Shown here one piece after another: positions 1 to 64,000 of a stretch of 64,000 nt of DNA. Source of the stretch: Octopus bimaculoides. Taxonomy: Eukaryota. A program made the translations under genes and the position numbers. The stretch lies in assembly GCF_001194135.2 (NCBI RefSeq), contig NC_068986.1, positions 64,816,247 through 64,880,246 of the forward strand, read 5' to 3'. The stretch's first letter is position 1; every line of letters starts with the position of its first letter. The notes below the pieces were generated by a model. It was not told where the DNA came from. It did not search any database and saw only the letters and a list, made by a program, of their open reading frames with translations.

Positions 1-739
1 ACCTAGACAAACAAGCAGAGCCATTTTCACCGCTTCCGAACCAGAAATTGCATCCTCGGGACCATGGCTTCCGCGCGAGAACCCCTGAAACTGTCTCCTT
101 TAACGCTCCCTCACAGGAGTTTGAGGCTTCAATGGGCCAAAAAGTTCATGACGTTAGACATGAGTTGTGTTCTGTTCACTGACGAAACCAGGGCGACTCT
201 TGACGGACCTGATGGTTGGGCAAATGGTTGGGTCTATTTTGAAGATGAGCGTCACCAACGTTTATGATGTCGACAACAAGGTGGAGGAGTCATGTTGTGG
301 GCTGGTATCATTGGGGACAGACTTACTGGCCCAGTCAGGATGCCTGAGGGGGTTAAAGTGACCGCAGCCGCCTACTGCAATCTCCTGATCCCTGGCTAGA
401 TGACATACTGCTGCCACTTCTAAGGAATCACGTATTCATGCATGACAACGCTCCCTTCTAGGACCACCCAAACATTACTAGGGTCTTACCGCACACAAGG
501 TGAACAGTTGATAGTGTGGCCGCCTGCATCACCGGATTTCTATCGAAAATCTTTGGTCCATTATTTAGTAAGATGTTTATGCTGATGGATGCCAATTTAT
601 ATTGAAAGATGTCTTATGGGCAACCATCAAAACTGCAGCAGAGGCAGTCCAACCTGCTACTATTAAGAAATTGATAGATTCCATGACTAATAGGGTTTTT
701 GAAGTTATCTGTCGAAATGGTGCTTACGTGGCTAAATAA
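1..739 (+). mobile_element. Tc1/mariner transposase remnant, TRT (DD37E)-like, cut by the window start
   Basis: Frameshifted translation: LRLQWAKKFM..VLFTDETRATLDGPDGW..QQGGGVMLWAGIIG..FMHDNAP..QGEQLIVWPPASPD..IENLW..RNGAYVAK*. The D2-to-E codon distance is 101 nt with two visible deletions; restoring them (13 nt) gives the 37-residue spacing. No clear 3' TIR. Confidence 0.85.
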
Positions 740-2368
740 TTCATTATGTCAATAAAGTTATAATGTTATTATGGTTTTCTGTTAAATATATACTCAAAGT
801 ATGCTTAATAAGTATCATTATCCTTCATTTTCTAAAAAAAAAAAAAAGTCTATATGGGCTGCTTTCATCCAAAAGCTATTAGCGTGATTCACCCCCAAAT
901 TGAAAAATCTGAAATAAAAAAGAAAGGACGTTACACAGAATAATGAAAACATAGCAGAAAACCGAGAAATCCTAAATTTCACTTCTAAATTATTAGCGTG
1001 GATCTGGGTATAGATGTTTTGCACCGATAAATACAGTTCATGGCTGTTTAACATCAAGTCAGTCGTCTATGACCAGACCTATAATCAAAGGTGTTACACC
1101 TGTGACAATTTCGCTAAGGTGTAATGTGAGGGGAATCGTAGCAGCTCCCTCAGTTCGTATTTGAATGAATCTGACTATGGATTAAAATCTCCAGTTACCA
1201 TATATACAAATATTTTAGTTATACAGGTGATACACAAGCCTTTATAGTATTGACGCAAACCGGATAATAATAATAAGTCATTTGAACTTCTTAGTATACA
1301 TATTATTTCGTCCTCTCACACCTCTCTACTACATATTTCATCCACCTCCCAATTATATTAATTGTACCTACGACTGAAGTTATCACGTTAACTGTTACGG
1401 TTCAGAGATTCCAGGATAGCTGGTCAGCTGCCATACACTCCTAACAACCCAAGTTAGTTGAACTAGAAGGACCCGAGCAAGTGAATAAGATTACCATATT
1501 TTGTTATGATTAGAACAATGAATATATCTGATTCATTATCCCTCTCAATTCCACAGGTGTCGACGGTCCTGTACAGAGCCATGGTGTACCTGAGGAAAAC
1601 AAAACTGTTTTGCTCAGGCCGAGGTAAACGACTGTCTATCAGCATTCCAGACTAATTCGGAGCTTCCATTTCTTGAGATAATTCGATTTCAGGATTGAAA
1701 ACCACATATCTACATCCTAGAGTAAGTGACTAAATTAAATTAACCAATCTGAGCAGCAAAATTGAACATCCAACACACATATTTCACAAGTAACGAAATT
1801 TGACAACGTAGGGGCAATAACTCTGGATGAGACATTTTAGAGTTATTTCCCTTGAATCGTTTAAATATTCCTTGTGAACCCGAAATATTTTCTTAGAGCC
1901 AAATGTATTTTCATTTCAACAAATATATATTTCCTTTCCTTTCTTCTATTTTTAGGAGTAATAGAGGAATTGTATGATGTGACGTATATGACGTTTCTAA
2001 GAGTATTAATTTTCTAAATGAACTAAAATGAAAATAGAAACTTGCGCAAGATCTCTGCTAGATAGAAGCTTACAACTTATATTTGTTAGTTTGTTATCTT
2101 GAAAATACAAACATCCTCTTATCTTCATAGCTTATTTGTTGGATGTACTCTAATAAAAAATAATCCTGTGCACCAACCACATATATATTTAGCAATAAAG
2201 AAACTACTGCAAAGCTATGTCATTACAACCAGTATTGGCTTTAATAATGGTTCTCAATCTTCTGTATATTTTTAGTCTTTTCAATACTAAATTGCCCACA
2301 CGCAAGTTATCCAATCAAAATGAAGCTAAAATGGTACCATTGTTAGAATATGTCTTATTCCAATAGTC

Positions 2369-2738
2369 CACTGGTTCTCAACCACTTTTAATCTATGGAC
2401 CCCTTTGATTACTGTTTTGTTCTGGAGTCCCCCACTAGCCATTCAATGTTTAAAAACTAGTTTCATAGATACATCTTGTAAAATTCCTGTTTTGTTTTTC
2501 ACCCATTCACGTGTGTTGGTTTGCAGTAGAACTCTCCGAGAGAACATGTTTCAGTGGCTGGAAACCTGTTGAACTCTGTAAAGCATTAGAGAAAGAAACC
2601 TAGTTGTTTCTTACAATAAGTACATTTAAAACAAACTTTTTTCATGGATCCTTAAAATACTACTGTGGATCCACAATTTACCATTTTGATTGCTTGGATA
2701 CCCAAAAATCTTATATGGATCCCAGTTGAGAATCACTG
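2369..2738. mobile_element. hAT (Charlie-type) MITE
   Basis: Termini CACTGGTTCTCAAC...GTTGAGAATCACTG. Flanking 8-mers caatagtc / ctatagtt match 6/8 (degenerate TSD). Confidence 0.7.
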
Positions 2739-3309
2739 CTATAGTTCAATGAAGGTATCTTGATCTGTCAGAACAGTTAAAACACCACCTACAGTCTTAA
2801 AAACAGGACACAATTGTTCATGTAGTCTAAGATGTACAGAGAGATAAGAGAGTTATATCTGGAGTGTTTTTGGTCATAGCTCTACTTGATCAGAGCTGAC
2901 CAGTAAGAATGTTGTTCCCACCTCGAAGTATTTTGATATGGTTCTTTTTAGAAAATCCTCACAAAATTTACGGAAAAGTAATGTATTAATGGTGGTCATG
3001 AAGATGATGATGACACAATGTATCCACCCTTACATTGTTTATGCCTTTCAGTTATGCAGCTTATGAAAATAATAATAAGAGTTCTTCTGATTTGTTTTTT
3101 TGCCAATGTTAACTTGGTTGGGATTTTAAACTATACATAAACTAAATTTAATTCATTTAATTATCCCCTAGGGGAGGAGGGTCAAAGGGTTATTAGGTAT
3201 TATCCCTGCTCTTCTTCAGATGAATAGCATAAAAACAAAAGTAATGAATAAAACACTAAACATCAACCTTAGAATACTTTAAAGTTTCATATAACCAATT
3301 CTGATTTGC

Positions 3310-3600
3310 AGATCTTACCAAGGTTGAACTCACAGCTGTTGGCAAAACAAGAGCAAGGAGGGAATTCCAAAGGGATGATGCTCATGGGGCAAGGATTGGG
3401 GGTGGGATGGGGGAATGGTTAATGCAGGGTTCGAAATGACATGGGTGATGATAGGAAGAGAGATGAGAGTGCAGTGTTTCACAAACACCTAACTCTGACA
3501 GTTAGAGTTCATTTAAGATGGATTGAGGTAATTCTGTGGGATCATTTGAGTTTATTTGATCATTCTTACCCTATCTTCTAAATGTAAATAGCCATGTAGC
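3310..3600 (-). mobile_element. Degraded CR1/L2-type LINE 3' fragment
   Basis: Purine-rich plus strand with GGAATTCCAAAGGG (minus-strand LWNS), similar to the fragments near 33660-34260 and 37160-37470. Confidence 0.35.
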
Positions 3601-3719
3601 TTCACTACAACAAGACCCTACTTTGCACCCCATCCTCCCATTTTTTAACCCCTCATCTCCCAGCATAAAGCTGCCCCTACCCAGGTGTTCATAGTTTTAC
3701 AAGCTGTGTAGCAAATTTA

Positions 3720-3890
3720 CTAGTGCTGGCGAGACAAAAAAGGACCCAGTACATGTTGTGAAGTGGCTGGCATTAAGAAGGACAGAAGCCATGCTAAAGC
3801 AGTTATTGAAGCACGATAGTCGTTGATCCTGTCACACCATCCAACCCATGCCAGCAAGGAACATGGACATTAAATGATGATGATGATGAT
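3720..3890 (+). mobile_element. RTE-tail-bearing interspersed repeat fragment
   Basis: Ends in ccaacccatgccagcaaggaacatggacattaaatgatgatgat, the tail shared with the RTE copies in this window. Confidence 0.55.
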
Positions 3891-4939
3891 GGCTTATTAA
3901 TGCTTTAATTGTAAGTAATCATAACTATCAAGCAATAAGGAATCAACAGAGTTGATATCTAGACAATTACTTAATCAAGGGATAACATATGTGTAATTAG
4001 CAAACAATTAACACGTAGGAATATGTCAAGGTAAACAGACATAAATAAGATGAAATAAAACATAGATAGGAAAAATTAGGTTACTGGAGGAATTCAGCAT
4101 TTACTACGGCAATTGTTCTCAACCAGGAAATATAAAGTTTGTCACAGATTTCCAAAGTAACAATAGTTATATTTCTAGTTGTGTAGTGTACAGGTTAACA
4201 GCAGGAAGGGCATTTACTAACAGAAACATTGTTTTGACACTACAAATTTGCAAAAAGCAATAAATGTAAAATATAAAATACAGCTAGAAACAATGTGCTT
4301 ACAAAGTTCCTTAGAAGCCTCTAAACATGCCATTACTGCTCCTTAACTAATTTTGGAAATTAATGACTGTGTGGTTATGAAGCTTGCTTTGCAACCAGGT
4401 GATATACTTTAGCCTCAAACTGACCAATGCCTTGCAAATGAATTTGGTAGATGGAAACTGTGAGAAAGTCTGTTGTGTATGTGTGTGTGTTTCATGGTAG
4501 GACATTTTGACTTCTGTTTTTAGCATACAAGGAATCCACTTAGTGGTCTCTCCTCCTATTTATATATATATATATATATGGCAAATAAGAAAATGGAGAG
4601 GATACAAAACGACAAACTAGAATGTCTACCGGCTGATATATGTCATTTTTGTATCCTCACCATTTTCTTATTTGCCATATAAATTAAGGGTAAACCACTT
4701 TTTACCCCAGCCCATATATAATACTCAATTGCAAGATTGCCACACAATAACCAGCACTTAGGTATGAATAATTGGGCACGCTACCAGCGATATATTGGAT
4801 AGATACTATCCCTTAGTTGGTTGGTTTCCCAACCTCTAACTCACACAGATACACACACACACGTGTCTCTTTATCCTCCCCCACCACTTGACAACTGTTA
4901 GTTCATTTCCGTCTCCATATGTAAAAGAGATAAAAGAAG

Positions 4940-5400
4940 AAAATGATTACTTTGATTTGACTAAACAGAAAGAAGGGGAGAAGAGCAGAAGGAAGAGTAG
5001 ATTAGATGATAAAGCTTCTCTTTTGGTGTCCAACTGAGATGCATAGAAATAACTGCATGGAATTAAAAGAGCTGGTGCCTAATTTGAATTGATATCGATT
5101 CAAGTTCAAATCAACTGTTAATTTGGAACAATTAATTTCAAACTACAAATATATGAGAAGGAAAACAAGCGAGAAAGGAATCCCCAAATAAGTTATATTG
5201 AAGGAGGAAGAGTTGACACAAGGTATGACTATGAAGATGTTACAGATCAGCATCGTTTCAGTTTACAATTAAGTAGTATTAGGAACATCATCTATTTATA
5301 AGATCCTTTGTGGTTATTTTTCAGCCTCAGGTGAATGTAGCATGAACTACATTATCAAATATATCACTTAAGGTAAATGTAGCTGTTATTTCCAGCTGAT
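4940..5400 (+). mobile_element. Possible pogo/Tigger transposase remnant
   Basis: Stop-ridden frames give RFK..IEGG..(Q)VYDYEDVTD, loosely resembling IEEGGY..QVFNxDETG. Weak match. Confidence 0.25.
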
Positions 5401-6399
5401 TGAGTGACCATGTAGAAGCCCCTTCTTTGATCCAAAAGGAATTTCCCTTAACTGTAAAAAAAAAAAATTTGAAGATGCTGGAGCCATTCTAGCATAGAAA
5501 TGAATCAGAATGAAGAATAAGATAATTGAGTTCAAATTTAAATAAATCCAAGATACAAACTCTATCAATAACCAGAATTTACATTTCCACAGATAAAAGC
5601 AAAAATAAAAATGTGGGGAGAATAAAACATGTAGACTTAAATGTTAGCTTAACAAAAGATTAACGCCATTACTTATGATAGCCATTATATCTTTTATTTT
5701 TTACTTGTTTCAGTCATTAGACTGTGGCCATGCAGGAGCATCACCTTGAAGAATTTTTAGTTGAATGAATCAACTCCAGTACTTATTTTTTGTTAAGGCT
5801 GGTATTTATTCTTCTGTTGAGCTGCTAAGTTATGGGGACATAAACATACCAACACTGGTTGTCAAGTGGTAATGGGGGACATACACACACACACCTATAT
5901 ATTGATATGTAATTATAAGATCCAAGGATCTAAGTGTAGGAAGTTTGTAAGCTTTGAGCAGTCTGTGGTAGGTATAAAAAACAACATTCAGGAACAATAA
6001 TAATTTATTGGCATTGAAGGTTGTAGGCTTTTCCAATATTGAGGCTTGATAAGCTGAAAAATATTTTTCATAACTCATGATTAGCAACCTGAGCTACTAT
6101 GAATGCAAATAAAAATCCAAAATAAGGGAGTGTAGCAGGTGAAATTCAGGCTACATGTTTCCTAGCAAGCAGATCCTTTGATGTAATTATTACTTATCCC
6201 TTCAGGTAGATGGCCATGCTCAATATGTAGAAAAGGCATAGGAAGAAACTCCATAAGATGTCCCTGCTGCAAGCCAATGGCACATAAGAGGTGCAGTAAT
6301 ATCAGAGGAACGTTAACAGGGAAAATAGTCTTTGTGTGTGACATATCTACAGAGATACAATAAACACTAGAAATGTACAGAAAATAGATTTTGTCAAAT

Positions 6400-7215
6400 G
6401 CCAGAAGGGATATCTAGAAGTAGTTGATAGCTTCCGTTATCTAGGTGACCAAGTCAGCAGTGGAGGTGGATACTCCGAGAGTGTAGCTGCAAGAATAAGA
6501 ATAGGCTGGGCAAAGTTCAGAGAGCTTCTACCTCTGTTGGTAACAAATGGTCTCTCTCTCTTAGAATGAAAGACAGACTGTATGATGCCTGTGTGTGAAT
6601 AGCCATGCTCTATGGCAGTAAAACATGGGCTGTGACTGCAGAGGGCATGCAAAGGCTTGAAAGAAATGAAACCAGTATGCTTCACTGGATGTGCAATGTC
6701 AGTGTGCATGCATGACAGAATGTAAGTGTTTTGAGAGAAAAACTGGACATAAGAGGCATCAAATGTAGTGTGCAAGAGAGATGAAGAGATTAATGTGCTG
6801 GTGTGGTCATGTGATGTATATGGATGAGGACAGTTGTGTAAAGAAGTGCTGATCTCTGTGGATGGAGCCTGTAGAAGAGGTAGACATTGTCAGTAGCATA
6901 ATCTTTGAATGTTGGGCCTCACAGAGGTGAGGGATGGGCCTCATAGAGGTGACAGCAAGTGACTGAGACCTTTGGCAATATGCTGTGCTTGACTTCTGAA
7001 ATCATAGTCATGACTGTTACCGACACCCATGAAATTGTAGTCATGGCCACTGCTGGTGTCATGTAAAAACCACCCATGACACTCTTGGAGTAGTTGGCTT
7101 TAGGAAGGGCATCCAGCCATAGAAATCATGCCAAATGGTGCAGCTCTCTGGCTTACTAGTTCCAGTAAAACCATCTAACCCATGCCAGCATGGAAAGCAA
7201 ACATTAAATGATGAT
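6400..7215 (+). mobile_element. RTE-clade LINE 3' fragment
   Basis: [43 protein letters not shown], ending in the catggaaagcaaacattaaatgatgatga tail. Confidence 0.85.
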
Positions 7216-7461
7216 GAAGGGGTACTCAGCTAGTTACTCAACAGGTTGAAAGTACTTTAATTATATGAAGGTTACAGTGTCCTTAAGGAATCCTAAGTTA
7301 ACTCACCAAAAGGGATCTTTCGCCTGACAACCTGCTAGCTGAGTATGCCTCATATAATTATTACATCAGAGGATTTGCTAGCTAGGAAACATATGTAGCC
7401 TGGGTTTTACCTGCTCCACTCTCTCAATTTGTGTGTATATATATATATGTATGTATATATA

Positions 7462-7630
7462 TGTGTGTATGTAATGGGATTCTTTCAGTTTCCACCTACT
7501 AAATCCACTCGCAAGGCTTTGGTTGGCCCAAGGTTATTGTAGAAGACGCTTGCCTAAGGTGCCATGGAGTGGGACTGAACCTGAACCATGTGGTTGGGAA
7601 GCAAGCTTCTTACCACACAGTCATGTCTGT
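7462..7630 (-). mobile_element. tRNA-derived CORE-type SINE (family A)
   Basis: Reverse complement reads ggtaagaagcttgcttcccaaccacatggttcaggttcagtcccact..ggcaccttaggcaagcgtcttct. Confidence 0.75.
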
Positions 7631-8061
7631 GCCTGTGGTAAACTTTCTTCCCATTGTCTCTGAAATTTTATCTCTAGCCAGCAGCCTTTGACTTGCACAC
7701 TATTCAAGAGAATACTAACCATGTCAATCTCACTAATCTTGGAGAGTCCTTCCTTCAGACCAACCCAATAAAAGATTAAAAAGAAGGGCCCATAGCCTTT
7801 GGATGCTTTCTCAGGCTGATGACAGTGATGAATTTGATGTTTAACTTGAACTTCAGTAGGTTGATGCCCTTATGGAAAGTATGGAGGAAGGCAGGAAGTT
7901 CCATAGATTTTGGGTCTGAAAAAGAAAGACTAAGCAAAAAGTATTTAATACTGAAGTTTCTGGAGTGAGATAAAGGAGTTGGAGGTAGGGGTGGGCTTAG
8001 GCAGGAGTGTCAGATTGCTAATTGAGAAGGGGAAGAACCATTGAAGAGTAAGCAAGTGAGT

Positions 8062-8070
8062 GGGAGAGAA

Positions 8071-8123
<53 letters not shown>
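8062..8123. repeat. (GA)n microsatellite
   Basis: Direct reading. Confidence 0.95.
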
Positions 8124-8129
<6 letters not shown>

Positions 8130-8853
8130 TTTTGCCAACAGTTCGATGGCTTTTTCTTTATATTTGATTCAGGCCTGCCCAAACTGAACTGCATTCATGA
8201 TGCCTCATTTTTGTTTCAGATATGTCAATATTACATAATACTTGAAAGAAAGGTATTTAAGATGGTCGGGTATTATTTGAATTTAGCTGCTATTTTTGCT
8301 GTCACTTTAGCTTGTAGTCAAGAATTTTGTATCGTAGCTACTCTCTCTCAGATATGTGAAGAGTACTCAAATGTGGAACTCCTTTTAATCATCATCATCA
8401 TCATTTAATGTCTGTTGTCCATGCTGGCATAGGTCACGTGGCTCGACCAGAGCTGCACCAGACTCCAGTCTGCCAACCACTTTACAAAGAGTACTGGGCG
8501 CTTTTAGGTGGCACTGCATGGGTGCTTTTACTCAACAAAATATTAACAAGCTATCAAGATGCAGATCTGGTTTTGCTATAAGTATGTATTCACAGATCAT
8601 CTAGACTGTGAGGCTTTAGTATTTGCAAAGTTTGTTATGTTTTAGTTATGTGCTGCTAATTGCAGGACCTGCAAAGGCCCTGACACAGCCCCTTCCTCCA
8701 AACCAAACCATTAAGAACAATGTGATGGTACACGAGGGAAGTATTTCCTTGATATGTGTAGTGTATTTAGGTGGGCCTTCTGAGACAAATGAGATCAATG
8801 TTAATATTTACCCATAACAGTTGTTGGTTAACAACTGCAGGAATATATATATA

Positions 8854-8995
8854 TGTTACACGTTCATATCTATGTGTATGCGTAGGTATACGTATATATG
8901 AATACATCCCCACTAGTAGTACTATTTTGTTAAGCGCATCTACTAAGCAGTATGAACTGTGTCTAAGGCAGATACGCACAGTGTGTATCACTCCG

Positions 8996-9037
<42 letters not shown>

Positions 9038-9135
9038 TGTTTGTAAACTTGCCAAGTAAATAAACATGTAGAATCATAATAATGCCTTCAGTGAGTTGTT
9101 TATTATCCCAACACGAACCAAAAGAATACATAACA
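8854..9135 (+). repeat. 5' LTR (282 bp)
   Basis: TGTTACACG...CATAACA; direct repeat of 12363-12615; contains (TA)20. Confidence 0.95.
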
Positions 9136-9146
9136 TGGTGGCAGTG
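9136..9146 (+). other. Primer-binding site, tRNA-Leu-like
   Basis: TGGTGGCAGTG immediately after the LTR CA; TGGTGGCAG is complementary to the 3' end of tRNA-Leu(AAG/UAG). Confidence 0.7.
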
Positions 9147-9258
9147 ATAAATACTTAATCGAAAACCATGCCTTTACAACAAAACAGGAACACAACAAAC
9201 CTGAAATTTAATAAACTGAATATCGCTTCGTCTTCGGACACACACACAAAGATCCGAA

Positions 9259-9986
9259 ATGGTGGCCCCTGTCGCCGTACTGATGAATCTACATCCGACC
9301 ATGAACTGTGACGGAGATGATATCATGGAAGCGTTCAAGAAATTCAAACAGGAAACTCAACTGGCTTTCAAAAGCTTCCTGAAAGGAACAACTACCGATG
9401 AAATGGTAAGCTACATCCTTTTATGGACAGGAGAGAAGGGCCTAGACCTATTCAATAGTTGGGATACGTCAGAATCAGATTGCAATAATTCAGACACACT
9501 TTTAGAGAAATTTGAAAGGCACCTAGAGCCCAGATCAAACCATAGAATTCATAGGTATGAATTCCAGGGCCTGAAACAAGACCCACAAAAAACGATTGAC
9601 AACTTCCTGTCCAGACAAAAGAATGTTGCCGAGAAATGCAGATTCAAAGACAAGGACGAAAGGATTGTTGATCAACTTATATGGAGGTGTGCTCATAAAG
9701 AAATCCAAAAATCCCTCATCGGTAAGGATGCTCTCCAATTGATAGAAGCAGTAGACACTGGAAGAGCATTCGAAGCCACTACCAAACAAATGGCCTCACT
9801 TTACAAACAAACACAATAGGCAGCAGTGTAGATATTTTATCTAGACATAGGACGAAACATACCCACAAATAGAGAACATGCCAGTACTGTGGTACAGAGT
9901 ATGAGTTCAATGACCGGAACAAATGTCCTGCATTCGGTACACACTGCAAAGCATGTGGAAAGCCCAACCATTGGGAAAAAATGTGT
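9259..9986 (+). pseudogene. gag: Gypsy gag with tandem zinc knuckles
   Basis: 186-aa ORF (FKKFKQE..LLWTGEKG..LLEKFERHLEP..QTIDNF..CRF..DERIVDQLI), stop at 9817, then CQYCG..CPAFGTHCKACGKPNHWEKMC at 9879-9986 in another frame. Confidence 0.85.
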
Positions 9987-10199
9987 AGACTAACAAAATC
10001 TCACAAATACAAGCCTCAATTTTCAAAGAGGAGCTGTAAGAGAAGACAAAGAGATATACATGCCAAACATCAGGAAGAAAACACCTCAGAGAAGGAATTC
10101 TTGGCAGTCGGCACAATAAATGTACATGAGATGGGAAATGACAACCAGAAAAAAAAAAGAGGCGTATACAACAATACAAATTCAAAAGAAGTCAGGCAA

Positions 10200-10510
10200 A
10201 AAACGAATAAACATTGACTTAAAGCTAAAGATTGACACTGGAGCCCAGAGTGATATCTTACCTGTCAACCTCTACAAAAAGATGTTCCCAGAACATGATA
10301 CAAGAGGATAATGTCAAAGAAGGAATCCTCACACCAAGTGATGTAATCCTCACTGCATACGGAGGTACCAGGATTCCACAACTGGGCAAAACAACCATCA
10401 CAGGGACACACAAAGGAAAAATAATCAAGTGTTCTTTTTATGTCACAAGAACAGAAGGACCTGCAATTCTTGGACTTGATACCTGTCAAAAGCTTAATAT
10501 TGTGTCAATC
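10200..10510 (+). pseudogene. pol: Gypsy aspartic protease remnant
   Basis: LKIDTGAQSDILP (D codon 10234), frameshift, then LTAYGGTRIPQLG..PAILGLDTCQKLNIV. Confidence 0.85.
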
Positions 10511-10541
10511 AACGGTGAAGTGAAGGCAGCTCCAAGCAGGA

Positions 10542-11930
10542 TTGACAGAGATATGCCTATCAAAAACACCAGCCAGACTACAAAGGCTACTGTTGAGGCT
10601 CCAAAAATACGACTACAATATCAGATACAAGCCAGGAAAGGACCTGATATTGGCAGATGCTCCTTCCAGACTATCCTCACATGATAAACAGGAGATGGAA
10701 GGACTAAGTGTTAAGGTCCACCACATTGTAAATGTGACAAACACAAAGCTGGAACAAATCAAAGAAGAGACCAGCAAAGATGAAGAACTCCAGCTTCTTA
10801 CTCAGATGGTGATTCAGGGGTGGCCAGAGAAGAGGCATCAGGTGCAAACCCTCATTCATGAATATTGGGCCATCCATGATGACATATCAGTGGAGAATGG
10901 AATCCTGGTGGCTGGATAAATAGAAATTCTTGACAAGATCCACCAAGGGCATCTGAGAATGGAAAAATGCAAACTCCGAGTCAGCTGTATATTGGGTAGG
11001 TATGTACAAAGACATAGAAAAGATGGTTTTTACATGTCACATCTGTCAAAAGTACAGAAACTCACAACAAAATGAGGAAATGATATCCAGTGACATTCCA
11101 AGAAGGCCATGGCAAACTATTGGAATAGATCTGTTCACAGAGAACCAAGAATGATACTTGATTATGGTCTGTTACTACTCCAAATTCCCATTTGTGAGAA
11201 AAGTAAAAGATCTGAGAGCTAAAACAATAACTACAGTGGCTCGAGGACTTCTAGCAGAGCAAGGAATACCAGAGCAGATCATATGAGACAATGGAACCCA
11301 GTTCACATCTCAGGAATTCAAAAAGCTAGCTGATGAATATGGGTTCAACATTGTAACCTTAGCTCCACACTACCCCAAAGGTCATGGATCCATAGAAAGA
11401 CAGGTGCAGACAGTCAAGAGAACACAAGTCAAATGCCGAGAAACTAAGGAAGACCCACACCTGACATTTTTGTCCCTACAAGCAACACTACTGAGAGCTG
11501 ACATGAAATCTCCTGCAGAAATGCTGAATGGCAAGAAATACAAAACCATCTTGCCAACTAAGAACCAACCTCCTATTCACCAGGAAGAGACAAGAGCGAA
11601 GCTAGCAGCCACTCAAGAACAAGCACAGAAATATTACAACAAACATACACAATATTTACCTGNNNNNNNNNNNNNNNNNNNNNNNNNNNNNNNNNNNNNN
11701 NNNNNNNNNNNNNNNNNNNNNNNNNNNNNNNNNNNNNNNNNNNNNNNNNNNNNNNNNNNNNNNNNNNNNNNNNNNNNNNNCCTGAGATACTTGGAGGACT
11801 TCATGTGCATACTCAAGATCCTATAACTAAAACATGGATCCCAGCACAAGTTGTCAGTAGAGCTGAAACTCCAAGATCATACATTATAGAAACTGAATCT
11901 GGTAGGCAGCTGAGACGTAACAGGGCCCAC
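10542..11930 (+). pseudogene. pol: RNase H C-terminal tail plus integrase remnant
   Basis: PARLQRLLLRLQKYDYNIRYKPGKDLILADA; HQGH..CHIC zinc finger; PWQTIGIDLF..DNGTQFTSQEF..HYPKGHGSIERQVQTVK DDE core; TWIPAQVV..PRSYII..RRNR tail. Confidence 0.88.
11663..11780. other. Assembly gap inside the Gypsy integrase tail (probably zero or negative true length)
   Basis: Flanks overlap in cctg and join in frame as YLPEILGGLHV. Confidence 0.8.
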
Positions 11931-12353
11931 ATCCGCCCAAGGCTATCGAGGATAACATGCGCAACACCTGCAGCATCAGTGACAACACCAACAAGAACCA
12001 CAACACCCACAGCAGATGACAGCACAAACAGAATCCGTGTTTCCACAGAATCATCACCCCAACGGGCACCAACCACCCATCAACAGCCCAACGACACACC
12101 TCAGACACCAGTGCAGAGCACAAGATCCACCAGATGGAGACTGAACATTTTACCACCGATTCGATACCGTTAAAAGAAGAAAAAAAAACCAAAAAACTAT
12201 TTCTTCTAGATCAGGAAGCAGAAAACTATGTGTGTGGGCAGAATAATCTCACGGTTTCTGCTGCAGGATTGCCACCCTTGCGCTGACAAGCCATTAGTGT
12301 AAGGGAGATTACTTCTATTTTTTCATTGCCAAAATATCCTTTTTGTTTTTATC

Positions 12354-12362
12354 AAGAAGGGA
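12354..12362 (+). other. Polypurine tract
   Basis: AAGAAGGGA directly before the 3' LTR TG. Confidence 0.75.
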
Positions 12363-12615
12363 TGTTACACGTTCATATTTATGTGTATGCGTAGGTATAC
12401 GTATATAGGAATACACCCCCACTAGAAGTACTATTTTGTTAAGCGCATCTACTAGGCAGTATGAACTGTGTCTAAGGCAGATACGCACAGTGTGTATCAC
12501 TCCGCTATATATATACTGTTTGTAAACATGCCAAATAAATAAACAGGAAGAATCATAATGGTGCCTTCAGTGAGTTGTTTTATTATCCCAACACGAACCA
12601 AAAGAATACATAACA
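12363..12615 (+). repeat. 3' LTR (253 bp)
   Basis: Differs from the 5' LTR by 11 substitutions, one 1-bp indel, and (TA)5 instead of (TA)20. Confidence 0.95.
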
Positions 12616-12654
12616 AATATATATAATATTGTTACAATATATATAAAAGAATAC

Positions 12655-12692
<38 letters not shown>

Positions 12693-12854
12693 CTTATGTA
12701 TATATTTATATTATCTCAGTTTTAAAAAAACCATGACAATGTAAATATGTTAATAGTTACCATGGGTAGCAAAAATTACACAAAAAAAACAGGATATCAC
12801 ACCCGTTTTATAGGTAGAGATACCAAGTTAAAGTGATGCATTTTGAGTAGATAT

Positions 12855-12947
12855 GAATAATAACAATAAATGGAGCAAAACGCATATAAATAAAAATTCC
12901 TTTAACTTTTATTTATATGCGTTCTGCTCCATTCATTGTTATTATTC
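12855..12947. repeat. 41-bp inverted repeat with 11-nt loop
   Basis: Arms 12855-12895 and 12907-12947; two mismatches. Confidence 0.9.
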
Positions 12948-13787
12948 CTGAGGTGAATAGTGTAAGGTTTACCAAATTCAGCTTTACTTCCAGGGTTGAT
13001 AAAATAAAATATGTCCTATATCGGACTGAAATAGCCAGCTATACCCTCATCCAAATTTGAGGTAATGTGAAGAATCCACTGAAGTGGATATATAGCCAAA
13101 CATATCCAACGCTATAAAAATTAAAATAAAAACGGTGGAATTTTGGTTTAAGCACTCCAAATAACCACTCATAACTTTATTTTTTGGAACTTTCAGAAAA
13201 AAAATATTTGCGAAATTGTGTTCTACACACGGGAATTCATATAAATATGCAAAAAAAAAAAAAAAATCGTGATTTAAGGGCGATTTAGCTGTTATTTTTA
13301 GCACATCTCACGACCACAAAATAAACACTATTGCTGCTGAATTATGTTCCTATAAAGGAAACATTAAGAATATTCCGTAAAATAGAGAACGATAAAATTT
13401 TTATTTTCAAAGGGAGATTAAGAAAAACAAAGCGATAGTAACTTTTACATAAAGAAAAAAAATTAAAATCACACAAAATTAAATCTTTAATATAAAGTTT
13501 GTGGAAATATCGCAATAATTTTGTTGAGAAATTTCAAATTAACAAAAAACATTTGAGATGAAAATGAATTAAAATAGGAATTGAAATTAAGTAGAAAACT
13601 AAAAACAAATGAGAAACGGACGGAAGTGTTTCCGAAAAAAGTTAATAAAACAGCTCTTTTTGTTTATTTGAAATAAAATTTTAAATAGCAGATTTTTTTC
13701 GATTCTAAAAAAATATTTTATTAGATTTAAATTTGAATGCAATATTGAAAAATAAAATCGATAATACCCAACAGGTTAATGCTCGCT

Positions 13788-14822
13788 TTATATAACGCAA
13801 ACATCAACAAACCGTGGATTGTCTTGTCTTTCATCATGCACCGTGAAGCCTTGACCATTCCCTCCAGTTGTGTCTTTTTCTAACTGAGGGACACTAAGAC
13901 ACATTGGGCACAAATGATTCCTGATAGATGATGATCTCATCCACATAACCAAATTATGTCGGGTTCCAGATTCAATGGGAAGTGCTTCGTGCATCTGGCG
14001 ACCTCGATGAAGGATTCCATATCTTGGTGTGTTAGGATAGTGAAAAGTTGACGTTTCATACATTTCTGTGTTAAGTCCGCGGAAGTTCAAGCCACCCGCA
14101 CTAAATTCTTTACCAAGGCAAACATTCAGTGTTATTTCAGCATTGTCATAATGAGCACCAAGATTTCTATCTTGCCCGCAAGCATACTTCACAGTAAAAA
14201 CTCTATGAGAATCAAGACTACCACCTCCAAAATCGGGAAACAAGTAGCGTGTAATCCATGATAAATAATTAATTCTTAAAGGCTCCAGCAACTCCTTATC
14301 GAAACCTAATTCATCGAGCAGGCAACCGTTATTGTTCATTGTATTTGGTCGGCCTTTCGGTAAATCACTTCTTTCAAAATTTTCCAGTTCTCGGATGAAC
14401 ATGTCGCAAAACTCTTGCGTAAAAACAGGAAATGCATAGAGACGAAACGATTTATGTATAGTGATAGATTTTTTAACATCATCATTCATTCCTGCGTTCT
14501 TGCATAAGTAAACCAAATGCAAGAATTTTGGATCCAAATATGATTCTTTCAGAAAATAAATGCTTGGATGCAATGGTCTGTATCTGGATGAGATCAGTTG
14601 ACGTCGATGTAAAGCATTTTTACATATATCACGCCTTCTTTGTATTTCATCTTTTATCTCTTTAAATATTGATTCAAATTGTTCTTTAGAATTGCAACCC
14701 TTTTGTCGAAGTGTTTCACCGTAAAGAGTTTTAAACGAAGATTCATCTTTGAAAGTAACGTGCATCCCATATTTTCTTAGAAATATGTTACGGCTGTAGA
14801 AGCATGCACAATTGTAAAACAT
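13788..14822 (-). CDS. OGFOD2: 2-oxoglutarate/Fe(II)-dependent oxygenase domain-containing protein 2, single coding exon, 344 aa
   Basis: N-terminal CACFYSRNIFLRKYGMHVTF, RPNTMNNNG, HxD (AHYDNAEITLN), distal His and Arg (HRGRQMHEALPI..RHNLVMW), C-terminal CPMC. Uninterrupted ORF; AATAAA on the minus strand at 13663-13668. Confidence 0.92.
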   Translation of the reverse strand: MFYNCACFYSRNIFLRKYGMHVTFKDESSFKTLYGETLRQKGCNSKEQFESIFKEIKDEIQRRRDICKNALHRRQLISSRYRPLHPSIYFLKESYLDPKFLHLVYLCKNAGMNDDVKKSITIHKSFRLYAFPVFTQEFCDMFIRELENFERSDLPKGRPNTMNNNGCLLDELGFDKELLEPLRINYLSWITRYLFPDFGGGSLDSHRVFTVKYACGQDRNLGAHYDNAEITLNVCLGKEFSAGGLNFRGLNTEMYETSTFHYPNTPRYGILHRGRQMHEALPIESGTRHNLVMWMRSSSIRNHLCPMCLSVPQLEKDTTGGNGQGFTVHDERQDNPRFVDVCVI

Positions 14823-14954
14823 GATTAAATTCGAAATAACTGATCAATAGTTTTGTTTGGTATACATCATAAAAATAAAAACTGATTAAAGAAAAAAATA
14901 TATACGCCTATAAAGCGCCAGGTTTGCAGGAATAATAAATAACAGATAACAAAT

Positions 14955-14968
14955 CAGTGACGTCACTG
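14955..14968. promoter_or_regulatory. Perfect 14-bp palindrome with CRE/ATF core
   Basis: CAGTGACGTCACTG, about 130 nt upstream of the OGFOD2 ATG. Confidence 0.55.
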
Positions 14969-15760
14969 TAGCATATTTATGACGTATGACAATAATAGTT
15001 GCGTGTGAAAAGTAAGGAATAAAACAATGTCAACTTGGAAGAGTATCAGAAAGTTCTAGGCATAAAATGTAGAGATAACTAAGGATTGAGTAGTAAGGTA
15101 GAAATTAAATTAAAAATGACTGATCTCCCCATAACACACCACGTGTTGCATGAGATTGGAAACTGTTAGTATTTTCAACTTTGTCAACAGTAACAAATAA
15201 CGATATTACAGTGGTAGTAAAGTATAGGTTTACAGAGAAAAAACATATCGCTTTTATCCCATCCCCACCCGACAGGCTCAACTTGTCAATATTTCAAATG
15301 GAACAGAAGCTTCCAAAATAAAACAAAAAAACAAATATTGATTAAACTTGAAAAATACAATTTTATTATTGTGTATGAGTTAAAACATAAATAACCCATT
15401 TATAACTAACAATAATCGGTTGACTAAGAAACTAAAAGTACCTTAGTTAAAAACTATGAAATAAACAAACAAACGCCATCAATACATTCAAACGAGTTAA
15501 ATGCCGAAGTATTAGCCAACTGTCATTTCTAACGCATGTTTCGATTTGTCAATTTGAATGCTAAGCTAGATTGAAAATTTCTCTTCGTAAATATTGTAGG
15601 AGGCAATTAAAACTATTACGATGATAAATATTATGCATTTATGCATTCTAATATTGTTAGAAGAATAAATTGTTTAGAGTGTGAGAGCTATGCTTTATTC
15701 AATTTAACTATAAATTATAAAAGATTTGACAAATAAGCCAGCAACAGCCATAAGAATATT

Positions 15761-15804
15761 GACCAATCAGTGCGCTGCTTTCTAAAAACAAAAATTAGCG
15801 CGAA
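15761..15804 (+). promoter_or_regulatory. CCAAT box and E2F-like site upstream of PKMYT1
   Basis: GACCAATCAG at 15761 and TTAGCGCGAA at 15795, about 120-165 nt before the ATG, in CpG-poor surroundings. Confidence 0.45.
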
Positions 15805-15924
15805 TTAAATAAGTCGTGTGTGAGTGAGAACTTGTTGTTGAATATCTTCACCAACAAGTTGAAATATACATATATAAATATATATCTTTCTCTTCGTTTA
15901 TTTTGATTAACTACAGTTACTTAA

Positions 15925-15993
15925 ATGGCATTTTCAAGTCCTAGACCGACACCAAAGTTCTTCACAGAAACTGCAACATTTAGTACAAAGAAA
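15925..15993 (+). CDS. PKMYT1: PKMYT1 coding exon 1
   Basis: [23 protein letters not shown]; donor gtaagt; phase 0. Confidence 0.85.
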
Positions 15994-18900
15994 GTAAGTA
16001 AATTTTGTGTTAACAGTTGCCATGTGTATTTAAAGTTGGCTCCTTTCATTCTGTTTTTGCTTTATATTGTATTCGTTAGTTGTTCATACTTGTATTTTAT
16101 TTTCACATGACGCGGGTCGGAGTGAGGTAATATTTCTGTTTCGTTATCTAAATTTATTGTAAATATTTTAAACGTGTTAATTGTTTTCGCCCCGTTGAAA
16201 GTCCTTAACAAACTCCGCCTTCATTTTAGTCAAGTCTGTCAGGCCCACCTTATTTATCATTTTTTGTTTATTTCTACTCAACGCTGTCAGTTTATATTAA
16301 TTGCTTTTCTTAGTTCTTTTGATCTTAACGTTTGCTAACGGCATCCACCCACAAAAATGTTTATTCTACTTTATTCTCCTCATTCTCATCCTGTCTTATT
16401 TATTACAAAAAAAAAATGAACATTTTCAAATTCTATGTTATATAACAAAACTTATTTGGATGAAGATAAGAGTCTACACAATTAACTTTCCTCCAATTAG
16501 TTTTATCCATCGTGTATGTATTGGTTTGTGGCCCTTCTATAGTTGATAAACTGGGATTTCCGTATCTAATATTTGATTTTGATAATGTGCATATTGCAAC
16601 TGTTGCTTTGTATATCCACATCAGCTTATATTTCTTCAGTTAAGTTGACATCCAGTTTGAGCTTTAATGAGGAGGCTGGTCATAATATATTTGTAGAAAA
16701 GAAAGGAGATTGATTAAATGCTTAAGAAACTCTTACTATTTACTATAGAGAAAAAGTGTTTTGATTAATGAAATTTCATGTCTAATTGTAAAGGAATGTT
16801 TCCGCCTTTTTTTTTTTTTTAAACCTTTAGAATAAATATTATGATGTTAGGTTCCTACATATTCTGTCATTCTCCGAACTCAGGCTCTTGGAAAGTAGTG
16901 TCTGCTAACGCTTAATTAGTCTCCACAAGTTTACGATTTAAATTTTTTGAATTTTGTTAAAAAGTTCTATAAAGTTATAAACAAACTTTAAAAGAGGTTA
17001 TTTCTCCAAAATCTAACCAATATTGACCTTGGCCTTGCTCAGATATTAATTTCAGTTTCTGAAAGATTGACTGAATCGGATTAATGGGAAAGAAGGAAAA
17101 AAACTGCATTTGAGAATTAATCTTGGATTCTTGAAAAGTGTAGAGAAACTTTTTGACACTTCAAAGTAGGTGTGGTTCCCGCCTTCATAGAGTTGTACTG
17201 CTGGTGGAGTAACTTTTTTTTTTTTTTTTTTTTTTAGCTTTGTTAAATCTTAATTTGTGACACCCACAATTCTTCTTGCCACCATTTACCCCTTGTTTCA
17301 TGACACCGATGAGTTTACATTAACTGCTTGTAACCAACGAGGGAACGTCTAGGCGGTCACTTGACCTGGTAGAAATAGCAACCAAATCTGCTTTGAATCG
17401 CATCAAAATATGAAAGTGTAGATTGTAAAAATGTGTGAATAGTGCATATGAAAAAGATGGGACAGTCGTGGTTGGAATGCCTCAGTAGTTTACTCGATTA
17501 GAGTTGAGCATTAAGTCTGCAGACGACATTTGGAAGATGCGGATTACCAGTCATTGTATTACAGTTAAAGAGGATCAAAAGAAATATTTCTGTAAACTAT
17601 AAAAATTAAGTTGCGTATCTTTTTCCATTTACCTCAATAGTGAGGTGGAAATTTTCTTCAGCGTCCACAACAATGCTAATTTCGTTGTGAATACAACGCA
17701 ACAGCGTTTAACCTTCCTCCTTAAGATGCTGAATTCCCTTCCGATACTAGTTGAAACATTTGAGTTTCATTTTCCTAATTCCTACAAGAAAAACAAAACC
17801 CCCGACTCTTGATTAGTGATTAATGACATGATTTGTTTACCCAAGTACATCATGTTCGTGGTTTCTACAGTACTACTCTTGATTTTTACAATGGCACAAG
17901 ACAAAATTTGTAAAGAAGAGTAAAGTCGATCCAGCCTGTCTTTATCGTCCACAAAGGAAAAGACGAATTCGGAGGGTTAATATATAGATCCGCACCCGGT
18001 AGAAAAATTGAAAAAAAAATAGTGTAGTAGTTGAAGTGCACCGTATATTGAACAAATATGAAGGAAAAAATGCGCGCTGCGAAAGGGGGTGGGGTGGGGA
18101 GAGGGCTCGGAAAATTCACACAACCCGAGCACTAAATCTCAACGTCCGGTCACAGGAGTGAAACAAAAATCATGTAATACTTCTAATGCAATGTATATTG
18201 AACAAATATGAAGGAAAAAATGCGCGCTGGCAAACGGTGGGTGGGTGGGGAGAGGGCTCGGAAAATTCACACGGTCAGCCCTGCACAACCCGAGCGCTGA
18301 ATCTCAACGTCCGGTCACAGGAGTGAAACAAAAATCATGTAATCTGTTATTTGATCTGATTATTGGCACAAGCATCAATTCCTTTTAATTAGCACTAAAT
18401 CAGGATGGTATCTTGCACTGGCTGTACTTTAACTTTATTTGGTTGCGTGGAGTTCGTTGGAACATATCATTTTTGGTTTTGTTTGTGATAGAAAATATAC
18501 AAGAGATGTCATCATGACAAACGTTAGCCAATTCAATGCAAGCTGTTTTCTTAATCCTATTTGGATTCAGATTCGCACTTGTTTTCGTACATTTGTTACT
18601 GTAACGCTGTTTACTCGACTTCAAATGAGCTCTGGCCGAGTGGACCTATTCTTTTTTATATTTTGTCTCATTCCAAGTACAGTTTACACTCATACCACAT
18701 TTTTCATAGTGTTCCACTTATCTAAGATGGTAAGATGTGATTTGAAAGAAACCCAGCTGGCACTTCTAGCAGGTAGTAAAATTGCTATGTGAAGGCAGTC
18801 AGCGATGAAGCTTTTATATTGTCCCTTGATTTGCTTGAAACAATAGCTAAATCTCAATAGCTCAATCTCTCTAAAAATAGATTGCTGTTTTTAGATTTTC

Positions 18901-21900
18901 ATTTTGGTTAAGATCCAAATTTATTGATGAAAATATTTTTGGATAAAAATCTAAAACAAAATTAAACATGAAACCCTGACCGTGATTCACTTATTTACAT
19001 GCGTTAAAGATCAAAATAATTATTTCTCGTTTATTTGACGGGCGTGGCTGTATGGTAAGAAGTTTGCTTCCCAGCCACTTCGTTCAAGGTTCTGTTTCAC
19101 TGCTTGGCGCTTTGGCAAGTGTCTTCTATGGGGCCGAGCCGACCAAAACCTTGTGAGTGAATTTAGTAGATAGAAACTGAAAGAAGCCTGGTGTGTGTGT
19201 TCATGTCTCCTTGCCTTGACTTCAAGTGGTAACTGTAAACAAGTGTCACCATCAAGCAACTGGTGTCCTTTGTTTCCAATCTTCTGTGAAAACACGTCTG
19301 GTCAGGAGCAGATGTTACCTTACTTGGAAACAAGGTGAGGGTTGGCAATGAGAAGGCCATCTGACTGTAGAAAATCTTCACTATAAATTCTGTCCAACCA
19401 AGCATGGAAAAGTGGACGTTGAACTTATTATGATGGCATAAATCTGAAAATGTTATTACTTGTTGAAAACTCTTTGGATACTCTATATTTTCCCCCTCTG
19501 TATTGTACAATTAGATACCATCATGATGTTTTTCAGTTTTAATATTGTAGTATGTTTACATTAAGTGGTCTAGAGCAGTGGTGGTCCGCAGACAGGTGCC
19601 AGTCCACGAGCCATCAGCTACTGGTATGCGGCGAATTTCCAGAAAAGACAAACCTTATAAAATACTTATGTAATATTGTATTATTTGTTTACAAAATAAA
19701 TATAAGATTAAAAAATTGTCAGCTTTTATGTTCATTATATATATTTGTTTCCAGTATAAATTAATATTACTAAGAAATATTAGCAGTCCCTGGAACATTG
19801 GGAAAAAAAAAAATTGCTGGTATGCCACATCAGATAGTTTGAGAAGCACTGGTCTAGAGGATATTTTGAATTAGTTTTCTATAAATGTAATTTTTTTTTT
19901 TTTTTAAGGACAGTTGATTCAAAATCTTTTAGAATTCATTGTCATTAATACGAATTTTTTTCATGATTATGTGTAATTATTTTACTGACTTTGGTGTGGT
20001 TAAATGGAAAGTTAATTCTTATGGGATGCTGAGAAAATTCTAACTAACAGTATTAATTTCCCATTTGGTTCTAAATGAGAGCTAGTTCATTAGATTTTTT
20101 GGTTAGCCTGTTAGCAGAAGATAATTAACTCTCAAAAGCTCAATCACTTGTGTTAGCAGTGTGGACACTAATTGTTTACCATTTAAATTACCTTATCCAA
20201 AGAAGTCCATATCAATTTGTTTAACTTCCTTTAATATAAACAATTCTATAGAAATCGAGCCAATGGAGGAACCTCTGTGCAGTTGTTTGACTGGCTAGAA
20301 ATAAAAACCACTTCTTCAAATCACTCTCTCCCTTAACGGTTACATTCAACAATAATATGCAATAAGATTGGCTGGTTGCAGCTAAAATTCTTTTTAGCAT
20401 GAGGATGATGAGACGAAGCAACAACAATCTTTATGAATTTTTTTGTGTCAGAATTAACATTTAAGTAAACCTACAATTAATTCAAGTTTCTGCTGTTAGT
20501 ATCTCTGTGTAACTATTTATTGCAATGCTTGTTGCAGGCTAGGGGTACACCTCGTGATTCATTGCCACCAAAACCTCCTGTGAAGAGTGCACCTCCATTC
20601 AGCCGAATATTTGCCCTTCGTTTGCAACAGAAAGCATTACCTGTATCATTCCATAAAACAAACAACAGTATCCTTTTGATGTTTGCAGAAATTGTAGTTT
20701 TGTATGTGAGAACGTTTCAAAAGTCATTTTTCAACATCTGTAATACTAATGTAATAATATTACATACAATGTTTAGTTGTGCAAAGCTGTTTAGCATCTA
20801 TAATCTAGAAATGTATATTGTGGCTAGTTGTACACATGTTAACTGTTTAGTAGCTATAATACTGTTATTTCATATATTTTAGTTGTATGAATATTATATT
20901 TCTTTCGTATGTTCTGCTCTGTTTTTTATAAACTTTATCCTTTAAATTGAATACCTACAATTCTAACTTCAATTGTCATGTGTCAAATTAATCCTTGCAT
21001 GAAGAACTAGTTTCTGTCTACAAATAAACAGTGACCAGTTCTATTATTAGCATACATGTGAAATTCGTCAGTGGATATTAAGACTATATACTAATAGGTC
21101 ATGAGTTTGAATCTGTATCTATGGATAGAACAGCTTGTTCCAATTCTCAGCCAAAGGGACTGGATCATCTGGCAGTGTTGCTTGTAAATGATAGATTTGT
21201 AAACTTTCCGGGGGGAAGTGTTTTTCATCTGCTTCATGCTGTGAAATTGGAGTTAAGCACTTGATCCATAAAAACCCCTTTGGTCTCTCGAGATATTTTT
21301 GTTTTAGGAGAGCAGTGCAGTTGTAGTGTACAAGTAGAAGACTGAGCTGATGCACATGATCCAAGTAGGAGAAACCTGCAAAAGAAATAGGAAGTAGTAG
21401 TGAAAAGGGATCTCAGGAGGCCAATGCAGCTTGTAGGGATACTGTGTTGGAGAAGAGCCATGTACACATAGAAAAACATGTGAAACATGGATAATAACAA
21501 TAAATATTACGACACAGACAATCATGATTCCTGGGATACAGCATCGTCATTTTTATTCCTTTCTCCCCTTTTTTTTTGGTACTTACAGGCACTCAAGCAG
21601 TCCCTGAAAATATACCAATTCATTTTCGTTTATTTTTTGCTTATTTACTAGTTTGTTGAGAAAAATGCAGCTCTTACTACATATGGCTGTTTGTATCTTT
21701 CACATAATGTTTCAAGAACTGATTCCTTATCTTGTCTATCTTTACTAAATCCAAACTATGATGAACATAACAAGGAACCTTACTTCAATCAGTGCTTTGA
21801 GGTGGTCTCAAAGATTGGAGCTGGTTCATTTGGAGAGGTTAGTATTTTTACTTTACAGTAAAGCAAGAAAATTTGGGCATAAGAGGCATCAGATGTAGTG

Positions 21901-22340
21901 TGCACAAGAGAAGCCTGCCTTCGTATGGTCATGTGTATGGATGAAAACAGGTGCATATCATCATCATCATCCATCATTTTGAATTTGGGTTTTGTCCCTG
22001 TTAATGGGGGTGGCTGGATCTACCTCAATGCCATAGCAACCGCCCTTACACCACCTTGTCTGGTTTTGGGTGTCTTCCCTTCTTAAGCCAGTCCTCCCAA
22101 TCTCCTCCTCCACCTGTTCCCTCCACATTTTCCTCGGTCTATCTTGCTTTTGCTGTCCATTTACCTCATACTCTAGCATCCTCTTCAGAACATGCTCCTC
22201 ATCCCTCCTCAACACATACCCATACCACTGCACTCCGTTCCACTGATTCCTCCAACCCCAGCATCCCCATCAAGTCCTCAGTCCTCCTCTTATCAAACAG
22301 CCTCATGCCACACATTTCTCTCACCATTGCTCTGTCCTCA

Positions 22341-22373
<33 letters not shown>

Positions 22374-25300
22374 CCTCAAACACCATGTCTCACTCCCATA
22401 CAACATTACAGCTCTCACACCACTCCTACAGACCTTTCCTTTCGTCTTCAATGAGAACCAGTTCCCATATGACTATGCTCAACATTCCCTGAACTTCATC
22501 CAGCCAAGTCTTGCTCTTGCTGTCACAGCTGCTTTATATCCACCACTTAAATCCACCCTATTTCCCAAATAACAAAACCCTCTCACCATCTCCACCTCAT
22601 TGCATAGTGTTTCCCGCTCCTTTCTCACGTCTTCCACAAATAAACTCTCTTGCCAGTCTTGGGGTCACCGTCTTCATTTTCGTACATCTACCATGAATCC
22701 ATTTCTCATCTCGTACACAACGCATTTACCATTACCCTTCTCCCACATACACCACAATGATCCACCTTACTTACACTTCTCCTTCCAATCCACTCACCAT
22801 CACCTTTGTCTTCCTGGGGTTTACCTTCAAACCCTTGCTTTCAAACGCCTCCTTTCATTTCCAAAACTTCTTCCTCAATCCCTCCATCATCTCACTCATC
22901 AAAACAAGGTCATCTGCATACAGTATTTCCATTAGCAATCCCTCTCTTGCACTCTCTGTCACCATGTCAACCACTATTGCAAACAATAATGGTTACAACA
23001 CAGATCCCTGATGCACACCAACTTTCACCACCAACTCTTCCAACAGCTCTGATCCAATTCTCACTCTTGTCTTTACCTCCTCAAACAAACTCGTCACTGC
23101 TCTCACTGTTACCTCTAGTACACCTCTCTTCCTCAGTGCCCACTCAGTTGCCTTCCTTGGAACCCTAATCTGTACAATGAATACTGCATCTATTGTCCCC
23201 CTTCCTAGCATAAAACCAAATTGCATCTCATCCACATCCACCCCTTTCCGAATTTTCCTCTCCAACACCCTTTCCAATTACCTTCATTGCATGATCCAAT
23301 AACTTCAGTCCTCTATACACCTCACAACTCATCGCATCCCCCTTCCCCTTGAAGATCAGTACCACCACACTTAGTGCCTTATCATCTGGCATTCTTCTTC
23401 CATCCAGCATCCCCTGGCAGAGCTCCATCATCACAATAATCCCTGTCAGTTATCATTTCCACACTTACTTCTGATGGACCAGCTGCCTTTCCTATTTTCA
23501 TTTCCTTCATTGCTTCCACTACTTCTTCCCAACTAACCCTCTTCACTGGCCCCTTCACCACAGTAACTTCTACCCTCTGATCCCATTCATTCTCCTCATT
23601 CATAATTCCCTCCATATGCTCCTTCCAAACTCTTTCCCTGTCCTTCTCACTAAAATTCAACCTTCCATCACCCCACCTCATGCATCTTCCTCCCTCAACA
23701 TCTCTTCCATCATTTTTCATTGATTTAATAAACCTAAACGCTATCTGTGTTCTCATCCAGCCTGCTCAACCTCTCCTCAGCCTACTTCCTCATAGATATC
23801 ACAACCACCCTCTTTGCATGATTCTTTATGTCATTATACCTGGCTTTCATTTGCTCAGTCCTATTATTACATAAAGCTTTGTGCACCTCCTCCTTCCTCA
23901 CTATCGCATCCTTCACCTCCTTGTTCTACCACCATGTATCTCTTCGATCTCTCCTACCCTTCGTCCATCCACACACTTTGTCACATGCCTTTAGTACCCT
24001 TTCTTTAAAAGACTTCCACAAATCCAGTGCATCAGTGCTTACCAACTCCCCAACTCTCTCCTCAAACCTTGCTCTTGTTTCTTCCTTCAATTTCCACACC
24101 TTTCTCATCTCAATCGTACCCTTTCTTTTAACGCTTTTTAACTTTCCTTTTATCTGAGTCAGCAACGACCAACCTGTACTGCAACTCTCCTGGTATTGCC
24201 TTCACATTTCTTAGATATTTTCTGTTTTTCCTACCAACCAACACGAAATCACTCTCTATCTTATCTCCTTCACAGAAAGCCACCTTTTCTCTGTGTTCAT
24301 AAACTGCGTATTGGCCACACACAACTCTTTCTCATTACAAAACTCCAACAGCATTCTCCCTTCCAAACTTCTCTCCTCAATTCCATTTCCCAACATGTCC
24401 ATTTTTTTTTGGGGGGGGGGCAGTTGATTAGATCGACCCAGTACACAACTGATACTTAATTTATTGACCCTAAAAGGACAAAAGGCAGAGTCGACCTCGG
24501 CAGAATTTGAACTCAGAATGTAAAAACAGACGGTCATAATATACAAACATTTCTCATGGCACCAGTACACTGTTTACAGATGCTTACAATTTTTTATGTT
24601 TTCCGTGAATTTTTCACAGGTCCAGCTACTGTAAATGATGATGATGATGATGAAATTCTCTTACTGCTCTACTTCTCAGGTGTACAAAGTTCGGAGCAAA
24701 GCAGATGGTCAATACTATGCTGTTAAAAAGTCTAGAGAAGCATTTCGTGGAGAATCAGATCGGTAAGTTGCTCTTCATTACTGGAAGAACTTGCTCACCA
24801 TTGTTTCTTCTCTCCATCTCTCTCAGTTGTTACTAACAACAGTCTCTGTTTCTCTGAATTTGCTTCTTATAAAATACACATGTAATTAATCGTATTTGAT
24901 GAATCTTCATTCTCCTGCCATTACATTGTCTCACTGCTTAGATTCCTATAGTAAATGAATGTTGCAGTCTTTTTTTTACCCCAAACACCTTCATCTGGAA
25001 CTGCTTTTAGTTCATATTCTCCACCCCATTCAGCTTATTCTCTCTACAAATAATAAGTTATGGTTATCACCCCAATGTCCTGAAACTGATCAGTAATAAC
25101 ATCTAGGTTTCAGAGGGATAACTTACATCTTAAGGCTTGGAGATTAAAACCTAGCTGTAGATTTTATTACACTATGTATTGTTAGGATAATAAATTTCAT
25201 TGTTGTTGTGCTTCCGAATGCCAACTAATTTAATATGATGTAGAACTAGTTATTGTTCAATCAGGCAATTCAAGCATATGTGACCCAGGATCACATTCTA

Positions 25301-28300
25301 GTGGAAGTAGTAAAATTTGGACATGGTCACACGTCAAAAACATTAATCATACATGAATAATGTTTAATGCTTACTTTCTAAATGTTTTACAACATAGAGG
25401 TTGGCCTTAACAGTTTCTGCTTGGTTAATGTTATTGTTTGATACTATCTAGCTTTAATTATCTTAATTTATAATACAGACTGGTTTATCCAAATCTTTCG
25501 ATTAATCTTATCCATAATACAATTCAAGAATGGTTTTTTTAAAAAGTTTTCTATGTTCCCTCCCTTCAGGAAAAGAAAACTAGAAGAAGTGGCCAAACAT
25601 GAGAAGCTACGCCACCATCCAAACTGTGTGAAGTTTTGTCAAGCCTGGGAAGAAATGGGCAGGCTGTACATGCAGATCGAACTATGCAAAACAAGGTATG
25701 CTTGCATCATATTTCTTTTTTCTAATTCTGCTATTCTATATTGAAAGAGTTCTAATAAATGTAGAACAAGTGACTAACCACCTATGCTGTTTAAACTCCT
25801 GGAAAAGGCATGAAAACCACCACATTCTAGTTGATTCTTTTCCAAAAAATATAAGGCCTTTGTACTTAATCAGGAAGGAAGCAGCATGTCAATAAAATTA
25901 ATGCTAGAGTTAAAAAGCTATATCGGGTTACATAGTCAGTATCTTCTAAGTTTATGTCTGGCTATGATTGGATTCAGCTGTGACCATCAGTCATGCTATA
26001 TGCATGTTTAGGTGTTTTGGGAATATGGAATAAAATGCACTGAAGCTGCTTAGATTGTCATAATAACTGAACAGTACTAAATAGTGTATGCTGTATATTA
26101 TCTCAGGAAGTGTTAATTGTTGTTTAACTGCAAGTAATTTCAGTTCTGATCAAGTACATTGATAGTCAAAGGCATTCCAACCATAACCATCCTCTTTGTT
26201 TACAATGTCCAGTGTATCTTATTTAAGACAGTAGGGTTTGATTTGAGGTGAATTTGACTAATTTCAGCATGTTGATTGTCTCCCGTATTAGGTTGAGTAA
26301 CTGGATTTATGTGTTGTGCCTAACTACTTGGTTATTTACTTCCATAACTATGTATGAAGAGCAACTGGTAGCACTGTGTTACTATGATAAAGAATCAAAT
26401 TTAATATTCTTTGAAATACATATTAACATAGAAAAGTAGATATAAAATGACATTAATTGGGTTTCATTGATCATTGTGTAATTATTATCTGTGATTTCTG
26501 ATAATTCTTAGTGTATGCAGACAAAAGAATATGGATTTCTTACCTTGGCACAAAGCCATAAAATGAGTCAACTGATCTGATCTCAATACATCACTGGTAC
26601 TTATCAACTCTAAAATGAATCAATGGAGATGACTTGTGGTGACTCAACCTACTAGAAATAACAGCCAGATATCTCTCAAATCACTGATTCCTGAGAAAGA
26701 GCATGTTTGATATGGATGTATAGAAAATAGACAGGATTGACAAATCTGGAGCACCTTTAATTATAAGTTTGCTTGTTTGGGGCCAACTTGGGATTGAACA
26801 GTATCAACTGCCTCAAAGTGATAAAACACAAAATTGACCATGTCAAGATTTGAACTTGGAATGCAGAGCTTGTAAAATGTTGCTTAAATTTAGGTGAAAT
26901 TAAAGTTGTTGATTGTAATAACATTTTATTTCTTTGTAGCCTCTATGATTTTGCTGAGAAAAATCACAATATTTCTGAAACATTGATATGGAAATTCCTT
27001 GTAGATTTATTAATGGTAAGGGACAAGTTGCTTTTTAACTGCTTTTGATTTTAAATCCTCTCTATCTACCTCTATCTCACTAACCTTTCATCATCTGCTA
27101 CTGGATCATATCCTCCAATGTCCCCTCCGATATAACAAGACACCTGTTTCTGCCTCCCTGTCCCTTTGTCACACTCTAGCCTTTCATCCTCTGACACAAG
27201 TTCCCCTCCTCAAATACCCCTGCCCCTCTCATAATTCCATGTCTTGTGAGTCACTTGGTGGTCCTGCCTGTACTGGAGCCATGTTAAAAGCATCCACTTC
27301 ATACTGTAAAGTTGTTGGCATTTGGAAGGGCATACATCTGTAAAAATCATGTCAAAATTAACCTTGCCTGTGCTAGTGCCATATAAAAAGCACTGAGTCC
27401 ACTATGCAGAGTGGTTGGTGTTAGGAAGAGTATCCAGCCATAAAAACCCTGCCAAAACAGACAGTAGCCTAGGGTAGTTTTTTTACCTGGTCACTTCCTG
27501 TCAACTGTCCTACCCATGCATGCATGGAAGATGGATGTTAAATGATGTGTGTAAAAAACACATACTTCGATTTTTACATGCCAAAACCTTCCATTATCCT
27601 TTGAACCTTTCTGTTTATTTAGGCTTTGAAGCATCTTCATGTTCATAACTTGGTCCACATGGATATAAAATCAGAAAACATTTTCTTATCGTTTGATGAC
27701 ATCTGTAAACTTGGTGATTTTGGTCTTGTTCTTGACGTTAGCAAGGTAGGTCTTCTTTTTAGTAAACATTTCTATTGCCTCCCTTCTTTCAATGATGATT
27801 TAAATTTACTTGTTTGACCTAATTGATGCTCACCCTCTTTTCATTCTCAGATTCTCACTTTTTCTGGTATCACTAAAAGGTAGAAAAGGTGGCTGGGTGA
27901 CATCAGAAGTTGGGGGAATGTATGATGATGATGATAATCCCATGTTGTGTTCTATTTGAATAGGGTTATGACATATCTGATGCTCAAGAAGGTGACCCTC
28001 AATATTTAGCCCCTGAGTTGCTTGAAGGAAAGTTTGGTAAGCCTGCAGATATATTTAGGTGAATATTTTTTAGTGTCTTATTTTTCTTTTTTGTTTGTAT
28101 TTCTGTTAATATTATTCTGTGGATGACTTTGAGTCTGTGATTGGAAAGGGAGAACTTTAAGGAATGTAAATAGAATTTTTGTGAGAATAAAAATGGTCTT
28201 GTGATTGAATTTTTTTCTTCCACTCAGGAATGGATCAAGTCCATGGGACCCTTCACTTTGTTTTCCTAGCTAATGAAATAATCATCAGTTTTGTATTACT

Positions 28301-29895
28301 GCTGCATATTTTAGCTGTGAACCATTCCAACTTTTGTAACTCTTATGTTGATGTAGCATGAATTTGCTAGAAGTAGTTCTAGCAAATATCTCTTAAGTGA
28401 CAGCCTGCTCTCCTAAAAAGGAATGGGCACATTAGATAATGTATTCCTAGATGTTCAGGAAAAAGCCCCCCAAAAAGCAGTGTGGTTATGGCTATAATGC
28501 CATTGATTATAAGGCTGACTAAACAGCTTATGATTTGGTAACCATGTATTTCCTTCACAGCAACACACCTGTTTCTGTCCTCATTCTTCTCTCTCTCTCT
28601 CTCTCTCTCTAGCTGGGTAACCCTGTACCTCTCCTACATCAAAACACCTGTTTCTGTCTCTGTCTCACTATAACCTTTCATCATCTGACACAAGATCACC
28701 TCCACCAATGCCCCTCCCCTCCCCAAAATTCTTTGTCTTGCTTGCAAGTTACTTGGTAACCCTTCAGTACTGGTGTCACATAAAATGCATCTAGTCCACA
28801 CTGTAAAGTGGTTGGCATTTGGAAGGGTATCCAGCTGTAAAAACCATGTCAAAACTGACCACATGAAAGGCACTCAGTCCACTCTACAGGGTGCTTGATG
28901 TTAGGAACGGCATCCAGCTGTAAAAACCCTGCAGGCTCCTGCTTGGCTGGCTACTGGCATTTAACATGGATGTTAGTCAAATACACATGCCACTAATATT
29001 CAAAGGAAAAGCATTGTTGTCACAGCTTCTCAATTCCTTTTCCTTGAAGTAGACACTAGGATCTTGTGTTTGATTGAAACATTATTGCATAAAATTTACT
29101 CTAAAGGTCCTGTTAAGTGAGCCACATAATGGTTCATTCTCCCATTGAAACAGTTTCTTTACATTGCTAAAACCTTTGGTCAGGTCTTGAATATCACACA
29201 ATGCTCTTTCCTCTACATATGTAAGAAATCCAGATTCTACCAAACTGTGTGCAAGCACTACAGCTGACTAACTGAATGTGTTTTAACTTTCTTTTAGAAA
29301 TCACATAACTGTTACAGAAGCTTTTCTTATTCAATCTGAAGCCAGCTATCTCTTTCAGGGGTAAGAAATGTAATATGGTATAGATAGATAAATAGATTGT
29401 TGTTGTTTAGCCATGGTTGAGTATTTTTCTTTTTTTTGTCAGCAAACTGTGCATGCAAGGTTACATTATTAGATAACTTAATCTTGCTCACTACATCTTT
29501 TTTTAAAAACAGTGGCATGTATTATGAAAATTTCACTACTATTTCTAGGTAGTCAGTCACCCACCAAGGCTCCTTTATAGCTACTGATGTGGATATTTTA
29601 TTGCATTAAGTTTGGCACCTTCTTGTTTTTAGTTCTAATGTTGTAGGTATCACTGAAATATATACCAGTAATATATTGAATTTAATCAAATTGTTCTCAG
29701 TTTAGTTTAAAAAAAAAAAAAAAAAAAACAACAACCCAGTTGATTGAAAGTGTTTATGTTTACTTGTTTTATTTTTTTCGAAGTCTTGGTATGACCATTC
29801 TAGAACTATCTAGTGATCTAGATCTACCCAGAGGTGGTGAGGGTTGGCACATGCTGAGACATGGTCAAATTCCTGAAGAATTTCTTCAAGGTAAG

Positions 29896-29930
<35 letters not shown>

Positions 29931-31123
29931 GATATTGTATATGGAGGAAATTTAGGTTAGAAAGTGCTCTCCTTCATTAAATTCCTTAACAGTTAAGGGA
30001 CAACCATGAAAATGGCATTTATGGATGATTTAAGAGATGGTATTTATCTTTGGTAGCTGGAAGTGATCTTGGATCTGTGGGAGTTCATCCACTCTGAGGA
30101 CTATATCTCATATTTGTATGTTGTAAATATTTTTAGTCTTATCTAATTTCCTTGTAAACTCTTCATATTTTTTTGTAATGTTCCCTCTACTGTTACCTTA
30201 TTGGCAAATGAAATTGTAAAGTTGAAGATAGTGAGCTAGCAGAATCATTACTGCACTTGACAGAATGCTTAACATTTTATGTGTCTTTACATTCTGAGTT
30301 CAAATTCTGCTGAGGTTGACTTTGCCTTTCATCCTTTTGGAGTTGATAAAAATAAGTACAAGTTGTGCATTGGGATCAATGTATTCTATCACCTTCCTCA
30401 AAATTTCAGGCCTTGTGCCTATAATAGAATTATTATTTTAGGGTTAATAAAATAGCAGATAGAAATCAGTACTCTAGTCATTACTTGACTGCTTCCTGCT
30501 CCAAGATTTCAGGCATTGTGGCTATGTAAGAAATTATTATTATACTTAGCACCATGAAAATGATTCCTTGACACTTCCTAGAAGAATCAAATTACTTTGT
30601 AATTTTTAAAATATTTTTTATGCTTTCATTTTTGTTTCTTTACCTTGTAGGTCGGTCCTTTGATCTGAAGTATGTGATTCGACAAATGCTGGATCCTGAC
30701 CCAACTAGTCGACCAATAGTTGAACAACTTTTAGCTTTCCCTTGTGTCAGAAAAGTATGTATTGTATGTTTGCATTTGATTTTGTTGATAGCTAAATTTT
30801 TGTGTGGGAAAGATATTGTCAGTTGATTTCACCCGAGTTATTTTCTTACTGGTATTTAATTGATCTTTCATAAAAAAAAAGAATAAAACCTTAGCAGGTT
30901 ATTAGTCAAAGAAATTGACCTGTACTTATTCTATTGGCCTCTTTTGCCAAACTGCTAAGTTACAAGGACATAAACACACCAACACCGGTTGTCAAGTGGT
31001 GAAGGGGAACAGACATTGACACACACACACACACATATATTTGGACAGGTGTCTTTTACTTTGATCTCCGGTCAACCATAGCCTTCTAAGTGGATGTGAT
31101 AGACAGAAACTGAAAGAAGCTTG

Positions 31124-31155
<32 letters not shown>

Positions 31156-32744
31156 ACTTATACTATTTTATATAGAGATTGTTAACAATTAACAATACTC
31201 GTAAACAGGCAAGAATCGAAGTGCTCAAATTGAGCTAAGTTCCAATTTATAATTTGAGTAGAGGCAATACGAGTGGAAAACTAGAGGAATATGACCTATT
31301 ATCCAGCAGAATATCCAATATATATGCGTACTTTCTTCGACATTAATAGTGCAATATAAAGTTCGAATTAATAGAAATATTAAATGTCGAAGAAAGTACG
31401 AATATATATTGAATATTCTGCTGGATGGTCCTCTAGTGTTCCGCTTGTATTGCCTCCACTCAAATTTATCTATATATATATATATATATATAGCTGTAGA
31501 AACTCTGCCAAATCAGATTGGAGCCTGGTGTAGCCATCTGGTTTCACCAGTCCTCAGTCAAATCGTCCAACCCTTGCTAGCATGGGAAGCGGACGTTAAA
31601 CTATGATGATGATGATGATGATGTATGATGAGCTTCTTTCAGTTGCTGTCTACCACATCCACTTAGAAGGCTATTGTTGACCGGTGATCAAAGTAGAAGA
31701 CACTTGTCCAAAGTGCCACACAGTATGCTCCGATGGATGTGTAATGTCAGTGTGCATACTAGACAGAGTGTAAGTACCTTGAGAGAAAAGTTGAACTTAC
31801 GAAGCATCAGTTGTGGTGTGCAAGAGAGACGATTGCACTGGTATGGTCATGTAGGGAGAATGGATGAGGATAGCTGTGTGAAAACGTGTCACACCCTAGC
31901 AGTTGAGGGAACCTGTGGAAGAAGTAGGCCCAGGAAGACCTGGGATGAGGTGGCGAGGTACGACCTTCGAACATTGGGCCTCACCGAGGCGATGACTTCT
32001 GACCGAGACCTTTGGAAATATGCTGTGCATGAGAAGACCCGGCAAGCCAAGTGAGACCTAAATCCAAGGCCTCTGCCAGGGGTGTAGTCAGCCCACTTAT
32101 GCGTACCTTCCTCATTGGACACTAAACTCTGCTTGCAAAGACATGTTGAGGCAAGTGAAATTCAAATTGAACTAAATTCGATGACTGGCACCCATGCCAA
32201 CTTCGTCTCTCATTGGAGACTAAACTCGGCTTGCGAAGATCTATTGGGGCAAGCGAAATCATAACGGCNNNNNNNNNNNNNNNNNNNNNNNNNNNNNNNN
32301 NNNNNNNNNNNNNNNNNNNNNNNNNNNNNNNNNNNNNNNNNNNNNNNNNNNNNNNNNNNNNNNNNNNNNNNNNNNNNNNNNNNNNNNNNNNNNNNNNNNN
32401 NNNNNNNNNNNNNNNNNNNNNNNNNNNNNNNNNNNNNNNNNNNNNNNNNNNNNNNNNNNNNNNNNNNNNNNNNNNNNNNNNNNNNNNNNNNNNNNATATA
32501 TATGTGTATATATATGTATATATATAGGTATGTATATATATATATATATATATGTGTATATATATATGTATATATGTGTATATATATATGTATATATGTG
32601 TATATATATGTATATATATATATGTATATATGTGTATGTATATATGTGTATGTATATATATATATATGTATGTATATGTGTATGTATATGTATGTATATA
32701 TGTGTATGTACATGTATATATATATGTGTATGTATATATATGTG

Positions 32745-32781
<37 letters not shown>

Positions 32782-35700
32782 ATATATATGCGTATGTATA
32801 TGTATGTGTATGTATATTTGTATATATATATATATATATGCGTATCTATATGTATGTGTATGTATCTTTGTATATATATATGTGTGTATGTATATACATA
32901 TATATATGTTATATATATACACACAGGCACACACACACACACACACATATATATTTAGAATGGGCTTCTTTCAGTTTCTCTCTACCAAATCCACTCACAA
33001 GGCTTTGATTGGTGCAAGGCTATAGTAGAATATACTTGCCCAAGATACCACACAGTGTGACTGAACCCAGAACGATGTGGTAGAGAAGCAAGCTTCTTAC
33101 CACAAAGACATACATTACATTTGATTAGATATATGTAAGATAATTTGTTACACTATATGCCTGTGGGCATGATTTGTTGTTGTTCATAGCCCCAGACTAA
33201 CTCTGATCTCTAGATATGAGTTCTTTAAATCTCTGATCTAAGATATTCCAGCTGTGATTCTTCTGTGCTCTTTGAGGCATTTAGGACTACATTGTCTAAC
33301 ATTTGCTTTATTTGTTTTGTTTTTTTTCCCTAAAACAGGTGTGGTTTGATGGAGATTTGGTTGCTATATCGAAGCCACAATTTATTACTCTTTTTTTTCT
33401 TTAAAAATTAGTTTCTCATAGGTAGGTGTAAGGTCTCAAATTTACTGAGACTGAGGAAATCATCATTATTTAATTTTTCATGTTTGCCATGTTAGAAAGT
33501 TTGATGGACTGGCATGGTCAAGAGCTGCACCAGGTTCCATTGTCAGTTTTGGCATGGTTTCTACTACTGTCAGCTGGATGCCCTTCTTAATGCCAACACT
33601 TCAGAGTTCACTAGGTGCTTTTTACATGGTGCCAGCACTGATATGGTCATCAAGTATCTTTCATGACAAAAATCTCTCAATTGGCAGGTGGGGGAGTGAT
33701 TTTGAGTGGGTGTAGATTTGTAACAGTTGAGAGTTTAAGGGATAGAAGGGACAGATACAGGTGTCTTATTTTAGAGTATATACATGGATACCCCAGTTGG
33801 AAAACAAGGGAGAGTGAGTTGAAGAGTAAGATAAAGGGAGTGATAGTGAGAGAGATGATGGTGAAGATGTGTTGGGACATGCCCTTCAGGATTATTGGGG
33901 GTGATGAGAATAGGTGAGAGAATATAGAGGCTTGATCTGGGTGAGAGGGCAGGATGAGGTGACTAAGAAATGGAGGGAAATATAGGAAAGGCTTGGCAGT
34001 GGGCGATGCAGTAGATATGTGAGGGCATTGCAGTTAAGTGAGGAGTTGGTGTTGAGAGCTGCAGATGGAGGGGAGAAAAGGTAAATGACAAAAAAAACGA
34101 GGGATATAATATGTGTGTATTTTGCTCTCACTTGATAGAGGAAGTGATGGGTGTTAGGGGATGAAATTGTGGCGGGGGGGGGGACAAAGAGGAGGGAGGT
34201 TAGCATTACCAGGGTGGGTTTAGGACACCAATTCTGTGGTGGACAGGTCTTCTTTAGTACAAGCAAGGTGACAAATATCTCTGTCCTTTGTCGTTTTCGT
34301 AAGGCACATCATCTTCAGATCAACCTTCAATACTTTGTCCCATGTCTTCCTGAGTCCTCCCCTTCTACAAGTTCCATCCATTTTAAGAGATATGTTTCTT
34401 CTTTATACAGCTGTACATATTTATATGCATCACATGATCATATCAGCACAGTCTTCTCTTGCACACTGCATCTAATTCCTCTTAAGCCTAACAGTAGCGA
34501 TCTGTCACATATACACTGATATTGCACATCCAACAGAGCATACCAGCTTTGCTTTTCTCTAATCTTCGTCAACATTGCTCTTTGTACACATGCATCATAT
34601 AATCTTCGTTTCATTTGGGGAGAGAGAGAGAACCTTTGGTTGCCAACAAAAGTAAAAGGTCTCTGAGCATTCTGCTTCCTATTATTGCTTTTCTCATCGG
34701 TATTTGTAATGTTGTCAAGTGAAGTTTCTCAACCTAGAATGGAAATGCAATTGTATCTTAAAGTAGCAAAAGCTTACTTGAACTTTTAAAGCTCAGCACT
34801 GAACTCTGCATGTATTCTTACTTTTAGGTTTACAAGAAACGGATCAGAGAATATATGATAAGTAACATTGTAAGTATAATTGTTAATTTTTGCATTTCCC
34901 TAATGACTAAAAACATTTCTTGTCAAGAATTAAACTATTTGAAATTAATTTCTTTTTTTGTTCAGATTGTAATATAATGTTTCATAAGAGTATTGCAGTT
35001 TACCTCCTATTATGTGCACTGTTTTATAACTAATAACTGATGAAACTGAAACGTTAAATTATTCTAAATGTTGTTTAGTTTGTTCCTGTCAACTTTGATT
35101 TAGTAAATCTGTAATCTAGAATACATGGTTACAGAAATGTAGAATTTTTGATTTTTACCTCTTGATCCTTCAAGTCTGTTATTTTGGAGTAGGGTGTGTT
35201 TCCTTTTGGAAACAATATTTTACCACCATCATCATCATCTGTTTATTTTTGGTATGAGTTAGATGGATCTGTTGAAGGAAGCTGGTTAGTGTTCTGTGTC
35301 ACAAATTAGATATGCTATAGTGTAATTTCATCTTACATCAGATTAGAGAAACATTTATATCTTGCTTTCTGTAAACAATAGTGTGGTTTGGATACAGGCT
35401 TCCAATCACTGGTTTACTGCATTTTCAATATTGAGAATGTCTCTGCAGCTTGGGTTGAATAAATACCACAAGGTTCTTTTTTTGCCCAGTGCATTGATTT
35501 CTTCACAGTTTATCACTAATGCATATATTTTTCATCAATACATATATGCACATTCTATGGTCTTCTGCATAGTTTCCATCTTCTAAATTTTGCTCACAAT
35601 AGACTACCCTAAGGTTATCCTTAAGGGTGGACAGTGGGAACTAAACCTGATCCATGTGGTTGCAAAGAAAACTTAAATACACAACCATACCTGCACTCAG

Positions 35701-38700
35701 TTTCTATTAAACACAATCATGTCTGCTCTAATTGTCTATTTTTAGTTCAGGATTGGAAAGATAGTAAATAAAGCTATGATGATTGCAGTGTCTATTGTAG
35801 TATCTTTTATTAAGATATCTTTTCTTATTCATCTTGTTTGTTAGGGAGAGAGAGAAGGGATGATCAAATTTGCTTGGTGATATGATTCTGAATTTGATCC
35901 CATTGCATGGGACCTTAAGCAAATGTCTTTTATCAAGGCTTCTAGTTGATCCAATCCCCTTGTGAAATTGGGTAGGCAGAAACCCTGTAGAAACTTGACA
36001 GACTACATAGTCTTTAGTCATAGAGCTAATTTGTATCAAATTAATATCACCCCTGAACTTGGATCAGCTTTCTAGTCTATAGGTAACTTGATATTTTCCT
36101 ACTATGACATTCTATAGGCTTGTTTCTTCCACTTGTTGTGGAGGCTTTGGAAATGTCATGGGTGTTGCTCTTTCTCTCTGCTTTAGGGCTGAATCAGGAC
36201 ATGAAAATATTGTCAGTTGATAGCTATTTTCACCTCAATCAGGTATTGAACTACTAACATATTGAGAGTGTTTGAATTTGCTGGAGGTATCTTTTGATGT
36301 TGAAAACTTGTTAACTCTGCACACCTTAGTTCACTTTTGGCAAAGATATCTTCAATAATACATATTTTACTATGAAGAAGCAATCATTTCATTAGCTTAA
36401 GGTTACTAAGCTTTTTTGATACCAATCGACCTCTGATTCTGTCAAACAAAACTTAGTTCATTTAAAATGATCATGCTTAATTTAAATCTTTTTATCCTAA
36501 CCTTAACACTAATAACCTGTCATTATGTTCCAGCTTTATAATGAGAAAAAGTTATTAAATCTGTCCTTATATTTTTTATTGTTTTCAAATTTAATAGGCA
36601 CTCATAGGAAATGCTTTTCATTAGAGATATAATGAAAGGGTTAAACCAGGCCTAAACATTTACCATTCTAGGGTTTACAGTGTTTCTAAATCTCACTTTT
36701 ATTGTTCTTCATTTACCTGTTAATTTCTTATTACTTGAATTTTACTCTTGGTTTTTAAAAACCCTTTGACTCCATTCTTGTCTGGGCCTGTACAAGTGGG
36801 CTGTATGTAGAGAGGTGATAATCTTCCATTCTCTATAAGTTTTTCATTTTCTCACCTGTAGGTATCCAATGCTGTACATATAATGAATTCCATTATGGCT
36901 TTTCTGTTCATGTTGCTCACCTTAATATTTACTTATCCATTCTCAAAACTGCTTTACAAGGTGGTTTGCCCAGTAACATCACCTATGAATGCCACTAATC
37001 CAGAACTCAGCCTTGTAGACTATACTGTGTCAGATGGTAAGTTTATTGCTGATTTCATTATTTTATAATTATGCAACAATGTCCATTTTCTTTTGTTGGT
37101 TTGTCTTTGGTTGTGATTTTTAAGTTTTCTCTTGAATAGTTGTTAGTTAATAATTGCAATCAGGAAGGAGAATTCCAAAGGGCTAATATTCTGGGAAGAA
37201 AATACTGCGTGTAAATGGTTAGTGCTTCACTTACAAGAGTGAATATAGTGGAAGGTAAGAGGAGGAGAGATGAGTAAGTCAGGAGTGTTGGGGTAGACAA
37301 GGTGTGAAACCAATTAAGTCTGAGCAGTAGAGGCCATTTTAGCAGCTGTAGTAAAAGCAGAAATTCTTGATAGTACATCAGTGGACCAGAGGTTATGGTA
37401 TGTTAGCTAGCTACTTCCTGTTAATCAGTTGGTTGGGGGATGCAGCTTCTGGATATGCAGTTTAGGATGTCTATATGTACAGCAATTGCAGCACTACTTC
37501 AGATGTAAGAGTAGTGCTATATTGACATAAAAGGATGCAACTTAGAATTAAATATTACAAGGTACTTTTGTTCAGCCAACCCTTGCTCACACAGATTATG
37601 TGCTGTTTCTGTTTACTAAAATCTCACTTGCAAAGTATTGTTGAAGTAAAACTACACTAAAGGGTACTCTCCCAAAATGCTGCACAATGGGATTCAACCT
37701 GGATCACAATAGTTGCAAAGTGAACTTAGCCACACAGTTGATATTTAAATGTCTTAGTATAGCAAGTCATTAGTATTATAGTATTTAAGAAGCTGGCAGA
37801 ATCGTTTGCATGCCAGACAAAATGCTTAGTAGTGTTGTCTGTCTCTGTTCTGAGTTTAAATTCTGCTGAGGTTGACTTTGTCTTTCATCCTTCTGGAGTC
37901 AATAAAGTATGTACCAGTTGAGCACTGTGGTCAATGAAATCGACTAACCCCCACCCCGAAATTGCTGGCCTTGTGCCAAAACTTGAAACCAATATTATAG
38001 TATTTGACACTAATGAACTCTCAACAACCCAATGTGCATGTGAGTTGGATATTGTTGGCCGTTAAACTACAGGAGCATTGTAATATTGATAAATATTTCA
38101 CTAAGTTGTAGTTTAAGTCAGTCTGTGAAGAAGGATGAATTCTGTCAGAACCAGATTGAAGACTTTAGTATGTGATGAATTACAGGAATCACTGTCATCA
38201 ATTTTACAATAAAACTTTCTTCTTTCAAGCCAAGAAGTGAATCTGTAGATCAAGGTTTAGCAAGAAATGGACTTTATATATTTTTAAAAAATATTTCAAA
38301 TCCAGTGCATTTTCGTGCCATTCAGCAGTCAGTCAGCTAGTATTTTGTTACGATTTAATTTTTGCCTATATAAGCATTGTCAGTGATGTAAATGGTGGTG
38401 GGGATATTCTTATATGTAAGATTTGATATGATTTACTTTTAAGACAGTGACAAATGTAAAAAGAAATATCAAATCTGGATCACTATGAAAAATTACTGAT
38501 CCTTGTTCAAGACAATAATTCATCTTGTAACCAGAAGTGCTGCAGCTGTGACTATCCTCTCCCCTTTTTTTTATATCTGAGACTGATATACAAAAAGATG
38601 TGTTAATCATGGGCCTGCTCAATCAGGAACAAACTGGGATTAAACAACAACATCTTTGTTTACCATGTTAATATTCCCTTTTTATCTGTGGTTAATGTAG

Positions 38701-41700
38701 GGGATGATTTATTCATTTGTGGAAATATTGCTGGTGCTTTGTAGTTTTATAGTTGGACGAATGGAGTGAAAGTAGATTATATTTGTCAGCCAGGCAGACT
38801 GATTTAGAATATTATGTTCTTTTCTAGGAAGTACAGGATGATACGTTACAGCACTTATAATAACATGTGATGCCCTAATTGTGTAATTGTCTCTGATTGT
38901 ATATTATTTCCAAACTATTACTATCATCTAGTAGCTGGGTGGAATCATTAGTGTCGGGGGGGAAAAAATGTCCCCAATATCTGAGTATTTTGAGTGGTAC
39001 TTAGTAATGAATTCTAATTTTGGCATATGACCGCAATTATTAGAGACTGTAGAATCTATTGTAAAAATCATTTTACTGCCTGTCTTTGACTGGACACGAC
39101 AAGTATTGTTTATCTGTCTGGTGGCCTTAGTGAAATGGGTTGTGAAGCAGATAAGATTGTAAGGGTTGATAAAGTTTCATTTATAAAGGAAATTGAGGCT
39201 AAAGAAAGAAGTGCTGCATTCCAGCAAATTTGTTGAAAGGTGAGTGAGAGTGGCAAGGATGGTACAAGTGAACTGACTTGCTCTGAGCATGCACGTTTAG
39301 ATTGAGCAAAAAGAATGGGCGGGGAGGGCACTTACTTTAATGGTTAGAGTGACCATGGTTTTGTGGGGTTTCCATGAACACACCTCCTTGGAGAATTATT
39401 CATTGTTAAAATAATCTTGCTTCCTCATTGTTTTTGTTGTACATGTATAAACCCTCTGTATTTTTCCCATTATTTTATTAGTCTCTCTTGTATTGTTTTT
39501 ATGTAGGTCCTTGTAGCAAAAAAAAAAAATTATTTACGTTTGACGGATATTTGTCCTCATCTTGTTTGTTGTTAACACAACATTTCGGCTGATATACCTT
39601 CCAGCCTTCATCAGGTGTCCTGGGGGAAATTTCAAACCTGGGTTCTCATTCCTAACGTATTTTTCTAATGTAATTATTATTAATCAGGTCACTGCCTGGA
39701 ATCGGACTCGGAATCTTGAGGTTAGTAGCCTTAACCACTACACCGTATGCCCGTGGTGTAGTGGTTAAGAGCACAGGCTACTAACCCCAAGATTCCAAGT
39801 CCGATTCCATGCAGTGATCTGAATAATAATAAAAATACCTTAGGAATGAATGAGAACCCAGGTTCGAAATTTCCCCAGGGCACCTGATGAAGGCTGGAGA
39901 GTATATCAGCTGAAATGTTTACAACAAACAAGATGAGGACAAATATCCATCAAACGTAAATAATGTACATAATTCCTCATCTCTCAAATATAGAACTAAG
40001 ATTATTATTATTAATTATTCTTTGTATTCATTACCTGTGGTATGTTGTTTATAATTTCAGATGAAACCCTTGATGCTGATGTTTCAAGTGATTCTTATGG
40101 AGTTCCACTGGATAACTCTAATTCTGCAGAAAGCTGTTTTGAAGGTGATACTAGTGGTTGTGGTGCTTTTGATGAACCCGTTGATAACCAGTGTTTTGGG
40201 TAATTTTCAAACCTTATCTGCATTGAATTTATGTTGACACTGCTTAATCACAGGTCAGCTCCTACTGAGCAAACCTTTGATCAAAAGTATATCAAAAGCC
40301 ATGTCCATCCAATTTCTTTTTTCCAGATAGTGGACTTCATTATCCAATATGTCCCACCGCTTCTAAGAATATAAGCTGCAATCTGAGTGAGATCTAGCTG
40401 CTGTTTTTAGTGACTATATAAAGACCTCCTTGTTGCGTTGGCTTGCTGCTGCTGTTGTTATCAAACGGCTTTGTATAATAAATATGAATCACAGGATGGC
40501 TGTATTGTGAAGAAGCTTGCTTCCTAACCATGTGGTTTTGGTTATATACATATATATATATATGTACGAACAGCCATGCTACATGGCAGGGAAACATGGG
40601 CTGTGACTGCTGGGGACATGCGTAAGCTCGCAAGGAATGAAGCCAGTATGCTCCGCTGGATGTGTAATGTAAATGTGCATACCCGTCAGAGTGTAAGTAT
40701 CTTGAGAGAAAAGCTGAACATAAGAAGCGTCAGTAGTGGTGTGCAAGAGAGACGATTGCGCTGGTTTGGACATGTGGTGAGAATGAATGAGGATAGCTGC
40801 GTGAAAAAGTGCCACTCCCTAACAGTTGAGGGAACCCGTGGAAGAGGTAGGCCCAGGAAGACCTGGGCTGAGGTGGTGAGGCAAGACCNNNNNNNNNNNN
40901 NNNNNNNNNNNNNNNNNNNNNNNNNNNNNNNNNNNNNNNNNNNNNNNNNNNNNNNNNNNNNNNNNNNNNNNNNNNNNNNNNNNNNNNNNNNNNNNNNNNN
41001 NNNNNNNNNNNNNNNNNNNNNNNNNNNACCCTCTACACTCTCTGAGTGGTTGGCGTTAGGAAGGGCATCCAGCTGTAGAAACTCTGCCAAATTAGATTGG
41101 AGCCTGGTGTAGCCATCCGGTTGCACCAGTCCTCAGTCAAATCGTCCAACCCATGCTAGCATGGAAAGCGGACGTTAAACGATGATGATGATATATATAT
41201 ATATATAATATACGTATGTGCAGGCATGGCTGTGTGATAAGAAGCTTGCTTCCCACTCACATAATCCCAAGTTTAGTCCCACTGTGTTATTTCTTTACTA
41301 CCCACAAGGGGCTACACACAGAGGAGACAGACAAACGGATTAAGTCGATTACATCGACCCCAGTGCGTAACTGGTACTTATTTAATCGACCCTGAAAGGA
41401 TGAAAGGCAAAGTCGACCTCGGCGGAATTTGAACTCGGAACGTAGCGGCAGATGAAATACTGCTAAGCATTTCGCCCGGCTTGCTAATGTTTCTGCCAGC
41501 TCGCCGCCTGTGTGGCACCTTAGGCAAGTGTCTTCTACTATAGATTTGGGTCAGCCAAAACCTTGTGAGTAGATTGAGTAGACAGAAACTGAAAGAAATT
41601 CGTTTATATATTTGTATATTTGGTATTTGTGTGTGTCTGTTTTCCCCCTCCCCCATCACTCACAAACGGTGTTGGTGTGTTTACATACCCGTAACTTAGC

Positions 41701-44700
41701 ATTTCGGCAAAAGAAACAGATAGAATAACGGGGTTGATTTGTCCAATTAAAGCCCCTTCAAGATGGTGCTCCAGCATGATCGCAGTCAGATGATTGAAAC
41801 TAAAGAATATATGTGTGTGTGTGTCTGTGTTTGAGAGTACACTTGTCTTTACCTCGTATTATGATTGTAAATGAGAATCATCATCATAGAAGCAATGTTA
41901 TTTGTTTCCAGTCTTCCATGAAAAACATGTCTGACTGTGGGAAAATATTTCTTTACCTGGAAACAGGTGAGGGTTGGTAGCCGAAAGGGCATCTGGGCAT
42001 AGAAAATTTGCCTCAATGAAATCCATCTGAACCATGTGAGTAAACTTCTTAATGACATGAACTTGACAGAAGAACGTATTGCATTAAATTCAACAGACAA
42101 GTGAATCAATGGCTAGCAGTAGCCATAAACTTAGTGTTGTATGTAACAGTGTTATACCTAATATTAGTTGTTGTATTTCACCTATTTAGTTGCTGTGTTA
42201 TCGTTTGTAATTGTAGTATTATACCTAACTATATAGTTGTGGTGCTTTACCTAATTATACAGTTGAAATTTTACAGTGTCGTATCTATTCTACAGTTGCA
42301 GTGTTGTACCTTACCATATAGTTGCAGTTGGGTCAAATATATTTTACCACATTGGATTTTACAGGTACAGAGAAGTGTGTGACATCTCATATATGTAGAA
42401 TCAAGTGTCTTATAGTGATATCATTATCTGACACTTATCAGACATAGCTATAAGGTTGAGCTGTTGATATCTTCATATACTTTGCTCTATAGATATCCAT
42501 AAGTATCTTTAACTATACTGTAGTTAGTTCACATTGGCTATCAGTTGTAAGTGTATTACAATGTATTTTTATGTTACTAATTATGTTTTTGTTTCATGAT
42601 TCATGTTGCTCTTCTTGTTTCAATGTTGTTAATCTTTGTATTTCATGTTTTTAAGCTCTTGTTTTTTGTGTGTTTAAACTCTTGTTTAAGCTATGTGCTG
42701 TTAATTCCTATTTCATGTTCTATATTGCTATTTCCCACTCACCACTTTGATAAATCCTATACTCTACATTGCTAGATCTGTGTTCCCTGTTGCTGGTCTC
42801 TGAAACCAATGTTTCTATTCCTTGCTAACGTCTACGTTTTACATTTGTTATTTCTTGTGTGCGATAATTCAGACTCCTGGATTTAGCTTTGTTAATCTCC
42901 ATTTCATATTGCTAATCCCAGTGTTTTGATCTCTTATTTGGTTTGTTACTTTTCCAGGCAGAATCATAAGCAAAAAGCATACACAACTCCAATACTTCAC
43001 CGAAAGAGGATGTTATTTCACAATTCCTCAAAGTCAGCATCTCCAGGTTTCCCACGGAAGTTGGATCTTGTGTAAGTCTAATTCCTACACATTTTTGTAA
43101 ATGTTGCATTTGCTGAATGGAAAAGTTGTCTTTGGTGAACAGCTGTATACCTATTGCAGTAACATGATGCTACATTGTTTAGTTATATCAGTGACTGTTA
43201 TATAAAGATTATTGTTATTGAGGTGTTTGAATGCAAAGTGGTTATAAGTTTCTTGAATAATGATAATTCCTTTCCTTTGCTCAGTGGGGCGTAGCTGAGG
43301 TCTTTAGATCTGAGTTGTTTTTCAGAGCCAAACATAATGAATGAGAGAAGTTGGGTGAAATGGGTTATTAAAGTTATATTTCTGACCTAAATATTATTTA
43401 ATTCAAAGCTGTACCATTGTACTATAGTCTTCGGACAAAAGTTTTCTTAGTTCAATCTAAATGAGCTGCTAAATAAGATGTTCTTTACTGGTAGTTAGTT
43501 ATTTTTGTGAAAAGGAGTCTGGTTGACATTCACATAGATTACTTGTATATTTTTCAGGCTTGTTTAAACCTATGATAAAACTAAAATCTGAATTTAGACG
43601 TTTTAAAAGGAAGTGATGCCTGAGTCATGGTTGGGTAAATGTTTGTTAGCTTCTTGACTGAATGCCTGACAGTTCGTATCCTGTGGCCATCATTGTAATT
43701 TGTTCTTAAACAAATTCATCTAGCTGTTGATAAGATTTTTTTTTTCTCTTTCTGTAAGTGGTGCTCACCTTGTAGCAAGCATACATAGTGTATCATTGGT
43801 TTGCAGCATTGAGTGTAAATGCTCTCATGGCCTCAGGGTAGGATAAGAAATTTGTGCACGTGTATTCTCCTTTGAGTCACTACACAATAGATTTGGGCAG
43901 ATTTTTGCTTTTGTGATATTTATTTATTTTTTTTTTTTCTCATCCTTATTTTTAGGTCTTCTTCATCACCAAAACCTGTTAATACTGTAATGGAGGGTGA
44001 CGGCAAGGAAAACCGACCAGCCACACCAGTTATGCTACTTGATGAAGTACGGCCAATTGAGCCAAGAAACTTACTTGGGGCAAGTGTTTTATCATACCAT
44101 TTGATAATATTGATAGCTTGGGTTATTGACAAGTTAAGTGTTTTGGTTTGTATTGTTGCTGTTATAAGGAAATATATATTTATAGACTAGTGCTATATGG
44201 CAGATTATAGGTTGCTGGTGATAGAAGTTCACCAGCCATGTTTGATTAACCATAGCTAGAATGTGACATGTCTCAGTTCCTTAAGCTAAATGCCTACTTG
44301 AAGAAGGCATCAGGTAATCACTCCTGTGATTCTGGTCCTTCCTAATAGCCATAAATGCTATCAAATTAACATAGTTGACAGAACTTTGGATAGAATTCCT
44401 TGCAGTATTTGTTCTGGCTAACTGAGCTCTAAGTTCAAATCTTGCTGTGGTCAACTTTACCTTTCGTTCTTTCAGGGATAAATAGCAGGTGGTGGATTTG
44501 TAGAATTGTTATATTATTTTGTTCATTCCGTTATGACTCACTTGGTATGAAAGATCTGCATAGAAGAGCTTTTTGGCTTTACTGTGATAAGAGGTTGTAA
44601 AATTCGTTTTTGGAGTATTCTCAGAAGCTATTGATGGTGAAAGTGTTTAATTTCCTCTTGTTTCACAGCTGAGTTTCAGTAGATATAATGATACCTTTAA

Positions 44701-47499
44701 ATTGACAAATTTTAATGGTGTAATGGTTTGTGCTTGTTAGACCTATTCAATTCATTAACTGGCAAACTGCCGCTGCAAGGCACATCAAGTAATTTACATC
44801 TGCCTGCTAGGCATTAGACTGTTACTCTATATCTTGAGCAGGCATATTTAAATGCACTACCATTGCTCATGCTTGAATACATTCATGTGACACATGGGTG
44901 TTTAATTTTTAAATCTTAGTCTATAAAAAATAGCTTTGTTGGTTAGAGGTTTCCAATGAATATCTGCGTCTCTGATGGTGAATGTGACGAAGGAGCGTCA
45001 GTAACTGAATGGACATTGTTCAGAGAGTGTTAGATTTAGATAAATATATCTATCCTGTTAGAAACTAGAGATATTGACAAAATGGAGTTAATCCTCTATA
45101 TATAAGTTATAAGAATATAACTATTGCATGAATTTGGAGGAAATCCTCTATATATGTTATATTGATTGTTGTACATTGTGAATATATTTTTAATCTGAAG
45201 CGTGTCCTTTCAGCTGCCAAGGTAGATTGTAAATATATTGTTTTCACATATATTTACAAGATATGGATTTCTGGGTGCCATTTTCCAAATTAAATAAATA
45301 TAAAAGTAATAAACAAATCATTAATGAGTAGTATCAACCAAATTCTAACTCCATTCAGCTTTGAAATGAAGTGGAAAATGTCTGGAGATATTTACTTCAT
45401 AAAACACAAAAAATAAACACACATTGCAAACAGTTTTTTGACCAGAAGTTTTTTCTAAAATGATGGTAAACTTTTGTTTCTTGCACAAAAGAGTCTCTGG
45501 TTTCAGGTTTTGATCCTCAAATCATCGTTACTTGAACTGTGATTTCATGTGTTTCAGGATTTGGTAACATTTATAGATATCTTTGGTACAGGACTGTAAC
45601 TCTTTAGCATTCAAATTATTCTGTCAAAAGTGACATTTATTACCTCCGCCAAGGAAGGGGTTATGTTTCCATCGGCGCTGGTTTGTCCGCTGTCTGTCTG
45701 TGCAAAATAACTCAAAAAGTTGTAAACAGTATTTGATGAAACTAGTAGGAAAAGTTGGTAATGACACAAGGAACAGATGATGAAATTTTGGTAGTGATCC
45801 GGGAATTTTTATGGATTCTTGAAGGATTTTTCATTTGTTATATCTACTTTACATGAAGTATTACAATGTTACGTTCTTTGATTATCTCCCTTCAAAACAT
45901 GTTCATCGTTTCTCTATTAGTAATTTTATTCGCGTATCTATCTTAAAATGAACTGCTTGGCGGAGGTCTGCAGAGGATGACATGGCAAGCCTTGACTATT
46001 GGGATCGACTCAAAAAGCTCAGGTTTTGCTCCCTCCACCGCCGCTGTGAGCTCTATATCATCTGTATGATGTAGAAAATATTCCATCAACATTGCCCATC
46101 TTTAAAATTCGTCCGAGGCCCCCCCCCCCCCGTGTCATATCACAACACTATGACAGAACTATTTCACCTCAATTAGCCCTGCTCTCTTCAACATTGTGCC
46201 AGACACAAATAAAGGAAGAAAGTGACTTCACGGCATTCAGACGATCCCCAGATCATTGCCCCCCAATAAATACCAGATAAACCACCTCCACCCAGATATG
46301 TCTCTGAAAACAATATAACCCTCTGCTTGAATGGGCTACGGTTCCCCAAAGCTGACTGTGTATCTCTTCTAGGTGGTGCTATTAAACTAGACATGGCCTG
46401 AGTCACCTTCAGTCGAAACTTACCTAAATAATCTAATCTATGCTGTAACCTATTAATCAAAGCATGACAATGTGGGTAGAGGCTGATATCATAACATTTC
46501 TGATGGTCTTAAGTATAAAACAATTATTAAAGAGTTATATAGAACTACATTCACAGTAAGTCTATAAGTTATTGTGTTTAGACCTGGTTTCTATCCTCGA
46601 ACTATTCCGTTTTGTAGATGCAGTTTTTTTGTTTTTTTTAATAAAGCACTCTGAAGTTAGAAAAATCAAAAATATGCAACAATCTCAGTCCCTTGAGTAT
46701 CGGATAATGGATTTTCAACTGTGTAAAGAAACTGATTGTGGTGATCGTAGTTTTAACGGTGATTGTGGTGAAAGCAGATACAGTACTGATGATGACGATG
46801 GTCAAGTTAAGTATGGGAGGAGGATAAAATAGGTGGTTATAATGGCGACAGAAGCGGTGTGATGCTGAGGTGATGGTGGTAATAGCAGTGTTGATAGTGT
46901 TTGTTGTATGATGGTGGTATTGTAGTGGTTATACTGGTTGTGGGGAAAGTGACTGTGTTATTTTTTTTTACCCCTGCCAAGTGGGTTATGTATTTGCTGG
47001 TATTGGTTTGGGAAATTGGGCGATTTTCAGCATGCGTGTGTATGGGTGGAAATGAGCTGCTTGGCGGAGGTCTGCGCTCTCCATTCTTTTCTAAGGCAGA
47101 GTTCTTAAGTGAGTTGTCTTTCTCCATTGCCTTCTAAATCTCTTAATCCACAAAAGGAATAGAGTTCAATAGTGTAAATTAACTAAGCATTCAGCTGCTT
47201 CTTACATCACTAAGTCTATAGTACTTATTGTCATGGAACTTAACTGAACTAGTTCACATTTAATTGTTTTTGTTATAAACATAAAGCAGATTGCTTACAA
47301 GTTCTGTGACGGATGTCTGAATGCTATCTTCCTGGCTAGCCATCTTCCTTTATTCTGGTAATAACCAATTGCTATAATATTTATTTAACGTATAACTTTG
47401 AGAGTTATTCTTGCTTGTTTGTTAAAATCTGTATTTAACAATATTTTTGATTTTCACATTTTCCAGATGTTTGATGCTGCCTGTGAAGAAGAACTCTAA
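15925..47499 (+). CDS. PKMYT1: Membrane-associated Tyr/Thr Cdk1-inhibitory kinase Myt1, 16 coding exons, about 545 aa
   Basis: Exons join in consistent phase (1638 nt including stop). Wee-family kinase motifs [40 protein letters not shown]; hydrophobic membrane segment; C-terminal PRNLL-MF motif. Confidence 0.93.
18043..18343. repeat. Tandem duplication, period about 150 bp, each unit with a G-quadruplex motif
   Basis: Units 18043-18178 and 18193-18343. Confidence 0.85.
19041..19435 (+). mobile_element. tRNA-derived CORE-type SINE (family A) with RTE-like tail
   Basis: ggcgtggctgtatggtaagaag..ggcaagtgtcttct..gaaactgaaagaagcc..ccaaccaagcatggaaaagtggacgtt. Confidence 0.8.
19576..19851. mobile_element. 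hAT (Charlie-type) MITE with perfect 8-bp TSD
   Basis: GTCTAGAG at 19568-19575 and 19852-19859; ends CAGTG...GAGAAGCACTG. Confidence 0.85.
20538..20667 (+). CDS. PKMYT1: PKMYT1 coding exon 2
   Basis: [33 protein letters not shown]; followed by the U12-type donor GTATCCTTTT; phase 1. Confidence 0.8.
20668..21739 (+). other. Candidate U12 (minor spliceosome) intron with non-AG acceptor
   Basis: Donor GTATCCTTTT; branch-like TTCCTTATC at 21723-21731; in-frame ends at AT 21738-39 or AC 21744-45. Confidence 0.65.
21740..21837 (+). CDS. PKMYT1: PKMYT1 coding exon 3 (5' boundary uncertain)
   Basis: (T)[32 protein letters not shown]; donor gttagt. Confidence 0.8.
21960..24400 (-). mobile_element. 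5'-truncated RTE-clade LINE, antisense in PKMYT1 intron 3
   Basis: Minus-strand fragments [22 protein letters not shown]; [15 protein letters not shown]; [15 protein letters not shown]; VGVHQGSVL; YADD region (tatgcagatgac); [14 protein letters not shown]; (ATG)n tail near 21960. Confidence 0.9.
24420..24530 (-). mobile_element. tRNA-derived SINE (family B) fragment
   Basis: Reverse complement: ttctgagttcaaattctgccgaggtcgactctgccttttgtcc. Confidence 0.7.
24680..24762 (+). CDS. PKMYT1: PKMYT1 coding exon 4
   Basis: [27 protein letters not shown]; ctcag / gtaagt. Confidence 0.95.
25570..25695 (+). CDS. PKMYT1: PKMYT1 coding exon 5
   Basis: [41 protein letters not shown]; ttcag / gtatgc. Confidence 0.95.
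26940..27015 (+). CDS. PKMYT1: PKMYT1 coding exon 6
   Basis: [25 protein letters not shown]; tgtag / gtaagg. Confidence 0.93.
27060..27545. mobile_element. Composite SINE / RTE-tail repeat
   Basis: Contains gttggcatttggaagggcat..taaaaa blocks and ends cccatgcatgcatggaagatggatgttaaatgatg. Confidence 0.55.
27623..27745 (+). CDS. PKMYT1: PKMYT1 coding exon 7 (catalytic loop, DFG)
   Basis: [41 protein letters not shown]; tttag / gtaggt. Confidence 0.96.
27964..28058 (+). CDS. PKMYT1: PKMYT1 coding exon 8
   Basis: [31 protein letters not shown]; aatag / gtgaat. Confidence 0.95.
28620..28965. mobile_element. Composite SINE / RTE-tail repeat
   Basis: Same blocks as 27060-27545. Confidence 0.5.
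29784..29890 (+). CDS. PKMYT1: PKMYT1 coding exon 9
   Basis: [35 protein letters not shown]; cgaag / gtaagc. Confidence 0.95.
30230..30425 (+). mobile_element. tRNA-derived SINE (family B)
   Basis: gagctagcagaatcatt..ttctgagttcaaattctgctgaggttgactttgcctttcatcc. Confidence 0.7.
30651..30754 (+). CDS. PKMYT1: PKMYT1 coding exon 10
   Basis: [34 protein letters not shown]; tgtag / gtatgt. Confidence 0.95.
31249..31469. repeat. Fold-back (about 220 bp imperfect palindrome, MITE-like)
   Basis: Core arms 31301-31348 and 31378-31426, with gapped pairing out to 31249/31469. Confidence 0.8.
31690..32268 (+). mobile_element. RTE LINE 3' fragment preceded by a SINE piece
   Basis: [41 protein letters not shown]; runs into an N gap. 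Confidence 0.85.
32269..32495. other. Assembly gap
   Basis: Run of N. Confidence 1.
32496..32960. repeat. Compound (TA)/(TATG)/(CA) microsatellite
   Basis: Direct reading. Confidence 0.95.
32960..33105 (-). mobile_element. Family A SINE
   Basis: gggcttctttcagtttc..ccactcacaaggctt..acttgcccaag..aagcaagcttcttaccac. Confidence 0.75.
33660..34260 (-). mobile_element. CR1/L2-type LINE 3' fragment
   Basis: Minus-strand translation ..[22 protein letters not shown].. resembles CR1/L2 C-terminal sequence; degraded. Confidence 0.4.
34265..34690 (-). mobile_element. RTE LINE 3' fragment
   Basis: Minus strand [20 protein letters not shown]. Confidence 0.6.
34828..34869 (+). CDS. PKMYT1: PKMYT1 coding exon 11 (42 nt)
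   Basis: [14 protein letters not shown]; tttag / gtaagt; phase 0-0. Confidence 0.8.
36862..37036 (+). CDS. PKMYT1: PKMYT1 coding exon 12 (membrane-association segment)
   Basis: [46 protein letters not shown]; tgtag / gtaagt. Confidence 0.88.
37160..37470 (-). mobile_element. CR1/L2-type LINE 3' fragment
   Basis: ..[14 protein letters not shown] resembles the SFxPRTxxLWNxLP terminal motif. Confidence 0.5.
37790..37995 (+). mobile_element. Family B SINE
   Basis: agctggcagaatcgtt..aaatgcttag..ttctgagtttaaattctgctgaggttgac. Confidence 0.75.
39120..39330 (+). mobile_element. Possible Tc1 (TRT-like) N-terminal remnant
   Basis: VRVDK...EHARLD*AKRM, resembling VRADK...HxxRLxWAKxxM. Confidence 0.3.
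39574..39619 (-). ncRNA. Minimal type I hammerhead ribozyme motif (better-preserved copy)
   Basis: Minus strand GACAC CUGAUGA A GGCUG GAAGGUAUAU CAGCC GAA AUGU U GUGUU. Stem I GACAC/GUGUU, stem II GGCUG/CAGCC, stem III a palindromic ACGU decayed to AUGU. Confidence 0.7.
39879..39921 (+). ncRNA. Hammerhead motif, degenerate copy
   Basis: GGCAC CUGAUGA A GGCUG GAGAGUAUAU CAGCU GAA AUGU U UAC; the 3' strand of stem I is lost. Confidence 0.55.
40061..40199 (+). CDS. PKMYT1: PKMYT1 coding exon 13
   Basis: [31 protein letters not shown]; ttcag / gtaatt; phase 1-2. Confidence 0.8.
40560..41190 (+). mobile_element. RTE LINE 3' fragment spanning a gap
   Basis: [29 protein letters not shown]; tail catggaaagcggacgttaaacgatgatgatg. 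Confidence 0.88.
40889..41027. other. Assembly gap
   Basis: Run of N. Confidence 1.
41221..41800 (+). mobile_element. Family A SINE interrupted by an inverted family B SINE (41287-41508)
   Basis: ccactgtg | insert | tgtgtggcacc, with tgtg duplicated. Confidence 0.8.
42958..43071 (+). CDS. PKMYT1: PKMYT1 coding exon 14
   Basis: [37 protein letters not shown]; tccag / gtaagt; 114 nt, phase 2-2. Confidence 0.75.
43956..44079 (+). CDS. PKMYT1: PKMYT1 coding exon 15
   Basis: [41 protein letters not shown]; GC donor GG|GCAAGT. Confidence 0.85.
45638..45971 (+). mobile_element. Helentron-associated (HINE/DINE-1-like) non-autonomous element
   Basis: Perfect 12-bp subterminal IRs ACCTCCGCCAAG (45642) and CTTGGCGGAGGT (45956), with a (GTCY)-type tract near the 5' end. 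Confidence 0.65.
45972..46480 (+). mobile_element. CR1/Jockey-group LINE fragments
   Basis: [24 protein letters not shown] and [23 protein letters not shown]. Confidence 0.55.
46966..47092 (+). mobile_element. Internally deleted second HINE-like copy
   Basis: acccctgccaagtgggttatg ... cttggcggaggtctgcgctctcc. Confidence 0.55.
47467..47499 (+). CDS. PKMYT1: PKMYT1 coding exon 16 (terminal)
   Basis: ttccag|ATG TTT GAT.. [10 protein letters not shown]; completes RNLLG-MF; AATAAA near 47685. Confidence 0.85.
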   Translation: MFDAACEEEL

Positions 47500-50400
47500 A
47501 ATATATATATATACACACACACACACTCACTCACATTTTTTTCCTCATGAAAGACTTTATTTCATCTCAATCTGCCACACTTCATCATTATTTCTCTCGA
47601 GTCTTCCATATATATCAAATCACCTTTTCAGATTTCTCTCATCCCTCCTACTGTACAATAATCTACCAACTTACAAATCTGTGTAAATAAAGCAAGAGAT
47701 AAAAAAAAAAGTTGAATTTTAATACTTCTGATACACATTCACTTATATTTCCACATGCACATGTTAAATTTTTTTTCTGTACTTTCTAATGTTTCTGTCA
47801 TTCAAAGCTCTTTCATGTTTACTTTTTTTTTTAATGATTATTCTGTTTTGCTTCCATACAGAAAAATAATTTGTAGCATCTATGTTTAAAAGAGATAAGA
47901 CAAATCTACAAAAAAAATCTGTGATATTCTCTCAGTTCCTGCCATATTGACTTTTTCTACAATATCATTCCATTTCTTGTAGGTTTTTGTTGATACAATC
48001 TACTCCCACTTCCTCATAATGTCTTACTAAAAGGCAGGGGATAAAGGTTATAGTTCATCTTCATAATTTTTAACTGGACTATGTCTTTAGTATGTGTATG
48101 TTTTACAGTTCAGCAGTTGTAAATTTTTAAATTATGAACTTTGTGTTTATTATTATGAAGGCTTCCTCATATAAATTTAATATCTGCATTTACATGTGTA
48201 CACACACACAGAAACACACAAACGCGCACACACACACACACACACACACAGATAAAATAGGTTGCTGTAAATGGTTAGGTCTATAACTTCTTTTGGCTAA
48301 GGGTCACTTTGAAAACTGGTGAAGAATGGTTAGAAGCAAAGCAGACCACACTGGTTCTCTATGACTCATACTAATCAGACAACTTAATGACTCACCAGTC
48401 TTAGTTTATGTTGCTATATGTTGTCTTCTATTATGTGACTGCAGTGGAAGCAAGAAACGATTTAAGAATTGCTAAAGGCATCAACTAGCAAGTTAAAACT
48501 GTCAGATTTACTGGTCACAAGCACAATTTATATTAGTTTGAAGAATTAGTAAGCCCTATAGAGTGAAGCTAAGCTGTTGAGGAATTGAGGCTGCAGAAGT
48601 TCTGATTCCCAGCTGTAGTCATTTTCACTCCCAATCTTAATTCCTAGAGTCGCTAACCACTGGGTATAGCTTCACTGTTATCAGTTTATGATGTAATCGA
48701 AACCTTCTAAAGGGAAGTAATTGCAGCTTACTGACTAGGTAGTTACCCCCCCTAACTGTCTACGTTTTCCACCAGCAATGTTTTTAATTCACTGAGATAA
48801 ATTATTTTCGTTTTGTATATTTTTCTTGTTCTGGTTTTTGTTGATCCCTTTGTTTTTTGCCCTTTTCTCGTTTAAGAGTAAGTAAAATCATTTGCTGCGA
48901 TTTTGTAGAAATATTTCACACATGTGAATTTATGAAAGAATCTTTATTGTTTTTTTTACAAAAAAAAAAAAGAAAAAATTTTGCAGCCAACAGTTTTACT
49001 TTAAGAACCACATGGTAGCTTCCTAGTTTTACTTTATGTAATTGTTATATTGAAGGAAATGCTTCAACTCGGATTATTCATTTAAAAGAAAATTCTTTGT
49101 AGAAATAAGGATTTTGGTAAGTCATTCACATTGTGACTAACTGAGCTAAAGCTTTTGTTTCATCAGCATCATGAAGTAAGGTGCATTGTTTTCCAAGAAC
49201 TTTGGAAATTTAGTGATGTAATAAATTAGTATCTAATTTGATCTCAGTTCACTGGGGGAGTGCAAAATCATTGCACTTACATTGGATTCTTGATTGAGTT
49301 GAAAATCTAATTGTTCAAGGGAAGAAGAACACTCAGCTCTTTAAGGTCCAATATGTTTCTTATTTTATTGATGCCTATTAAGATCCAATTGGTCTTAGAC
49401 TTCTTTAACTGTAGATAGACTAAACCCAAATTCTGTACAGCATATTGTTTCACCATCTTCATAACAGTCAATATTGAAATATTTACTGGCTGCAAAAAGA
49501 AATGATTGTGACACATTTGACAGTTTTATATTTCATCCTTCTACATTTTAAGTTCAAATCCTGCTAGAGCAATTTGACCAGTGTCATGAAAACCATCAGT
49601 AATATACTGGAGTTCATTCATCTTGTTTGAAATCTATGTACATATTAAACAGAACTTAATATTAAGTAGTCAGTGAGATATTCAGTAATATGTCTTGCAA
49701 TATGTAATGTAATATGTAATGTATATCATATGATGTATATACATACATATATGTGTATCATATGATATATGTATGAGATATAAAATGTATATGAAATGTG
49801 TATACTTGTAAGATATTTTCATATTTTTTGCATGCTGCACTGCTTGAAATAATACCTTTAAGACCATATTGTAAATAAACTATCTTTTAAACTAATTTTT
49901 TTTTTTTTGTATATAACCAATGATTTTAATCTCCATAATATGGAGAACTCTGTGCCTCAGTCTGATTTTCTTCTGTTTTTTTTTGTACACTGACCTTAAT
50001 TTTGCACATGGAAAAGAAAAATAAATTTTATTCATCCCTTGACAACTAGTGCATTAATTTTTTTCCTTTTAAACTTACTGCTGTCTTTTAGTATCCTGTC
50101 ATTGGTGGGTGAGTAGATCTATGATCAAAAATATTCCATCTCTTACCATCTGTATCTTTTTTTTACTTTCAGAATTAGTATGTCTAGGATGACATTATCA
50201 AATTTCTTTCCTTTATTATGTAACTCACTTCACCCAGTTGCCAGGAATGCATAGCTACAAGATCTGAGAATGTTATCTGCTAGAAATAGCAGCCAAATCA
50301 CAGAAAGAACATATTTTGGGTAGCATGTTCCTAGATCTACAATGAACACAACTGGCCCTTTTTTTTTTAATCATACACTTGCCCAGTCAAGACTGATCTA

Positions 50401-51290
50401 GAGTTGAGCAGTAACATGTTCTCTCAAATTCCACATAGCTTTGACAATTTAGTAAAGTGATTCACTAGGTTCAAGTTAGTGTTATATCTAAATACAATTA
50501 GAAATGTGAGATAAATCTAGGACTGAATCAAGGACCTTTTAATCTTACAACTGTTTATGCTTTGCAATATCTATATCACTTTCTTCTCTATCCTTCTCGT
50601 ATTCGTATAGATACTGATCGATGACTTCAATGGCATATCCATAAATATTCATAGTTAGCATTCACTGGATTAAAATAAAAGTGTATATGGTGTATTGTAT
50701 AATGTTTAGTTGATAATGTCAACTTAAGGAGTAAGAGTTCATATCCCTTCATAGATATTTTGTGTTGGTTTTAAAAGCATTTAACTCTCAGCAATCCAGC
50801 TCAGTCTAGCTCTATGATCATATGTAGGGGTTTTAGTTCATAATTAAGCTGTCTTACATATATGCTGTGAGAAAGCAAAATTTCAGAATGTAATTGAGCT
50901 GACAAAAATTTCAAATACTACAGGGTGTATAAAGTTAAAAACAAAATGTACCAAGCGTACTTAATTCTTCGTTTCCCGTGTTCAAACCCTAACAATATTG
51001 GGTATTTAGTATGAGGAATGGCATTCATATATGTTACTCCTCCTGCATTAATTTCTGTCATCATCAACATTATTCCTGTTATTGTTATTTATTTTTTTTC
51101 TTCTGATGTCATTTGTTAAGATAAGTTTGCAGTGCAGTGTTTCTCTAATTCTCTCAATCCTGAAAATCTGAGATTGAAGCATGTCATTTTCATTTTTGTT
51201 GTTTTATTGTCTCTGCAGCTACCTTCCACATTTCTCATTTCCCCATGTTCCATGACATCACGTCAATGTATAGAAAAAGAAAATCATCAT

Positions 51291-51648
51291 AGGCGCAAGT
51301 GTGGCTGTGTGGTAAGAAGCTTGCTTCCCAACTTCATGGTTCTGGGTTCAGTCCCACTGTGACACCCTGGGCTTCTTCTGCTACAGCCTTGGGTCAACCA
51401 AAGCCTTGTGAGTGGATTTGGTAGAGAGAAACTGAAAAGAAGCCCGTCGTGTATATATGTGTGTGCATGTTAACCTCACCATCGCTTGACAACTGATGTT
51501 GGTGTGTTTACGTTCCTGTAACTTAGCAGTTCGGCAAAGGAGACTGGTAGAATAAGTACCATGCTTACAACGAATAAGTCCTGGGGTTGATCTCTTTGAC
51601 TAAAAGGCAGTACTCCAGCATGGCTACAGTCAAATGACTGAAACCAGA
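51291..51648 (+). mobile_element. Family A SINE
   Basis: gtggctgtgtggtaagaagcttgcttccc..gaaactgaaaagaagcccgtcg..ccagcatggctacagtc. Confidence 0.8.
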
Positions 51649-54384
51649 ATGCCCATCCAGTTAAAAAAAAAATACAAAACTGGTTGTATTAAAATGTTTC
51701 ACTTTTAGTGCTCTTTCTCTCTCTCTCTCTCTTTGATATATTGTATAAATATATTATCAGTTGGTTAAAAACAAATAACACAAATCTATATATTGTAATA
51801 ATTTTATATATTGTGCATAGCATGTATCAAAGTTCAAGAGAGGTAAGCTATTGGCAAACCAAAACGGCTAATACTATCCAATTTCAATCTAGTTGAAAGT
51901 AATTTCATTTCCAAACTGTGCTAATGTTCGGGTTAAGACAACACCACTACAATCCCCTTTTATAATCGATATAAGGTAATATCTTTATCTCTGTTGATAT
52001 ATAATTCAAGGTGGTTTGAATAGTCGGATAGAAATTGATATTTTATATACTAAATGGTGTGTTCCAAATGGCAAAAGAGAAATTCTTGTCATTTCCTCAC
52101 TGGAATTTTTTTCATTTTGCTTACTTTGTTAAGAGAAGGGCATTGAAACATCTTAATCTGTCATTATTAATATTGATGGACTCAGAGTATATAATTATTT
52201 TGTGTCACTGTCCTACTGTCCCAAATGGGGTCGAATTTATATTTCATCTATTATGAGATCAATATCCCCAGGTCAGATCTGAGTCCAATGATGAAGGCAA
52301 GTTAGATGCAACTATCTACATCTCCCCCAGCCCTAGGAAGTGTATCTAGAGCTATATTAGGACAATTTGGTAAGGATTGAACAAGATTAAGCTGCTAATT
52401 TTTGCACTTCGCTCGACCACAGAGCTAATTCGATGGTAAATTGGTATTGCAAATGTTCTGTTATAAAAATTGAACTGTGTGTCTTGTCAAGAAGTTTAAT
52501 CTGTAAATATTTATCCCATTGGGAAATACGTGGTTATCACAACTCACCAGTTTCTATGCTGTCTTGACCTCTATTGCCCAAAGTCTACTTAAATATTGAT
52601 CCTGTAATATAATATAATTAACTTTCTTTCAAACCTTTCCATTTCTGTTATATATTATCAAATTTTGTACATTGTTTCCTCGTGAGTTAGAAATAAACTA
52701 TAAAAAAAAAATGAAAAGACAAAAACGTCTTGTGTTATTTTATAAATGTAAGTAAAATAGTGGTGACTCACTACAATGCATTGCAGTGGTTTTCATCAGT
52801 CTCTTAAAATGAAATTAAATGATGCAAGTTTTTACTAATAAATAATTTATGAAAATGATGAATGTGAGCTCTCCAAAAGTGGAGATCATTTCAATCCCAG
52901 TTTCAGTTCAGGATTAATGGTAGATCGGTAGAAACAGTTGACCAGTGAACAAAATCGTTTGCAGTCTTTAGCTACATTCTCCGAGTTCAATTTCTACCAA
53001 GGTCAATTTTGTTTTACATCTTCCCAGATTCAGGGGTGTGTGGAAAAAAACAAAAATCAAACAATGTGCCAGTCAAGTACCTGGGGTCGATTCAAAAGAT
53101 TATTGAAAGATTTTTTTTTTACCATTTATATCATTTATTTATATTATATCTTACAAGCACAGAAAGTAAACATTTGTATAACTGAAGGGGGGAAATATTT
53201 GAAAATTCTAGCCTGTGATGAAATTACTATTTATCGTGAGGCACTTAATTTTCTAAAACCTCCCGTAGCACACGTATGCGTGTATATATGCATATATAGA
53301 TGTGAATGAATATATATGCATGTATAATCTCATTAAATATAAGTAAAAATGCTGGAATGTAGACGTCATAATATTCTTCAGTTAAGAGCTGGATATTCCT
53401 TCAATTTTCCTTTTTTTTTACTTCTACAAAAACAATTTTATTCTTTGATGGCTTGCCATAATGTCTTTCAATCCATCTTTTTTGTTGATTGCTAAATCAG
53501 AATGGTGATAAATCTTGCTCTTATTCTGTTTGAATTGTGATTCAAGTGTTCCTGTCAGTTTTTATATTAGATTTTGTTTTTTAAATTTTGTTTCTACCTT
53601 TATGTAGTTAAACTAGTCAAACATTTATGTATTTGTGTTAGTATGTTTTTGTTTGAAATGTCTAAATCTAATGATTTATTGAAAATTTAGATGATTTAAT
53701 AATTACATTTATAATACATGATACATATATAATACAAAACCAAAGAAAGCACAAACCTGAATGAAGAAAGAAAGAAGAAAAAAGAAACTAATATCAATTG
53801 CATGTATGTACGTATGTATACATACCTGTATAAATATATCGCTTAATTGCTATTGGTATGTTTACGTGTATATATTTATTATGTCAACTAAAGCAACTAC
53901 CATTTGTTGAATAATATATTTATAAACGAAGGGATGTCACTCTAAGTTTATTAGGTATTTTTTTCTTCCTGAAACACTTATAAAATATAGGTGAGAATAT
54001 TCAACGGAAGCAGAAATTATGTGAAAGTTAATGTAGACAAAAAAATTATATTCACTAGCAATTTCTACGTCTTCTTTTATTTTTTTATATATCTACGTTG
54101 TTTCCCTGTATGTACACAATTTATGAACAGAGTAATGTCCTCCTAATTCCAATGTATAATTTATTTTGTTGCTGGATTCGGAGAAAAGGGTTGGATCTTT
54201 GAAGGCGCTCCGAGTGCAATCAGATCGATGCTGTTAATACTGCATTTAAATTGCGACAAGTCGACATCTTCAGGAAAGATATGAGCAGGAGTGTGGAGGG
54301 GCATGTCATTGAGAGAAAGGAGTTAGTTTGGTGGTTTACGATAAGGAAGTCTCTTCTCGTCTAGAAGCATAACTTCTTTTTACA

Positions 54385-54740
54385 TTTTACTTGTTTTAGT
54401 CAATTGGCTGCGGCCATGCTGGGGTACCGCCATGATGGGTTTTTAATCGAACAAATCGACCCTAAGGCTTTTTTTTTTAAGCTTAGTATTTATTCTATCA
54501 GTTTTTTTTTTTTTTGTCAAACCGCTAACTTACAGTGACACAAACACACCAACACCGGTTGTCAAGTGGTGGTAGGGGAACACACGCACACACACACGCA
54601 CACGCACACGCACACACATGACAGGCTTTCAATTTCTGTCTCCCAAATTCACCCACAGGGCTTTGGGCGGCTCGAGGCTCTAGTAGAAGACACTTGCCCA
54701 AGGTCACACGCAGTGAGACTGAACCCGGAACCGTGCCTGT
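54385..54740 (-). mobile_element. Family A SINE, 5'-truncated
   Basis: Reverse complement ggttccgggttcagtctcactgcgtgtgaccttgggcaagtgtcttct (CORE-like). Confidence 0.75.
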
Positions 54741-56099
54741 AGAAATAATATAAATTGAAACATATCCAGCTATTAACTTCAAAGGAAAATAGAATATAGT
54801 AAATAAAAATAAAACCGAATTTAAATAAATGTAAAAATGGGTTATAAGGTGAATAGGAAGAATATGTGATCGAGAACGTGAAATTCGAATGCCTTAATTT
54901 GAGGTACCAGGTGCAATAACCATTCATAACTGCCGGCCTGCGGCATTGAGGACTGTTTTGAACTTGTCACTTGTTCCCATGTACACTATAGAGACCTACA
55001 TATACTCATCTGTATACATGCAATATTGATATTTCGTGTGCATTTTAGCAAGTACCTTCGCCTGTGAAGGTAGAAAGAAATTGATTTTGTGTGACAATTT
55101 AATAAATTTTCAAGATCAATAGCTTTTCCACAGTGCAAAGATTACTAAAACATTTGATTTATCACTTAATAATAAAACTTATATTATTAGTTACAATGAC
55201 CGTAATTGAGTTACATGTTTTGTTTCCATTGTATTTCAGAATATTGTAAAGTCGGCCCTGAAATTGGTTTGTGACCACACTCATATAATCAGTATCATTT
55301 CGGTTAATATTTCTTGACAGTAACTGCGTGCGCGCGTGCAGATACACACACACACACGCACAGAGTTGAGTAGTATAATTTTTGTTATGACCAGTCAGAA
55401 AGTTGTCATTGGTCTCATTTCGACTGTTGCACTAGGCAATATAGGTTGCACATAACCTCTTTACTTATGGACAACTGACTGATTATATATATATACATAT
55501 ATATGTAGGTGTATATAAGTATATACACGCACATATATATGTATACAAATACACTACACACACACACATATAGTAAAATAAGGATTCAGATAGGTATTTG
55601 AAAATATATGCACCAGGTAGGGTTGGATAAACCTGTGGTTCCAGCCTACGGTTGGTAAATATCAAATAGGATATTCCAGGTATATACACAGAGAAAACCA
55701 AACCTGTGAGTATTTAGCACCTAAGGGTGTCTGAGACAAGTCGTAAATCCCCTTGGTGTATTATAATCAAATGATGGATAATTGTCAGCTCATTACTGCT
55801 GTTTCTTACGCATCTTTTTAATAGAAGAATGAGAACATTACTCCATTACAAAAAAACCGTGATCATCAGATGAAACGTATTTTACAAACAAAAGAATATC
55901 CCAAGAATACAGCAGGGATGTGGCTGAAATCTGTCAAGGCCGACTATGAAATGGAAAAATGACCAACAAAGTGGGCCGTTGAGAAGTTAAGAATATAGTT
56001 CTTGAAAGTGTGTAATATAATATCTACGGTCAGTGACCTGGGTGAGATAGGAGTCTGCTAGACTGGTTCTTAGGTAGGCTGGAGTGGGGTGTAGGTGAT

Positions 56100-56496
56100 A
56101 TTTTACTATTGTAGGCTTAGAGCAGTGGGAAGCAAGGAGAGGTTCTAATATAAATGAAGGATAAAAAAAAAAGAAAGAATAAATAAAGCAAAAGTAAGGC
56201 TGAAGAAAAATAAAAGCATACAATTCAATTAGTATAGGGTCGGGGTTTAGGATTCGCTAGCTAAGGCTAAAAGACAAAGGGTGGGAGGCAGAGATACACA
56301 GAATTTAGGGATATTCTGTGGATATTAGTTGAAAGTTGGGGAGGGTACGAAGGCAATAGAATAATAAGATCTAACTTTTATGGAGTTGTAGAGTTAGTAA
56401 TAGTAGAGTACTACTTATCATTAAGGAGTTTAAAGAAGAATGAGATTATATAATAAACTACACCTAGTACGGAGTTAGTGGAAATACCAGATCGGA
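56100..56496 (+). repeat. Left arm of long inverted repeat
   Basis: Reverse complement of 58865-59233; outer 227 bp identical, inner part diverged with a 28-bp length difference. Confidence 0.93.
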
Positions 56497-57389
56497 AAGC
56501 CGGGAGTAGTCTAATGATTAACAATATGGAATGTTATGCAGGTCGCGTTGAAATTATTTAATTAGATAGTATAATCACCTTTGTTTGAATCAGGTAAAGC
56601 AACTCCAGACAATAGTCACGGATAAGAGGTTTGGATAGTGTGTTCTATCTATTATTTAACAAGCACAGCACAAATAACTATCTTGGTGTAAGGGTTACTT
56701 ACCTAGTAGAATTCGGAAAGAACCGCTTAGGGTGTGCAGGCTACTAATTCTAGGTTAGATATCTTTGCTATCGCTATTGCATGATACCGGGTACCCCACA
56801 GAATGATTACTTCTTACAATATAGCATACCATAACATGCAGGTGTATTAAAAGTGGTTAGAAGGTAATGGTAAAGGAAAACGTGACTAAAAAGACTCAGA
56901 AACAAATAGGTAGCTCGATCGACTATTGGGTCAGCAATAGAGGGAGTAAATTAGATTGGCCCTAGGTTAGGAGCTATTATAGAGGTTATTTAATGTCTTT
57001 AAAATATTCAAATGTGCGGGTAGTCTTATGTATACAGGAAAGACGAAGGTCTAGTTTATTATTTAGTAGATTTTCACTTAAAAATTTCAAACAGCTTCAT
57101 GCAGCAAATCTGCTGTATAAGTACGAGGATCTAGTGTTTCTCATTCGCAAAATGAGCCCCACTTAATTTTGCTCAGATTGCTTTCAGTTTTGGTGTATCG
57201 ATGCAACTCTGAATTTTGATTACGATCAACTTTATCTCGTAAATTAAAGAATCTGATGTTATTTGGAATTTGAGTTGGGAAATTTGGGTAATTTTAGCCA
57301 ATCAACAGACAACGTGGCATTAGCAGCTTGTTATCATGACAACCGCACGCTGTGTCATGGTTCGCTGTTGTCTATGTTGATTTTTCACG

Positions 57390-57427
<38 letters not shown>

Positions 57428-57458
57428 TACTACTACTACTGTAATAATTATTATTATT
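57390..57458. repeat. (ATT)n/(ACT)n microsatellite
   Basis: Direct reading. Confidence 0.95.
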
Positions 57459-58004
57459 GAGTGAGAGAGCAGTGCATGTCATCAAAGTGATACTGGGGTA
57501 AAATATACGAAGTCCATTATACCCATCATGACTACCCATCTGATAACAGTACACCAGGCACATGCATCACAGCCATATGTGCATGACATGGTGATCTCAT
57601 ATCAAGATAAATAGCACATGACCTTGCAGGTGGGGCCCAGTTAGAATTTTCTTCAGGTCGAGTAGCCGATCCCGCTCAAATGGTCCTCGAATAAGGGTTG
57701 TTTAAGGATGTTGAACGAAACACCCATGTTTCCAGAAGTGAATTATTCAAACCCCAAAGAATTCCTCTCAACACATGCTATGATGCTCACCCACTACTTC
57801 TGCTCGTGATCAGTGATGCGTATATCGCCAGCGACCGAAGGACATGCTCAACTGATTAAGGCCAAACAACTGTCAAGCAAATCTGTGGTATCGAACAGAA
57901 TGTTTGCTGTAGCCCATCTTTCATACCAATGTACATGCTAACACTTCCAGTCGGTTAAGATGAGAAGCCATGAGAGTCACTGCCTGGTACTGCATCGGGA
58001 CATC
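57459..58004 (-). mobile_element. Unclassified interspersed repeat flanked on both sides by (ATT)n
   Basis: Higher-complexity 546-bp block; on the minus strand it ends ctctcactc followed by (AAT)n. Confidence 0.5.
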
Positions 58005-58069
<65 letters not shown>

Positions 58070-58096
58070 GTTATTGTTGTTGTTGTTGTTGTTGTT
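58005..58096. repeat. (ATT)n(GTT)n microsatellite
   Basis: Direct reading. Confidence 0.95.
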
Positions 58097-58880
58097 TTCA
58101 TATACTATTTCCTGTTCATATCTTGCGTTAGAAAGAGTTGAATTGTAAAAGTGAGAGTACGAATTGTAAATATCTTCATTCGCCAAAAGCTGAGTAATTC
58201 TACGTGAAATACCTTTAGCTAAAGAATTAATTAATTAACGTTATTAATTAACGGGTTAGGGTGATTGAAAAATCTGCAAACATATTTAGTGATTTCATCT
58301 GGTTTTCTGTAGGGATTGTATAATCCAGATTTTATATTTAACGGACGTCTAAGAAATTAACTATTTTAGTAGCTAGTTTGAAAGTTAAGTCCAGGTTAAA
58401 GTTGCGGAAGAATTTCCTATATTCTTTTTTCTTTTTTTTTTTACGAGTTCATTCAAGTGAGTATGACAAAGAGAGTGTCGTCCCTATATAGACCACCATG
58501 AAGATCTGGAAACTCGTTCGCTAGGCAATACAAAAGGTAGATTCCTACAATGTCGGTTATCTGGGCCGAGTCGCTCGACCCCATGGCTACATTAAAATTG
58601 TCAGGGGTGTCGCTTCTCGTCCACAGTCTACCTTCAAATTCAATTATAGTTCTTCAAGCTAATAGAATAATTTCAATCGTATCTTTAGTAATGGGTACAT
58701 AAATTAGGGCCTTATTTAGGAGTATGGGGGATATACTTGAATAGTATGCACTTATATCACAATTGGAGGAACGAGTAGTTACATCTATTCTGTAATGATG
58801 TAAACTAGGTTATGACTTTCTCAGTGTTTAATTTTTGAAGTAAGTTTAGGTATGAGCTTTGATATCCGATTTGGTATTTC
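58094..58880 (-). mobile_element. Penelope-like element RT remnant (Neptune-like)
   Basis: DISAYYSSISPILLNKAL..FNVAMGSSDSAQITDIVGIYLL..GGLYRDD (58477-58488)..IVNFLDV..YNPYRKP..NHP..GISRRI..FYNSTLSNARY. Confidence 0.88.
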
Positions 58881-59233
58881 CACTAACTCCATACTAGGTG
58901 TAGCATATTATATAATCTCTAGAACTCTACTATTACTAACTCAACAATTCCATAACAGTTAGATCTTATTATTCGATTGCCTTCGTACCCTCCTCAACTT
59001 TCATCCAATATCCACAGAATATCCCTAAATTCTGTGTATCTCTGCCTCCCACCCTTTGTCTTTTAGCCTTAGCTAGCGAATCCTAAACCCCGACCCTATA
59101 CTAATTGAATTGTATGCTTTTATTTTTCTTCAGCCTTACTTTTGCTTTATTTATTCTTTCTTTTTTTTTTATCCTTCATTTATATTAGAACCTCTCCTTG
59201 CTTCCCACTGCTCTAAGCCTACAATAGTAAAAT
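58865..59233 (-). repeat. Right arm of long inverted repeat (runs into gap)
   Basis: Reverse complement of 56100-56496. Confidence 0.93.
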
Positions 59234-59941
59234 NNNNNNNNNNNNNNNNNNNNNNNNNNNNNNNNNNNNNNNNNNNNNNNNNNNNNNNNNNNNNNNNNNN
59301 NNNNNNNNNNNNNNNNNNNNNNNNNNNNNNNNNNNNNNNNNNNNNNNNNNNNNNNNNNNNNNNNNNNNNNNNNNNNNNNNNNNNNNNNNNNNNNNNNNNN
59401 NNNNNNNNNNNNNNNNNNNNNNNNNNNNNNNNNNNNNNNNNNNNNNNNNNNNNNNNNNNNNNNNNNNNNNNNNNNNNNNNNNNNNNNNNNNNNNNNNNNN
59501 NNNNNNNNNNNNNNNNNNNNNNNNNNNNNNNNNNNNNNNNNNNNNNNNNNNNNNNNNNNNNNNNNNNNNNNNNNNNNNNNNNNNNNNNNNNNNNNNNNNN
59601 NNNNNNNNNNNNNNNNNNNNNNNNNNNNNNNNNNNNNNNNNNNNNNNNNNNNNNNNNNNNNNNNNNNNNNNNNNNNNNNNNNNNNNNNNNNNNNNNNNNN
59701 NNNNNNNNNNNNNNNNNNNNNNNNNNNNNNNNNNNNNNNNNNNNNNNNNNNNNNNNNNNNNNNNNNNNNNNNNNNNNNNNNNNNNNNNNNNNNNNNNNNN
59801 NNNNNNNNNNNNNNNNNNNNNNNNNNNNNNNNNNNNNNNNNNNNNNNNNNNNNNNNNNNNNNNNNNNNNNNNNNNNNNNNNNNNNNNNNNNNNNNNNNNN
59901 NNNNNNNNNNNNNNNNNNNNNNNNNNNNNNNNNNNNNNNNN
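59234..59941. other. Assembly gap
   Basis: Run of N, followed by (CA)n to about 60000. Confidence 1.
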
Positions 59942-60000
<59 letters not shown>

Positions 60001-61099
60001 TATACACACACATACATGTGTGTGTGTGTGCGTGTGTGCGTGTGTGTGTATGTAGATGTAGCTTCTGTTGGTTGGACATACATTTTGAGAGTCATAATTG
60101 CATTTCTGTGGTCTAAGGATTTAAATTCTAATTATTTTATTATTGTTTATGTGTTTATCTGTGTTGACGGAGCCTGTTTACTCAAAGTAAATTTTGACGA
60201 AGCAGTTTACTATAGGTAAATTTGGCTTTCAGAATTTTTACTGTACTTATGTCCTGTTGGAAAATGTTATATTGCATGATCTTTGTAGTTCTCTATACCC
60301 CTACCCCGCTGTCAATTATTTTAAATGTTTTTTTTTTATATGCCAACATACTGTTTTATATGTTCGCTATTGTTTTGAATAATGCCTCATCAAACAAGAT
60401 TGTCGTTATTCAAGTGTAGACTAGTTATTAGAGTTTTAAATGTTTTCATTGGACTGTTTGAATTGTTATCGATATATAATATTAAATCATTTGGTTTAAT
60501 GAACGCTTGCAGTTTTCTGTTGTTAATGTTTGAAGCTAAGAACAAGCATGTTTTAAGTTTTGTACTTGTAACTTTTAAGCTAAAGTAACTGAAAAGTTTA
60601 TATACACTTCCTAAACGAGCCTGCTTGCTGCTCATTAATATTTCTGGTGATCAATAGACCATCATCTTTATAAATTCTTTAATTAATTGTGGTGAAAGCA
60701 TTGTGAATTAGATTGGACATCTTCACAGAATACTAGGCATCCATCCTCATATCAAAGAGATTTCGATTATAAATTTCCATCCATATGCTGCTGTTAGAAA
60801 GTTGATCAGTTTTCTGGTATCAATTATTATCATTTGTCTGTTTTCATCAATCGAGTTTTACGCAACCACCATCCTCAGTGATGGGTAGTAATGAACTATA
60901 TTGAATCAAGTAAATGTATATTGTTGCTTATCTCAGATGTATGTAAACTAACTTATAAATCATACGCTATTATTTTAAAGTGTCAATCTAGGTTTTTTTT
61001 TTTGGATACTATTACTGATTCTTTCTAATTGAGTTTTGATTATTTTTTCCTAATTTGACTTTTATTTGGTCAATAAATCTACTTTGTGGGATTATAAAG

Positions 61100-62950
61100 T
61101 TTAGTTTAAGATCTTTATCTCGATGTAAAAGATTTCCAGCTCATGTCTTCTTTACACCTTAGGTCCTTCTGGTTATATCTCTCGAGTATTTTGATGTAAT
61201 GATGCAAGCATTATAGATGCAAAGCTTAATCGTCAGTTTCAAATCCCTTGTTTCTTCAGACTAATTTTTCCGGTGTCCCAAACGCATATGAATCCTTCTC
61301 AATCCTCAAGCTGATTTCAGAATTTAAGGATTCCTCCACAGAGGCAGAACAGCCAAAATACATAGAATCCACTACATCAAGTTTACTTCCTAGCACAAGT
61401 ATATTTGGTTCCATATGGATCTCTCCTGAATCAGGTATAGACATCCCTCGGTCTTCTTTCAGCTTGAAAGCAGAACAGGCACCGGAGAAGAGGTTCATAT
61501 TTTGAGTATTTTGTTCCGCATGAACCATAATCGTCAGCATGCAACACATCGTGACTAAGGGTCTTTTTAAAAACAATTCAGATTAAGTGGTTTATCTGTT
61601 ATGCAATAATGGATATAGTCCTTAAATGTATGAACAATCGAGCACTGCAGATTATATGGAGAACAAAGCTGGTGCAGGTATATACCCCTGTTTAACGACA
61701 CCGTGCAATTTTAACTTTGTTGTGGTGATTCGAAACCTAACCGCTTCGTAACCGGTCAGACGCAACAACCGAACCACAATAGTTTCACAATAGCAACCAA
61801 TAAGCGTCAAGCCATTGTGTGATTTAATCTTCTATAATTTTCTTGTACTTTACAAAGAACCACTTAGGCGCCTACACTCCTTGCAGAATGTTGCGGCAGC
61901 TGAGCGACGTCTCCATTCTTGCCATACATATGGCCCAGGCAGACAGCCTAGTTAGACGGCCTAGACAGACGAGTAAGAGCCTCCATCATCACAAAGATAA
62001 CACAATTGTTTTTAGATATACTGGGCAAGCCGCCTGTTGCCATATCAATAGTTTTCTGTAAACTCAGAGGAGTATCTCTTTCCCAGTCTGTAATTATTGC
62101 TGTCGCTAATTGTAAAAAGTCAACGCAGTTTATCTTTATCTGCCATAATAAATTCTTCAGTTAAATGTTCATGAGTGTTGTTCAGTTACTTTTTCATACA
62201 ATCAAGAAACACATTTTTATTCATTAACTCAACCAGCTACCACAGCAGCCTTGACGATACACCATTAATATATTCGTGACATCTGGTAACACAGTCAACT
62301 TCTATGTTAAAATTATTATTGATTTCTTCAATAACACGGTGCTGTAGTAGATCTTCTATGACTTTCACATACTTTCAACACTTTCAGACTCTTTAGAATT
62401 TCTTCAGTATCACTGGGTAAAGTAGATCTAACATTGGAATGGAAAGGGGCAGTAGTTGATTGACTAGGACCAAATACCTGTTTCAGCAAGCTGTACAAAA
62501 ATTTTGGAGTATTTTTCATCAAAAACCAGTTGAATATGCTCAACCACTATGTGTTCTTCACTGCCTTATTTTCATGTTTATTTATAGTGCTTCAATAATT
62601 CTGCTATTTTCTAACGTTCCTTTCAAGGTAAATTTTGTTTGAGGAATTTCTCGTGTAGTTCATATTTATGCTTGATGTCCAGAAACTGAGATATTTCTGA
62701 AATATTTTTATTGAACCAATCACCGTACTTGTGCGTCCTGAAACCCAAGCTATTGATAGCAGTGACATAAACGGTTCGTTCGAAGTCTGACTAATGACCC
62801 ACCAGACGATGAATTTGCTAGAGCTTCACGAAAAGATGCAGATTTTGTTGGATTTCGGAGTTTGTCAGCATTTCGAAACATTTGAGTTATTTGTAAACAT
62901 TTTCCTAATAATAAACTTCAACATTACTCATATCAGGTAGCGATCCGTTC
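61100..62950 (-). mobile_element. Old degenerate RTE-clade LINE ORF2
   Basis: GFRTHKYGDWFNKN; YSLLKQVFGP..STLPSDTEEILK; NLFSGACSAFKL; YFGCSASVEESLNSEISLRIEKDSYAFG. Confidence 0.7.
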
Positions 62951-63149
62951 AACACGTGGCACCATGTAAAATTTTAACACTACCAGGAAGACGAATGTCA
63001 CATACACACACGCACTCGCGCACACATACACATATATTTTCCTTCTTATAGTATTTTAGCTTCTTTTTAGAATACAGGAAGCTGGTTTCTAATAAAGAAA
63101 CAAAAGTTCCATCATTGGGGTTGGGATAACAGCAACGATAATCGTTGCA

Positions 63150-63850
63150 TTTCGACCTTTAAGATAATTTTGCATATTTTCACTGTTCCACCCATAAATT
63201 GCGTCTGTAAAGTTCATGTTAACCGGGCTCTTTCTTTGCTTGAAAATCCTAGCATCTCCAGATTGTGGCTTAGGAATTTACAAACCTATCAGAGTGCACC
63301 AATAATTATTGGCATGAATGTAAATATGCAATAAAAACTAGAGGTATGGTAGATTTCGAAGCAAATTGTCTATAGATATTCGCTTCCTCGCTGATTCTGG
63401 AAGAAATATTCACATCTGCAGGACAACCGACCTCAATGACAGTACATGATCTTTCTTTTCTGACCCAGAAGTGAGGTCTATTATGCTTGTAGTTGGTTTG
63501 AAATTTCCAATGGTATGTTCCACAAATATCCCTTGTAATATTATGTGTATGTAGTCCATAGCAGGAGTGTTGCTTATATGTATCCCAAGGCAATCTTTCC
63601 CGCGAAGGGCATTACATATTGCTTCAGCAATAACATCAGCAGTAGGAGGTAGTACCTTGATGATATTTTTGGACAGTGACTGATTACACCGTGCTATGTC
63701 CTCCACAAAATAATGATATTATCGACACATGCTGTTGCATCTTTGGATTTCAAGCGACTCGTTTGTTCATGTAGCTAAATGCACTCTTGGAGTGTATATG
63801 CATAGCCTTCGTGATGTGATGTAGCAGTTGCGACTAGAAGAAGTTACACA
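63150..63850 (-). mobile_element. R4/Dong-like LINE 3' end (CCHC plus restriction-like endonuclease)
   Basis: CNSMCR*YH..EDI..DVIAEAICNAL and HNRP..CTVIEVGCPADVNI..Y. Confidence 0.65.
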
Positions 63851-63947
63851 TCATTTTCGTATGGTCATCCTTTTATAGTTCATGACAAATATACACATGC
63901 ATAACAATTTTGTAGTATGTAAAGTATTTTCTTTCAACTATTTACTG

Positions 63948-64000
<53 letters not shown>
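63948..64000. repeat. (CA)n microsatellite
   Basis: Direct reading. Confidence 0.95.

Follow-up and report, generated by a model that had tools for sequence, protein, structure and literature searches.

Intron 2 of the Octopus bimaculoides Myt1 (PKMYT1) gene, at positions 20668–21739 of the + strand, is with a probability of about 85% an ancient, positionally conserved U12-type intron whose 3' terminal G has mutated to T, so that it carries GT-AT termini. The initial annotation had proposed a U12-type intron ending in AT at this place. In support of that proposal, the peptide that the AT junction produces is part of the RefSeq protein in O. bimaculoides and in O. sinensis, and U12-type introns with GT-AG termini occupy the orthologous position in seven other animals. 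The host gene encodes a Cdk1-inhibitory kinase of G2/M and oocyte arrest.

The Myt1 gene and its second intron

All positions refer to the window, the whole 64,000-nucleotide stretch of DNA that was analysed, which belongs to chromosome CM046606.1 of assembly GCA_001194135.2 and agrees with it at every one of 35,575 compared bases. The Myt1 coding sequence extends from 15925 to 47499 on the + strand in 16 exons separated by 15 introns, and translates exactly to the 545-aa RefSeq protein. A protein assembled from the + strand open frames was 100% identical over its full length to the O. bimaculoides RefSeq isoforms X1 and X2 (RefSeq matches XP_014779409.1, XP_052824793.1 and XP_014779412.1), which are named membrane-associated tyrosine- and threonine-specific cdc2-inhibitory kinase. 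Matches to this query carry the protein kinase families PF00069/PF07714, and Myt1 proteins of other animals share 51–95% identity with the octopus protein (51–73% for those named Myt1 across metazoans); the host gene was found to be both a kinase gene and an orthologue of Myt1.

When the protein was mapped exactly onto the genome, 13 introns proved to be GT-AG, one (the last) GC-AG and one, intron 2, GT-AT. The other 14 introns have ordinary U2-type, GTAAGT-like donors and AG acceptors. O. sinensis and O. vulgaris share the GC-AG termini of this last intron (44080–47466, ggg/GCAAGT...), which is GT-AG in Argonauta and in the remaining species that were mapped.

Exon 2 (20538–20667, + strand) ends with the residues PVSFHKTNN plus one further base, and the intron that follows is phase 1, because the exon stops after the first base of a codon. 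Directly abutting the exon, at 20668–20677, stands GTATCCTTTT, of which the first nine bases, GTATCCTTT (20668–20676), match the U12-type 5' splice site RTATCCTTT at nine of nine positions, exactly at the exon boundary. Towards the other end of the 1,072-nt intron, TTCCTTATC at 21723–21731 agrees with the branch-site consensus TTCCTTAAC at eight of nine positions, carrying a T where the consensus has an A, and places the putative branch A at 21729. This TCCTTAAC-like motif falls within the distance of about 10–15 nt upstream of the 3' splice site that characterizes U12 introns (optimum 11–13 nt), close to its lower limit: from the branch A to the last base of the intron is 10 nt. The intron ends in AT at 21738–21739, and exon 3 (21740–21837), which opens the kinase domain, begins at the next base in the exon mapping of the RefSeq protein. 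The AG dinucleotides nearest to this end are at 21650/51, 21659/60, 21669/70 and 21715/16, and the next one (21773/74) already lies inside the kinase exon. The initial annotation had described the U12 5' site, the branch motif, the AT and AC ends and the lack of any AG between 21716 and the exon, and each of these was found where it had been placed. Pyrimidine content at −23 to −4 of the intron is 0.70, compared with 0.60–0.90 in the U2 introns of the gene; the branch motif fills much of this stretch.

The sequence RTATCCTTT is not enriched in the window, where it occurs twice against 2.09 occurrences expected from shuffled sequence. Its only other match is ATATCCTTT at 12334–12342 (+), where no + strand gene was identified; TTCCTTA occurs four times on the + strand. 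Counting such motifs was rejected as evidence, and because the 5' motif taken by itself is no commoner than expected by chance, the case rests on position and on comparison. What goes beyond chance is placement: the 5' motif stands exactly at a phase-1 boundary and is followed, 10 nt short of an in-frame end, by a branch-like motif, an arrangement that is repeated at the orthologous position in seven other animals. The four assembly gaps in the window, at 11663–11780 (118 bases), 32269–32495 (227), 40889–41027 (139) and 59234–59941 (708), do not touch intron 2.

Several neighbouring features were recorded in passing. Within intron 3, the + strand of 22000–24500 is rich in C and poor in G (GC skew −0.62) with long stop-free frames, and it contains a − strand open reading frame (23382–23756) whose peptide appears to resemble the start of LINE reverse transcriptases; the stretch is probably an antisense retroelement insertion. 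Related + strand fragments at 31632–32051 and 40528–40887 look like copies of a repeated retroelement tail. Both lie near gaps (32269–32495 and 40889–41027, the second directly adjoining), and a Pfam search on them gave no match. An Rfam scan of the window likewise returned no match. On the − strand, 13925–14822 holds the end of a neighbouring gene, which the contig annotation labels OGFOD2-like (PF25238).

Exon 12 (36862–37036) contains an internal acceptor at 36960/36961 (ctttacaag/GTGGTT), which RefSeq isoform X2 (512 aa) uses. The X2 protein thereby lacks 33 residues that form a hydrophobic stretch, probably the membrane anchor of Myt1. A matching long and short pair, of 537 and 504 aa (P0132 and P0130), appears in presumed transcript contigs of another cephalopod, and since the pair recurs there, a soluble Myt1 isoform may be conserved.

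Choice of the splice junction

Reading frame was no arbiter of the junction, because five conceivable splice solutions are all in frame. By conceptual translation, the GT-AT intron yields ...NNTLLNPNYD in a protein of 545 aa and a GT-AC intron yields ...NNINPNYD in one of 543 aa. Among solutions with canonical termini, joining the GT at 20668 to the AG at 21669–21670 adds 23 aa, and joining the GTGAGA donor at 20706–20707 to the AG at 21650/51 adds 42 aa, the same insertions that the initial annotation had calculated.

Only one of these introns is compatible with the annotated protein. Exact mapping of XP_014779409.1/XP_052824793.1 allowed a single intron 2, from 20668 to 21739, GT...AT and phase 1; the RefSeq models are computational, and the junction is read here from the protein-to-genome mapping. 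RefSeq has carried the AT junction from its earliest annotation of O. bimaculoides onwards. We assume that Gnomon required transcript evidence before it admitted an intron of non-consensus type. In O. sinensis, the RefSeq protein XP_029638082.1 shares the AT-junction peptide, with an intron that runs from ATATCCTTTT to TTCCTTATCTTGTCTAT and is therefore AT-AT. A protein search with the exon 2–4 peptide for junction-spanning Octopus transcript fragments returned three candidates, none of them from a cephalopod. In Logan contigs from another cephalopod (P0004, P0130 and P0132; 2.1–4.6 kb), the whole protein is encoded without introns, in the short form that lacks any insertion at this junction; these contigs are presumably transcripts.

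Alignment of the nucleotide sequences placed the octopus AT directly on the AG of Argonauta: ...CTTGT (gap of three positions) CTAT/CT in Octopus stands opposite ...CTTGTTTGCTAG/CT, so that a terminal T takes the place of the ancestral G. The AT junction also preserves the spacing seen in lophotrochozoans, which consists of the split codon, five residues and Y-D.

The same U12-type intron could instead be cleaved mainly at the in-frame AC at 21744–21745, which lies 16 nt past the branch A, or at both AT and AC to give isoforms two residues apart. Such use would be favoured by the conservation of the AC in both O. sinensis and O. vulgaris, and by the report that U12 introns are error-prone in their choice of 3' site (PMC3584512); the AC may serve as a minor 3' site. 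As the main or a joint site it is improbable. The RefSeq models of two species use AT and no annotated protein uses AC, GT-AC is a disfavoured combination of termini (PMC3584512), and Argonauta has no AC at this place. Cleavage at AC would moreover delete two residues from a spacing that is conserved in all lophotrochozoan orthologues.

We regard as still less likely, and indeed as highly unlikely, that the true intron is a canonical GT-AG one of U2 type and that Myt1 carries an insertion of 19, 23 or 42 aa (from GT 20702/AG 21716, GT 20668/AG 21670 or GT 20706/AG 21651, respectively). All three pairs are in frame in O. bimaculoides, and the first is of the type used in the O. vulgaris annotation CAI9723760.1. 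However, the insertion occurs in no orthologue, whether in Argonauta, in the Logan contigs that lack introns or elsewhere; the canonical acceptors lack good pyrimidine tracts; and O. sinensis and O. vulgaris have AA in place of the AG at 21669/70 and AT in place of the GT at 20668. The stretch that these pairs would make coding diverges at about 10 times the exon rate, as an intron would. Between O. bimaculoides and O. sinensis, identity is 226/228 in the exons and 107/119 in the 119 nt upstream of the branch motif, and it returns to 20/20 from the branch motif to the AT; the same comparison including O. vulgaris gave 100% identity for 21720–21739 and 90% for the 119 nt upstream. A canonical intron would leave the perfectly conserved U12 5' site and branch site unexplained. 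The AG at 21715/16 was rejected as an acceptor for donor 20668, with which it is out of frame, and it lies upstream of the branch motif.

A sequencing or assembly error at 21739, with a true G and hence an ordinary GT-AG U12 intron, is the reading to which we give the least credence. Its sole support is the ancestral GT-AG state, which all outgroups show, whereas T is present in the chromosome-level O. bimaculoides sequence and in the independent assemblies of O. sinensis and O. vulgaris, with the surrounding 20 nt identical in all three. Since three concordant assemblies, from three Octopus species, share the T, it is not an assembly error, which settles the doubt between T and G that the initial annotation had left at this base. 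RNA editing that restores an AG was also rejected, as A-to-I editing cannot turn a terminal T into a G.

Orthologous introns and the octopod series of termini

Introns of phase 1 with GT-AG termini were identified at the position of octopus intron 2 in seven other animals. In Argonauta the intron starts with GTATCCTTTT and runs from branch site to 3' end as TTCCTTACCTTGTTTGCTAG. The corresponding sequences are GTATCCATTC and TTCCTTGACCAGAACCTAG in Haliotis, GTATCCTTTC and AACCTTAATATTTCCACAG in Mytilus, GTATCCTTTC and GTCCTTAACCAGACTTTCTCAG in the chiton Liolophura, GTATCCTTTG and TTCCTTACTACCCTCTTCCAG in the brachiopod Lingula, GTATCCTTTG and TTCTTTAACATTGCCGTTAG in the hemichordate Ptychodera, and GTATCCTTTT and TACCTTGACTAAATGTTCAAG in the sea anemone Actinia. 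All seven have a GTATCC donor and a TCCTTAAC-like branch site, with the branch A about 11–15 nt from the AG, compared with 10 nt in Octopus. The position matches exactly in Argonauta, Haliotis, Mytilus, Liolophura and Lingula, whose genes are of the molluscan and lophotrochozoan kind in which the initial annotation had suggested looking for the same phase-1 intron; in Ptychodera and Actinia, where the alignment contains gaps, it agrees to within a few residues. The octopus intron was thus found to have positional orthologues of U12 type. Actinia served as the cnidarian orthologue, the Acropora record being an intron-free metatranscriptome contig.

The Myt1 gene of a gecko, the one vertebrate checked, has no intron at this position. 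Because the intron is present in Actinia and absent from the gecko, it predates the split between cnidarians and bilaterians, so that Myt1 has had a minor-spliceosome intron since before that split, and was lost in at least one vertebrate. The predicted minor-spliceosome control of Myt1 is in this sense ancestral in animals and not an octopus novelty.

Within the octopods, three combinations of termini were observed: Argonauta has GT-AG, O. bimaculoides has GT-AT, and both O. sinensis and O. vulgaris, in which the 5' site of intron 2 is ATATCCTTT, have AT-AT. Most parsimoniously, GT-AG would have changed to GT-AT on the stem branch of the genus Octopus, together with a 3-nt shortening of the distance from the branch site to the 3' end, and GT-AT would then have changed to AT-AT in the O. 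sinensis/O. vulgaris lineage by a G-to-A substitution at +1.

These changes resemble the switching of U12 introns between the AT-AC and GT-AG subtypes (Burge et al. 1998; Sheth et al. 2006, Table 3; Turunen et al. 2013) in that the termini change and the 5' and branch sites are kept. They differ from the usual switching in that the octopod series passes through a 3' terminal T rather than through AT-AG or GT-AC, and no AT-AC end state was seen. By the division of minor introns into A-type and G-type classes (PMC8280824), the AT-AT introns of O. sinensis and O. vulgaris are A-type and the GT-AT intron of O. bimaculoides is G-type. We tentatively suggest, at slightly less than even odds, that the octopod intron is midway through a switch from G-type to A-type by way of a 3' terminal T, with every state productively spliced.

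Minor splicing of Myt1

GT-AT U12 introns are a known, rare and well-described class. Four are recorded in human and three in mouse, together with six AT-AT introns in each species (Sheth et al., PMC1557818). Mutational work, as cited in the same paper, describes GT-AT and AT-AN termini as competent for splicing and less efficient than GT-AG and AT-AC. Non-canonical termini are similarly reported to be tolerated at lower efficiency, with an optimal distance of 11–13 nt between branch site and 3' splice site (Turunen et al., PMC3584512). Among conserved animal minor introns, about 3.8% have non-canonical termini, of which AT-AT is the second most common type; that survey included Octopus sinensis, which keeps most human minor introns (PMC10639083).

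The closest parallels are the human and mouse introns in DEADC1 and SLC24A6 (Sheth et al. 2006, PMC1557818), which, like the octopus intron, combine RTATCC, a TCCTTAAC-like branch site near the 3' end and a terminal AT. A first and last nucleotide pair of G and T supports U12 splicing experimentally (Dietrich et al. 2005, as cited in PMC1557818). In contrast to these introns, the octopus case lies in Myt1 and in a mollusc, and its non-canonical state is young, occurring within the sampled taxa in no genus but Octopus; sister Octopus species already differ from O. bimaculoides in being AT-AT, whereas the human and mouse GT-AT examples stay GT-AT. A search of the accessible literature for Myt1 or PKMYT1 together with a U12 intron retrieved no paper linking the two. 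The octopus intron does not overturn current understanding of this class.

The features of the sequence, its orthology, the termini in four octopod genomes and the match with the RefSeq proteins are observed; that the junction is used in RNA, that the minor spliceosome is required and that expression may be affected is what we infer. The steps proposed here rest on what is generally established about U12 splicing. The rigid 5' site GTATCCTTT would be paired by U11 and afterwards by U6atac, and U12 would pair with TTCCTTATC, bulging the A at 21729. The point of 3' cleavage would be set mainly by the short branch distance of 10 nt and not by an AG with a polypyrimidine tract; because the distance sets the site, the A-N dinucleotide at 21738–39 would be the one used. 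The exons would then be joined as ...AAC AAC A/CT TTA CTA... (N N T L L). Retention of intron 2 introduces a stop at 20880, after 71 extra codons and upstream of the kinase domain. Since a retained intron ends translation before that domain, efficient minor splicing would be needed for Myt1.

For genome annotation the gain is practical, as intron 2 defeats gene finders restricted to canonical termini. The initial annotation had anticipated such errors, and one was found in O. vulgaris: the non-RefSeq protein CAI9723760.1 (564 aa) is forced onto a GT-AG pair and gains 19 residues, with DNA as in O. sinensis. On OX597819.1 (locus L003), the model replaces the AT-AT intron at 8246–9726 with a GT-AG intron at 8280–9703, a choice that is probably an annotation error. 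In O. bimaculoides, the original UniProt models A0A0L8GNU2, GNU9, GNI8, GPM7, GNK8 and GNX3 lack the N-terminal exons, and the four whose sequences were read start at Met157, a defect that may have a cause other than intron 2.

The intron is ancient, and Myt1 output may for that reason depend on minor splicing in most invertebrates. In human cells, G-type and A-type minor introns do not rely on CENATAC to the same degree (de Wolf et al. 2021, PMC8280824), and cell-cycle regulators, the category to which Myt1 belongs, are reported to be enriched among A-type introns (PMC8280824); any link between CENATAC and cephalopods would be one of analogy. The three octopod dinucleotide states amount to a small natural experiment on the compatibility of first and last nucleotides and on the switching of U12 subtypes. 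If the suggested G-type to A-type switch is true, a terminal U would act as a bridge state that fits either G or A at +1, subtype switching would have a viable route around the disfavoured AT-AG and GT-AC combinations, and a cell-cycle kinase would shift between two functionally distinct classes of minor intron in sister species.
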